From: Amphiscolops sp. MND2022
Taxonomy: Eukaryota
Assembly (NCBI GenBank): GCA_964187785.1
Contig: OZ076409.1
Coordinates: 59,894,001 to 59,958,000, forward strand
DNA: 64,000 nt
Direction: 5' to 3'
Shown here: in pieces, positions 1 to 64,000 of the stretch
How positions within the stretch are numbered: the stretch's first letter is position 1
Layout of the letters: each line of letters opens with the position of its first letter
The notes under the pieces: model-generated
Databases searched by the model: none
Seen by the model: the letters and a program-made list of their open reading frames with translations, nothing else
What the model was told of the DNA's origin: nothing
Made by a program: the position numbers and the translations under genes

Positions 1-1953
1 CTCAAATGACCGCAAACTGTAAAATTTTCCAAGTTTTGACGTTTTTTGGCGAGTTCGCGCAAATTTATAAAAAATATTGGTTGGTTAGGTTTTGGTATCC
101 ACACAAGCCGACCAAAATCAAATAGTGTGTTTAGTCATTTCTTGAAGTGTTTCCTACTGAAATGGGATGGGTTTCCTTAGTGCAATGGCGTCTCTTGAGC
201 TTGAAAAATATGTCATTGCTAGAACATTTTGGAAAATATCCTGCTGGTCAGCGCGCGTCTTTTAAAAAAAAGTTCCTCAAATTCAGACCGAAATTGACAA
301 AAACTACAAAAATATTCAGATTTTCAAAGCTTCTTTGTACTTTTTGACACGTTTTTTGAAAGACTTGATTGCTTAGTATGTTTAAAACGTTCAACAGGGA
401 AAGCATTATCCGGAAGGTTTTTGTTAAGAAGTATGCGCAGGTTTTTAATGAATAAAAAAATCTTCAACTTGCAATCAAAAATGGAAAAACTTCGAAATGA
501 ACTAAGTTTTCACGTTTTCATGCCGTTTTTGTCTATTTTTTAAAGATTTCATAGATCAGAACGTTGAAAACGTTAAACCACGAATGAGCGCGTTGTCCAA
601 TAGGGTTTTTGAGGAGATAAATGCAGTTTTGTACTACAAAATTGCCCAAATGACCGCAAAACAGTCAGAACGTTCTACATTTTCTAATCACTTTTGTTTC
701 TTCCACGCAATTTTTCATAAAATTTCCAACGTTTTCATAGATTAGAACTTTGCAACCGTTCTACAGCAATTGAATTCGTTGTCCAGTAGGCTTTTTGAAA
801 TAAATGCCGGCATCTGATATAAATGTGCCTAATTTGACACAAAAATTGTCGAGAAGTCCAAAAATTTCCAGTTCATGTAGCTTCTCAAAGAAGAAGGTTC
901 AGAACAATCGCTGTAAACGCATCAAGTATGTAATTACTTTTTTGGTGACAAAATTACAGTGTTTTACAAAAGGAAAACTGGAAAGCGACACAATTCCTTT
1001 TATGGACAATTTTAGTTATTGTTTTTCTAAATGTTTGTAAAATAGATGTTCCCAAGGCTCCAGATGATTTATTAGGCTATGCAGTACGCCTTTTGAAGAA
1101 AAATTTTGTAGCTATTAAGGTAGAACGCTGTCTCAGAATGTCCCATAAGAGTCGAAAACCCAAAACTTTTTCGAAAAACGAATTTCATTGGAACTTCGTT
1201 TAGTCGAAGAATGAAAACTTTCACCAGCAAACAATCGCAAACTAGAGTAGGTTTTTTGAAACGCAAATGCAGTTTTATGTTCAAAAACAGCCTCAAAATT
1301 ACCCCAAAATAACCAAAAAGTCAAAAGTTTTCAAAATTGTTGATGTTTTTATCCCTTTTTCGAAAATTTGAAAATTTTCGTGATTTAGAACTTTGAAACA
1401 TTGAATATATTGTCCAGTGAAATTTCAAAAAATTAATGAAAAGTATCATAGGAAATATGCCTCAAATTCAACCCAAACTATCAAAAGTTGTTTCGGCAGT
1501 TGTTTGACAAATTAGTGTACTTTTAAGAAATTTTACCAAAATTTGAAATGTTAAACTCCATTTTTGATAGGCATGCAGAATGTTTAAAAAACATAGAATT
1601 TTTTATATGAAAAGTTAGTCAGATCGACTTGATATCAGTGAAAAATCCAATAAGCGTTTTAAAAAACACATCTACATTTTCTAGAAAAAAATCCTCAAAT
1701 GACCGCAAACTGTAAAATTTTCCAATTTTTGACGTTTTTTGGCGAGTTCGCGCAAACTTATAAAAATATTGATTGGTTAGGCTTTGGTATCCACACAAGC
1801 CGACCAAAATCAAATAGTGTGTTTAGTCATTTCTTGAAGTGTTTCCTACTGAAATGGGATGGGTTTCCCTAGTGCAATGGCGACTCTTGAGCTTGAAAAA
1901 TATGTCATTGCTAGAACATTTTGGAATATATCCTGCTGGTCAGCTCGCGTCTT
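1..1953. repeat. Satellite-like array: diverged ~185-bp subunits, with 1-261 repeated almost exactly at 1694-1953
   Basis: CTCAAATGACCGCAAACTGTAAAATTTTCC occurs at 1 and 1694, and ORFs 147 and 1839 encode near-identical peptides. Motifs such as ATAGAT(C/T)AGAAC(G/T)TTG and TGTCCA(A/G)TAGG recur at ~550/595 and ~737/780. Confidence 0.7.
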
Positions 1954-2229
1954 GTTTTTTTTCAGATGAAAAAAGTTCAAGATTCCGGAAAGGAAAGAAA
2001 CTTCTTGGAACGTTCAAAACAACTTACCACTGATTGTTTTAAAATCTGCAATTGTACCAATTAAATCGAATTAACGCCATGACAGTTAAAAATTGAAAAG
2101 TTTTCGTTTTAATAATTGGAATTTGATAATACTGTATTCTGTTGTGACATATAAGGAAAAAACGCTTCATCCAAATTAATATCGTTTTTCCCGAATGAAT
2201 CGGATCTTGCGTAGGCGAACGCAAAGCAA

Positions 2230-5200
2230 ACATATATTTTTTCGAATAGTCAAATTTTATTCCTGTTTATGCATAAGTGTATGTAATAAATTTCAGATCA
2301 GTAGGCACGTTTCAGTTTACATTATCCCGTGATGTTTTTGGCAATTAATTTTAGCCTGAATGTGTTGTCTGAATAAATACGTCTTAGCGGAATACACGAA
2401 AGACATCGCAGCACCACTGCGCCTCTTGTTTGATTTTGGCCCCCGTTGAATAAGATCGCATGTAGATTAGTCGAAAAAAATTCTCAAGATTTTGTTTCAT
2501 TCTCGAGAAAAATTTTATCAAAAGTAGCTGATATGTCAGTTTTGACAAAATTAGAGCGGATTTTTCTCATCTCAACTTCAGTACACTGCCTATTTCAAGT
2601 AAAGCTGGAAGAAAAGCTTTTCATGTGTAGTTTCAAAGACGATGGAACAGTTTTGCTTGTTTACCAGCAATTTTGGTCAAGAAAATGAACAAATGCTTCT
2701 ACCATAGCGTTAGTTCGTTTAGACTGAATTCATTTCTACATCTGAAGATCTATCAATCCACCAATGTTGAGCTTCCATCAAGTCATTTAACCTTAGCTCA
2801 ATGGCGTTGTCCTCTCAATAAATGAAAAAAAAAGAATTTGGTAAAGAATAACTGAAAAAGAGTAATCAGATCGGAATCCCACCTTCGACCAACTTTTGCT
2901 CATGCATTTAACTACATCTTATATGGTAGCAAAGCTTTTTTCTCAAAAATCTATCATCTCTATTTTGAAGTGAGTGGAGCAGGTTTTTGAAATGATCCTT
3001 TTTCGGTAGACAACGGAAGAAAAAACAATATGGTAGACTATCAAGCGATTTTTTGGCATTTTTGGCCTACGACTTGTTTTCGATAAGAAGCGTATATCTA
3101 TGAATCTTTTTCACAGAAGCAAATCTTCATGACAGAGGAAATGGCAGTTCGAAAAATGAGATCCTGAGTTTTGTTGCATTCTTATAAGGTCATGCAAGAT
3201 CGTACATACTCTTGGCGCTCTTGGTAAGAATCTTGCTATCATTCTGACCAAGGGTTTCAGAAATATGCAAGTGTCGAAGCTCTGGTTGCTATTTTGAGAG
3301 TTTAATGAACTCTCTCTTTGATAAATGCCAGAATCTGCGTTGTTTAAAAGTAGTTCAATGTTGATTGGCTGTGTTTTGTGGTTGAAACAGACTTCGGGAT
3401 TCATGTGGAGTCCCTAAGAACGGTCCATTTTTGCATTCAAACCGCTCTCAAGCTCCCTAAGACTATGCTGGAGCTGATGGATTGCTTTCTGAGTGATTGC
3501 AGCATCAATAGCTTGTAAACTCTGTAAAATCAAGCCAATTATAATCTGTTTAATTTTTTAGACATCTGACTGGTAAAATCTGATTAAAAATCTAGCAGTT
3601 TTTGCAATTCTCTCACTTTTCTTTCTGCGTTTATATTTCTACCATCATGTAGGTCACTGGGTACTAAGTCTACTCTATCTCTCAGTCTCCTGCGGTAGTT
3701 TTATATTCGTTGTCAGGGAATCACCCTATCAACACGTTCATATTTTCTAAATCATACATCAAATCCGACGGGCGAAATCGCTTTCTTTTGCTTCCTGCTT
3801 TCTAGTTGAGGGCATTGCAAAATGGAAATTATCCTTGCTTCATCTGTATAATTATTGAACAATTGAAAACGAAGAATAAAATAGTACAACAGTTAGTATA
3901 TCTCTGTGAACCGCTATATTATTGAAGTTCCATTCGGACTTGGATAGGGGGTATTTATACTTTTCACAGTTTTGCATTCCAAAATATGGCTGTCATACTG
4001 AATTTACTGAAAATAACATCGTCAATTCCACGTAATAAATATAGTCCTCCTATATTTTCTGATAAATTTGGGGTCATTTCAAAGAGTGACTTTACGCCAT
4101 CATAAAAGGAGGATAACTGTCGGCATGACGCCTTACATGAAAGAAAGTAAATGGGGGGAAAGTATAGGACTGACAGGCACAATATACAAGTTTATGGCCA
4201 TGATCAAGCAATAGCAATAACTTGAAGAAAATTTAAATAGAGCGGACTTAATGTCCGTTCGACTCCAAAAGCGAATAACCGCAGATGATTGGTCAAAAAA
4301 AGTATAGTAACGTGCCAAATGATATAACCTTGTAACCCACTCGAGCGCGCTTTCTTCACTTCCTACACTAGCATCACTTTCTCATCGTCAATTTGCTCTG
4401 TACAATTCATTTATTGCATCAAAAGTACTTCATTCCTGTGATAGAAGAAAGGAACTCCTGTTTTGTAATTAAGATTTGGAACCCCTAAGAACGGTCCATT
4501 TTTGCATTCAAACCGCTCTCAAGCTCCCTAAGACTATGCTGGAGCTGATGGATTGCTTTCTGAGTGATTGCAGCATCAATAGCTTGTAAACTCTGTAAAA
4601 TCAAGCCAATTATAATCTGTTTAATTTTTTAGACATCTGACTGGTAAAATCTGATTAAAAATCTAGCAGTTTTTGCAATTCTCTCACTTTTCTTTCTGCG
4701 TTTATATTTCTACCATCATGTAGGTCACTGGGTACTAAGTCTACTCTATCTCTCAGTCTCCTGCGGTAGTTTTATATTCGTTGTCAGGGAATCACCCTAT
4801 CAACACGTTCATATTTTCTAAATCATACATCAAATCCGACGGGCGAAATCGCTTTCTTTTGCTTCCTGCTTTCTAGTTGAGGGCATTGCAAAATGGAAAT
4901 TATCCTTGCTTCATCTGTATAATTATTGAACAATTGAAAACGAAGAATAAAATAGTACAACAGTTAGTATATCTCTGTGAACCGCTATATTATTGAAGTT
5001 CCATTCGGACTTGGATAGGGGGTATTTATACTTTTCACAGTTTTGCATTCCAAAATATGGCTGTCATACTGAATTTACTGAAAATAACATCGTCAATTCC
5101 ACGTAATAGATATAGTCCTCCTATATTTTCTGATGAATTTGGGGTCATTTCAAAGAGTGACTTTACGCCATCATAAAAGGAGGATAACTGTCGGCATGAC

Positions 5201-8200
5201 GCCTTACATGAAAGAAAGTAAATGGGGGGAAAGTATAGGACTGACAGGCACAATATACAAGTTTATGGCCATGATCAAGCAATAGCAATAACTTGAAGAA
5301 AATTTAAATAGAGCGGACTTAATGTCCGTTCGACTCCAAAAGCGAATAACCGCAGATGATTGGTCAAAAAAAGTATAGTAACGTGCCAAATGATATAACC
5401 TTGTAACCCACTCGAGCGCGCTTTCTTCACTTCCTACACTAGCATCACTTTCTCATCGTCAATTTGCTCTGTACAATTCATTTATTGCATCAAAAGTACT
5501 TCATTCCTGTGATAGAAGAAAGGAACCCCTGTTTTGTAATTAAGTTTTGGAACCCCTAATGATTTTGCGAAATTCTCAAAAATTGTCAAATTTTCCAAAA
5601 TATGATTTATACAAAAGGATTTTGGATTTTGCTCTAGTTTAAATTCTTTATTTTTGTAAGCCTTAAAACTTGTATGAGACAAGTTTGTATTTTTATAAAA
5701 AGAAGTTTGGAAATTCAGTTGCAGAGTCTAAATTAGGAGCGGAAGCTGGTGATTATTTACGTTTTCATAATGTTCAAGGTGGCGTCATTCATTAATTACA
5801 CTCAAAAATTTCAGTACCCTAGAGTGTACATGTAAAACGAAAATCAAAAATATATAAATCTATGCCCAATCCTAATACATGTACCGGAATAAATTCAGTG
5901 GAGATTATCGACTCTCTTTGGACATGTGTATACTAAGTGCCTCAAAGTTTGACAGTGCAATCAATGGACGGCGATGAACTGGTTGATGCACAAAAACTAA
6001 TCAAAATTGTTTGAAAATTAGACAAATATATAAAACTTGGTTTGCATACCAAATTTTACATGGAGAGGCATTGAGAACTAATTTCCACAATATTTGTCAT
6101 AGAAGTTTCAAACAAACACGAATGTAAACTAGATGAAACCGTTCCGAGAGAACGTTTATCAAAGTCATTTTTTTGAATATCAATAATTTCCGAGATATGG
6201 ACAGAAAAATTAGATGTTCCAAATATTTTTTATCAATTATGGGTTCCTTTTTTATCGCAGGACTGTAGTTTATGCACCAAGTTATTGTATATAAAGAGTG
6301 AATGTCATCATTACATGTAATCCTAATTTGAAAGAATCGCAAGAGTTTTATCAAGTAGTTTGTAGTTGAAAGGATTTGTAGTGCAGTAGTTCGGTAAAAT
6401 TCCATCTTTCCCTTGGTATACGTCGAACATATTAATGTTCTGCGACAGCAAAATTCTTGGCAAGAGTATGAAGACTTTTTAAGTAGGGTAGCTACTTTTG
6501 TCAACTTTATGAACATATTTGGCTGAATTTAAAATTTGTCTCAATTTCAAGTAATTTAGCTAAATAGTTTTCCAAGATCACGGCGCACCAAGTATATATG
6601 AACAACCAGAACCTGAAGAATTGTTTTCACGCGTGTTCCCAAGCTTGGAGTATGTGTACGGAATTAGAGCCATCTGGCAGGTTGTTCCCAAGCTCAAAAG
6701 TGAGGAGTATTTCCGACAGATGAAAATTATTTTCTGGAGACCATTTGATTAAAACCTTGTTTAGATAGTGTGAGAAGCTAAAATTTAAAATGCTCACCTT
6801 TGAAAGACTCTGGTGAAGAATCCAGAAAAGTTTTCAAGAATTCACAAAAGTGTTGAAGAAATGACAAAATGCGATTAATCCTCACACCAATGCTGCTACA
6901 TGTGCAGCATAGATTATCATTAATATGAAGAGCCCAGAAAACATTTTCCTCATTTCTTGAAAATTTGATTTTTGCACTGCTGATATTAGTGCGTGGATTC
7001 TTCAATCATTTTGGCGGCACTGCCATTTTCTTTGAAGTGCACAACTTTTGTGAATTCTTGAAAACACATTTCGGTAGGTAAGAAAACCAACTGTTGTCAA
7101 TTCTTTAAAAAATCAAAACTTCCCCGATTGGCGTCATAATGGGCACTCCTCTTGGTGAAATTTGCTTTTTTGTTGAATGATAACTGAATTAAAGGGTTTG
7201 ATTCGTAGATCTGACATTGTGAACCAGTATTGCGCTTTTTTGGTTTGTCAAAACATTCAAAATCAAATCTGGAAAAAGTGAGGTCGTTCAAAAAATGAAG
7301 CTTCCGAATGGCTTGACTGCATGGCAACAACTGTTCAGTTAGATGTCAATTTCTTTGGCAGTTAATCATTTGTCGAGAAAACAAGTTTCCTAGTTGCTTC
7401 ACGCAAAATGTTTGCCAATCTTTTATCACACTAAAAATGGATAGAAAATATCCCGTTGCTTAGCAGGTATCTTGTAAATTGACTGCCTTAAAACACTCTG
7501 ACCTGTCAATTTTGCTTCTATACTTTTATTTCATATTATTAACGGACAAACAAATAAAATCTAAGCATTAACTAACCCAAAGAACAATACGTGTGGTACT
7601 TGAAAGCGTTTTCTAAATCGATGGGATTTTTATCTTTCCTCCAAACCACGTTGAGTTTTTGGGCTTGTTCTGGGCTCAGAATATCGTTCAACTCCACGTT
7701 CAAAACAGCCCATCCCCCTTCTGCTATTTTAGTGTCCTTGAGGGGGGAAACAACCCGTAATGTATTCATCTCCAGTAATCTCTAACTTAATTAATCAACA
7801 TTCCGTCCGGCCAACATAATGACACGTTTATTGTGGTGCTCTAAAATGGCTAAAATCGTTTCAAGTAATCAGCTAATTCTACAAATCCCATAACTTGATC
7901 AGAATTCATGAGCTGTAAAACACTGTAAGGACTGATAATTCCACCCTAAAAAGTTCAATAATCTCGCTTTTCAGGATTTTTAGCGCGTTCCAGTTGAGCA
8001 TTAATTTGTGATGAATAGTGGAGACTGTAATTCCAATGCTTTGTGTCGAATTTTATTGCGCAGTTTTAGCGGGACATACCAGTTGAATTGTAAAGCCGTC
8101 CGATTTCTTAGTTGAGCCGACAGTTAATGTAGTCTACGGGATAGTAACACAAGAGTTCCGATCGCGCTCCTTGAATAAGTAGCAGCAAATTTAGTTTTGC

Positions 8201-9200
8201 CTATTTCCATATATATCGAAATACAGTTCTTATCAACCAGCAGTGTCGACATACCTTTCATATTTCAACCTACCAGTTAACTACCAGTTGGCGCTTTAGG
8301 CCTTCCATTTCGACATTCAAACGATTTCTGCCACACGAATAGTTTCGCATAAATTCTCAAAACGTACCAATAACGAGTCAACCATTGCCATTTGGTAGAA
8401 GGTAAGTAAGTATACCACACCATATACAAATTTACCTCTAAAGCCGCCAGCGATAAAATCTGAAGCTATTAGCGTAGTCTATAGCGACATAAAACTTCAC
8501 ATTTATAATTTGTTATAAGCATGTTAAACGAAACACTGAGCGAGTTTTGCGGAACTAGCTGAAACGTCTGAAACAAGCGTCTACGCAAAATGTACCCAAT
8601 AAGACCGAAACTCAATTTCATGACTGCACTTTCGTCATTAGGTGCAGTATTTTCTATTCTCGCTAGTTTCCGTTCCGTTCAAAACATAGAGACATATTGA
8701 AGCGAGTAAATATTTATATTTTCTGGGGAAAACCGTCTTACAGAACATTTAGTCATATTTTGGTATCAAATGTACACCCAGTGTTCAAAATTGAGACCAC
8801 GAGAAGTTCAAACGCTGAATAGCAAACTTTCTCAATTTAGCGACTGCTTTTTCTTTGATAATCTGAAACGTTTTTCGGATTGCTACTAAAATAACATTGG
8901 CGTAATCCATTCAAACCTCAAGCATGGTATTCGAATGAGTTGGTATTTAGAGTTGAGTATTTACCTCGGGACTAGTTCGATCAGGGTAGGAGAATGTAAG
9001 GATACAAGACAGAAATCATGCTAAAGCATGAAGAACATTGATTTTGTGCAATGATTTGAGATTTGCATTCAGCCAACAGGGTGACAAAATTCGTGCTAAG
9101 AGGAAATGAATCAAAATATGGACAACTGCAATTAGGTATCTTCAGTCAGTATTGCCCGATCAAACCTTACGGGGTTGCACAAACTTTAGCATTTCACCAC
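2230..9200 (-). pseudogene. Possible heavily decayed coding sequence of unknown identity
   Basis: Minus-strand frames give protein-like stretches broken by many stops and frameshifts (e.g. EDNAIELRLNDLMEAQHWW; MNTLRVVSPLKDTKIAEGGWAVLNVEL). No family recognised; boundaries approximate. Confidence 0.25.
3412..5559. repeat. Direct tandem duplication, 2 x 1071 bp
   Basis: 3412-4482 and 4483-5553 are nearly identical (ORFs 3964/5035 and 4133/5204 offset by 1071). CCCTAA microhomology at 3412, 4483 and 5554. Confidence 0.95.
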
Positions 9201-9250
9201 TGAACGGACAAATTCGATGGAAAATAGAAAAAAATTCTGAGTCTTTACTC

Positions 9251-10020
9251 TTTTTGCGTCGGCGCTTCTCTTCAGAAATCAGCGACTATAGTCATGGCTT
9301 TTCGTCAGTTTTTTTTCGATATACGTGAATAGCCCGAAATAGTTCTACCAAAAGTTCTTCACTTTTTTAAGTATTTCCCAGTGCCACTTGGACTAGTGGT
9401 AAACGCGTTTTTCCCGCCGTTTTAGAAGCAGGGGTACGCGGGCTCGGTAAAATGTTTTTATGTTGGAAAAGTAGTGGAGGAGACCAAAGGGTCCCACTTT
9501 AGGACTTTTTCGGGACTATGCGACTTTTTTCAGGTTTTTTTCCAAACAAACTCTCTCCTTTATTTTCCAGCAAACACAATTGCATTTGCAAGCAGAGATA
9601 GCCACTTTTCGTTTTTTTTCGGCACTATGCGACTCACCAATTAAAGAGAAATTTTTTGAAACTTATTTTCCGAATAGAGTTTTTAAGATGTTTTTTTCCC
9701 GCAATTTTTGGATTTTTCCAGGTTCTCTGTAAAGGAAACATGTTTCCTGAGTCTTGGGGGTGACCTCTTTGTTTCTTTGTGATCCTGTGGAACTGATAAA
9801 TTTTCCTAATGAATGAGGAAGAGACTTTCTTTCCAGCTTTTTTCGGTTCTGTACGTATTTTTTCCAGAACTTCAATTTGAACAACCACCCTTGCTTTTAT
9901 AGATGATTTGAGCTTGAGAAAAAACAAGTTCGTGAGCTGAGTGTCATTTGCGAAAAAATATATAAAAAGAGTAATTTTCAAAAACTGGAATTTTGTGTTT
10001 CTAGTTGGGGAAAAAGTGGA
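9251..10020 (+). mobile_element. Truncated copy of a non-autonomous interspersed repeat (Helentron/HINE-like family, see 59799-60400)
   Basis: The start TTTTTGCGTCGGCGC...CGACTAT resembles the reverse complement of 60341-60400. Internal AAGGGTCCC and TTTCGGCACTATGCGACT motifs are shared with 58224-58591. Confidence 0.5.
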
Positions 10021-10109
10021 TGTGTATACTGATCATCAACTGCTTTATCTTCTGAAAGACAATTTTAGCATGTTTTGAACGCAGAACTCATCAGATGTTT
10101 AGATACACA

Positions 10110-10344
10110 GCTGACAGACACAGCTGGTCAGCATTACCGTAATCTTCAAACAGTAGTATACGGACTTAGAAAGAGAGATGGTTTTGTTTAACAACAGACT
10201 TTAAATGCTGTAAATTTATGTTGCTTATTTTTGTAACCATTAGTATGTTGATAGATGATGAAGTATAGTTTGTTCAGTGAAATATAAATCAACTCTTAGA
10301 ATAAATAAAGATCTGTTTTAACAATAGAGCACCCGAGTAGAACA
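10110..10344 (+). repeat. 5' LTR of element A
   Basis: Homologous to 16839-17083 (GACA.ACACAGCTGGTCA...ATAGAGCACCCGA...AACA), followed directly by TGGCG. 5' edge approximate. Confidence 0.85.
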
Positions 10345-10359
10345 TGGCGAAGTAGCAAG
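10345..10359 (+). promoter_or_regulatory. Primer-binding site, degraded tRNA-Ser-like
   Basis: TGGCGAAGTAGCAAG abuts the LTR and resembles TGGCGTAGTCGGCAGG, the complement of a tRNA-Ser 3' end. Confidence 0.55.
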
Positions 10360-10399
10360 ATTCTTTTTTACCGTGTAATATTTATTTCAACTGACAAAA

Positions 10400-13300
10400 A
10401 AAAACAATTACAACCACCACGAACAACATACTATTACCGTACCTCGAGGAAACCAGACTTGACGGTAAAAAACTATGCATCCCAAAACAATGGACCGAGC
10501 GATTACGACACTACGTCAAACGGATCTACGACATTGACTTGAAACCGGCTTTATCCGGGGAAACAATACCAACAAACAACAGACGGACGAAGAAGGAACC
10601 AGTAATAAGACAAAATTTTATTTAGGAAGCCGGACCAACAGCAATAGAAACCATTACCAAAAGCGAATTCAATACAGACCCCGACACTATCAACACGGAG
10701 AAACTCATACAACTGCTCAACGACTACTACATGCCCAAACGAAACACCCACCACAGTCGTGGAGATTTCTTCTGGGCAAAACAAGTAGAAAATGAAACAC
10801 CGGAAGAACACTGGCGGAAAGTGGCATCCCTGAAAACAATTACGAATGTTAAGAAATTATACAAAACCTACTGATATCAACATTCAACACCAGCATAACC
10901 GATAAAATACTACGGAAAAAACTCATCCGCGAGAAAAGACTAAACATGAAGACCGCCATGGACCTAGTATCTCAAGACAGCGATAACAAAACACGAGAAA
11001 AAACACAAACAAGAAAAGAAATAAAACAAGAACCAATGCAGAAAATACAAACACGGAACGAAGAAGACTATCGGAAAGACAAACACAAAAACACCAACTT
11101 CGGGGCAACAACACAAAAGAACAAAAACTGCGGTTCCGGCGGAGATCAGAACTGGACGCCACTACACAAATGTCTGGATAAAACGGTGGAATGCAACGAT
11201 TTCCACAAAGTGGTACATTTCTCAAAGTATGACGCAGCAAAACCGAAAACACAAAAAGACAAAGAATAAACTGCCACGAAGAAAGAAACGACGAAGAAAG
11301 CGAACCAAAAGAAATCTAATGAATAACACAAATCAATAGAATACCATCAGACAAAACGACAACTATGGCATCAAACAAAAATCAATGAAAAGTACCGAAA
11401 TTTCGCCACCGGCACCGGCTCTCCGGTCACAATAATGCCCTATAACCCGGGACTGCCAAAACAGGAAGATATCCAAACAATGAAAGAAAGATACCAAGTT
11501 AAAAACAAAGAAATAACTAAATTCTTTTGGAAAGTGTGGGCAGACATTGAATACAACGCTGAAATCAAAAACATTACCAATACTCATTACACAAAGAAAC
11601 GATATTACACCATTACTGGGTGTGAACTGACTGAATCAACTGCCAATTACCATCAACGAAACTCAACTGGACAAAACCACTAACCAATCAAAAGCCATCT
11701 ACTCAAAATTCAATGAAATGTTTGAAACGAACCACAAAATTAAAAATACTGAAGTAAAGATCCATTTAAAACAAGGACGCTACCCTATCCAAGAAAACGC
11801 CAGAGCAATACCATACTACCTGCAACAAGACATTAAAAAACTAGACCAAAAAGTAAATTCCACCGGACATCTTGAGATGAGAGACTAGAAACGATCGAAA
11901 ACGTATGTTCCGTATCACTCGTAGTACTAACGGTAAAAAAAGTCAAAACAGTAAAAGTCGCATTAGACGCTCGCAAACTCAACGAAAACCGCGCGAAAAA
12001 GAAACCGCACATGCCAAACATGGAAGAACTATTGAATCCATAAGTCCGTCGAGATATCAAAAAACGACCAAATCTGGATATCCGTGATAGATCATGACTT
12101 CGCCTACGGAGAAATGAAATCAGCACCGGAAACCATCAAACAATACATTTTTACAATAACTGACGAGAACAAGAACGGATACTACCAATTTTTGGAAGTC
12201 TTTTACAATTCCGTTGATATACCAACCATTTTCCAAAGAAAATAGATAAAACACTGGGACACCAAACACCAGTCTGGCTAGACGACATTATTATCGTCAC
12301 CGGAGGAAAAAAACAGAAACATACCCGAGTTCTTTACTCGGTACTCAGCAAATTGGAACACGAAGGATACCGAGCAAGCAAAAGAAAAACAAAATTCTAC
12401 CAAAAATAGAAAATATGGCTTGGACACACAATATCACAAGACGGAATCAGACCAAACAAACAAAAACGGATGCAATAATCCAAGAAGAACCCTCAACCAA
12501 CACCAAAACTCTAAAGTTTTTCCTATGCTATCCAACATTTAGCGAAATTTGTACCAAGTTTTTTTTCGAAAAAACGGACATCATGAGACGACTACTCAAA
12601 AAGGAATAAAATGGGAATGGACAGAAGACCGCAACACGGATTTTAATAACTTAAGCAAGAATTAACATTACCCTGTCTTGTACATTAAAACGGTAGCAAG
12701 CAGAATATCGTCACCACCGACGCATGTAAAATCGTCCTTGGAGTAGCACATGGCGAAAACAAGGCAACAGAGAACTAAAACCGTTTGCATTCGCCAGCTG
12801 CTACCTAAATGATGCAAAGATGATATCATCAGCAAGCTAGAACTGATAGGCGTAGTTTGGGGCTTGGAACGATACGGTAAACTACTCTCGGAGCACCTAG
12901 TACTAGAACCACTCCTGAAAAGAAACAAAGTGAACAAACAATACAGCGCACGTTTAACGCGATGACTGTATAGACTAAGCCACTTCGACATTTGCCTGAA
13001 ACACAACGCCGGCAAAAACATCAATTTCACATTCTTCAATTGCCGAAATCACACCAAAAGTTCGGAATCGGAAAAAAATTACGAAGAAGAATTTCTACTC
13101 AACGCCATTGCGCAACTTGCAACGGTCAACGCCAGTATAGGACAGATTTTGGACCAATCAGACCGAGCGAACGCGGTCAGCAAAATATTCATGCATGGTA
13201 CGCGCACGCTGATTGATACGCGACGCTATCAATAAAAAAAACTTGATTCCAACACAACAGCTGTATATTGATAAAGCAACCCTTGATCATTCGACAATGA

Positions 13301-15590
13301 ACAACAACATTGATAAAAATCAAAATGCACGCTTCTCCCGAAGTGACGGCAAATTAAGTTATCATTGAGGTGCAGACGACGAGATCGTGGCCATAATAAA
13401 CAGAACAGAGAAATCACAAGACGCATCGAATTGGCAAGACCAGTAGAAATGAGATCGCAACGGAACAGAAATCGGGGCAGAGAGATTTTCACCGGACAAT
13501 ATCGGAAGAAGACGAAAGGTGAGAAATCAAAAGGATTGACCTGAAGCTCAAAAGGAAAGAAGATGAGGCACACATTGGTGGAGGATATTCCAGAAACGTT
13601 GGTGACGAAATACCACCAAGACCCCAAGAGCAGGTCAAAATAACAGAAACAAGACGCCCCGAGACAACGAAACTAACAGGGACGCTGAATACACCGCCTC
13701 AAATAACTCGGAGGAAGCAGTGGCAACCTATGGACCAGGAGCATACTACTCAATACCCGCCTGAGACAATTGGGGCGGCCCTATTGAAGAGATAGCTTTT
13801 CTCTATGTCAGGAGAATCCGCTTAGTTGAAGAGAAAGCAAAAAATAACAAGCAGAAGATAACGTCAGATCAGCCGAATTAGACTTCAAGCTTGACCTGGA
13901 AACACTAATGACAGAACGGCCGCCGACCCGGACCTCTTCGAACTAAACTGCTGCCTCGAAGACAACATTAGACAACATTGTCAGCCAAATCTCGAACGAT
14001 CACAAAACAGCGGCAAAGAAGCTCACTCACCGCTGGAATAATATTATGGCTGATGACCGAATTATAGTGCAGAAACCTCTACGCTATGCAGCACTCAACG
14101 TCCTACATTTCGAACACTCCGGAATAAACAAAATGTGCAGCGAAGCAGCTTTGTTCTGATGGCCAAATACGCGAGAAAAAACGGAGAATAACTTGGAAAC
14201 AAGCTCAGCCTGCCTCTACGCCGGTAAGACTACTGCATCTACGACAAACCGAAAAAAAATTGAGCCGCTGAAAACACTGTGTGAAGAGATCCAACTAGAT
14301 TTTACCGGCAACTTACACAACAACAAACTGACAATAAGCCCGTATATAATAATTGCGTTAGAGAAAAATAGTTGACGACCTGTGGTAAAAATACGCAAAA
14401 ATTCGAACCAGGAAACCGTTAAGACATGCCTTAACGAATACATAAATCTATACGAAGTACCACAACGACTAAAATCGGATAAAAGGAAAGCCTTTATCTC
14501 CGGGGATAATACAGAATTCTGCAGATCACAAAAAATAGACCGCGTATACGGTACTGCAAACCTGCATACCGACACCGGATTGGCCGAACGAACGATCCGA
14601 TCGCTAAAGAACTTAATACTAGCAAACTTAGAAGACGGTAAAATACTCCGCTAGAGCGTAAATACGTCATTCTATGTCCTAAGATTTAAAATACCTCCTG
14701 AAACCACGAAAACTCCGTTCGAATCCCACTTCGGAGGTGAACCCAAAACTAAACTGTCTAACCTAAACAATGCCATTTTAGTGGACCCAAAAACCTCTCC
14801 GTCTACATCACCCGAAAGTTGGCCGCAGAAATAACCTACCATTTGGTCATATCGAAGAAGAAAACGGTCGAAACAAAATTCAGACGAGGGATGACATTTT
14901 CGCAAACCAAAAATTTGACCAGATCGGTAAGTTTCAACAAAATCAGGTACCCTTTCAAACTTTATGAGAAAAACTACAAAAAGGGCTCGCTGGATAGCAA
15001 ATTCAAAAGCAAAATTAAAACTGGTATATCGGGGATTGAACATACCCTAACCACAGATGAAAATAAAATGTTACATAGGAAACTGAAGTCCAATCCGTTT
15101 CCCTTTCAGCAAACAATCGCAGCGTCGACAAAACGGATAAACATCCGCCAGAGAAACACAGACCAACCAACCATACACAAAAACAAGACTGGATTTGATC
15201 AACATTGGTGGAACCCCATGCATCTACAGCAGGAACGAAAACCCAAACTCGAGCGAAGACTGGTTAAAAAGAACGAATCTACCCCGCAACAACAAGGGAC
15301 ATTTTTCATCCCCAAATGAAAACGATTACAAATAGACTGACCTGAACCTGAGTTTCATATCTCACGAAGAGTTTGAGTGCTAACACAAATCCGACGGGAA
15401 GCCGGTGCAAACAAACATAGACGACGAATTACAGCTCCTCCTGAATGAGAACAACCTAATCGAACAAGGTATACATAACGGGAAAAATCGAACACAAAAA
15501 ACTCCGCAGCCGGTCAGAAAATCTAAAAGACTACCTTCCACAAAACAAACAGAAAAACTAGGCGAAGTACCGTATTATACAAACGACAAT
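10400..15590 (+). pseudogene. gag-pol pseudogene of element A
   Basis: Gag knuckle remnant (NCGSGGDQNWTPLHKC...), protease remnant TGSPVTIMP (~11415), RT WLDDII (~12274), RNase H TDACK and ARLTR, integrase TGLAERTIRSLK (~14575). Many stops and frameshifts. Confidence 0.85.
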
Positions 15591-15592
15591 AA

Positions 15593-16663
15593 ACATAGGC
15601 GCGGCGGCATGTCGCGCTTGGGCTCGAGCAGAAACGTTCAATGGTCTGAAGAAGGTGCTACAAAACGAGTATATACCATGAGCCAAAACCTAGTGAACAT
15701 ATCTAGTTTCAGATCAGGTTATTTCGATGAAAGGACTAAAAAGTTGAATGAATTTTTGAAGAAAACTGAAGTACTGTATATTTGGCTGAAACTCGAAAGC
15801 GTCATACATCATGATGGAAACTTGATAGTGCAAAAAGAGCCTACATCTTTGCCTCACTTTGTGAGGAAGAATGATTTGCGTATCTATTTTCAGCCCTGAG
15901 ATAAATCAGCTACAATTTGAAGAAGATCGGAAAAACTACGAAAATTTTTATTAATTGCTCAAAAGAATCCAGTGCGAAAAAACTTTCGACGTCATGTTCA
16001 GCTTGAAACGTAGCCTACATAAACTTCGTAAAATCAACGAAACCATGAACCCCATATTTGCTCTAGGTCATGAGATATAGGTGCTTATGTAAAAATTGAA
16101 CCAAGAATTTTTTTTGAAAAAATCAAGTATTTTTTGCAGAAAAACAGAGGTGTCCTACTGGATGACGAAAACTTTGTTGGTCCGAAAAGTAGCCTACACC
16201 CATGCTGTTTTTCTCGAAAGAGAATTGTTTCTGCATTTTTTATCAGTTTTGACAAGTTTGAGCTACGATTGAGAAAAAGTTTTGACATTTTTTCCATCTT
16301 TTTGGCCAATTTTTGACGTATTTTTTAGGTTGAAATGCAGCTTATGAAACGCTTGTACAATTTACGAAACCATGGACCCTGTTTATAGTCTCAGTTCTGA
16401 GATATGGGGGATCAAAGATGAAAAACACTCAAAAGTCGCTTTTTTTCAAAAATTCTTTTAAAAAACCCGTGAAGCCAATTGTTTTTACATTTTTTTCAAC
16501 AAAAATGAAGCCAAAAGTCCGGGGCAAATTTTAGCGAAAACATGGTGTCCATATCTATTCTGGGTTTTGAGAAATTTGCCTCACAAGTTTGAAAATTTGG
16601 CACGTGTCACGAAATCTGCGAAAAAAAGTCACCATATGGGCATCCGCAAAGCTCGAGCCCCAA
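15593..16663 (-). mobile_element. Non-autonomous Helentron-associated (HINE/DINE-1-like) element nested in element A
   Basis: Subterminal inverted repeats GGGCTCGAGC (15620-15629) and GCTCGAGCCC (16651-16660). A GC-rich stem-loop GCGCGGC-GGCAT-GTCGCGC lies just outside one IR. Inserted in an A-run; the flanks rejoin into retroelement-like sequence. Confidence 0.65.
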
Positions 16664-16827
16664 AAAGAAGCTAACCAATACCAGTACTCTATTACATGAA
16701 AAGACAGCAACAACAACAACGACGGAAGTGAACAGGAAGATTACTGTAAAATACGGCAAGATGACATTGAAATCCGTCTGATACGGTCCTACGAAAAAAA
16801 ATCAACAAACTTCCATCTGACCACTCC

Positions 16828-16838
16828 GGAAGGGGGAA
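16828..16838 (+). promoter_or_regulatory. Polypurine tract of element A
   Basis: GGAAGGGGGAA immediately before the TG of the 3' LTR. Confidence 0.85.
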
Positions 16839-17083
16839 TGTGACATACACAGCTGGTCACCATTACCGTAACCTTCAAGCGTACCGTAGAATACGGACTT
16901 GGACAGACAGACTTGGTTTTGTTTACCAACAGACTCTAAATGCTGTCAATTTATGAATTTATGTTGCTTAGATTTGTGACCGTTAGTATGTTGTTAGATG
17001 ATAAAGTATAGTTGGTTCAGTGAAGATTCAGTTAACTCTCAGATCAAAGATCTGGTTTAACCATAGAGCACCCGAATTCAACA
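16839..17083 (+). repeat. 3' LTR of element A
   Basis: TGTGACA...CAACA termini; homologous to 10110-10344. Confidence 0.9.
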
Positions 17084-17099
17084 CAAGTTACATGCAAAC

Positions 17100-17400
17100 T
17101 ATTCGTCAAATAGTGAAAGTAAATCAACAACGAATGGCTGTACATAAGGTCTGAGAGCAACACTTTTGAAAAGACAGAACTGAGGACCATCGAACTTGAT
17201 CGGATTTACTAGCAAGTTAGTATCGAATACAAAACTCAAGTACGCCCTAACCGGTCTACCACAGCAGAAGTATGGGAACTGAAAAGTTCCAGAGTTTACA
17301 ACCATGGGGACCAGTATGCCTACTGATCTTTTACAAGACAATTTTTGCATGTTTTAAACGCCGAACTCATCAGATGTTTAGATCAAATAGTGACAAATAA
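17100..17400 (+). pseudogene. Gypsy RNase H remnant from a separate, older element
   Basis: Translates as TNGCT*GLRATLL...LIGFTSKLVSNTKLKYA...ELIRCLD, matching the TDA..GLGA.L...IGFASR...RL.RW.D pattern. A homologous piece lies at 10027-10105. Confidence 0.55.
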
Positions 17401-17619
17401 AATCGTTTCGCCTGAAAGACTCAATCAAAACAACAAAATCGCTATTATCCAATGAATACCACAAGAAAAACGCAATGAATTGTATACAGACTTCAAAAGC
17501 GATAATCGAAAATATGGCAGCAAAAACGGGTTCAGAAAGCAAGCCTCACAAACAAACCAAATAAAGCAAATCGAATAAACAAACAATCAATCACAGAGCA
17601 GAAACATGAACGAACCAAA

Positions 17620-19381
17620 GAGCGAGAACAGCAAGTTTACTTGTTGAAGTTCCTTGCTGCCTAAGCGAAACACAGTCAGCTCTCATGTCAATCATTGGCA
17701 CATCATCCACCAAAAAAGAAACGGGACTCCATGCGCATCAAGAGTGGTGCAACAACGCATCGGATGTAGTTTTCTTACATTGTATTCGCTGTCATCCAAA
17801 TTACCTAGGAAAAGTTTGACTTTCAACATTCCAGCTTACGAAAATTGGTCATTTTTCTTCAGGACGAACTAGAAATTGGGAAAATCATCTCAAATTTGAA
17901 AAACAAGAAAAGTCAGGTTAATGATGGTAAAAGTAATAAAATACTCGAATGCTGTTCGTCAATAGTTGAATCATATCTAGCTGTTGCCTTCAACAGAGCA
18001 ATAGAAAGATCCGACTTTCCAAGTTTAGTGGAATTGCAAGTTTAGTACAATTGCAGAAAGTAATCCGCTGTTCAAAAAAAGCGACAAAGCTAAATTGGAA
18101 AACTACCGCACGATTAGTTAAAGAGTTCCACTAGCAATGTTTTTGAGAAACTTCCGTATCAACGAATGAAATTAATTCCTGTGAAAGAAACCAATTGTTA
18201 ACATCTGCATAATTCAGTTTTCGAACAGAAATATTACTTGCTGATGCAAAAACGACAGTCATGAAGAATGAGATTCACAACAATTCTAGGGGACCAGCTT
18301 GTTTTATAGATCTTCAGAAAGCGTTTGATCACTTGATCATGACATCTTACTGACATCTTACTGAAAAAAATGTGTGAATATGGTTTCAGAGGTGAAGAAA
18401 ATAACCTTTTGAGGAGCTATCAAGTGTTCAATATATCAATATATCAGGTGAAACTACAAGCTGTCAAAACAATGAAACTGGCATGCAACAAGGCACAATT
18501 CTAGAGCGATCATTGCTTCAACTTCAGCACTTTCTGCAGACGACACCAGTATTTTGAAAATAAGGCAGAAGAACGATGCGGGGACTCAACAAGATGAAAA
18601 CGAGTTAATCAAATAATACACAGCGGATAAACTCTCTGTCAATCTGGATAAATGTGAAATCTTGCCTTTCGGTTGATTATGTAGTGATCAGGTTGACAAA
18701 TTTCATGGTCTCATCTGTAGAATTAGATATCTTCACGACAAAAATGCCTTTCAATGTACTACAACTATTCTGCAAAACTGTTATCAGTTATGAGTTACTA
18801 ATTTACAGCGAAACTGCTAAAAGCAATTGAGAAAAATAGAAATGGCTAAGCGACGTAACCTTACAGCAGTTTTTATCAAACGAAAGTACGATTCTGTAGT
18901 GAATAGTTTGCAGCAAAATCGAATTCCTTCAGGTTTGAACTCTTTAGTTTAAGCCATCACTGAAATGTTCAATCAGGTTCAAATGAATCCCCAACAATTT
19001 GTTTTGCCCCAACTTGAAACTAAGAAACTACTGTTAATAGGATCATAACCACAACGTTTCAGATGAACTATTCGTTACCACTTGCTAGAGGCCGTACGTT
19101 AGATAAAAGAAAAGGCCTTCAAAATATACTTTGCAAAAGTTACATTTGGATACATCGTTGACAAATATCAACTTTTCATTTCTTTTCTAAGTGACTCCGT
19201 GTTCTATGTTTTGATGTCTCAAAAAAGTGTGCCTTTTACTTGATTCTCCCGGATTAAAGCTCAAAGAGCTACTAAGCTCCTTTCTCTTCCTTATTGGATC
19301 TTTTTATATAAAATGATTCATTTTTTGATATGTTTTGCTTTCAATACCCAATGAAATTAAAATTTCAACTTTCAACTTTCA
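17620..19381 (+). mobile_element. Decayed non-LTR retrotransposon (CR1/L2-like LINE): RT region and 3' end
   Basis: IISNLKNKKS..DG, KVIPLFKK.DK...ENYR, CFIDLQKAFD and SADDTS motifs. The 3' tail has tandem TTTCAAC units. 5' edge approximate. Confidence 0.85.
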
Positions 19382-19399
19382 GTCGCTTACTACAGGGAT

Positions 19400-20560
19400 C
19401 TTCACCGAAGTGTCTGCAGCAAACCTATCATTATAGGAAATTGAACTTACTAAAGTGGCATCTTTCCAAAAAGCTGAAATGAAAGGGTAATAATGGGAAG
19501 ATACTCAAAAACTACAAACGAGACTTTATATTTTATCCAACGACGGAGAGAAGCGAAGGCAAAATAACAATTTGTACCGATGGAGAAATATGAGGACAGG
19601 GTGTGTTTCTGAGGCGAAGATATGAAATTTCCATCGAAACTGAGTTTAGAAACTCGCAGTTGGACACTGTAAAAGTGTATATACGAACTCATAAATATGT
19701 CAACTCTTGTGCACAATTTCTAGATGTCAAAAGAATTCAACCGGTCGAAAAAAAATTTCTGCTAGGAAACATCAATGGTTTTGAAGACTCAAACTGAGTA
19801 AGAAGACTTGAAACACTTGTCACTTCAGATACACGTCAACGTAATTCAAGAGTCTTGAACAGTGAGCAGTCAACGTGAACATACTTCAACCCACTCAATA
19901 CTGCAAGACTACGAGTAACAATTCAATTACTTTCAGACTATGATTTCGTCATGGAATTGACTAAAATATTACACGATGAAGACCAAAATGGCCATGTAAT
20001 TGTAGAAACTAAACTCCAGAAAGTTTACATGGACCATGGTGGTCGCAACTCAAGAGGTCTGCACTTCGAGCAAACTTTGGGCTCATTCAAAAGTTTCTCA
20101 ATGGGGGAACTGTGAATCGAGACGTTTATGATACCATCAGGCAGACACTACGTCAGAATCTCAGAAACATTTGCGTTGCAAAATCAATCCTGGAAAAACA
20201 GATCATCTACCGACTTTATCAATGCTTGAGTGATATAGATAAAACTATGACAGAGAACGTCTAAGAGAAACAGAACACAAGCAATATCAAAACCGATTGA
20301 GAACAGTGGAAATGTACTTCTAACTTGACGCAGATGGGAGACCTAAACATGTCACGCAGTGGGACTTTCAAGTAAGACACAATGTCTTAATCGGTGACTG
20401 TAAATCGGAAAAGACTCAAAAAACAAAAGAGGTTATTGAGGAATTGCGGTACCTTCTCTGGGAAGGCCTACATTGTAGTTGTAGTGGACAACTTGCGAAA
20501 GTTTCAAACTTTTAGGTGCTATCGGAAAGTATTGCCAGTGAATTAGATATATTATAACCA
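19400..20560 (+). pseudogene. Possible AP-endonuclease-region remnant of a second LINE (duplicated at ~23230-24400)
   Basis: FLLGNIN (GDFN-like), ..RVT....DY and YMDH motifs in APE order; very degraded. Confidence 0.35.
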
Positions 20561-21736
20561 ATACTTCTTCATAATATCGAGAGAACAAGCAGCAGGCTCG
20601 GAAGTAAGACATGTTCAGGACCCGATTTTTTAACTAACTGAAAATTTCAGCACTATTTTGAAATTAACAGCGACATAAGGGTCCCTTTGAATTTTTTGTT
20701 ACACTGCAAGATATTTTGCTCTGATAACGTTTTTGCTCCTCTTCTGAATAATTCGTTTTGTGAGAACCATGATGATATTCAGCGCATCGGGAAGAAAGTA
20801 TGTCAGTTTTCCAACACTTTTTTGGGAAGGCTAGCTCACTAGCCATTAAAACGGTCACTGTGAGTACGGCTTCAGTTGGCGTTATGAACATTATAGTAGT
20901 TAATGAACTCTTTAAAGTAAATAATAGCCTGTGTTTCCTGCCAAATGATTCATGAATTGGTCAAATTATGGTCATTAGGACACTCTTCGAAAAAGGATTC
21001 CTTCCTTTATTCGCGTTGGCATTTCATACAAAAGCTTCCAGAAAAATTGGCACTATCAAAATGGAACAGGAATTAGACAAATGGCCTTTTTATCTGATTG
21101 AAGTGAAAAAAGTAAAAAAAAACTTGAAAGGAACGGAAAAGCTTTCTCACTTCCCGTCTTCGCGTCTTCATTTAATTTCCTTTACTGAGGATAAGAAATT
21201 AGTAGTTTGAATAATTGAAATCTTTATTGATTTTGAGGTCTTTGCTTTCGCGAAAAGTTCATTTCGAACGAATTCGATTCTAGTTCATCAATTTACAATC
21301 CACAGTACAGGTTAGACAAAATGAGGTTAGATAAAACTGAGCCCGTTTTGATTGAAAAAACAGCTCTAAAAGTTTGAATTGTAATTTAATTGGCATTTCA
21401 TTAGAAGCTCACACGTAGCATTGTACACATGCATTTTCAGTAGCTTTCAACTCTACTTTTTAGGGTTTAGAACAAATGACTTTTTCCCTTTAACCTCATC
21501 AGTTTTAAACCTAATATTTGAAATAAATTTTATTGAAGATGTTCTATGATAATTTTTGTTATTTCTAGAAAAAAAAACATTTCATTTTAACTAGATGACG
21601 TTCACAGAAGTTCATACAACTAGATACCAATTCAATTTTAGTTTTCAAAATCTCCACAAAGTACAATAAATAGTTTAATAATTATGATAGTTCTGAAATT
21701 TTGTAGTTATCAAAATGTTGAATTGGACCATGTTTC

Positions 21737-22085
21737 TCATTTTCCCGACGCAATCCAACCCCCCCAATCAAATCCCCGCAGGCACACCTTCCTTGTAAAT
21801 TCCCTACCGATACAAAAGTCACTTGCATTTTAGAAAAAAAAATTGCACACGAATGAAAGGATTTAACAAGCTGTATAGATAATCATTTTAGTATTTGTAA
21901 CCAAATCAATTGATATGGTTACAAATACTAAAATGATTATCTATAAGGCTGATTAAATCCTTTCATTCGTGTGCAAATATTTTTTTCTAAAATGCAAGTG
22001 ACTTTCGTATCAGGAGGGAAATTACAAGGAAGGTGTGCCTACGGGGATTTGATTGGGGGGGGGTTGGATTGCGTCGGGAAAATGA
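21737..22085. repeat. Near-perfect ~350-bp palindrome without a loop
   Basis: Centre ATCAA|TTGAT at 21909/21910. Arms TCATTTTCCCGACGCAATCC... and ...GGATTGCGTCGGGAAAATGA are reverse complements with a few mismatches. Confidence 0.92.
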
Positions 22086-22088
22086 AGG

Positions 22089-23214
22089 CATGAAGAATGA
22101 GATTGACAACAATTCTAGGGGACCAGCTTGTTTTATAGATCTTCAGAAAGCGTTTGATACACTTGATCATGACATCTTACTGACATCTTACTGAAAAAAA
22201 AGTGTGAATATGGTTTCAGAGGTGAAGAAAATAACCTTTTGAGGAGCTATCAAGTGTTCAATATATCAATATATCAGGTGAAACTACAAGCTGTCAAAAC
22301 AATGAAACTGGCGTACAACAAGGCACAATTCTAGAGCGATCATTGCTTCAACTTCAGCACTTTCTGCAGACGACACCAGTATTTTGAAAATAAGGCAGAA
22401 GAACGATGCGGGGACTAAACAAGATGAAAACGAGTTAATCAAATAATACACAGCGGATAAACTCTCTGTCAATCTGGATAAATGTGAAATCTTGCCTTTC
22501 GGTTGATTATGTAGTGATCAGGTTGACAAATTTCATGGTCTCATCTGTAGAATTAGATATCTTCACGACAAAAATGCCTTTCAATGTACTACAACTAATC
22601 TGCAAAACTGTTATCAGTTATGATTTACTAATTTACAGCGAAACTGCTAAAAGCAATTGAGAAAAAATAGAAATGGCTAAGCGACGTAACCTTACAGCAG
22701 TTTTTATCAAACGAAAGTACGATTCTGTAGTGAATAGTTTGCAGCAAAATCGAATTCCTTCAGTTTTGATCTCTATTTAGTTTAAGCCATCACTGAAATG
22801 TTCAAACAGTTCCAAATGAAACCCCAACAATTTTTTTACTCCCAACTTGAACCTATGAAACTACTGTTAATAGGATCATAACCACAACGTTTCAGATGAA
22901 CTATTCGTTACCACTTGCTAGAGGCCGTACGTTAGATAAAAGAAAAGGCCTTCAAAATATACTTTGCAAAAGTTACATTTGGATACATCGTTGACAAATA
23001 TCAACTTTTCATTTCTTTTCTAAGTGACTCCGTGTTCTATGTTTTGATGTCTCAAAAAAGTGTGCCTTTTACTTGATTCTCCCGGATTAAAGCTCAAAGA
23101 GCTACTAAGCTCCTTTCTCTTCCTTATTGGATCTTTTTATATAAAATGATTCATTTTTTGATATGTTTTGCTTTCAATACCCAATGAAATTAAAATTTCA
23201 ACTTTCAACTTTCA
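22089..23214 (+). mobile_element. Duplicated 3' part of the LINE remnant
   Basis: Copy of 18260-19381, including CFIDLQKAFDT and the TTTCAAC tail. Confidence 0.85.
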
Positions 23215-26200
23215 GTCGCTTACTACAGGGATCTTCACCGAAGTGTCTGCAGCAAACCTATCATTATAGGAAATTGAACTTACTAAAGTGGCATCTTTCC
23301 AAAAAGCTGAAATGAAAGGGTAATAATGGGAAGATACTCAAAAACTACAAACGAGACTTTATATTTTATCCAACGACGGAGAGAAGCGAAGGCAAAATAA
23401 CAATTTGTACCGATGGAGAAATATGAGGACAGGGTGTGTTTCTGAGGCGAAGATATGAAATTTCCATCGAAACTGAGTTTAGAAACTCGCAGTTGGACAC
23501 TGTAAAACTGTATATACGAACTCATAAATATGTCAACTCTTGTGCACAATTTCTAGAGGTCAAAAAAATTCAACCGGTCGAAAAATATTTTCGGCTAGGA
23601 AACATCAATGGTTTTGAAGACTCAAACTGAGTAAGAACACTTGAAACACTTGTCACTTCAGATACACGTCAACGTAATCCAAGAGTCTTGAACAGTGAGC
23701 AGTCAACGTGAACATACTTAAACGCACTCAATACTGCAAGACTACGAGTAACAATTCGATTACTTTCAGACTATGATTTCGTCATGGAATTCACTAAAAT
23801 ATTACACGATGAAGACCAAAATGGCCATGTAATTGTAGAAACTAAACTCCAGAAAGTTTACATGGACCATCGTGGTCGCAACTCAAGAGGTCTGCACTTC
23901 GACCAAACTTTGGGCTCATTCAAAAATTTATTAATGGGGGAAACTGTGAATCGAGACGTTTATGATACCATCAGGCAGAAACTTCGTCAGAAACATTTGC
24001 GTTGCAAAATCAATCCTGGAAAAACAGATCATCTGCCGACTTTATCAATGCTTGAGTGATATAGATAAAACTATGATAGAGAACGTCTAAGAGAAACAGA
24101 ACACAAGCAATATCAAAACCGATTGAGAACAGTGGAAATGTACTTCTAACTTGACGCAGATGGGAGACCTAAACATGTCACGCAGTGGGAATTTCAAGTA
24201 AGACACAATGCCTTAATCGGTGACTGTAATTCGGAAAAGACTCAAAAAACAAAAGAGGTCATTGAGGAATTGCGGTACCTTCTCTGGGAAGGCCTACATT
24301 GTAGTTGTAGCGGACAACTTGCGAAAGTTTCAAACTTTTAGGTACTATCGGAAAGTGTTGCCAGTGAATTAGATATATTATAACCAATACTTCTTCATAA
24401 TATCGAGAGAACAAGCAGCAGGCTCGGAAGTAATACATGTTCAGGACCCGATTTTTTAACTAACTGAAAATTTTAGCACAATTTTGAAATTAACAGCGAC
24501 ATAAGGGTCCCTTTGAATTTTTTGTTACACTGCAAGATAATTTGCTCTGATAACGTTTTTGCTCCTCTTATGAATAATTCGTTTTGTGAGAACCACGATG
24601 ATATTCAGCGCATCGGAAGCAAAAAATGTCAGTTTTCCAAAACTTTTTAGGAAGGCTAGCTCACTAGCCATTAAAACGGTCACTGTGAGTACGGCTTCAG
24701 TTGGCGTTAGGAACATTATAGTAGTTAATGAACTCTTTAAAGAAAATAATAGCCTGTGTTTCCTGCCAAATGATTCATGAATTGGTCAAATTATGGTCAT
24801 TAGGACAATCTTCGAAAAAGCATTCCTTCCTTTATTCGCGTTGGCATTTCATACAAAAGCTTTCAAAAAAATTGGCACTATCAAAATGGAACAGGAATTA
24901 GACAAATGGCCTTTTTTATCTGATTGAAGTGAAAAATGTAAAAAAAACTTGAAAGGAACGGAAAAGCTTTCTCACTTCCCGTCTTCACGTCTTCATTTAA
25001 TTTCCTTTACTGAGGATAAGAAATTAGTAGTTTGAATAATTGAAATCTTCATTGATTTTGAGGTCTTTGCTTTCGCGAAAAGTTCATTTCGAACGAATTC
25101 GATTCTAGTTCATCAATTTACAATCCACATTACAGGTTAGACAAAATGAGGTTAGAGAAAACTGAGCCCGTTTTGATTGAAAAAACAGCTCTAAAAGTTT
25201 GAATTGTAATTCAATTGGCATTTCATTAGAAGCTCACACGTAGCATTGTACACATGCATTTTCAGTAGCTTTCAACTCTACTTTTTAGGGGTTAGAACAA
25301 ATGACTTTTTCCCTTTAACCTCATCAGTTTTAAACCTAATTTTTGAATTGAATTTTATTGAAGATATTCTATGATAATTATTGTTATTTCTACAAAAAAA
25401 AACATTTCATTTTATCTAGATGACGTTCACAGAAGTTCATACAACTAGATACCAATTCAATTTTAGTTTTCAAAATCTCCACAAAGTATAATAAATAGTT
25501 TAATAAGTATGATAGTTTTGAAATTTTGTAGTTATCAAATTGTTGAATTGGACCATGTTTCTCATTTTCCCGACGCAATCCAAACCCCCCCCCCCCCAAT
25601 CAAATCCCCGCAGACACACCTTCCTTGTAAATTCCCTCCCGATACGAAAGTCACTTGCATTTTAGAAAAAAATATTTGCACACGAATGAAAGGATTTGAT
25701 ATGGTTACAAATACTAAGATGATTATTTATACAGCTGATTTCACACGTCAAGCAAAGATACACCTCGAGTTTAAAAAAAACTTTTCAAAATCAAAAATAG
25801 CAATATTTCACATCTGGATTAAGTTAAAAGCGTCTATAAATACCATTGTTTTAACGCAAAATTTTCTCGGCTAAACCCAATTGACACGTTTGAACTGGCA
25901 GTCAATGTGGAAGAAAGGATTATGTCGACCTCAATTATTTTATTGAAGCAAAGTTTCAGCCCAAATGATGTATAAACAATGGTATTTGTACTTTTTTCCT
26001 TATTCCTATGTCCCAACCCACAAAGGCTTGGGAGAAAGAAATTCATGGTCCGTTGAATTTTCTATATCTTGCGTAAAATTCTATTTTTGGACCGTTGGAG
26101 TAACTATATGCATTTTAATTTATCCTGATAATGATTCAATGTTGGCATATCAAGCTTTGAGGTGTTTCCGTTTACGGCGTAGACGGAAGTCACAAATCTG

Positions 26201-26476
26201 TTTTTATTCCTTGTAGCGAAAGATCTAGAAAGATTCATTTCCTTTCATAGGTTCATAAGTGTAATTTGTTTGATGGATCGACAATGAGTTTTCGATTTTA
26301 AAGACTTTGCGACTACAGTGATCTTTCAAACTCATTAAGCAAAAATATAGCATTTGCTAATTCCAGTGCATGTTTTCATTTCGAAAATTTGAGTGTGTTG
26401 TCTTTATTGTGAATACGACGGAAACTCCCGAAAATCTTACATATTTTATTATCTCGAAAATTCAACGAAGTATTAT

Positions 26477-27182
26477 TGTAACGTCCACCAGTCAGCACCA
26501 AATTTTCGATGAAAAATTCGATCAAGGACCAGAAAGTGTGCGAATCAAAATGGCCGTCCTGGCAGGTCGTTGAAATCAAAAAGGAAGCACAAAAAAGAAG
26601 AAGACCCCCCACCCCGACCCAGAAAAGAAGAAAAGACACTGACACGATGTGGAAGAACAAGAAAAATGCTCGGATTTGTGTCATCTCCCCAGAAAAGTGC
26701 GTTTTCAATACAAAAATGTTCTGAGATCCAGATATCCCACAGCGAAGAAGATGAAGAGAATCGCGAATTCAATAGAAACATACCAGAGGTGCCAATCTTG
26801 ATTAATTCTGATGTCATTAGTATTGATTTGCAGATTTATGATGATGTCGGATCTGCCAGATCCTTGTAATGGAGTATTTAGACGTTATTTTCTGAAATAG
26901 AATGCATTTCAGCTAGAACCCTGTTTTCGGACCTCGGGAGTATGTAGGACCGCAGGAAGTCTTTAGGAACGTTTTTACATGCTTGTCCGGACTTTGAGTG
27001 CGCCGGCACGTCGCCACGGAGCTCTAATAAGAGGAGTCTCCACGGTGTTTTGGAAAAGTCCCTAGGAGACCTTTAGGGATGAAAAACTGGTATTTAGGCT
27101 TGTTATAGGACTATGGTCTCCTGTCTAAGCAACCTAAGTATTGTCCCAGTTCTGGTATGTGCGTTACTTGCTTGACGTTACA
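26477..27182 (+). repeat. 5' LTR of element B (706 bp)
   Basis: Perfect 9-bp terminal inverted repeat TGTAACGTC...GACGTTACA; about 3 substitutions versus 44711-45416 by eye. Confidence 0.97.
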
Positions 27183-27198
27183 TCTAGAGTAGTTTTTA

Positions 27199-27216
27199 TG
27201 GCGCCCCACAAGGGAC
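27199..27216 (+). promoter_or_regulatory. Primer-binding site, tRNA-Lys(UUU)-like
   Basis: TGGCGCCCCACAAGGGAC versus the Lys3 PBS TGGCGCCCGAACAGGGAC (3 differences); 16 nt downstream of the LTR. Confidence 0.7.
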
Positions 27217-30200
27217 ATTTTTCCATCTTTTCGCCATAATTGGAGTTTTTCCTGCTTTCCGGCCCTGCTAGGTCTGGATCTAGGAAAACTTGTTGGAGAG
27301 TTCTAGATTGTTTTTATTGCCTTATTCTAGCCCTGTGGGCCTTGTACTAGTGTTTTTCCTGCGTGTCCTGCGTATTTCCGAGGTCTGAAACCGAAAATCG
27401 ACGATTTCAGACAGTGTACCCCTTGTATTTTGATAACACCTGTTGAAAATGTTAATCCGGCCTATCCGGAACTGGTTTTAAAGGGTTTTGTAGCTCCGTT
27501 TCAGTAAATTAGCAATGTATGGGGACTGGGAGGACGAGTGCTGAAGGCCCCAATTAGCTGACGACAGTGTGTGAGCACCTCCGACATCACACCTCCAGTA
27601 CCCCTGTAGTTGCCGTATACCCACGTCAATCGGGTTATATTGCTAATTCTTGCTAATAATCGGCCCAAAAAGCATATTCCCAGGCCTGTTCCCACTAAAA
27701 TTAACTGCGGAAAATACCCTGTGGGTGTTTAGACCAGTTGATAAAAATTTTGAGCGCGAAAACCTTGAAAACAACACCATATATAGCTCAAATACCGATT
27801 TTTGAGGTGTTGAAAGTTGAAATCTAATGGAAAAGGATACGGCCAGTGGGAATACAAAAAAAAACGTTCCATCAGACCTGCTAGGTCAGGAACAGAAAAG
27901 TTTGCTGGGCTAAATTGTTGAAACATTGAGAAAATTAGCGATTTTTATAGAGAAAACATCAATTTTGGCCTAAAAGACCAAAATTGGTGAGGGCAAAGCC
28001 TTGGGCACCACCCCAAGCTCTAAGATTAGCCCAAAACGTTGTTGCCGAGCTTGGTAGTACAAAACACTACTGCCAAGACAATTTTTAGCATTCCCCAATA
28101 TAAATTGACACTTTAACTTCTGATTTTCTTTGATATACATAGACCTGAGTAGAGGACCCCATAGACCTGAGAGTAATAACATCAAAAGTAATAATTGAAA
28201 TAACCCCACTCCTCTAAATAAAGTTGTCACACTTTCTTACTGTACTGTTAGAACCATCCCGAACATCTGGGAACCGAGAAATAAAAAGTTCCTAGGGAAA
28301 ATACGTATTTTTCACATTGTTCCCAGAGTGTCAAAGGTGCAACTTGATAGTTATTTTGGAAGACCTTATATGGAACCTGCCAGGTTTCGCACGCCTATTT
28401 TCCGTTAGTATAGGGCATAACGTTGCAAACGCAGAAAACCGCGAGTAATTCCAACCAGTAGTTGCTGAGAAATAGCCGAAAACGCGTTGTTTTTGCGACA
28501 TTTTCGGAACACTGGAGTAGTGTCCCCAAGATAGGTCGAAATCTCTCCTAGTAGGAGTAGCTCAAAACGGATTGAACCATCGTGTCGACCGTAAAAAGTT
28601 ACGTCAGTGGTGTAATTTTCGTAGCGCTACCATTACTAGTGATCGAGAAATCTTAGCCGCAGTTTTGCTCAAAAATTGTACGAAACTGTCAAAAAAATCG
28701 AATTTTAGTTGAGCATAGTGCAATACCTTTGGAGTATCCCAGCACTGAAATTCTTGCAGTTTCGTACACACAGCACTAGGTCCCGACGATTTGTGCATTT
28801 TGAGCAGCTTGCTACTGTCCAAATTGGAGAAATTGACATTTTTGTGAATTTTTGCCCCAGGAAGTGACAAATAGGGTACATCATAGTTTTGTCAACTCGG
28901 ATTGCGGAATATTGACCTGGGCACCCCGCTATTTTGTTTTTCTGTTACGTGGGCATAATTTACGCTCGCATACAAAATTTCAGCTGGCTAGGAAGCCTAG
29001 AAGGCGAGTTTGACAAACTTTTGAAAATTTCACAACATAGTCGATTCTTCAAACAACATTCTGAAGCGACCCCAAGTCTTATATAATCAATTTTGGCGCA
29101 ATCGGCGGTGATTTTCCCACGATTTGGTTACAGTAGTATACCGTGTTAATTTTTCAGGTCGCTAGTTGCTCTAGAAGTGATATTCACCTTCCCCAGGCGT
29201 GCACTTTGGCGAAAGAATTGCCGATTTTGAGAAATTTTGCGAAAAATTATACACTTTTCGTAGGTGTAGTTGCAAGTGAAAGTTTAAGCGACCCTAATTC
29301 TACACCAGGCATCATAGCACGTCCCATTGAAGTAATCGGAATAGAGCTAGCTCAACCCTAAAACCTTGGGTTTGTCAAAAAGCTGTCTACGAGACATAGG
29401 AGTGCAAAACACAAAAACTGTATTTTCTCTCCCAACGACCACCAGGGTCACCTAAGTGCAAACTGATAGGTGTATTCAGGTTTGCCTCGACTAAGGAGTG
29501 ACGCGAGAGAGCTAGAACGCAATTAGGAGTTCTCTAGGAGACGTGGATAGTGGACGCGGTGCGTCTCGAGACAGAAAATTGAGTATAGTAGCATTCGAAA
29601 TTGTAAAGAACTTTGTTTCCATTGATCGTGCTACGATCAGATTACGATAACTCTCTTGTTTGAAAGTGTCCTAACACCTACTCACCCCCAAGGTCTAGTT
29701 CCCAACACCCCTTGTTGTAGCAACACCACAGGTGCTCTCCTATTGAAAGTCAGTACGAGTGACATAGTGTACGCTCCCAGAAGAAAAGCGCGGTGATTTC
29801 TTGAATAAATCTCTGCAAAGTTCTGATAGCGCGCCAAAACCTTTAGTTATCCCAACCACATAGCCTGTGGCTGGATAAAGCGTAGTTTAGTGTGAATAAC
29901 TGTAAAAAAAACTTAAAAAGCTTAACTTTAAATTTGCGTAGAATAACTATCTCCAGTTAGTGGGGAAACAAACCTTTCTGTTCTGATTAGTGGTGACTAA
30001 CACCAGTGCATGTAATCTTGAGTTAGTGCATGTAATTAGGAGTGTGAAGTTTATGACAGTCAGCTGATCTCGAAATAGAATCAAGAGGGCGATCACGAGC
30101 TACAAACTCCAGAACTTAATAGTACGACAGTTTAGTTAGAATATCTGAGAAAGGGATATCAAAACTTCCATTTTGAGTTGCCTTTAATTTAGTTTGTTGA

Positions 30201-30269
30201 AGAGAAGGAGTGAGTGAAAGACGAAAGAAAATCTAACTTAGTTGAGCTGCAAAAACTGTGCAAGTAAAA

Positions 30270-32910
30270 ATGAGTTTGAGTGAGTGGGAATACTTGTTAT
30301 TCGTGAGTGAGACATCATTGTAGTCTAGTGAATTCCATGCTACCAACCCGTTCGCGAACAACATAGAAGAGTTGCATACCCTGAGTACACAAGCTGAAAT
30401 AGCACCGCTGGATATGATCGCCGACCTGTTTTTAGACGACGTAATGTCAGATAACGTGTCTAACATTGAGCAAAATTCGCAAATTGCGCATACAAGCCAA
30501 GCAAATTCCTCAAAGATGTCCTTTGATAGCACCGAACTTGCTAATGAGACTCCCATGAACCATTCCAACGTATGGCCTCCTCTGAACACTTCCGTGATTG
30601 TTACCGGGGACTGGCCGAACTCGAATAGAGAAGTAGCTACTAGCTCCGATATCAGTAAGTGGGTTGAGAATATGAATGTGGGCATGACTTTGGGAGAAAT
30701 CACCCCTCACTTACTTGGGCACAAGTGCGGACCCGCTGGGTTCCGGAATACCAGTGTTTGATAGTAGTAGAAATACACTGGGTGACACAACGATAGCTCC
30801 TTCGGAAAGTCAGCCGGGAAAGCGGAAGACCAGAAAAGGAGTGACTCTCCAGAACTATGCCTCCACTACACCACCATTGCTGGGTCCCAGCACCTTACGA
30901 CTGGAACGCACGGTAGCGCCCCAACACTCCGATGCCGGCAGTGCAGCATCCCCAAATTCGACGATCGCCAGAGGTATCAAAGAAACTGAAGCCATACGAG
31001 AAGATTTTGGACGTAGTATGGAACAATTGAAACGAGTCCAAGTAAAGTTAGCCCAGGAAAACACTGACCATGTCCGTCGGGCAGAAGTTTTGGTGATGGA
31101 AGTAGAAGAGTTACGAAAGGAGGTGAGTGAGATCAAGATGGAAGGACGAGTCAACCAGGGCAAGATAGAAACCTCCGTGGCATCAGTCAAGGACCTGACG
31201 GAAAAACGTATATCGGAGATGACGGCAATAATGGTGCAAAGAGATCGGCAAGCGGAAGAGCGCCTAAAACACATGTCCGAAATGATGCACCACAGAGATT
31301 TAGATGTCGACAAACGCATGGTGGACCTCATGACTACGGTCCAGGATTTAACCCTAGGGGTGAAGACCGTAGTGATGACGACACCAAACCGTCCCTCACC
31401 CGTGCCGGTGGCACCAAACCCTGCAGACATACCATCTACGAGTGCGTTTCCTAGTAAGCACCCCTCCTATCGAGAAGTTGCCAAATGCCAATGTGTGACG
31501 AAACCGGATCAGAAAAAACAGCCAAAGTTACAACCACCCGCAGCGTACAAGCAGGTGCCGATGAAAACCCAATTGTCAACAACCACTCAAACTGAAGTAC
31601 ACCGCTGTGACATATCAGGCCCTCATTCATTTGACCCATATGCTAGAGGTGCCTCAACGACTGGAGATTATTACTCAGCGGCCAGTGACCTAATGCATAG
31701 TAACATGAAAACAGCATCAGGAAGTACCGAATATCAAACTGCTGTTTCGTCAATGCTTGGCACAAAACGCTCAATGTTACCCCATAGTAACGACCAATTA
31801 CGGCCATTGGCCTCTAGCACGCAAAGGAAGACAATCTCGAGAAGGAACCTGAACACTGGAACGGTGGAAGGAGCTGCCAAGGACAAGGTCAATGCTCCGA
31901 ACCCTATACACAGCCAAGCGTTGGCGGAAGCAATAACCACCGCGATGTCCAAAGGTCTGGAGCCATTATTAGCAGCCAAAGAATCCAAGAACAAACCTAC
32001 CAAGTATCGTGGCACACGCGATGGAATAGTGGATGGCTTGCTAATGCTGATGAGGCGTTACCTGGAAAAAGCCCATGCAAAAGACACTCCTTTAGACAGA
32101 GCATGGACCATTGTGGAGTTCCTAGAAAATGAAGCACGGGACTATATTACGAATAAATCAGAAGCGGAACGCGATACTGATGAAAAAGTCTTCGCGCTGC
32201 TAGCACGAAGCTTTGGAACAGGATCTAATAAGATCCAAATACAACAACAGTTCCGTACACGTAATCAGTCCCCGGATGAAGACTACATGCAATACCTTGA
32301 CGCATTGGAAGGTTTGCGCAGCCAAGGTTTTCCCAACGAGGAAGTTGCGTTGAGGCGCTATGAAATTATGCAGAAGTTCATCGAAGGGGTACGAAGTTAT
32401 GAGTTGAAACGAAACCTTGCACTCATGTATGCACAGGAACAGTATGTGGACACACCCCCCAACTGTGGAGGCCTTACGATTCACGGTACAACAATACCTG
32501 CGTATGCGTGGTTCGACACGTTCGGAAAATTATTCTGCACCACAACAACAACAACAGCCGCCTATCGCAGCGAACCCGCAAAACCAAGCACAGGCACAAG
32601 CCCCTCAAGCGCCCAACGCCCAGCAACTCCCACAACAGCCTCCAGCTTTCCGACAACAACAGCAGCGAACATGTTTCAACTGTCGAGATCCTTCACACTT
32701 TGCAGCTGATTGTCCTTTGAAAGACCGAGCACGGAAACCAGTACAGCAAATAGTTAGGTCGTGTCGCACGAACACAGCTGGAGAATGGGTGTGCCCATCG
32801 AACCCACGCGGCATGAATGATGACTTAATGCCTGCAACCCTACCAGAACAAGGAACATCAGCATTTTGTGTTAATTGTGGTCATGTAGGTCACGTGGCAT
32901 CTGATTGTAT
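30270..32910 (+). pseudogene. gag: Gag region of element B (long N-terminus, coiled coil, capsid-like domain, two CCHC knuckles)
   Basis: Joins ORFs 30372, 30715 and 32417. Capsid-like KPTKYRG...QFRTRNQSPDEDYMQYLDALEGL. Knuckles CFNCRDPSHFAADC (32672-32713) and CVNCGHVGHVASDC (32867-32908). In-frame TAG at 30321, frameshifts near 30710 and at the C-run near 32460. Start codon inferred. Confidence 0.88.
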
Positions 32911-35900
32911 GACGCCTCACAATGTTGCAACGGAAGAACAAGTAAAAGCGGCGTGGTACGCCCCGGTCGCAAACTCAACAGACTTTTGCGATTCAGAGGA
33001 TCAAATAAGGGTGATCTCGACTTCAGAAGACGGAGGCCCATCACGCCCTGTGGTTGTAACTTGTGGTGAGAAACAAATCTTGACGACACTTGAGGCACCA
33101 GCGCCTGACTGTACTGAAACACTAATATCCATCCATCTGTTGTTATCCGCGGAACAAAAGGCGCGTCCAAATCTCACATTAGCACAATTGAAAGAAGAAC
33201 TGTGCCGCAATACCAGTTTGACGATAGCTTCGCGACCACTACCCCACTTTACCTGGAATGATGAGACCAAGCTGGCCCAGATACAGAGAGTGAAGACAAT
33301 CGCACCAGTCCCCGTAGCGATCACAGTTGACGGAGTGGACATGAGGTTTGATTCGATTGTTGTCCTGGAAGGACACTTTCCGCTAGGCCTATATCTGGGC
33401 AGGCAAGAACTGCGTTGTTATAGCATTGGAGTGCAAGATGCACAAGGAGAGGCCCAGATTGATGAGCGAGCCTCGCTAGTAGTAGCCATCGGAACTCCTC
33501 TGCAAAAGCCGATACCACTTTTCGGCATGATTGACACCTGTTCGGGAGTTTCCATCCTTTCATTGAGTGCGTACAAGAAGATTGCTTCCCAGCACACGCT
33601 GAGCCTATCACCATATGACGTTGAACTCTTCGCTGCCAATGGCAAAAGCATCACCACCGTGGGTATAGCCGAAGATGTAAACTTTCAGCTCGGCGGATAC
33701 ACTCTGAAGACCAACTTTGTAGTCATAGCCGATCAAAATGGGTCAGAGGATTTCCTCCTGGGTCGCAATTTCTTGCGCACATACAACGTGTTCGTGGACC
33801 TGACAGCAATGAAAGTGACTATCCGTGATCCCAAATAACCTCGAATCTTCAAAGCCACTCATGAGGTAAGCGACCACGAACCATCGTTTGTAGTTTCCAC
33901 TGAAGACGTAATACTAGGTCCATTCGAAAGGAAGATTGTGCGCGCGAAAATCATCACGCAACAACCTGACATTTTCCTGTTTCGTAATGTAACGGTCCAG
34001 TCATGTAGCATAAAGTCCAGTTCAGTCTTTGTTTCAGAAGATACACTGACTTCTGTGGGAGAAGGAGGTATAGTATTTTTAGCCATCCGAAACCAAACTG
34101 ATAAAGAACGGGTGAAAATCAAAGCACAAACTGTTATTGGCAAAGCGGCGCTTACCACTTTTGTATTGAACTCTGTTCTTATGCAAACTGAAGGTGAAGC
34201 TTCGAAGCTTTCTGCCGAATATGTAAATCAAGTACATAGAAACTTTGATATGGACACCAGTTCAGAATTCAGTTCCTTTGCCCAAAACTTTTTATCTTCG
34301 ACCGAACCGTCTGAGGCAGATTTATCAGATAATGAAAAGCGCAAAAGGACAGATCCACAGCTGCTAAAAGCAATCCCAGGCCCTGACCTCTCTTCCGTCC
34401 TTTCTTCATGGGGGGGAAAAGGCGAGAAACAAGTTAGAAACTATATTAAATGAGTATGAAGACCTATTCATGAAAAATAAGTCTGACATAGGTAGGTGTA
34501 AGATTGCAAAGCACAAGATAGAGCTAGAGCCGGAGGCTATACCACACCGAGAAGGAGCTAGGCGAATGTCCCCTGATAAGGCGGCGAAAGCCAATCAGGA
34601 AGTGCAAAATTTGCTGGCCCTTGGTCTGATACAACCCTCCTACTCTCCGTGGGCCAGTGGCATAGTCATGGTGAAAAAGAAATCAGGCGAGCTTCGCTTT
34701 TGCTGTGACTTCCGCCCGCTAAATGATGTAACAGTGAAGGACGCATTTCCACTACCCAGAATCGATGAAAGCCTCTCGAGGATTGGGAATGCAAAGATCT
34801 TCACGAGCATCGATTTGGCGTGGGCCTTTTGGCTAATTCCACTGAAGAAGCGTGTTCGCAGAAAAACGGCGTTCGCGTGTGAACTTGGCCTGTTTGAATG
34901 GCGGCGCATGCCCTTCGGGCTATGCAATGCATCGGCCACTTTTCAGTGATCGATCACGAGAGCTCTACAGAAGATCCAACAACGACATGGAAGCGTTAGC
35001 ATGGCATACATAGATGACATAGTGATTGCGACAGAAACCATTGAAGACCACTTGGAAAGAATCAGAGAAGTGTTCGAGTGTCTCAGAGAGGCAGGTTTCA
35101 AGATGCGAGCAGAGAAATGTGACTTCATGCGCACTGAAACCAAGTACCTCGGAAGAGTAGTTTCGGCCAAAGGCATAAAGCCTGACCCGGCTGCTGTTAG
35201 CAAAATCCAAGAATGGATGCCCCCGAGAAACAGAGAAGAATTACAGAGCTTCCTTGGATTTGCGAACTACTACCGAGATTTCATTCCTTTTCATGCTGCT
35301 AAGGTGCAACCTTTGCAGGAGTTGTTAAGGAAGAACCAACACTTCTACTGGAAAGAAAGACACCAAGAAGCGTTCGATGCAGTAAAGCAGGCATTGGTCG
35401 ATGCCACAGCTTTGGCAGCGCCTAACGAAGAGGGACGTTTCGTTCTAGACACGGATGCCAGTGCAGTTGCTATAGCCGACATACTGCACCAAGAGCAACA
35501 ATACAATGGGAAAACCATTCTTCGTCCTATTGTTTACGGCAGCAAGTCACTGACTAAAACACAAAGGAATTAAGGCGCCCCGAAGCTGGAAATGTATGCA
35601 GTATTCTATTTCATCGAGAAATTTCATTCCTACCTTGCAGGTCGGGAATTCACGCTGCGTGTGGACAACCAGGCTCTCTCATGGCTGAAGACATATTCAA
35701 TGGATCAAGCCATGATTGGACGCTGGATTGCGCGCCTCGACCAATATCATTTCAACACGATTCACAGACCGCGCACACAACATAGAAATGTGGATGGTCT
35801 TAGCAAAAGGACCAATGACTACGTACATCGGGAGAAGATCGTGGAAACTCTACCAGAAGTGAGCAAGGGAGTCAGCTTCATGCCCCAGAAAGACTACGAA

Positions 35901-38765
35901 GAACTCCCCACTGTGCCCTATATCGACAAACATGGAAAATTTATTCCAAACCATCCAGAGCTTCCACCAGAAGCTCGAGCACAACTTCCAGTGCTGTACA
36001 TTTTGAAAAAGCCACCAAAAGAAGACCTAACCTCAGACCCGTCCTTGAGTTCCATACCATGGTACCCACAGGTGCAATGGGAAACAACTCCGACTTCGAC
36101 CGAATTGTATCCTTAGCGTAACAACCAAAGTGCCGGCGGCACGTCTGGACACCACCCAACGTGACCCAGCAGTGCGTAGGTTGCCAACGCAGTGTCAGGA
36201 ACAAGCTGACGTCCTCAGGCTAGTCGGGACCGAGCTTCACGAGCATCAGTCAACAATGCGCGGATTGAAAGATCTTCATCTAGCTCAAAACAGAGATGTA
36301 CATCTGCTAGCGTTGAAGAAACTCATGAAGAACGAGCCATTAGAGGATACGTTGTTCCCCGAAGACATGCAGGACTTTGCCAAACGGTACTTTCACCAGA
36401 AGAAAGACTTACTGTTCCTGAACCAGAATGATATCTTGTGTGTCAACTACATTCCGCAGCAACGCGCGATGCACATACGACCGTGTATGATCGTCATGCC
36501 CCAGCTATACCAACACGAAATCTTGTACAGAGGGCACGACGAGTCAGGACACCAAGGCGTTGGTAAAGTGTTGGCAAGAATCCAGGAGTCCAGGAGCGCC
36601 ACACTTGGCCAGGCATCAAGCGTGATGTTGTCAATCATATTATGCACTGCTTAACATGCCAACAGACGAAGCATCCCGCTGGGAATCCCTGTTATCCGTT
36701 ACAAAGTATCAACAGCAGCAACTTTAATGACCTGGTGCAGTTCGACCATTTGAAGTTGTGCAAAACAACGTCAGGAAATAATGGATTGCTAGTCGTCATC
36801 GACCATTTCACTAAATTTGCAGAGGCAATCCCATGTGCACACGACGAATATGACGCCCAGACGACTGCAAAGATTATCCTGAACAAATGGTTTGCAAGAC
36901 ACGGCACTCCTGCCAGGATGCAATCAGACAATGCCACCAACTTTACTGCTGAGATTGCTCAAGAACTGATGAAAGCTTCGCAAGTAACCAAAATAACGTC
37001 TACTCCAGCTCATCCGAGAGGCAATGGTTCAGTGGAACGTCAAAACCGAACATTACTGACCTTGCTCCGAGTCTATACGTCTCGAAGAATGCTTGACTGG
37101 GATGAACACATAGACGGAGTCTTGGGTGCTTATAATTCAACCAGACATGCAACGACAGGATTTTCCCCGTATATGCTCCAACATGGCGCAGAAAAATCCA
37201 TTCTACTCTCGTTTATATACACAGAATTCGCAGCGCAAGAGTTTGAGTCCAAAGAAGAATTTGTGGAGCACCTACTTGCTCGACAACAAGAAATCCACGA
37301 ACTTGTTCGCCGAAACACACACCAGGCGCAAATACGACAAAAACAGAAGTTCGACAAGCATTTGAAAGCAAAAGCTCACGCGGTGGGTGATGCTGTTTGG
37401 GTTTTCTGCCACATAATTCCTAAAGGTGGCACCCGCAAACTCCTTCGTGCCTGGCGTGGACCTCACAAGGTCACAGATGTATTACAAGATGGAAGATTAT
37501 ACGTTTTGGATACAGGACAAAAGGTTTACTTCGAACGCCTGAAGATGCATGTGCCTGCGCCGTGGGATTGGGCGGCACATCAACCCTTTGGGTTAGACCA
37601 GAATGTTGCCATCATTGCAGACCCATACGTGGAAGAAAGTAATGAGGAAATAACGTCAGACATATCACGTGACTCATTTCTTCCAGAACAATTGCCAGAG
37701 GCATCATTCGAGATGGAACCGACCGCGCCCGTTCCCCCAAGCACGATTCAAACACGTACTCAGTCTGCTTTGGAACGGGGAATCCCTCGAAGACGATTCA
37801 GTCATTTTGGATACCCTTCTGAGTCGGAATCCGACCAAGAACAAATGGGTCAACCCATTGAAGAGCCACAACAACCAATGATCTACCCTGATATCGATGA
37901 TTTGGAACCACTGTATTCCGATCAAGAGGAAGTCAGGCCAGAACCAACACCAAGTCTGATACCCTCGCCAACAGGAACATCAGCACCATTGCTCTCAAAC
38001 CCAGCTTTAACCGACACATTGAGCAATTTTCCACTATTCAGTTCTCGAGCTGGTAGCTCGGCAGGACTACAAACTATCGAGGAACCCGAACCCCAAGAAA
38101 GAACTGACAGAGAAATTCCAGAACCCGGACACAGCATGGAAACATCGCCATCATCGGGGAGAACCGCGAGTAGAAGAGGCAGGCCAAGAGGCAGACCTCC
38201 AAATCGTAGAAGAGGAAGTGCCAACTCATCAAGCAGAGCACTTGCAAGCACGCACCGACCGTACACCAGATCGAGAGGCAGATTGCGAACCAGAACACAA
38301 TCTCAAACCTTGGAACGTGCAATGTCACTACCCAACATCGCAGAAAGCTTATCATCAGAGCAACCAGAAGCGGAACAAACAACAACCTCACGAGCACCAC
38401 CCTATTTGCTGCGACGCAATAGAACTCCTAGATATCGCTGCGGAACATGTGGTTCCCGTAACTGTAGTTGCCTCAACCTAATTAGTGGAAAACCACCAGA
38501 CAAGCGATTGGCCCGGGGAGTAGACGCTCTTGCCCCAGACACAGCTGTTACTGAAACAACGGAAGACCACATGCAACACATCCGAAGCATACAAGCTAAG
38601 GACCAAGAGGTTCCACAAGTACATCATGTTGTGATTACCGTGGAAAAGACCTATTCGAGCATTGGACCAGCCGTGGTCCCACCCCTGGAAACCACACTAA
38701 AAGCCATGCAAGAAACATCTCCCACTCCCACCATCGATGATGTTTGGAAGAATAGAACCAAGTGA
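32911..38765 (+). pseudogene. pol: Pol of element B: protease, dUTPase-like insert, RT, RNase H, integrase with GPY/F module, long disordered tail
   Basis: PR IDTCSG...LLGRNFL; RT SPWASG, RFCCDFR, MPFGLCNA, YIDD; RH DTDAS, KLE, VDNQAL; IN HHCC (HDESGH...CLTC) and DDE (QFDH, SDNA, VERQN). Stops at 33836, 34947 and 35571; frameshifts at the G-run near 34410, near 36110 and at the 8-bp duplication TCCAGGAG (36581-36596). Confidence 0.95.
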
Positions 38766-39794
38766 CACACGAATAGCAATGGTCCGCTGTATCACCGCGC
38801 GAAGACTATGGCAGCAATATGGTGTAACCTCCCCTCCTGGAGATGGGTATCACCCAACGGCTGGTTGGTGGCTTTTGGTCACCTCTTTGGACGAAACATC
38901 ACTAGTGACTCCAGGAACTTTACTGATTTGCTTGGAAAATTTGCGTACGCTTGTAGAGTTCGAGGACACCTAGTTCGAGAGTTCCATCTAGCAGATATTT
39001 ATCGTGGGAAACTCCTCAGTCAACATTGGTTACAGCTACTAGCTATCATCTTTTGTCGCCAAGCCAAGGTACGCCTGTTAGACAAACACACGTATACATT
39101 CGAGAACCCAGTGACCGTGCTGGAAGCACTCTCCGTAGTTCCCGATTGGTCTTGCACGAACTTGGGAGACAGACCTTTACGCAGAACAGTGTGGCAAGAC
39201 CGTAAGGCCATTTTGGATCATCTCACACCAATTCAAGACAATCAAAGCACAGTCACGGGAAAACTATTGATAACGCATCCGAAGATCAAACCGAACTATC
39301 TATCATGGATCTATTACGAAGAAACTGACATTTTGCAAGCCAGGGGTACCGTAGTAATATGCTGTCCGGGAGATCTTCTGTCACACTCAGCAATGGCGCG
39401 CTACGTCATCAGGGAATATGGCCAGGAAGAAATTTTCCGACTACGCCCAGCCGTAGGAAAGGCTATTCACCTCACCAGATCACCCGCAACGCCGTTGAAT
39501 AACGAAATGTTCCTGTTAATCACCAGAGCCTCTAGTAAACACCCCATTTTACATGATGTGCTACATCTGTGCCTGATAGACCTGGTGCAGAAGCTCACAC
39601 GAGCACAAATCATCCGTATCCATCTTCCCATCTATGACCCTGAAAGATCAATCAACATGCTACCAGCTTGGTATTCAATGTTGAAAGATCATTTCATTGA
39701 TTCCAATATCGACATAGTCCTCCATGATAGGGTGTATGTATCGATTGCGTTAGTGAGGACACACCATAACCATGTAAAATACAAATTTGACTGA
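38737..39794 (+). CDS. Tandem TARG1/Poa1p-like macrodomains (probable C-terminal extension of Pol)
   Basis: 39306-39728 aligns by eye with TARG1/OARD1 along its length: IYYEETDIL, VICCPGDL..SAMA, REYG, GKAIHL, FLLITR, IHLP, HFIDSNIDIVL. A more degenerate copy spans ORFs 38737 and 38808. Confidence 0.7.
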
Positions 39795-39970
39795 ATCACT
39801 GTGGCATTAAAAAAATATGGGAGGCCACTAGTCCTGTTCTCAGCACATGTGTTGTTTGAGTCAATCTCTGAACTAGGTTTTAACGTGAATTGTCGAATCT
39901 GTTTTATCTTATTGTCTTTTAACGTTTATCATATCAATTGCAGTCATCAGCAATAGTATTTTAGTTCAAA

Positions 39971-39998
39971 TTGACGTCTGTTGTTTTCTTTTTTCTAG
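39971..39998 (+). promoter_or_regulatory. Candidate splice acceptor upstream of the accessory ORF
   Basis: TTGAC branch-like motif, then a pyrimidine tract TTGTTTTCTTTTTTC and TAG, about 105 nt before ATG 40104. Confidence 0.4.
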
Positions 39999-40103
39999 TT
40001 CAGTCCTGTCAATTCCCATGCACTTGACGCAGCCAGTCGTATATCATCATATTTGCAGTATATCCACCATAGTCATTTATCCAAGGTGCTACCTATCTCT
40101 TTA

Positions 40104-43100
40104 ATGGATCAATCGGCTAGAACCCGCATGCCAACTCCATCAACAACAAGCTCGCAACCGAGCACCAGCAGAATGGACCAATCACAACCGCCGACGATTG
40201 CCACGCAAGAAACTCCCGTGTCCTCGCTGCCTGTCGAAGAATCTCAAACCAGAATTGACCAGCTTGGTCTGGTCCAATCGACCCTACAAGAGGCCCTTTC
40301 TCCATCACTGGTGACCGGGATTGCCATACTAATTGCTCAAATGCAGTCTCTCGAAATACATCCGGACTTTACCCTCTCCATATCAATTGGAATTGGATCT
40401 TACCGCAGAACTGCGGAATTCCACAATGGTGCGTGGCAAGGTCACGATCTCACCCACCATTTTGATGACCACAGATCGCACCTGAGATATGGCGAGCCTA
40501 ATAGGCCTCCCATGGAGCAGCAACGACCTCTTCAAACGAACCTGATGCAAGCACCTGCAATATCGTCGATAACTGCCCCCGAGAGCGCCCACGACTGTCA
40601 ATCAACGCAACCATCGCCTACACAGCAATTCACATGCCTTTTGCCAACAGTGCCTCCGCCGATATTGACGCTCCACCATCATCCGCCCCAATTAGTGTCA
40701 GGCGCCTGGAAGAGAACAACAAACTCATGCTCCCTTCTTCTTTCAGGGGGGAAGGGGTAGAAGAAGCGCACACGAGCGCGCAGAACGCTGAAGATGCCAC
40801 CCAAGATACAAGCCAAAGACCGAGAACCATAATGATGCGGAACCCGCTCGACGTGCCCATCATGACAGATATGATCGGATTTTAAGACTCTTACGATGCC
40901 TTGCTACCTTCAACGTCGCAGGACCCACATCACCTAATAGGTTTTCAGGCCGACCCAGAACGCCAAGAACAACAGAAAGGCAAGCAGCCAAGGCCCCTAT
41001 CGATCTCCGCGACGTTTTGAATCGAAAGGAACAAAGCAAGATCGAACAGCTAGTCCAAAAGAAAAGGGCCAGAGACTTAGCCAATTCGGATGCAGCGAAC
41101 TCCAGCCCAAATCCCTCCCCAGTGCAACAGCCGGAGCCTAGGCGAGTGCGATTCTCTAATGAGCTCCTATCGCAGACAGAGGCACGACAGCTTGACATTG
41201 CTGCCAGAGACGCGGTGCGTCTGCAGCGAGAAGCGAAATCAGAGAATCCAGACTCAGGATTGGATGTGCAGAAATTCGAAACAGCTACCAGTAAAGGAAA
41301 CCCAGAGGATGTGGAGAACCTCGAAAAAGCAACGATCGGAATGCATTACTTGAGGCCCGTAAAGAAGCCAACACTCCTTCTGGATCGCATTCCTCCCTGG
41401 TTCGAGAGAGTAAGGGAGAATCTTCATAAAGACAAGTCATCATTGGTGAGACCACTCCCCTCCAAAGTAAAATTAGCCGTACAACGACCGGCAAGACACG
41501 ATGACCAACTGATGAGAAGCCGTGATTTCATGAGAGATGTAACAACCTTGCTCCCCATGGGCAAAGAGATGTTGCAAAAGACAAGGATTGCCTTGTTCAT
41601 GGACTCTACGATGAAAGCAACGGCGAACATGAACAACACCCTGATGGAGGACAATTCCATTCCCCCCGATCCTGATATATAGCAATATGATTGACCACTT
41701 GGCTCTTCGAGGAACGCTGAAATACTTTGAAGGAGGCAACTGTAGACTGACGGAAGAAGTAATGACAGGAGAGGTAGTTGCGTACGTCGAAGCAATGAAG
41801 AATGTGATCAGGCGGGTGCAGCGAATGAAGCCCGTCGTAGGGGTAGTCTTTGTGTCGCCCCCGGGATACGTATACTTGCCTAAACCACTCCAGCAACTGT
41901 TGTATCTAGTATCAGAAGCATCCTACTCACAAAATTTGTCATTCTACATAATAGCACCGAACCTGAGAGTGAGTGCCACAACCTGGCGTCCGGGTGAGAA
42001 CTCTTATTCTGCATTCTTGGCGGAAATCTCGAAAGCCTTGCAGGCTTGTACCGGATACGAGGGCAACTCTCAGTTGTTGCCCGATGATGCTACTGCCTTT
42101 GACTTTGGCATGCAAATGGCGCATCGCTCCTTTGATGAGAATGGAGTACGCCGAGTCAAGGAGCCTAATGAAAAGGAACGAGCAAACATGATTGACAACG
42201 GATGGTTTGAAAGGAGAGATGAGTCAACGTTAGATGAGAGGACGCACAACGCTAAATTCCACAAAGAGCTGCTAGCTCTCTTCAAGAAGACAGAAGGAAT
42301 AAAACAAACTCGGACCGACGCGACCGTTTTTCCAGTGGCGATACAAGCGATCGACGCGAAGCCCAACATGGTTTCCCCCACCCTGGTATTGTTAACAGTA
42401 TTAGCTCAGAAGACAGCGCAAGAAAACCAAATGAACCGAGAGCATTCTTACCAATCTTGGCATGAGACGCTGCAGGTGACCTTGAATGAAACAGCAGAAA
42501 GCCATGGAATTCCCTTCCCCATATTCTTGTATAATATCTCGCCATTTTGGGTACCAACGATGGTGCAGCGTGAAAGCAGCTTAGATGAGCAGCAAGTTAG
42601 ACTGTATGTAGAAGCAATGCAGAGGGCCACAATTGCTGAGATCCTGGCCTACCTGATGGCCGTTGGTCTAGGCGCCGTCTACAAGGGCCCAGTGCACCTG
42701 GTGCAAAAATTGGTCCTAGCTAAAGCCAACTCCTGTCTACTCAGTTTTCTCATATTCACCAAGAACCAGTGGAATTGGATTAACGCCATTCTAAACACCT
42801 TGGACCCCGCATGCGCTTTGAACTTGCGCGCCCAACTCGCCGAGAATATCAAAACACTATTGGCTTGGGTTTACTCAGCCTGGGTCAATGTCTCTGGCGT
42901 GATGAGCACTTTAGACGACTCGCTGAGTCAAAGACCCAATAGCAATAACCTGCCAGGTTTCCTATTCCCGTCGCAGATAGCCAGCCTCATGTTGATAGAA
43001 ACTGAAGATCTAGTCCCCATGATCGCACCCATAGTCTGGCCTATATTCGGTTCAATGATGGCCCTGAGATACCCTACACAGCCGCTTAGAGTTGCCGCAA

Positions 43101-44241
43101 AAGCACCTACATTATCTATTCTACATTTCGTGGATCCTGAAGACGACGCCAGACAACCAGATTTTCAAATGCTAGTGCGCAACTTTGCCAACTTCCGACC
43201 ACCAATGGCATACACGATTATTAAAGACAAGAAACAGGTCGAGTACAATTTCAGTGCCCTGATCCGAGCCAGAGCGCGGTGCGCTGTTCCTATGTCGCTA
43301 GAACTTCATCCAGTAGAATGGTTTCACGCTCCTGTAGAACCCAGCACTGGAGAATTGCAAGGCTTTACCAGCTGGGATGAGCCAGGTATTCTCCGAGTAC
43401 TAACCAATGCGGAACGACGCCTGGGTGGACGAAGAAAAGGCTCCACACTAGAAAGACTCCAGCATCGAGTAATACAAGATGTATCCCGAATGTACAACCC
43501 TCGAGTGACACCGCAAGCCGATACAGTCAAAATCCTGTCTGACACTACGCATTGGGCAGACCCGCCGATAGTGGACAGAATGATCCACCAAGGATTTCAA
43601 ACTCTGAAGGCGACAGTTCCGAAAATCGCAAGAGAACCCAATAGAAAGACCTTGCCCCTGAATGAAGAGATGCCGAGCAATCCACAAATGGCCATGGAAA
43701 TCTTCATGAGTCTGATAACCAAGCAGAGGGACGAAGGAAATACCGTATATGACAGTTATTCAAATGCAATTTGGACTTTCAAAGAACTATTTTTCCGATA
43801 TGGAGCCAAGACCTCGCAGACCAGCTGCCAGAACTAAGCCCAGCAGGCTCGACCTCAACGAGACAGGCAGCAGGGCACGAGGAGGTTTCTACTGCCGAAA
43901 ATACATCAACTTCCATGGTGTCAACCTCAAGTATAATCAGCATTGCAATAGCTGCAGCACCAACCAACACCGATGTATCCATCCATAACCCCGAAACAGC
44001 TAACCCAACCACAGTCAACACCACCAATGCTACTCCCAATGATCAGACAGTGCCGCTAGAAGCTTTGGAAGTCACGCCCACGTCGTTGACGAGAACACTA
44101 GCAGCCGATATCGAATTAGAATTGAACGAACTACCTAGCTTGAGTCAGCAAAACCTGCCGTCATCGGAAGTATTGGCCGTATCATTAAATGAAGTGCTGC
44201 AAGATGACGATACTACTATGGATGACACTGGCCATGAATGA
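40104..44241 (+). pseudogene. Accessory ORF in the env position (~1,380 aa reconstructed) with an SGNH/GDSL-like domain and an unknown helical domain
   Basis: Overlapping or abutting ORFs 40053, 40634, 41017, 41687 (716 aa) and 43771 tile the region on the sense strand, with about 4 frameshifts. Motifs RIALFMDS, PDI..., YVEAMKNVIRRVQRMKPVVGVVFVSPP. Confidence 0.75.
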
Positions 44242-44702
44242 AACAAGTACTGTACTCGGCTAATCAAACCAAACTAACCAAAACCGTATTACGCCTCAGC
44301 AGTTATCAAAACAATAAGTGCTATTTTAGTTAACAAAGTATTAAGATTATTTTGCTAGTGTAACTACCCGGTGGGTAGGTCCCAGCTTGGTGCCTGCCTA
44401 ACTGCCAAAACAAGTGCAATTAAAGTTTTAGTAAAAATCTCTCCGCTTCTCTGGCCAAGTGTCGCAAAAGTGCAACCACCCTTAAAAGAACTTTTAAACT
44501 AGCTTGGAACGAATGGTAAGAGTTTTTAAAGAAACTGATTTTTATTGTCCCAGAATGATCAAAAAGTGCTAAAATAAAAAGTGCTAAATCGAAATTTTGA
44601 GGTAGTAAGATCTAAGAGAAAAACTGAAAATCACGTTGCTAAAACCATTTGTAAGTAGTGATGCATCCTTCTCCGTTTGCCGAGGACGACAAACAGTTGC
44701 CC

Positions 44703-44710
44703 GGGGAGGA
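44703..44710 (+). promoter_or_regulatory. Polypurine tract of element B
   Basis: GGGGAGGA abuts the 3' LTR. Confidence 0.8.
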
Positions 44711-45416
44711 TGTAACGTCCACCAGTCAGCACCAAATTTTCGATGAAAAATTCGATCAAGGACCAGAAAGTGTGCGAATCAAAATGGCCGTCCTGGCAGG
44801 TCGTTGAAATCAAAAAGGAAGCACAAAAAAGAAGAAGACCCCCCACCCCGACCCAGAAAAGAAGAAAAGACACTGACACGATGTGGAAGAACAAGAAAAA
44901 TACTCGGATTTGTGTCATCTCCCCAGAAAAGTGCGTTTTCAATACAAAAATGTTCTGAGATCCAGATATCCCACAGCGAAGAAGATGAAGAGAATCGCGA
45001 ATTCAATAGAAACATACCAGAGGTGCCAATCTTGATTAATTCTGATGTCATTAGTATTGATTTGCAGATTTATGATGATGTCGGATCTGCCAGATCCTTG
45101 TAATGGAGTATTTAGACGTTATTTTCTGAAATAGAATGCATTTCAGCTAGAACCCTGTTTTCGGACCTCGGGAGTATGTAGGACCGCAGGAAGTCTTTAG
45201 GAACGTTTTTACATGCTTGTCCGGACTTTGAGTGCGCCGGCACGTCGCCACGGAGCTCTAATAAGAGGAGTCTCCACGGTGTTTTGGAAAAGTCCCTAGG
45301 AGACCTTTAGGGATGAAAAACTGGTATTTAGGCTTGTTATAGGACTATGGTCTCCTGTCTAAACAACCTAAGGATTGTCCCAGTTCTGGTATGTGCGTTA
45401 CTTGCTTGACGTTACA
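44711..45416 (+). repeat. 3' LTR of element B (706 bp)
   Basis: Near-identical to 26477-27182. Confidence 0.97.
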
Positions 45417-46012
45417 TATAGTTCATTCTTACTTTTATGATTTCACTAAGATGACATGGGCTCTTGGTAGGCATAAGCACGCGGTAGGGAAAATTCGAAA
45501 CAATTACATTGCAAAAGGGAGCTGGAAGCGACGAAAATTGAATTTAAAATAGTCATGAGGAAACATGTAGTCAGTTTAGAGATGACAAAACTCCACAATT
45601 TTGAACTACACTTAGGGTACCAAAAAGCAAAAGACTCCTAATACAAATCTCAAATCGCAATAAATCTGTACAAAATCAACAGACACAAAAGTCATTGGAG
45701 CAAAACTTTCTTGCATTTCATACATAACAAATGTCTTCGCTAGGTTTTGACTTCTGGTATCCGAAAGGTATCATTTGTTATCTCGAGACAAAAAGTACCT
45801 TTGACTTGGAGACTCTAGCTTTTAAATTTAACACTTTTTCACCCGTCTCTAAAATTTACACCGCAATACGATCACGAAATACGAAATCTTCAGTTTTCAC
45901 TCCGTAAAAATATTGTTTCGACAAAATTACAAGAGATTTTGGCTTTAAACTTTTGAATAAAGCATTCTCAGAGTATTTGGTAAATATGAAAGTTGAAAAC
46001 TGGTGTCACAGC

Positions 46013-49000
46013 TGTTCTATTCTAACAAACTAGATTTTAAGAAAAGAAAGGTTTCCAAAAGTTAATCTCTTTTGTAAGTCTAGATCGTAGATATCAGAAT
46101 TGTATAAATGAGATATCTAATTTAGTATTGATGTAATATGTATTTGTCAACACTAGTAGGTATTCTAGACATATAAACTAAATGGTTTGGAGTTCTTGGA
46201 ACCGAAACTCGGCAAGGTCATGAACCGGAATGAACCCGAATGTAACATTTCCCCCTCTTTCTTCTCCTCCTTCTCAGTTCTGGTTTGAGGTTCCTGGGGG
46301 TGTTCCTTCTTCTGGTAGAAAATCTGCGTGCTTTTGGATTTTCTCCGGTTGTGGTGTTCCCTTTGGTCGGATCCACAAGTTTCCTGTAACAAGTACAATT
46401 TCTTTTTAAGCATTTTATTTCTAACCCCGAAAATTTCCAGTGTATGGTATGGTACCGTGACTATTCGGTTTTTTACTATCTCTTGTGGACCGTCTTATTC
46501 TTGTTTTTATATTTTCACCCGATATCTCGTCGTCGGGATTCAGTTGTAGCGCATCTTTTTCTTCCGGGTTAGTCCGGATTGGTGCATATCGTCCATCCCG
46601 TTCTGAAGTATCATATACCTTCGGTGTTGGTGTCCCGATTTCTTCCGGCATCTCTTCATCATCATCATAATCATCTTCTTCCGTGTCGCTTGCCGTCTGT
46701 TTTCGGTTTTGGACGATCTTCAGTTTTCCGTTTAGTATATCACGGAGTATTTCACCCCATCTGCCGTATTAATCATCGAGGCCTCAGAGGCAGTGTCTGT
46801 TTTTTTGGGTTTATCTCGTCGTGGGTGTTTATTGTCGTCTCTCTTCGTGTTTTCTTCTCGGTCTGAAATAATGGTCCCGAAATAAACTCTCTGTTAATAA
46901 AATTTCCGGTATCCGTTTTTACGATATTTTCAGTTCCGCCTTTTGCGGTTTGTACAGGTCGTTTGATGGTCGTATCGGCGTCTCAGTGTGCCGGGTCGGG
47001 ATAGTGCGTTCCGTTGTTCAACAAGTCTTTTTGTCTCTGGACTGTTATTTCTTCTTCTAATAAAGTCCATAATCTCTCGGGTGGCTCCCCAGTGATAGAA
47101 GTTTTCGCGATCCATATTGTCAATGTTTTCAGTATTTGATATTTGACTAACTTTCAGAGTGCTATTATCGGACTGCCCGGATGTTGTTCTCTTGTTTTGT
47201 TCGGTTTCGTTCACGTGGTTTTTGTTCTCGAATGTTCTATTTAATTGTGATTGGTCGGTTTCATGCTCAGTTGTGTGTTTGGAGTTATTCTTTGTCCTTT
47301 CGGTGATGCAATTGCTGCGTTTTGATTGGTTCTCGAATAATTGTCCGTGTTTCAAGTTCAGTTCAGCTTGTTCGGCGAGTATATTAATTACGTATTCTTC
47401 ATCGTATTTTTCTTCCAGTGTGGCTCCCCCTACAGGATCTCTGCTGAGATAATCGGTAAATTTCAAATTACTGCCGGCTATATGTTGTATTGATATGTCA
47501 AAATGTGTTAGGTGGTCTAACCATCTCGTTAATCTTGCGCTGTATTGTTTGTTACTCCGGTTTCTTTTTATTCATGGTTCTAATGCTTGGTGGTCTGTAT
47601 ATAAGTGAACATTTTTTTTCCGTAAAGGTAGAATCAGTATTTCTCCAATTCCCCCCACGACTGCTAGCAGTTCTAAATCACCGATGGAATATTTTTTTTC
47701 GGTATCGTTCAAATATCTACTTCCGTAAGCTATTGGTTTTGTATTTCCGTTATCTTGTTTTTGCCAAATTGTAATGCCCAGTCCGGTTGTGCTAGCATCG
47801 GTTGTTACTAAATTAGCTTTATCTTTTGCGTAGTGTGCCTCCGGTTAGCATCTGTTTTATTTTTCCGAAATCTTCGTCTTGTTCGGTTCCCCAATTTAGC
47901 TTCGTTCGTTTTCAAGAGTTTCTGTAATCGGTCTGTTCTTCCCGAAAATTTCGGAAGAAAGTTAGCCATGTATTGTATTGCTCCGAGAAATGATTTTAAT
48001 TCTTTGGTATTCACCGGTGGATTCAATTTTAGTATGGCTTCAACTTTTTCTTTGTTCGGTTTTTCCGTTTCCATCAACCTCGTGGCCCAACCACTTTGTT
48101 TGTTTCATGAAGAACTCTGATATTTTCTTGCTAGCTCGGTAACCGGCTTTTTCTACCTTGTTTAGGACGTCAAATAGTTTCCTTTCGTGATCTTGTTTGC
48201 TTCCGCGTGTTACTATTATTATGTCGCCCATCCACGCTGGGGTACAGTATCCGAGCGATCGGTCAACTTTTTCTTGGAATAATGTGGATATGTCGGCAAG
48301 TCCGTAGAACCCTTTTTTATATTTAAATATATACTAAAATTTCCTCCGGTTAATGCGAATACGCATTGTCTGCTGGTTTCTTCGAATAGTTTCATTTGGC
48401 CGTAAGAGTAATCCAAGTCTATTTTAGACATGAATAGATGCATTGTCCGGTCGCGTGTTATCTCTACCAAAATTTGATGTAGCAATTCTTCCATGCTCGG
48501 CATATGTGGTCAAGGGAGTCTAATGCTATTTTACTGTCTTGTCGCTTTTTACTGTGATTACTACCGGAGATACAAAACAATCTTCGTCAACATCTTTTAT
48601 TTTCTCCAAGTGTCCGGATTTGATTAGTTTTTCTAATTCTCTTCCTACATCTTCTTGTAGGTGTAGTGGTACCGGTCGGGCTTTTTGTTTTACCGGAAAA
48701 TTTCCGGGCTTTAATTGTATTTTTATTTCGGTATCTGTTATTGTCTCGTTGTTTTCAAATAGGTCGGGAAATTTGTTTATAAGTCTCTCCTTTTCTGATT
48801 GGTTGTTTTCGGCCAATTGTATTCCGATGGTTAATCGGAATGTTTTCAACCAATCCATTCCGAGAAATGGTGTTATATCTGGCCTTTCGGTTATCAGAAT
48901 TTCCATCTTCTGTTTGTTGTTTTCGTATTCGATGTTTACCGGAATTTTTCCCCGCAATTTCACCTCGTTTTTATTTACAGCTTGGAATCGTTTTGTTATT

Positions 49001-50360
49001 TTTTGAATTTCGGCATGTTTCATGATTCTTTCGTCTGGTGGCATTATCGTTATTGGTGATCCCATGTCGATAATAAATTCTTTCTTCACTCCGTTTATTT
49101 TGATAGTTGCTGTGTAGTGTTTGTTCTTTTCTTCAATTGCTTTTGTTGCTTTGAAGTGATGTATGCTCTCTTATGATTCGCTGGTTGATTCGTTCAGTTG
49201 TTGAGTTTCGTTTTCGGTTAGTCTTTTCACTGTTCGGTTATTGTATGTTCTTTGTCTGCATGCTTTTGCAAAGTGGCCTTTCTTTCCGCTTTTGTTGCAG
49301 TTTGCTTCTAATGCCGGGCATTTGTATAACGGTGACCAGTTTGGTGCATTGCAAAATCTTCATGGTTGGTTGGTTTCCGAATTGTTTATTTTTTGGTTTT
49401 GTTCCGAATCTTTCCATTCTCTGTATCGGTTCTTTCTTTTGTTTTGATCATTTGTTTCTCTTTTGATGAGATCAATGTTTCCGGTATTGTATTCTTTTTA
49501 TTTTTCTTTTCGTATTTGTTTTGCTTTATCAGTTCGATTATCTTCTTCAGTTCCAGCGTTTTTTCTTTCATTATTTTGTCCCGTAGTTTCTTGTCGGTTA
49601 TTGCGGTCATGTATTTGGAGATTAGTAATTCTTCGGCCGAAAATGCATTCTTTTTCAATTTCGATTAGTCGTCTCCAAAAATCCTCCGGTGTTTCCTCTT
49701 CTGATTGTTTCGCCCAGAAGAAATCTCCTCAGTTTTTGTAAGCGTTCCGTTTTGGTAGGGAGTATTCGGTATATTACCGGATTAGATCTTTAATTTTTAT
49801 GCTATCCGGGTCTGAATTGTATTCTGCTCGGGTTATCTGGAAAAGTGCTTCCGGTCCCACTCCCCAGATAAAATCTTCTTGTATTGCTTGTTCTTTTGCG
49901 CCCCAACCGGAATTGGTTATGTCTTCACCTTTTAGTAAGGGTGTGATATCGATCTGGTGTTCCCGTTTTGTAAATTGTTCGAAACTTTCTAGCCATTGTC
50001 TCGGTGTGAATACCGGATTACCGTCTGTAGCTTTGGTTTCAAGATTCGGTACTATATTCTTTCCTGCCATGGTTTCCGTTCGTTGATAAGATTTCGGTTT
50101 ATTTAAAAATTCGCTGACTACGCCATGTTCTATTCTAACAAACTAGATTTTAAGAAAAGAAAGGTTTCTAAAAGTTAATCTTTTTTGTAAGTCTAGATCG
50201 TAGATATCAGAATTGTATAAATGAGATATCTAATTTTGTATTGATGTAATATGTATTTGTCAACACTAGTAGGTATTCTAGACATATAAACTAAATGGTT
50301 TGCAGTTCTTGGAACCGAAACTCGGCAAGGTCATGAACCGGAATGAACCCGAATGTAACA
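46013..50360 (-). mobile_element. Mag-like Ty3/Gypsy element lacking integrase (element C, 4348 bp)
   Basis: 235-bp LTRs (46013-46247, 50126-50360; about 4 mismatches), perfect TSD ACAGC (46008-46012, 50361-50365), minus-strand PBS TGGCGTAGTCAGC (tRNA-Ser-like, 50113-50125) and PPT AAAGAGGGGGAAA (46248-46260). Confidence 0.95.
46421..50070 (-). pseudogene. gag-pol pseudogene of element C
   Basis: Gag from ATG 50070, protease FIIDMGSP, RT (PVKQKARPVP, KIDLDYSYGQ, damaged WMGDII), RNase H ending FTDYLSRDP. No HHCC or DDE motifs. Confidence 0.9.
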
Positions 50361-51295
50361 ACAGCTACCAAAACGATCGAAGTCTGTTGGTTTCTGTTGG
50401 TGTTTGGAATTAATAAAAAGAGATCCTAAAGGATAATAAATTACATGTATTGATAATTATTTTTTAGTGAAAGCATCGACTATTTTCAATAGGGTTTGAA
50501 AGTATCAGTGGTTGTTCATCGTGTATCTCATCACATGATAGACAATTCAGAATATATTTTTAGGGAAAGTTCACTGACGCTGGCTGTGTTAGTGGTAGCG
50601 TCCCTCCTCATTCACTTAGATCACTATTGCTTTTGAACACTTTTCGTTGGTTTCCCTTTCCGGCATCTAGTGACGTTGTGTGTAGTGACGATGTTCTCTT
50701 CTCTCTTATTTTTTGTTCCGCTTTCTGATTGCGGACTCATTTCTTTCATGCTCATAGGATGATAAGTTGCGATATTATATTTTAGAACGCTACTGTAAAG
50801 TGGATGCAGTAAATGCATATCGCTGCTACGGAGTTTTAAAACTGCATCCATTTTGCTGATGGTTCATGAAATTTGAAATATTAAAGTATGATAAGTTCAA
50901 ACTCAAATTGACGTTTTGGAATAAAATTGAATGAATTTAATTACTTTTTTTGAATATGATTAATTTTTATTTAGTTAGTTAGAATTGATTAATTATAAAA
51001 AAAACTTGTGGTTAAAAAATTTATCCTTCATTGGATTATTTGGAAACAGCAGCAACACTTGGTATGTTGATTAATTTGCGCATATTAATGCATGCTTCAA
51101 GCTAAGTTTCAAATGATCCGCCGAAAAACACTTAACTTTTGTAAATGCTTGTTTTCACATCGGAACTCTGCCAACAAAAATGGAAGAGCAAAATAAATTT
51201 GAAAATAATTGATCTTTATGGATGTAGTACGACTTAATTTTATTAGCTTTTTAATGGCGTTAAATAGCGATGACGTGTGGCGCTTACAAAATCTT

Positions 51296-51356
51296 TGTCC
51301 GTCAGAGAGGAATTGAGCCCACGTCTTTCAGCTTATCACCACTAGGCTATTTGGTG
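51296..51356 (-). pseudogene. tRNA-derived remnant (truncated tRNA pseudogene or SINE head)
   Basis: The minus strand reads TAGCCTAGTGG (A box) ... GGCTCAATTCC (B-box-like), with the anticodon arm apparently missing. Confidence 0.35.
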
Positions 51357-52839
51357 GGATTATAAAGCTATCGAGTAATCATTTAAATGTTCTTTCACAT
51401 TTTAGAAACGAATCAACACTAGAGAAAAACTTCGCGTTTGAGTATCTGAAACTTTACCTCTCAGGTCTAAAACAAGTGCTTTTTCTGTTGCTCAGTTGTC
51501 TTTTTTTGCAAATAAAGAAAGATTTCGGCGAGGAAAACTAAACTGAAAGACTAAACTGAGACAACGAGCGGTTAGACTCAGTTATTTAGAACAGATCATT
51601 TTCGATTGTCTGTTTGCCACTCATTTGCAAAGGTGAGAAGAGCTAAGCTGTCAAGTGGAATTTAGTTTTCGATTGGTTCTCGATTCAGAAGTGCAATTAC
51701 GTTTACTACGCCTCCATATCGTGGAATTGGGGAACTTAACCTCATTCTTTTTGTAATTTTGTAAATTAATGCAACCACAGGTTTCTAGTACTATGTATAT
51801 TTTTCTTTGAATATGTTTTTAGTGGTTTTTACTGTTGATCGGATGTAATGACCGACACCCAAAATCCAGATGAGGCCCCAATTGTACAGTAGGTTTGCAA
51901 TTGTAGGTTTGTAAAAGTGACAATTACGATGTTTTGTCCCATTTTAAAAGCTGATCTGAGACATGGAAAATGGATTAAGAGGTCTGGTGACAGAAAATTG
52001 AATCACAAATCACTTGCAACGCTCACGAATCAAATGCATATATAAAAATGGCACACATTATCGTCGGTAAATTATTTTACCAAAATGAATATATAAAATG
52101 CGAAGATGTGTTATGCGTATGAACAAACTGTTGAAAAAGTGCCAATGTTTTTAAAGATACTTCTGAGTGTAGTCGACGAAGGCAACAAAAACTGCTCAAA
52201 GATTTGTTGGCCTCTGTTGCAAAAGTTCATGATTGTCGGGATACCTTTGGCATGTGATTCTACAATAGTGCAGCTTGATGATTGAGGTTTGTCGAATAAC
52301 TTTTATTCAATTCGACTTGGTAGAAATTGTTCTTTCTTCGAAATTCATTTTGTATTTCAGGATGGTCTTTCTCGTGAAGCATGTTTCTTAGTCTCAAAAT
52401 ATCATAAAATTGATATTTCGTAGAGACTACCATTAATAATTTTTGCCTTTTTTGTTGACATATGCATAGGCAAGTTGACATACACATGTACTTTGTTTCT
52501 CTTTCGAGCCAATTTTCTATTTTTCCATCTATAAAGTGACATTTTTGTTTCCTGTAGATTACTTTTTTGATAACGCCACCTTTTTTGCATGAATTATTCA
52601 CTGCTACAAACACTTCATTTTTCATGTAGCTCTAAAGTAGCCAAAACATTTCCATAGAAAGTATGATTTTCCATGAAAAATTAATGGTGTGCGGAAAAGT
52701 CCAAATTGAAAAAGTACAAGTTTATTTTGATGCCTAATGCCACTTCTTTATTTTGCGTTGAGAAATTGGCTGTTGGTATAGCTCATTAATTTTGGATCAA
52801 AGCTTCAGCCAGTAATTCTTAAACTCATTAATCAAGCAA

Positions 52840-53180
52840 AATTCTGGACTTTTGGGACCGCCTTCAATTCGAACAAAAGTCTTTTTTTTCCAAACAAGCA
52901 GAAAACGCATGGTTTTTGCCTCAAGGCACAGTATTTTGAAACTGTTTTTTTTTCACCCGGTCGAACCCATTTTCCTGCCGAATGCCAAAAACCAAATTCC
53001 AAAAAATCTCTTTACATCGGCAAATCAGTGGGAACGGTCTCCACATCCCTATTTCATATACTTAAATTTTACAACTATTTTCGGAACTGTGAGACTTTTT
53101 CTCAAAAAAAATCAATTTTCAGAAAACAACATTAGCTGTTTTTCAAATTTTTCGAAAAAAGGTTTTAAGACCAAAGGGTC
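52840..53180 (+). repeat. Upstream part of an interspersed repeat interrupted by element D
   Basis: Carries family motifs TTTCGGAACTGTGAGACT and AAAGGGTC, and continues after 58223. Start approximate. Confidence 0.5.
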
Positions 53181-56100
53181 TGTAGTAGAGTGATTAATTG
53201 CAGCAGTAAACATTTGTAAATAAATACCAGTAACATTGTCTGAACTTAACATTTGCTACGCCTCATTGCGTTTAGCCTTAGTTTAAAAGACAGTACTTCA
53301 ACATTCTAAATTCATCATCAAATCACAATTATTCTCCCTACTGTTTTCATCTATTCGAGAGTTTCACGTCAACATGGCGCTGCGAGCTGAAAATTCTGCC
53401 TCAACATCTTCCTCATCCTCACATCTCGTTGGACTGCCGGTGTTCTGAAGTGATGTGACCACGAACCCTACGATGGATTGGGACAAGTGGTTTGATCTTT
53501 TTCAAATAACCTTGATGGCTAAATTTTCCATTTCGGTATCTGAGCTGACACGAGTGACGACGCAACAGACTCTAAGGGTTCGTCAGTTGTTGGGGGATCT
53601 CGATTGAGACCCTGCAAATAAGAAGGTTATCAGTATTCTGTACTTGTCACTGGGTGATGCGGCGAGAAAATAAGTTTTGGACTAGTATCCTCACACCGCT
53701 CTGTGGGACTTAAAAGCCCAAGAGTTAATCAATTTATGTATCGAATGCTTTCGGAAATAGAGGAACAGAACCCAGGGCAGACATTGATTTTTCTCAAAAG
53801 TTCAAGAGCCCGGCGAAACCCAATGTCTATTTTGGCATGCCTTAAATGGGTTTGCAGCAATGTGCAACTTCGGGGAAATAACATCTACCTTAGTCGTGGA
53901 CATGTTTATCCTTCACATGAACAATAAGCAGGTGCAAGAAAAATTGTGTACGGAGCCTAAGGAGCCAAACCAAGCTTTGGAATTCGCCGGTTCTTTCGAA
54001 GAAGGAGTAAAGCGACAAAAAGCTTACGGCGCACAAGCACCTGATTGAGTGAAAACAGTCGTGAAGAGTGAACCGGTCTATGTGGTAGAAAGGACTAACC
54101 CCAGGGATTGTTATAGATGTGGGCCAGCAAACTTTATAATGGAGCACGTCAATTTCTGCATGGCCACCAACCATCGATATAAATATTGTAAAATGGCGGG
54201 ACACGTATCAAAGTGTTTCAATAAAAAGTTTCCTCAGAGGCAGAATGAGATGATGCAAAGAATGAAAAATCGGAATAACGAAAAAAGTTTGCGAAAAAAA
54301 ACTATATTGACGAATCGGATGAAAAATCTAAAGAAGACGACGAAGAGAAACTAGTACTGCCTGTGGAAGGATACTGCTGCAAACAGTTCTTCATGGAAGG
54401 ACAATGCGTGGCAACTATTTTGAAGCAGTTATTGACACTGGGTCACCATTCTAAATTTTTTTTACAAAACGGGACACACAGAAAATCATGGGGGAAAGAA
54501 AAGTAATGATCAGGAACATGATCGAGCGAACAGGTTATGTCGACTATAACAAAAACCCCTGGAATTACTTGTCTACCAGGTTGTACGGCTCGAGGTCGCA
54601 GGAATAACAGTATTTATAACAAAGCCCGAGGAATAACAAAGCCCGAGTCTTGGTGACACCTAATTCGGAAAAATCAATCGTCGGTCGTGATTGGCTAGTT
54701 GCTCTCCGCGATGAAAAACGATGCGAAAATTACCCAGCAAAAGGGACAACGAGTACTAATTCAGTTGCAAAATCAAGTTGATAAAGAAACCGACAAGCTT
54801 TTAAAGGCGGAGCAAAATGAGAAAATTGACATAATTCAAGATGATGTGTTTATTCAGTCAAAAGTATTAACTGTCAAAAGGGATAAGTCTGTGAAAATTG
54901 TCTTGGATGCGAGAGCGCTAGATCACTCTATAGCAAAAGACAAATACCAAATGCCTAACCTAGATAATTTAGTCGACATGATTGCAGAGAAATTAGTTGA
55001 AAAAAGGGGAGGCAGGCGTGTTATTCGTCGGTAGACATGGCTTTTGCTTACGGACAAATCCCTTTACAAGAACTAACTAAACGACACTGCAGTTTTCAAA
55101 TCGTTTTGGGAAAGTCTATTGCGTTACAACGGGATTTTATGACCTAACAGTAATCCCAACTGAATTTCAGAATTGATGGATATCATTTTGGCGAATGTAA
55201 ATAGTGTATTTGTGTATATTGACGATATATTAATTGTAACAAAAGGAACCAAGGATCAATATTTAATAAAGTGAGAGAAGTAATGAAAATTCTGGACGAA
55301 GCGATTTTGCAGTTGAAGGCAGAAAAATGTATGATCGCACAAGAAAGCATAGAGTGGTTGGGGTACAAACTAACGCGGACAGGTATATCCCCAATAAATG
55401 CAAAAGCCCAGGAATAAGCGATAGGCTGAGACCAACAAAATTGAAACAATTATTCTCATTTCTTGGAGCAGTCAATCAATTTAACAAGTTCATACTTAGT
55501 TTGGCAAGTATTAGTTTAAAAAAGACGCTGACTGGATAAGGAACGCTGAACATGGAAACGCATTTGTGAAAAATATTGATAATATGAAAAGGGTGGTAAA
55601 ACTGTCACATTTCAAAAGAACCCAAGAAATTCGAATCAAGTGCGACGCAAGCAAGCAAGGCTTAGGTGCAGTTTTACAACAAAGTCATATCAATGGTGAG
55701 TGGAAACCAATTTGCTTCGCCTCTAGGTTTTTATCAGAGTTTGAATCAAAAGTCTCCTTTAACGAATTAGAACTATTAACAATAGTGTGGGCGGTGGAAC
55801 ATTATAGAAATTATGTATATGGTGTACAGTTTAAAATCATTTATGATCATATAGCACTAATGTCGGTATTGAAATCAAATAGGCGATTCAAAACATTTTC
55901 CAGCAGGTTAACGAGATGGGTAGATAGATTACTCCCATTTGAATTTGAAGTAGTAAACGTGGCAGGCAGTACGTTAGGAATGGTAGGTTATCTGTCGAGA
56001 CATCCCTGAGAATTACAAGGATCACCTATAAAAGCAGAAACCCTGTGCAATGAATGGTTCACTGTAATTAGTGTAATTAGCCAGAATGATGTTTTAGATA

Positions 56101-58223
56101 ACATTGAAGCAAGCAGCGAGAAAAGCTGGCCAGGGGAAAGTACAAATGAAGCAAACGCTGTCAACCGCATAATCCAAGCGAACCGACAACAGCAAATCAT
56201 ATCGCAGGACGAACGTATTTCGCGGGTAACAAGTAAGAGCCCCTGTAGTGATACCGCGCACATTCGCAAGATGAGCCAAAGTCCGTCAATAAAAACATTG
56301 ATCGAAAAGCTTAGGCCAGGTAATCACAGCGCTGATAACTTATTCCAACGAGTTATCCGTTTTGTAAAAAATTATAACAAACCGGAGTTACCCATCTGCT
56401 GTCCCCGTGGCGAGAAAGGTTCCAAACCTCCTCGCTTGATGATCGCGAATTTCTATAAATGGATAATAGATTAGTTATACCGCAATCAATGAGGCCAATG
56501 ATAGTGTGCTCTCTTCATTATGGCCATCCGGGCCGAGACGCAAGGCTGGCCATGATTGAGGACGTCTGGTGGCCCCGGATTCACCGCGAGTTGATTGACC
56601 AGGCACCGTTGAGCGGCGAAGAATGTCTCGAAACAGGTAGGAATTTAAAATACATGTTGAAACAAAAACAAACGGGGAAAAGACCGGGGGCAAAAAAAAC
56701 AGAACAACGAGATGGCCCTAGATTTTGCAGGAGACTTTAAAAATGCTAAAAAGGGAAAATAGTGTTTGATAGTATCTGTAGACCATTTTTCAGGATGGTA
56801 AGGCGCGAACTTTCCACACCGCCCAACAACTAGAAAAGTCATTGAATATTCAAAACAGTATATCACAGAGTACGGTGTACCAAAGAAACTACGCACGGAT
56901 CCAGGCGCAAAATTTGTGAGCGAAGCATTTAACCAGTTTTTTGAACAGTTCGGAATAAATCACATAACCTGTCCGATTAGAAAGCATAGGGGTAATGGAA
57001 AAATTGAACGGTTGATTCCAACGAATAATGAGCGACTTCGGACGAATAAGCAAATTATCCTAAGTAGGGATAAATCTGGACTGTCTGAAATCTTATACTT
57101 TTTCAGAACAAGTAAGAAAAAGGACGGGAAATCGCCGTTTGAAAAGCATATGGGGAAGGAGCCAAACACGGAAAAATCCAATTTATTGGGAAAGTTTCGG
57201 GGTTTTTCTGCCTAAGACTCACAAATTGAATTCCAGCACTCAGATTCCACGACGAGACTGATTCTGCAATACTGGTCGGTGAGAGAAACAAGGGTTCCAA
57301 ATTGGAAGCAGCCTTTGCCAGAAAAACGGGACAAGTAGTGCAGGAAACTCAGCGCACAATCGCGATACTACCGGAGAAAGCGAAGCGGCCAAAAGTGTTT
57401 TCAAAAACAGACATCGCATGCGCATCAACAGAGCAAAAAGAGACGTTCAAGAAAACGGGAAAGATAGCCAAAATAGACGACACGCTCAGCTCGAGTGAAT
57501 CAGTGCAACCAGCCTCCAAGAATAGAAAGGCAAAGAAGTGGGGAGAACCGAAAACCATCGAAAAGCGAATGTGGCCATCGAATTTGATGAAGGAGCGCCC
57601 GCTCCATTATTGACATCTCGTCAAACACCACAGTAAATGAAAAGGCACCCAAAGAAACTGCCGGACAAGGCAAACAGAAAAAGAAAAAAGAAATTAAGTG
57701 CAAGACTGAAGAAAGTGCCCCGAAAGCGACCGGCAACCCTGAGAATATCGCCATCCCCGTAAGAGCCACAACATCGTGGCACTTAGAAAGAAGAGTGTCC
57801 GAAAGAAAGCATGTCCCCCCAAAAATATATAAAATCGACTTAATCACGAAGGATCCTGAAAATCGTTTCGAGAACGGAGGAGAAGCTCATGGGGAAAACT
57901 GCTAAACCTCAACATCATTTAAAACACTTTTAGTTGCAGGTGCTAGCTGCTAACTAGTAAATTGATTACTGGTTTCAATTTGAGTTTGTATTATCAAGTT
58001 ACTGTGCGATATGCCCAAAAAGGGGGAGTGTAGTAGAGTGATGAATTGCAGCAGTAAACAATTGTAAATAAATACCAAAAACCTTCTCTGAACTTACATT
58101 TGCTACGCCTCATTGCGTTTAGCCTTAGTTTAAAAGACAGTACTTCAACATTCTATATTCATCATCAGTTCACAATTATCTCCTCTACTGTTTTCATTTT
58201 AATTCGAGAGTTCCATGTGATCA
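53181..58223 (+). mobile_element. Decayed full-length Mag-like Ty3/Gypsy element (element D)
   Basis: LTRs 53181-53374 and 58029-58223 (TGTAGTAGAG...CA), PBS TGGCGCTGCGAGC (tRNA-Ser-like, 53375-53387), PPT AAAAAGGGGGAG (58017-58028), TSD GGGTC/GGATC (1 mismatch). Confidence 0.93.
53440..57900 (+). pseudogene. gag-pol pseudogene of element D
   Basis: Mag-type knuckle CYRCG...H..FC....YCKMAGHVSKC, protease VIDTGSP, RT VYIDDI, RNase H CDASKQGLGAVL/ELELL, integrase HYGHPG, RTDPG and GNGKIERL. Many stops. Confidence 0.9.
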
Positions 58224-58591
58224 GGATCCCCGTGGCTTTTTTCGGCACTGTACGACTTGAAAAAGTCACTTTTTCTAAAAGGGTCCCCTTCTGTTTTTGA
58301 TATGATGAAAAAAAGCGTTTAGGCCAAAGGACAATTTAATTTTTTTGAAAGTTTTTATGGAAATTTTAATATCACAAAATGGTTATCGGTTTGGTTTCAT
58401 GGTTTCTGGTGAGAAAAGAAGCAAATCGTAGCGGTTATTGATGCTTCTGGTGAGAATGAAAGCAAATATGCCTTTTTCTGTACTCTGAAAATAAGAATTT
58501 ATTCAGTAGAGAATCCTTGCCGCTCTCAAGTACTTCTGCTCTTTCTGAGCCTTAAGCGGTTGCCTTAAGCCTATGCCGTTCCCTGTTTGTT
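58224..58591 (+). repeat. Downstream part of the HINE-like repeat interrupted by element D
   Basis: Ends in CTGAGCCTTA...GCCGTTCCCTGTTTGTT, similar to the reverse complement of 59799-59842. Confidence 0.5.
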
Positions 58592-59798
58592 TTCTCACCA
58601 AACGATGTGCAGAAATGTCTTTTGAAACTGGTGAAAATGATTTTTTTTCAGCTAAAATTAACGAAGATCGTGAATACTTCTGCGTTGATGATTCTCATAC
58701 ACTGATAGAAAATTAGATACAACAGTAGAAAGATTTTGTGCTCATTCGCGGAGACCTTACAATCAAGACATTCCCATGAAATGTTCATTGTTTTTTTTCC
58801 ATTATGATAGCTAGATTTTATCAATAGAAATGCTCCATGTTATGAAAGTTACGACTTAGCTGGAATTTAACCAAATGAATTGAATAACAAGTCAATTGAA
58901 TTAAATTAACACCGTCACCAAAAACCGATTCCCAAAATTCCCTCGAAACCATTTCCAGATTTCCTCCCATTACTTCTTTTGTTTATCGGCATTCATTGCA
59001 ATACTGAAACAAGTACAATATTCAAAAAATAGTGTCGATAAACTATTTAGAGTTTCTTGAATTTTAATGCAAGGTGGTTGTTGAATTGAATTAGTAATGA
59101 ACAAACAATTTTTTGGATTAAAAGTAAAGACCCGCCGCCTTAAAAAAGTTTTATTGTGGCTTCTAAGGTCGATAAAGACATCTTCGGTCTGGAGTCTTGA
59201 AAAAATCTTGTAAATTTTATATAGCCAGTATGGATCTGGCTGATCTAGTAGGAACTTTTCAAAAGAGAAAGTGTTACTATGTTGTTCGATAATTTAACGG
59301 AAAATGCAAAAAACGTTGTCATTTAAATTTCATTAATTTTTTAATATACAAGAAATAACAACATTCAACATTTTCAACTCAGAAATGTGCGTCATTTATA
59401 AATCGAAAAATTCAATATTCTCCCAGGCCGCCTCCCAGAACTACCAACAAGCCCTCCCAGGAACGATCCCCTTGAATTAAAGTTTCTTATGGACCTAAAT
59501 GAACTGTTATGATTGTTATAATTTAGATAATTTTGTAAACATTGTTATGTTCACTCATACAATGTTATTAGACACCAAACAGACAAGCAATTGGAGACGA
59601 GTTCAAATGCTTGCATGTTTGGAAAAGCACGAGCAGTCCAAAATGCGCATCAACCAATCAGAGAGCATGCTGTCCTTTTCCATTTTAATTGTGAACTGGT
59701 GTTAGAAATAATGTATATAGGTGGGTACGGCCATTAGACATGAAAGCAATAGCCGGCAAAGCAAGACACATATTATACTCTCCCATCGTTTGAATAGG

Positions 59799-60400
59799 TA
59801 ACAAGCCGGGAACAGTCCAAGTCGGCGCCATATCTAAGGCTCAAAAATAGCAAAAGGACTTCAAAGTGTCAAAGTATTCTCTTCTACACTACCCGGAAAA
59901 TCCAAAAGTGCAACCGAATTGGAGCACTAGAGAAGACACTTTGAGATTTTTCATCCATTCTGTCGCAAATTATCAAAAATCTGAAGGGCGCCCATTTGGT
60001 GAAAACAAAATGTTTGAAAAAATTCTCTTAATGTCGAAAAAACTGAAAGAGGGAACCCTTTGGGATTTTTCAACATCCGTTCTGTCGGAAAACTCCAACA
60101 AAATTGAAGGGGAAACTTTGGGGAATTTTCTTACGAAAAAAAAAGACGAACAGACCCTAAAATACTCTCAGGGAGTACCCGTTGTTCCCGTTCAGTTTCT
60201 TAGTTGATGTAAAAATACTATTTCGTAAACTTTTGCTATGTTATTTATAAATTTGCTAGGTAAGAATTGTGAGAAATTGTAAGATTGTGAGAATTGCAAG
60301 GGAAGTTGACCATTCAGAGTGAGATTGTCACCTGAAAAAAAAACTAGCCACTGTAATAGTCGGGCTTTTTTACTTAAGGGAAAAGGCGCCGACTAAAAAA
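59799..60400 (-). mobile_element. Non-autonomous element with subterminal inverted repeats (Helentron/HINE-like)
   Basis: AGTCGGCGCC (59820-59829) and GGCGCCGACT (60385-60394) are placed asymmetrically; ends are T-rich on the minus strand; related copies occur elsewhere in the window. Confidence 0.6.
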
Positions 60401-61129
60401 AGAGCTGTTACCATAACATTCCCCTAGTTGAGACTGCTTGAACTTTTTACATGCTGCAGGCCTGCATGTAGGGTAATTTTTTATAAAACCTAGAAAATTC
60501 AGTATGCATCCATTGGTAAATCTTGTAGAATTACACTGCATTCTCCACTACTGCAATTAAATTTGAAAATATTTCCCTATTCTTTATGGACATGATCACG
60601 TTTTATTCACACATTACTTTCTCAACTACTCATCTGATTTAACCACCGCTTCTCAAATAGGACGCTGAAGATGACGCTAGCTTGATGTTTACATTGTGAA
60701 TGAAATTAAATTGCATTGAAGTGGCGGCAAAATTGTGAACGTCTCAGATGCATTTAAAATTAGAACTGATCATAATAAAACTCGCAGAACTTCACAGCTT
60801 GAAATTTTCGCCAAAACTTTGATGATTCTTTGAAGCAGCTTGATAAAAGTTGATGACAACAGGGAAAGAATAACGCATTGAAGTTTCGTAAGAGATTTAG
60901 AAAATCATTGAAAAAGTTGCTGGCAACTTTAAAGAACATATAAAAAGTTCAAGCAAGTTCAACAAGGGTCATCCAATACTGATAATATTCTGAGTGCACA
61001 TTTAGATAATGGTGGTTATTCAACACCTTTCTTCATTATTGTGCTTTTCTGAAGTAATCATAAAACGGACTGTTGGGACCCTTAACCCGAAAGGCCATTT
61101 TAATACATGAAACGCATGTATAATTCACG

Positions 61130-62027
61130 TTGTTCTGCATGTGTGTGTTGACATATAGTTTTATTACCAGTTTGAATTACCATAAACAAACAGCCATGTA
61201 GTGCCGTCGTGGCTGTTCTAACAATTGTGATGACGTCACAATGCCTTTATTAGTTATCGTGGCTATACTTAGAACAGTGAAATAACAAACCCTGAATGTC
61301 ATTCCACTGGGGGTAAATATCAGTCGGGAGACATTTGGAGTTTCCTTGATTTTCACCCATTACCTTGCAGTTGTGTTTATTTGACTAGACTGTTAAAATC
61401 AAACAAAACAGGAAATCACTACTGTCCTGAAAAAATCTTTGCATGCCTTGCACGAAGTGACAAAAAGTCAAGACTAGGCGCTCAAGAGAGACGGACTTTC
61501 TGTCAAACTATGCGAACATAGATGTAATGTTTGAGGAAAACAACTCTAAACCAATCGAGAGCATTTTAGAAAGTTTTGTAAAAGGACCAGAGAGTCAAGT
61601 GGTTTCTGGGACCATTTCAAATCTCAAAGAGAATTCATCTCAGGAAACTGAAATTAGAGATATGGAAAACGGAAACATGACTCATAGGCCTGATAAACTA
61701 CTGGTTGAGTCCTAGGACTGAGTCAATGAATAAAATTTTTCTAGCAAAATCAATTTAAAACTGTCTCAAAAGATAGTATTCAATTGTTAGAATGATGCAT
61801 ACTCAGATGAATAGAGCGATCAACTCTGTGATAAACGATAGAGGTATTCCCGAAATACAAAGAGATTGTCAGTAATTTGCTTCTGAGGGAGAAGGAATTT
61901 GCAACGGGTACGCCCACTTGCTAACAGGGTCCCGCAGATATGCCGGATGGGTCCAAAATTAATTTAACGAAGAAATGCTTTAGCTCTGTCTTTGATATAA
62001 GAGACGAAATGGATCCAGGTCCTCACA
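61130..62027 (+). mobile_element. Possible truncated LTR-element fragment (LTR-like piece plus decayed N-terminal ORF)
   Basis: A TG...CA segment of about 190 bp is followed by interrupted protein-like sequence (...MMHTQMNRAINSVINDRGIPEIQ). No second LTR or PBS. Confidence 0.3.
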
Positions 62028-62189
62028 AATGTAAACTAATGCAAATTTTCCAAAAAGCATAAAGGTTGTAATCGAGCTATTTGAGCAATGATTCAAATTT
62101 AATGTAAGTGTTCATTTAGTTTTAAAAATTTCGAAAAAACTTTTCTTAGGGTTACAATGAAGTCTCAATGATTTTTTCCCGAAATTTTA

Positions 62190-62500
62190 CAACAAGCCGG
62201 GAACGGGATACGTCGGCTCAACAATAGCAAAAGGACCCTTTGACTACATTTAAAAATATCAAAAAAAAGTCGCAGATTGCCAAAAATCAAAAGGGGTACC
62301 CTTTAGTCTCGTCCGGCATTGCAAGTTACGCTAGAAAGGAACACCTAATGTGATTTAGTTCCCTGTGCCAAATGGTTAGGTTTGGCTCTTTAAAAATTTG
62401 CAGATTTTTGTAAGACTATTTTGATTTTGGTCAATTCTTAAATTAAAAAATGCACCTAGTATAGCGAAGCGCCGCCACTTGGTACGAAAATGCCGAAGAG
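62190..62500 (-). repeat. Short diverged copy of the 59799-60400 family
   Basis: AACAAGCCGGGAAC...GTCGGCTCAACAATAGCAAAAGGAC matches 59800-59858. Confidence 0.55.
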
Positions 62501-63458
62501 TGCACAACAAATACCCAAAAGCGTGACTTTAGTCTCAGAAAACCAGCTCTGTAGTCTTAACATCGAATATCTCAAATAATCGTAGCAATCCTCAAATAAA
62601 AATTACAGTTCCGTAAAAATTCTCAGTGAATCGAAAAAAGCGAAGCCTCGCATCAGTCCCACAGTGTTGACTTTTAAGAGGTCGCCTTCAAGACTCTAAA
62701 AGCAGTTTTCCTGAACCGAAAAAATGTTATTTAAGTCGCACTGTGACAAGAAATCCTACGCTGGAATGCTATGCTCGCAAAATGCTCCATGTTGAGCTTT
62801 CTTTCGGAATCTGTACAGATATAAGAGCCTTTTTTCCTTGAGGATCTGTAAAGATTGTGCCACTGCCTCGGTAGGACAGGTGCAGATCTGCAAGGATCTT
62901 TACAGATGTTCAAAGATATTCTGTAGAGATTTTTCAAGAAAATGTTTTGCGGATATTCTATGGACAATTTATTTGCATTTTTGACGCCTTCAACCAATTT
63001 AAGTATTTTAGAGCTGACAAAAGCTCAGTCAGTTGAACCTCTCCATCACTCAAAATTCTCCAGTACGAAAAGTTGTCCCCATCATGGCAATTTTAGTGTG
63101 TGTTTAGTTTTAGACAAATCCTGGAATATCTGTCAGGATTTGTACAGATCTGTACAGATTCGCACAGAATTGTTTTTGAAACTTCAATTAATAAGCATGT
63201 CTATTTTGCACTTTTTAATTACCTTTTTCAATTTCAAAACTGTATTTACGACTAGTTACTTTTCGACAAACATCTGTGGGGATCTGTACAAATCTGTACA
63301 GATTCGCAGGGAAAGCTCAACATGGGCTGTGGTTCTGAAAACAAGATGGCGCCTTCGGTTGAAAAAGTCAGTAACAAAGCAACAAAGCACGCACTGTGTC
63401 AAAACTTCAAAATTGGAGAATTTTGTCTTTTTTGAAAGCATGAAAATCTTTTTGTTTA

Positions 63459-63540
63459 TTGCAGGACTCGAACCCAGGTACACGCAGAGGAATACGTTCA
63501 CCTTCTACGAAAAATCGAGTTACCTCCAGCGCCAAGCGGC
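63459..63540 (-). mobile_element. tRNA-derived SINE head (Pol III A and B boxes)
   Basis: Minus-strand TGGCGCTGGAGG (A-box-like, 63523-63534) and perfect B box GGTTCGAGTCC (63464-63474); no full cloverleaf. Confidence 0.45.
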
Positions 63541-64000
63541 AGCATATGAAAAAATGGAAATGAACTTATATAAATTATGGCAAAAACTGAAAAGGATAGA
63601 GAGAAAGCAAATTCCGCTGCTTGAACTTAGGTTTCGCGTTTCTTAAGAAAACGAAAAACAATTATTAAATCGTCGATTACGTTTTCGAACGTACTATGTG
63701 CTTTAAAGTTTCTAAGACGTACTTTCCAATTTTCGGTAATTTTATCAATTAATTTGATAAATACTTTCAGATATTTTTGAATTTCATTTATATTGACTTT
63801 GATGTTTCCTATACTTTGTAACAGATTTTGTAACTAATAGAGCAGCCATTGTAATTGAATACAATGACTGCTTTGTGATAAAAATATATCCCGAGAATCT
63901 TTGCCGAAAGCAAACAATTTCATTGATCATCCTTGTTTACCTGTGCCGATGATTCGCATTTCACAGAAGCCCAAATGCACGGTTGGGTTTATCAACTGAA

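Follow-up and report, generated by a model that had tools for sequence, protein, structure and literature searches.

A predicted tandem pair of TARG1-class macro-fold domains behind the integrase of a decayed Ty3/Gypsy retrotransposon

The window, a stretch of 64,000 nucleotides from contig OZ076409.1 of Amphiscolops sp. MND2022, contains an 18.9-kb Ty3/Gypsy LTR retrotransposon, delimited by LTR matching, Pfam searches, and a frame map, which encloses the two domains considered here, D1 and D2. Its parts are listed below (database relatives are given by their P numbers).

26477..27182, plus strand: 5' LTR (TG...CA), which matches the 3' LTR over 711 bp at 99.4%
30345..33838, plus strand: broken gag with CCHC knuckles plus aspartyl protease (Pfam zf-CCHC, E 1.5e-8; gag-asp_proteas, E 1.1e-4)
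34422..36104, plus strand: reverse transcriptase and RNase H (Pfam RVT_1 and RT_RNaseH)
36097..37560, 3' end approximate, plus strand: integrase with zinc finger, core, and C-terminal part (Integrase_H2C2, E 9e-4; rve, E 7.7e-8)
37561..38609, bounds approximate, plus strand: low-complexity spacer, acidic in one part and basic in another, with a short cluster of cysteines, defined by charge counts and lower conservation
38610..38720, plus strand: what remains of segment U, a small fold that precedes D1 (matches P0002 residues 1560-1596)
38722..38970, plus strand: N-terminal two thirds of the D1 macro-fold domain, in the frame of ORF 38737 (96% identity to P0002 over 83 aa)
38971..38981, plus strand: frameshifting lesion within D1, placed by a diagonal shift
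38982..39107, plus strand: C-terminal third of the D1 macro-fold domain, in the frame of ORF 38808 (collinear with P0002 residues 1711-1752)
39108..39284, plus strand: segment L, a folded strand and two helices followed by a hinge that leads to D2 (AlphaFold secondary structure)
39285..39752, plus strand: D2, a TARG1-like macro-fold domain with a degenerate ligand pocket (profile, Foldseek, and residue counts)
40792..43837, plus strand: second broken ORF region between the LTRs (ORFs of 296 and 730 codons)
44711..45416, plus strand: 3' LTR, a direct repeat of the 5' LTR (TG...CA)

The Ty3/Gypsy domain order (gag-CCHC, protease, reverse transcriptase, RNase H, integrase) is present by Pfam, and the flanks of the element have 3 bases in common, compared with the target-site duplication of 4-6 bp typical of Ty3/Gypsy. 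The gag-protease region is collinear with residues 20-1374 of P0185 and carries two frameshifts and one stop; mapping against P0002 and P0185 places in-frame stops at 34947 and 35571 within the reverse transcriptase-RNase H region, and the frame map places frameshifts near 36100 and 36580 in the integrase region. The stretch of P0010 that matches the spacer is modeled with a pLDDT under 50. Segment U is folded in the models of relatives, with its second half deleted in the window copy (about 29 codons gone relative to P0002), while segment L is 46-97% identical across 9 relatives. No Pfam match above the cutoff was found for the downstream ORF region 40792..43837, and Rfam gave no match over window positions 26000-46000.

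The sequence-only reading had postulated a second macro-fold domain upstream of the visible one, concealed by a frame split between ORFs 38737 and 38808; the peptides that it quoted are present in the window, and both the frame use of the relatives and a fold model bear the proposal out. The frame of ORF 38737 is matched by all 24 long relatives, with local scores of 199-366 (68 of 71 residues are identical in P0002), whereas the competing stretch of the 38808 frame scores only 23-35 in the same relatives, which is the level of the third frame. In a set of 174 proteins, the 38737 frame is matched by 51 and the 38808 frame by three, these three being 49-58% identical and two of them visibly switching frame themselves; 58 further cluster members add 38 matches to the former and none to the latter. 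The long relatives do not read the 38808 frame throughout. Their Pol is a single frame comprising the integrase, a long spacer, D1, a linker, and D2; U-D1-L-D2 lies within one ORF in 31/58 cluster members, and P0185 (3178 aa) is one ORF spanning Gag to D2. In the window, D1 extends from about 38722 to about 39107. The position given for the junction, near 38948, was wrong: homology follows the 38737 frame up to 38970 and the other frame from 38982, which puts the break at 38971-38981, about 25-35 nt further 3', and makes the ACRVRGHLVRE stretch of the earlier peptide off-frame filler. That reading had also passed over another break, at about 38721, the context of a decayed LTR element, and the catalytically dead look of both domains.

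The fold of both domains was assessed on AlphaFold models of relatives: P0010 for D2, which is 84-87% identical to the window, and P0154 for D1, which is 46% identical to the window over the N-terminal part of D1. The P0010 model of D2 aligns with TARG1 (2LGR) at Z 16.0 (rmsd 4.0, 143 aligned) and with 4J5S in Foldseek at E 3.2e-9 (TM 0.83); the P0154 model of D1 aligns with 2LGR at Z 11.5 (rmsd 3.2, 118 aligned), with 2AFC at Z 11.7, with DarG at Z 11.3, and with 4J5Q in Foldseek at E 2.4e-6 (TM 0.62), so that the upstream segment does have a macro fold in the model. At the level of sequence profiles, TARG1 is the sole significant PDB match of D2 (E 2.9e-5), and a D1-centered profile reaches TARG1 only via its D2 columns (E 0.04). 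Taken as predicted structures, both domains belong to the TARG1/DarG/Poa1p class of macrodomains, with an alpha/beta/alpha fold across the whole domain. Pfam misses the pair wholly: Macro (PF01661) matches neither of the two window ORFs and none of the 67 alignment members, and even the divergent P0114 reaches merely E 0.3. In the ESM Atlas, D1 was placed in a Macro cluster at 0.82, below the lead threshold of 0.9, and was not counted; a search with U-D1-L returned nothing named. A possible resemblance of the U and L flanks to an HUH/Y1 transposase fold drew no support from these structure and ESM Atlas searches, in which macro-domain matches filled the lists and left little room for the flanks.

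Judged by their profiles, D1 and D2 are homologous to each other. HHalign aligns the two at 91.9% (E 6.9e-7, 111 columns), while the other nine region pairs reach 0.45% or less; none of 150 column shuffles and none of 150 block shuffles reaches the observed score, and the D2 HMM also matches the D1 of P0002 (E 3.8e-4). The two domains are only 20% identical, and the parallel that had been drawn between the joined peptide and the downstream domain is clear with profiles and only modest from the two peptides of the window: with an X at the break, their local score is reached by 25/2000 shuffles and their global score by 13/3000, as against 449/2000 and 1578/3000 when the 38808 frame is read throughout. 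Both carry a D-x-x-R loop 2 where the canonical loop reads G-x-G-x-D.

The residues of the ligand pocket were counted over 53 D2 and 38 D1 sequences, those of D1 being mapped to TARG1 via D2 with a loop 2 that can be read in two registers. At the site of the TARG1 catalytic lysine, K84, D2 has Arg in 50/53 sequences and Lys in one; the G43 site holds Ala in 44/53 and Gly in one (of the 49 sequences not gapped at this site, 48 lack Gly), the G121 site Asp in 51/53, and the G123 site Glu in 42/53 and Gly in 6/53. At the site of D125, the second residue of the TARG1 dyad, Asp occurs in 0/53; the Asp and Arg of the D-x-x-R loop 2 are present in 51/53 and 48/53. In D1, the K84 site is Ser or Ala in 35/38 and never Lys, loop 1 is nine columns shorter, loop 2 has an aromatic residue in 38/38, and the D125 site is Gly or Phe in most sequences, depending on the register. 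The site of TARG1 D20, the adenine-contacting Asp after strand 1, is not conserved in D1, and Asp is retained there in 42/53 D2 sequences (8 gaps); together with the Arg that almost always fills the catalytic position and might mark a rewired site, this Asp counts against a pseudo-enzyme reading. In TARG1 itself, neither ADP-ribose binding nor activity survives the mutation G123E or G43E (PMC5928194), and K84A abolishes the rescue of DarT toxicity (PMC8501950). Lacking the TARG1 catalytic lysine and glycine loops, both D1 and D2 look catalytically dead.

As measured by protein identity, both domains nevertheless remain conserved: in the five most distant relatives tested, D1 is 66-68% and D2 58-69% identical, against 40-43% for the basic spacer. 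The family is a successful one, with clusters of 41, 178, 56, and 45 members, and its keeping two copies under apparent constraint despite the lost TARG1 active site points to a nonenzymatic use. A scan of metagenome contigs yielded 61 hits to the pattern, none of them confirmed as a relative; of 4105 candidates for a long relative of P0132, none qualified, which is weak evidence; and the 50 matches listed from BFVD, many of them without names, include macro-containing viral proteins and no named retroelement.

We propose, as the probable though by no means secure reading, that the domain pair of this Ty3/Gypsy family, of which the window holds a dead copy, is a duplicated, noncatalytic binding module at the integrase end of the polyprotein. 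The family might have captured a TARG1-like ADP-ribosylhydrolase, whose canonical pocket would then have been lost as the D-x-x-R loop 2 replaced G-x-G-x-D; the pocket-less domain would subsequently have been duplicated, with D1 losing loop 1 as well. The pair would enter the particle together with Pol, and would most likely serve either as a tether linking the integrase with some host protein or feature of chromatin, or as a shield of the element against host ADP-ribosylation that acts through binding and not through hydrolysis. With 12 basic and 12 acidic residues in D1 and 17 and 16 in D2, the domains are charge neutral, which does not favor strong nucleic-acid binding.

A credible but rather unlikely alternative is that D2 still binds or hydrolyzes ADP-ribose through a rewired site, with Lys replaced by Arg and a D-P-E-R loop, and acts against host ADP-ribosylation of the proteins, RNA, or cDNA of the element, with D1 as an inactive accessory. 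The Asp at the D20 site, the Arg at the K84 site, and the Asp and Arg of loop 2 are found in most D2 sequences, the full fold is kept, and a divergent group of relatives (P0132, P0114, P0123, and P0174) has retained the Gly at the G123 site; host ADP-ribosylation, moreover, acts on retrotransposons, as a passage of PMC4695847 describes for SIRT6 and KAP1 on L1. However, the prevailing Glu at G123 and the loss of Gly at G43 are equivalent to changes that kill TARG1 binding and activity, and the D125 site is without Asp.

That TARG1-like domains were captured twice independently, once as D1 and once as D2, with no internal duplication, strikes us as improbable. The low mutual identity of the two would fit this, as would a midpoint-rooted tree in which the canonical domain of P0175, another gypsy Pol, falls among the D2 rows with D1 as a separate clade (96/96). 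Yet the shared D-x-x-R loop 2 is present in neither TARG1 nor P0175, and D1 matches D2 but not the P0175 domain (0.5%, with a single-sequence template); moreover, rooting on P0175 makes D1 the sister of the D2s of the tandem-bearing elements, with a support of only 86/85 and long branches.

The frame split of D1 is ordinary decay of one dead copy and not recoding; it accounts for two of the ten lesions (7 frameshifts and 3 stops) that separate the window from P0185 and is in itself biologically nothing new. The larger break, at about 38721, severs D1 from Pol, which is cut off by a stop at 38763, and the lesion at 38971-38981, with 8-nt and 7-nt matches to 38955-38964, is built from short duplicates of the sequence lying 15-25 nt upstream. 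Between the two LTRs, just 3 of the 706 positions within the TG...CA span are different, which suggests an insertion young for so many lesions and could mean that the breaks are errors of sequencing or assembly and the copy is recent and otherwise intact; this is very unlikely, as 4 of the 7 shifts measure 5 to 86 nt, unlike single-base run errors, one is built from nearby sequence, three lesions are in-frame stops, and many database relatives are likewise truncated copies. A programmed -1 frameshift, with translation starting at the ATG at 38737 and yielding a joined D1-D2 protein, was rejected as wholly improbable, for although an in-phase A-AAT-TTG heptamer lies at 38937, beside the junction first proposed, and two neighboring lesions happen to add up to whole codons, the heptamer ends in G and is thus noncanonical (one of 19 such in 9.5 kb), the downstream RNA is no more stable than shuffles (214/300 as stable), relatives are uninterrupted at the site, the actual break lies about 30 nt away and resembles a templated insertion, Pol is severed by the stop at 38763, and the copy carries eight further lesions.

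Viral macrodomains are usually interpreted as erasers of antiviral ADP-ribose marks, and the nonenzymatic use favored here would be located at the end of Pol that bears the integrase, a place in which targeting domains occur in other gypsy elements. The D1-D2 tail would support ADP-ribose pathways as a part of host-transposon conflict, and its relatives would offer a natural series for how pseudo-enzymes arise. A bolder version, possible but on balance doubtful, is that this abundant giant gypsy family converted an ADP-ribose eraser that it had captured into a pseudo-enzyme reader, present in duplicate. The reader would expose a new D-x-x-R surface and be wrapped together with the U/L fold, and it might target integration or block an ADP-ribosylation defense of the host without catalysis. 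It would correspond, in a retrotransposon, to the SUD of coronaviruses and be a new kind of integrase-targeting module, with a graded series leading from P0175 (intact enzyme) through the P0132 group (half-degenerate single domain) to the tandem pair.

Among known systems, TARG1/OARD1/C6orf130 (4J5S, 4J5Q, and 2LGR), of the DarG/Poa1p class, is the best structural match of both domains, with which it shares the strand-helix order. It differs in that D1 and D2 are 14-18% identical to it, do not keep its catalytic Lys, loop 1 glycines, or G-x-G-x-D, occur as two copies fused to a retrotransposon polyprotein, and lie below Pfam Macro detection. A functional analogy is suggested by SUD-N and SUD-M of coronavirus nsp3 (6YXJ and 8UFM), which are not known to bind ADP-ribose; D1 matches 6YXJ, whose structure is a complex with Paip1 of the host, at Z 7.9. 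These are tandem macro folds that serve as binding modules in a viral polyprotein, as outlined in part of PMC7729036, but they belong to another macro subclass and another virus and match more weakly than TARG1, and no common origin is claimed. The planarian giant gypsy Burro/GYPSM1 is also very long, with one huge polyprotein and captured regulatory domains, but its extras are MATH, BIR, ankyrin, BCL2, SUMO-like, dUTPase, and Env, and the account of it never mentions "macro" (PMC6431247). Teleost epsilon-like endogenous retroviruses are LTR retroelements with captured macro-domain ORFs (Basta et al. 2009, as cited in PMC4977317); they differ in being Retroviridae with macrodomains as additional ORFs, and the relevant passage of PMC4977317 mentions no tandem or inactive copies. 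Retroelement macrodomains are known; our literature searches turned up no tandem pseudo-macrodomain tail. Finally, P0175 (JGI), our positive control, is a Ty3/Gypsy Pol that likewise has an in-frame TARG1-class domain, one that D2 matches at 95.9%, but it carries a single macrodomain, which lies between RNase H and the integrase instead of following the latter, is detected by Pfam Macro (E 2.6e-5), and has its lysine and G-x-G-x-D intact.

The Pol 3' end of the element encodes two consecutive domains, D1 (38722-39107) and D2 (39285-39752), in the order U-D1-L-D2, where U (38610-38720, a remnant here) and L (39108-39284) flank D1. D1 and D2 are homologous. The sequence-only reading had already drawn a parallel between the upstream stretch and the downstream domain, and profile comparison bears this out: profiles built from natural sequences (38 of D1 and 53 of D2) align over 111 columns with 91.9% probability, an E value of 6.9e-7 and 20% identity (87.4% probability in the reverse comparison). 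Every other pairing of U, D1, L, D2, and the integrase core (nine in all) stays at or below 0.45%, and a reversed D2 control gives 0.8%. The D1-D2 score of 43.6 was reached by none of 150 column shuffles (maximum 18.4) and none of 150 block shuffles (maximum 26.6), and the D1 of P0002, a related database protein, is also detected by the D2 HMM (E 3.8e-4).

Neither domain is detected by Pfam in the window ORFs or in 67 relatives. A profile of these relatives has a sole match among PDB sequences, human TARG1, spanning all of D2 (E 2.9e-5). In the AlphaFold model of another relative, P0010, most 10-residue blocks of D1 and D2 have a pLDDT of 82-98 (one D1 block, 77), and its D2 matches TARG1 in Foldseek (E 3.2e-9, TM 0.83) and in structure comparison (Z 16.0, rmsd 4.0, 143 aligned). 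D1 was tested apart from D2 by folding P0154, a D2-less relative 46% identical to the window over 78 D1 residues. Residues 214-336 of that model give Z-scores of 11.7 (2AFC), 11.5 (TARG1), 11.3 (DarG), and 10.4 (Poa1p) over 115-118 residues, and all eight Foldseek matches to its D1 at E values up to 0.001 are to TARG1 (best, 2.4e-6). An Atlas feature match of D1 to a Macro cluster scored 0.82, short of the lead threshold, and was left out of account. Hence, both domains are predicted to be macro folds; the P0154 model supports a second macrodomain, hidden by a frame split upstream of the visible one, and speaks against a split segment devoid of that fold. U and L (P0010 residues 160-225 and 345-395) are modelled as folded at moderate confidence (pLDDT by block of about 50-92, lower in a second model), and together they may form one discontinuous domain into which D1 is inserted. 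Some structural alignments take a U strand as an extra strand of the macro sheet.

The peptides originally quoted are present in the window sequence. When the 38737 frame is joined to the 38808 frame with an X at the break, 25 of 2000 shuffles reach its local score against D2 and 13 of 3000 its global score; on the window alone, this joined reading aligns to D2 somewhat better than chance, whereas the 38808 frame throughout does not exceed chance (449 of 2000 local, 1578 of 3000 global). The frame use of relatives settles the coding frame as that of 38737. A search with D2 recovered 24 longer proteins (56-94% identical). Each of them contains the peptide of the 38737 frame (scores 199-366), and the competing 38808-frame stretch is present in none (scores 23-35, like the third frame), contrary to the alternative that intact copies use the 38808 frame throughout. 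In a 174-protein set, comprising these 24 and 150 cluster representatives retrieved with the 38808-frame protein, the 38737 frame has a match in 51 and the 38808 frame in 3 (P0158, P0136, and P0054; 49-58% identical), of which P0158 and P0054 themselves visibly switch frame. For another 58 members listed from the clusters, the respective counts are 38 and 0; U-D1-L-D2 lies in one ORF in 31 and is partial in 9, and the four profiles have no match in the remaining 18.

Against P0002, homology runs in the 38737 frame over 38722-38970 and resumes in the 38808 frame from 38982, which moves the junction from the neighborhood of 38948, as initially placed, to 38971-38981; the same comparison exposes the ACRVRGHLVRE stretch of the initially joined peptide as off-frame filler. 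The lesion is built from short copies of sequence at 38955-38964, and we infer that it arose as a templated insertion. A second break, at about 38721, deletes about 29 codons directly upstream of D1, and the frame shift that it causes ends Pol at 38763. In the relative P0185, Gag through D2 lies within one ORF of 3178 aa. Compared with it, the copy in the window carries 7 frameshifts plus 3 stops in frame, and two of these ten lesions make up the D1 split. Recoding by frameshifting was rejected: the slippery-like heptamer at 38937, though in phase, is noncanonical, 19 such heptamers occur within 9.5 kb, and no downstream structure follows it (214 of 300 shuffles are equally stable). The split itself is only an artefact of decay, and the feature behind it is the tandem tail of the family.

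The host is a eukaryote, most likely an animal. The window background is AT-rich (~35% GC), and a block of 46-50% GC at 30-44 kb is flanked on either side by direct repeats (26477 and 44711; 711 bp aligned, 99.4% identity). These LTRs start with TG, end with CA at 27182 and 45416, and show 3 differences in 706 bp. Between them, CCHC zinc knuckles, aspartyl protease, RT, RNase H, and integrase follow in Ty3/Gypsy order, and the D1-D2 region forms the 3' end of pol, about 1.1 kb beyond integrase. No clean target-site duplication was found at the element ends (26477-45416). Such near-identical LTRs on so heavily lesioned a gag-pol suggest that the lineage was defective before it was copied in trans, or that the LTRs were homogenized. 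A TGG-starting stretch at 27199-27216 (+), 16 nt past the 5' LTR and thus at above the usual spacing, resembles a tRNA-Lys primer-binding site. A short conserved cysteine cluster (about 38430-38480, +; 61-100% identity across nine relatives) lies between integrase and U, after a basic NLS-like spacer stretch. Upstream of the element, a tandem duplication (18257-25740; period about 3.83 kb, 87-99% identity) has inverted repeats near 21760-22085 at its junction. Further features are as follows.

40792-41682 and 41645-43837, + strand: second long ORF region, broken, inside the LTRs
47440-48330, - strand: other retroelement remnant (RT/RNase H), outside the element
55007-57233, + strand: other retroelement remnant (RT/integrase), outside the element

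The ORF region at 40792-43837 has no Pfam match and no PDB sequence match; its strand-helix pattern may resemble that of an SGNH/GDSL esterase. Rotifer LTR elements are described as carrying GDSL ORF3s (PMC5408684).

The TARG1 pocket positions compared include D20, taken as the residue that contacts adenine, and D125, taken as the second residue of the dyad. Numbering was set by matching the 4J5R chain to G43, I44, and G123 (PMC5928194) and K84 (PMC8501950). Among the 53 D2 sequences, the G43 site is A in 44 and G in 1, the K84 site R in 50 and K in 1, the G121 site D in 51, and the G123 site E in 42 and G in 6, and the D125 site is never D. In TARG1, G123E and G43E are reported to abolish ADP-ribose binding and activity while keeping RNA binding (PMC5928194), and K84A does not rescue DarT toxicity (PMC8501950). 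In D1, mapped to TARG1 via D2, loop 1 is nine columns shorter in the profile alignment, S or A occupies the K84 site in 35 of 38 sequences and K in none, and all 38 carry an aromatic residue in loop 2; neither of the two possible loop 2 registers restores D125. Judged from these residues, both pockets look dead, with D1 further degenerated than D2. Alternatively, the D2 pocket could be changed rather than dead, forming an altered site: D20 is kept (D in 42, gap in 8), along with a near-invariant Arg and a D-x-x-R. D1 and D2 both appear constrained as gauged from protein identity alone: of nine relatives, the five most distant show 66-68% identity to P0002 in D1, 58-69% in D2, and 40-43% in the basic spacer, and the only one of these five that covers the integrase core has 96% there.

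As a control, P0175, another, unrelated gypsy Pol, has one macrodomain (residues 513-655) between RNase H and integrase; it is Pfam-positive and TARG1-like with intact motifs and is canonical and apparently active. Loop 2 reads D-x-x-R in both D1 and D2 and G-x-G-x-D in TARG1 and P0175. A divergent D2-like group (P0132, P0114, P0123, and P0174) has D-x-G-R and keeps Gly at the G123 site; in P0132, its sole member with a long upstream part, no D1 was detected there. D1 forms a single clade (96/96) in a tree built from 23 rows of selected representatives, and with P0175 as root it groups as sister to D2s from elements that have the tandem pair (86/85, long branches flagged). This rooting and the shared D-x-x-R suggest, though they do not prove, that degeneration came first and duplication second.

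Returning to dead pockets, we propose that the module would be made as the tail of Gag-Pol, reach the particle, probably travelling with integrase, and act by binding rather than catalysis. One possibility is that it tethers integrase to a feature of chromatin or to a host protein; other gypsy elements carry chromodomains at this position. Another is that it masks the element from an ADP-ribose-based defence; host ADP-ribosylation is reported to act on retrotransposons in the case of SIRT6 and KAP1 on L1 (PMC4695847). D1 and D2 are both neutral in net charge, which makes a protein a likelier ligand than plain nucleic acid. We hold the family architecture, homology, fold, residue losses, and decay of the window copy with high confidence. 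The whole explanation, a decayed gypsy copy whose tandem pseudo-macrodomain tail is a noncatalytic binding module, seems to us moderately probable, and that this tail is a new noncatalytic targeting or counter-defence module is a tentative and rather doubtful suggestion.

Macrodomains in retroelements are already known; what appears new is that a giant gypsy polyprotein ends in a tandem pair of conserved pseudo-macrodomains. Among the papers listed by the literature search, with Repbase Reports and most subscription journals outside its scope, none dealt with tandem or inactive macrodomains on gypsy Pol, and given that scope, prior annotation may exist; term look-ups in PMC6431247, PMC5408684, PMC5718144, PMC9040795, and PMC13524379 gave no mention of a macrodomain. 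Macro-domain ORFs are reported in fish endogenous retroviruses (Basta et al. 2009, as cited in PMC4977317). The closest working analogy is the SUD of coronavirus nsp3, which is described as having tandem macro folds (PMC7729036) and whose structure in complex with Paip1 (6YXJ) matches the D1 of the P0154 model with a Z-score of 7.9.

Follow-up and report, generated by a model that had tools for sequence, protein, structure and literature searches.

The role that non-Env ORF3 genes play in LTR elements has yet to be settled, and the window (the whole 64,000-nucleotide stretch of DNA analysed) presents a case in point, as an earlier note had placed at 40104-44241 a large accessory ORF that occupies the env position of an LTR element without being a classical Env. 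We therefore ask to what this reading frame belongs, whether it is maintained, and what its product may do. The 4.1 kb at 40104-44241 is the third gene (ORF3) of a Ty3/gypsy LTR element of 18.9 kb (26477-45416). The paired TG...CA LTRs, the polypurine tract and the order protease-reverse transcriptase-RNase H-integrase are those of Ty3/gypsy elements, and the gag and pol domains of the window copy follow the gypsy order, all of them interrupted by stops or shifts. The element is composed of the following features.

26477-27182, plus strand: 5′ LTR (TG...CA, 706 nt), 99.4% identical to the 3′ LTR
27199-27216, plus strand: primer-binding-site-like motif, 16 nt past the LTR, recognized from the sequence and kept in siblings
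30324-33838, plus strand: gag region with a CCHC knuckle (zf-CCHC, E 1.5e-8) and an aspartic protease (E 1e-4, below the Pfam cut-off), broken
34368-37500, plus strand: reverse transcriptase, RNase H and integrase (Pfam RVT_1, RT_RNaseH, rve and Integrase_H2C2), broken by stops
38766-39794, plus strand: C-terminal pol tail of ~330 aa, in frame with integrase in siblings
39983-40003, plus strand: splice-acceptor-like site (T-rich tract and YAG), ~100 nt upstream of the ORF3 ATG
40104-44241, plus strand: ORF3, in five pieces in the window copy, delimited by alignment to a sibling ORF
44703-44710, plus strand: polypurine tract, recognized from the sequence, with 445 exact tract-plus-LTR junctions genome-wide
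44711-45416, plus strand: 3′ LTR, paired with the 5′ LTR

The primer-site-like motif may resemble a tRNA-Lys site. The leader that precedes gag (27183-30320, ~3.1 kb) is apparently non-coding, with no frame of 100 codons within 27183-30230. Between protease and reverse transcriptase, positions 33839-34453 hold ~200 codons without a Pfam match that look, presumably, dUTPase-like by eye; a dUTPase occupies this position in rotifer and Burro elements. The target-site duplication is 3 bp in the window (26474-26476 and 45417-45419), and among six siblings with both flanks read it is 3 bp in four, 5 bp in one and absent in one, the norm for Ty3/gypsy elements being 4-6 bp. In the pol polyprotein a long low-complexity linker leads into the conserved ~330-aa tail, which retains 38-45% identity even in the distant clade. 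By eye this tail resembles what we presume to be two macrodomain-like (TARG1-type) repeats, an identity that Pfam and PDB profile searches did not support. To the right of the 3′ LTR lies a smaller, decayed second LTR element on the minus strand (46013-50360) with reverse transcriptase-like frames and 235-nt repeats that are 98% identical, and a ~3.6-3.8 kb tandem duplication (97% identity) with an inverted repeat at its junction occupies 18249-25697.

The five sense ORF pieces described earlier as tiling 40104-44241 all align to one sibling ORF at 86-94% identity, and correspond to residues 1-210, 191-295, 298-522, 553-1270 and 1272-1415 of its single frame. The gene is in pieces because the window copy has lost sequence in four places where three siblings retain it (1 nt near 40673, 19 nt near 40973, 89 nt near 41650 and 1 nt near 43805). 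The uninterrupted 716-aa core that had been singled out is a real open stretch (41687-43834), but it is only the longest (fourth) piece rather than a natural unit, because the SGNH domain discussed below begins in the preceding piece. In siblings ORF3 reads as single frames of 1,357-1,451 codons. The composition first noticed in the window recurs in a sibling, where Pro, Ser, Thr and Gln make up 34-41% of the N-terminal part and the acidic tail has a net charge of -20. Stop-free frames of ~1,400 codons or more make up 32 of 131 scored matches in one search of the 1.07 Gb genome and about 110 of 150 in another, counts that were made by eye on the best of about 2,900 candidates scored and are not copy numbers. 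Open frames of this length are far beyond chance. Part of ORF3 is tandemly duplicated internally in some copies. The parts of ORF3 map onto the window as follows.

40251-40490, plus strand: small conserved N-terminal domain of ~80 aa, conserved across families at 28-45% identity
41425-42061, plus strand: predicted SGNH-fold domain, with the Ser codon at 41605, N-x-x-D-H at 41684 and Arg-Pro at 41987, placed by the sibling model, structural matches and motif counts
42062-43380, plus strand: conserved helical region followed by a G-F-x-F-P...PIFG...RYP region, placed by conservation, hydropathy and the sibling model
About 43010-43065, plus strand: hydrophobic segment within the G-F-x-F-P...PIFG...RYP region, placed by hydropathy
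43805-44241, plus strand: acidic, Thr/Ser/Pro-rich, weakly conserved tail, placed by composition and sibling alignment

The SGNH-fold domain is interrupted near 41650 in the window copy. Breakage in four places might be expected of decaying passenger DNA, or of a host gene that this copy alone had captured, yet hundreds of copies, purifying selection, descent together with pol and relatives at 25-35% identity make such an origin barely credible. In agreement with a resident accessory gene in the env position, ORF3 lies downstream of integrase in all 50 ORF3-bearing loci fetched. These loci, which were selected for long ORF3 frames, comprise 20 close copies, 10 members of a family at 55% identity and 20 distant loci (27-51% core identity), and every one of them has integrase and the pol tail upstream, such that the gene is multicopy and linked to pol at distant identity too, and is not a host gene particular to this copy. 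The LTR pairs of all 15 elements checked at both ends (13 with ORF3, 2 without) are 95.4-100% identical. Comparisons between subfamilies A, B and C give dN/dS values of 0.05-0.07 for the SGNH region, 0.05 for the helical region, 0.07-0.11 for residues 1031-1280, 0.16-0.18 for the N-terminus and 0.24-0.32 for the tail; with dS at 0.7-2.5, near saturation, these figures are approximate, and most comparisons that involve family D are saturated. ORF3 is thus under strong purifying selection. For families that are only 28% identical, the same two main clades with similar subgroups are recovered in trees of the pol tail (19 rows), of integrase (16 rows, the match being too short in three of the 19) and of the ORF3 core (18 rows, by a quick tree alone), which fits descent of ORF3 with pol and would favour it over repeated capture.

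Relatives extend beyond the close family. A profile search of 1.84 billion representatives returns 458 matches, the best 150 of which span 25-98% identity, and word-based searches return 6, 34 and 3 related proteins. Almost all ORF3 relatives in the database are ENA proteins. One relative, a fragment labelled as a hypothetical protein of a Bacteroidota MAG, is encoded on an 816-nt contig, and a bacterial origin was not accepted on its account. The best matches in the source genome are at 98% for P0166, 36-37% for P0157 and 32-33% for P0176, and because the latter two find nothing closer there, they likely come from other genomes. A distant ORF3 relative is also located ~4 kb past the right end of the window (C1:59961828-59962634).

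Is the product, then, an envelope protein after all? Searches of Pfam, PDB sequences and structures give no match to a known Env, and each of the three hallmarks reported missing from the window is missing from the eight ORF3 proteins scanned. The hydropathy scan provides no N-terminal signal peptide (N-terminal hydropathy at most 0.46 in seven of eight proteins, 1.37 in one). The R-x-K/R-R motif is absent from four of the eight proteins and occurs at scattered, unaligned sites in the other four, with none in subfamilies A-D, so that no furin-plus-fusion-peptide pattern emerges. Over the last 120 windows of 19 residues, hydropathy peaks at 0.39-1.49 in the eight proteins, which leaves no C-terminal anchor. 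The conserved ORF3 columns contain no cysteine. Of the three hydrophobic helices pointed out previously, two fall inside a confidently modelled helical domain, whereas the third, around PxxxPIFG, is a conserved segment in a poorly modelled region; its Kyte-Doolittle value is 1.6-2.3 in all eight proteins and the model pLDDT there is under 50. This internal segment could touch a membrane. Together with the env position and an env-like acceptor, it allows for an unconventional replacement of Env that would carry particles from cell to cell, for which a small membrane protein described, in the accessible part of the source, as giving envelope-independent transfer in Drosophila elements is a precedent. 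We consider such a role quite improbable, as signal peptide, conserved furin site, conserved cysteine pattern and C-terminal anchor are all lacking, the Drosophila fusogens are short and ORF3 has 1,400 aa. Moreover, no fusion protein appears among the structural matches listed, which were filled by the SGNH domain and barely covered the C-terminal part.

The SGNH-like part recognized by the earlier note is borne out at the level of the fold by an AlphaFold model and structural searches. Residues 425-1130 of a sibling, modelled from a 92-sequence alignment, give a mean pLDDT of 70, with values mostly at 85-95 over the first 250 modelled residues, at 75-93 in the helical region and mostly under 50 beyond ~960. 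An earlier model from eight close sequences had reached a pLDDT of 33.5 and no Foldseek match. The model predicts a five-stranded, flavodoxin-like alpha/beta SGNH fold at ORF3 residues ~448-689 (Z 11.8-12.1, rmsd 3.4-3.9, about 180 aligned residues), and SGNH proteins lead a wide structural search and take up nearly all of its list. PAF-acetylhydrolase 1bwp matches model residues 27-264 with Z 11.8 and rmsd 3.8 over 181 residues, and in a second structural search 3dt6 matches with Z 12.1 and rmsd 3.6 over 179. Foldseek agrees weakly (best PDB E 0.012, PDB range 0.01-0.1; 9.6e-4 to a phage lipase/acylhydrolase). Pfam finds nothing significant for ORF3 in the window pieces, siblings or distant members, and sequence and profile searches of the PDB return no match; a profile-profile comparison of ORF3 with the genome's own Pfam-found SGNH domains, a weak test, scores within the shuffled range. 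Because these comparisons did not detect SGNH, the assignment is a structural one. Designed PPR repeats, which reached low E-values in a profile search, were rejected as sums of 9-10-bit repeats.

The earlier statement that the rest of the core matches nothing likewise holds for sequence searches: the region at 42062-43380 has no Pfam or PDB sequence match, the small N-terminal domain has no PDB sequence match, and about 440 further conserved residues and this small domain have no sequence match. No match for the C-terminal region appears among the structural matches listed either, which, one domain having filled these lists, is not evidence of a new fold.

The catalytic blocks of the SGNH domain were counted over 25 full or long ORF3 members, down to about 27% identity. 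Block I retains Asp-Ser (Asp in 23 of 23, Ser in 22 of 23), and the block II site is Gly in 1 of 24 (register uncertain). Block III reads N-x-x-D-H rather than G-x-N-D, with Asn and Asp in 25/25 and His in 23/25 (register uncertain), the remaining two having Asp or Tyr. The block V Asp-x-x-His is absent from the 25 members, which also lack a conserved acid at the third position upstream of the Arg in an Arg-Pro pair that stands just before the last helix (Arg in 25/25). In thioesterase I the catalytic residues are Ser10, Asp154 and His157-Pro158 (PMC10792757, accessible part). Model residues 74-261 align to residues 0-177 of its structure 5tid, and counting from the ends of this alignment puts Ser508 on Ser10 and Arg665-Pro666 on His157-Pro158, if the ends are ungapped. 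Motif order and the ends of the aligned ranges thus suggest that the invariant Arg-Pro likely occupies the catalytic His-Pro site. According to this model, the pocket has likely lost canonical catalysis with five polar residues kept fixed.

How such a protein would be made is indicated by the sequence in front of it. In all nine family representatives a T-rich tract closed by YAG stands upstream of ORF3 (read by eye, with no chance control), at about 100 nt from the ATG in six and 6-12 nt in three, and this conserved acceptor-like site makes it likely that ORF3 is produced from a spliced message. We tentatively propose, at a little short of an even chance, that ORF3 is a cytoplasmic pseudo-esterase docking protein rather than an envelope or an enzyme. 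The ~1,400-aa protein would be translated from the spliced message and remain in the cytoplasm, where the SGNH fold without its catalytic histidine would serve as a binding pocket. The ligand may be anionic, such as phospholipid or RNA, because of the Arg in the pocket and of two precedents. The ZfL2-1 ORF1p esterase of the L2/CR1/RTEX non-LTR elements binds anionic phospholipids, and membrane targeting has been proposed for it (Schneider et al. 2013, PMC3905857, accessible part); it too is an SGNH domain borne by a retroelement, but it differs in its non-LTR host, its ORF1 position and its enzymatic activity. The OSK domain of Oskar has an SGNH fold without the catalytic triad and binds RNA, as far as the accessible parts of PMC5785220 and PMC10792757 describe it. 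As the charge of the ORF3 SGNH domain is near neutral, RNA binding is not favoured. Disordered arms, pocket and helical domain would together dock the particles or RNA of the element on membranes or granules, and the protein would be a helper that may be lost or borrowed in trans.

The fixed Ser, Asn and Asp and the near-invariant His speak against docking in so far as they could equally serve a rewired catalysis. An active enzyme in which the Ser nucleophile works with the block III His/Asp and the Arg is unlikely in our estimate, though it carries some weight; it might, for instance, be a deacylase or acyltransferase for lipids or glycans and assist the particle in crossing or remodelling membranes. 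In favour of it, these five residues are invariant or nearly so across the 25 sequences, the SGNH domain is among the regions of lowest dN/dS, and the rotifer ORF3 and ZfL2-1 esterases are precedents. It is weakened by the absence of the canonical block V Asp-x-x-His and block III G-x-N-D, and by the two replacements of the block III His.

For elements with and without ORF3, the genome offers a comparison. On contig C1 there are 35 of the exact tract-plus-LTR junctions, of which 20 lie beside known ORF3 matches (by eye), 9 accompany whole or partial ORF3 and 6 are without it. The six ORF3-less elements, which are 95-98% identical, retain the acceptor-like site and a pol frame that is open over a long stretch, with ~0.8 kb of unrelated filler (longest ATG frame 51-92 codons) replacing ORF3. 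Three that were placed in trees are nested among ORF3-bearing subfamilies, and the filler motif is found in 49 copies in the genome (five sites inspected). These sequences therefore indicate a secondary loss of ORF3 in a lineage that went on to spread, unaided or helped in trans, and the best reading is that ORF3 is dispensable in cis.

The spread of an ORF3-less subfamily also suits a role in counter-defence. In this view ORF3 would resemble Oskar in binding RNA or granules, would have disordered arms, and would shield the element RNA from small-RNA silencing in trans, leaving ORF3-less copies to free-ride. As in Oskar, a small N-terminal domain and a long linker, here of low complexity, accompany an SGNH domain that has likely lost its catalytic function; Oskar uses such a domain for binding (OSK: Z 8.3, rmsd 6.2). 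We consider this role improbable, since OSK ranks only 48th in the structural search, well under the esterases, and lacks the Ser that ORF3 retains, and since the net charge of ORF3 reveals no basic surface. Oskar is a host germ-plasm protein without the helical C-terminal region, according to the accessible accounts.

Non-Env ORF3s with an SGNH domain are already known from gypsy-like elements. In the Vesta LTR retrotransposons of bdelloid rotifers the GDSL/SGNH ORF3 is reported to have its S-G-N-H residues intact, and spliced messages are the norm for ORF3s (Rodriguez, Kenefick and Arkhipova 2017, PMC5408684). Vesta and the present elements share the gypsy-like organization, a non-Env ORF3 after pol, the SGNH domain and family-specific gain or loss. 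By the description of Vesta in the accessible part of that paper, the present ORF3 differs in that Arg likely stands in for the His, in that it lacks G-x-N-D, and in that its SGNH domain sits within a ~1,400-aa protein with the about 440 further conserved residues. Burro, a giant gypsy element of planarians, is similarly very large and high in copy number, with extra domains, but its apoptosis and ubiquitin domains and true Env lie inside one polyprotein, and the accessible part of its description mentions no SGNH ORF3 (Arkhipova and Yushenova 2019, PMC6431247). What may be new here is the likely His-to-Arg form in a 1,400-aa protein with further domains. For gypsy elements, our literature search, which had repeat databases and most subscription journals outside its scope, returned no description of an SGNH ORF3 with altered catalytic residues. 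If true, this form would add a case of a mobile element reusing an enzyme fold without its catalytic base, and several hundred database sequences would come together in a protein family whose scanned members have no Pfam match. For the role of such genes, a natural comparison is provided by the hundreds of young copies, by the conservation of ORF3 and its predicted pocket, and by a close subfamily that has spread after losing the gene.

A more far-reaching view is possible but doubtful: the elements may form an ancient, undescribed 19-kb gypsy clade, with a macrodomain-like pol tail and 3-bp target duplications, whose 1,400-aa accessory protein would be of a new class. In it an SGNH fold, rewired (Ser, Asn, Asp, His, Arg) to give a new site for binding or catalysis, would be joined to a novel helical domain, and the protein would serve in trans as a public good exploited by the ORF3-less subfamily. 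Elsewhere in the genome, multicopy families of canonical SGNH domains display G-D/S-S, G-x-N-D/T and D-x-x-H.
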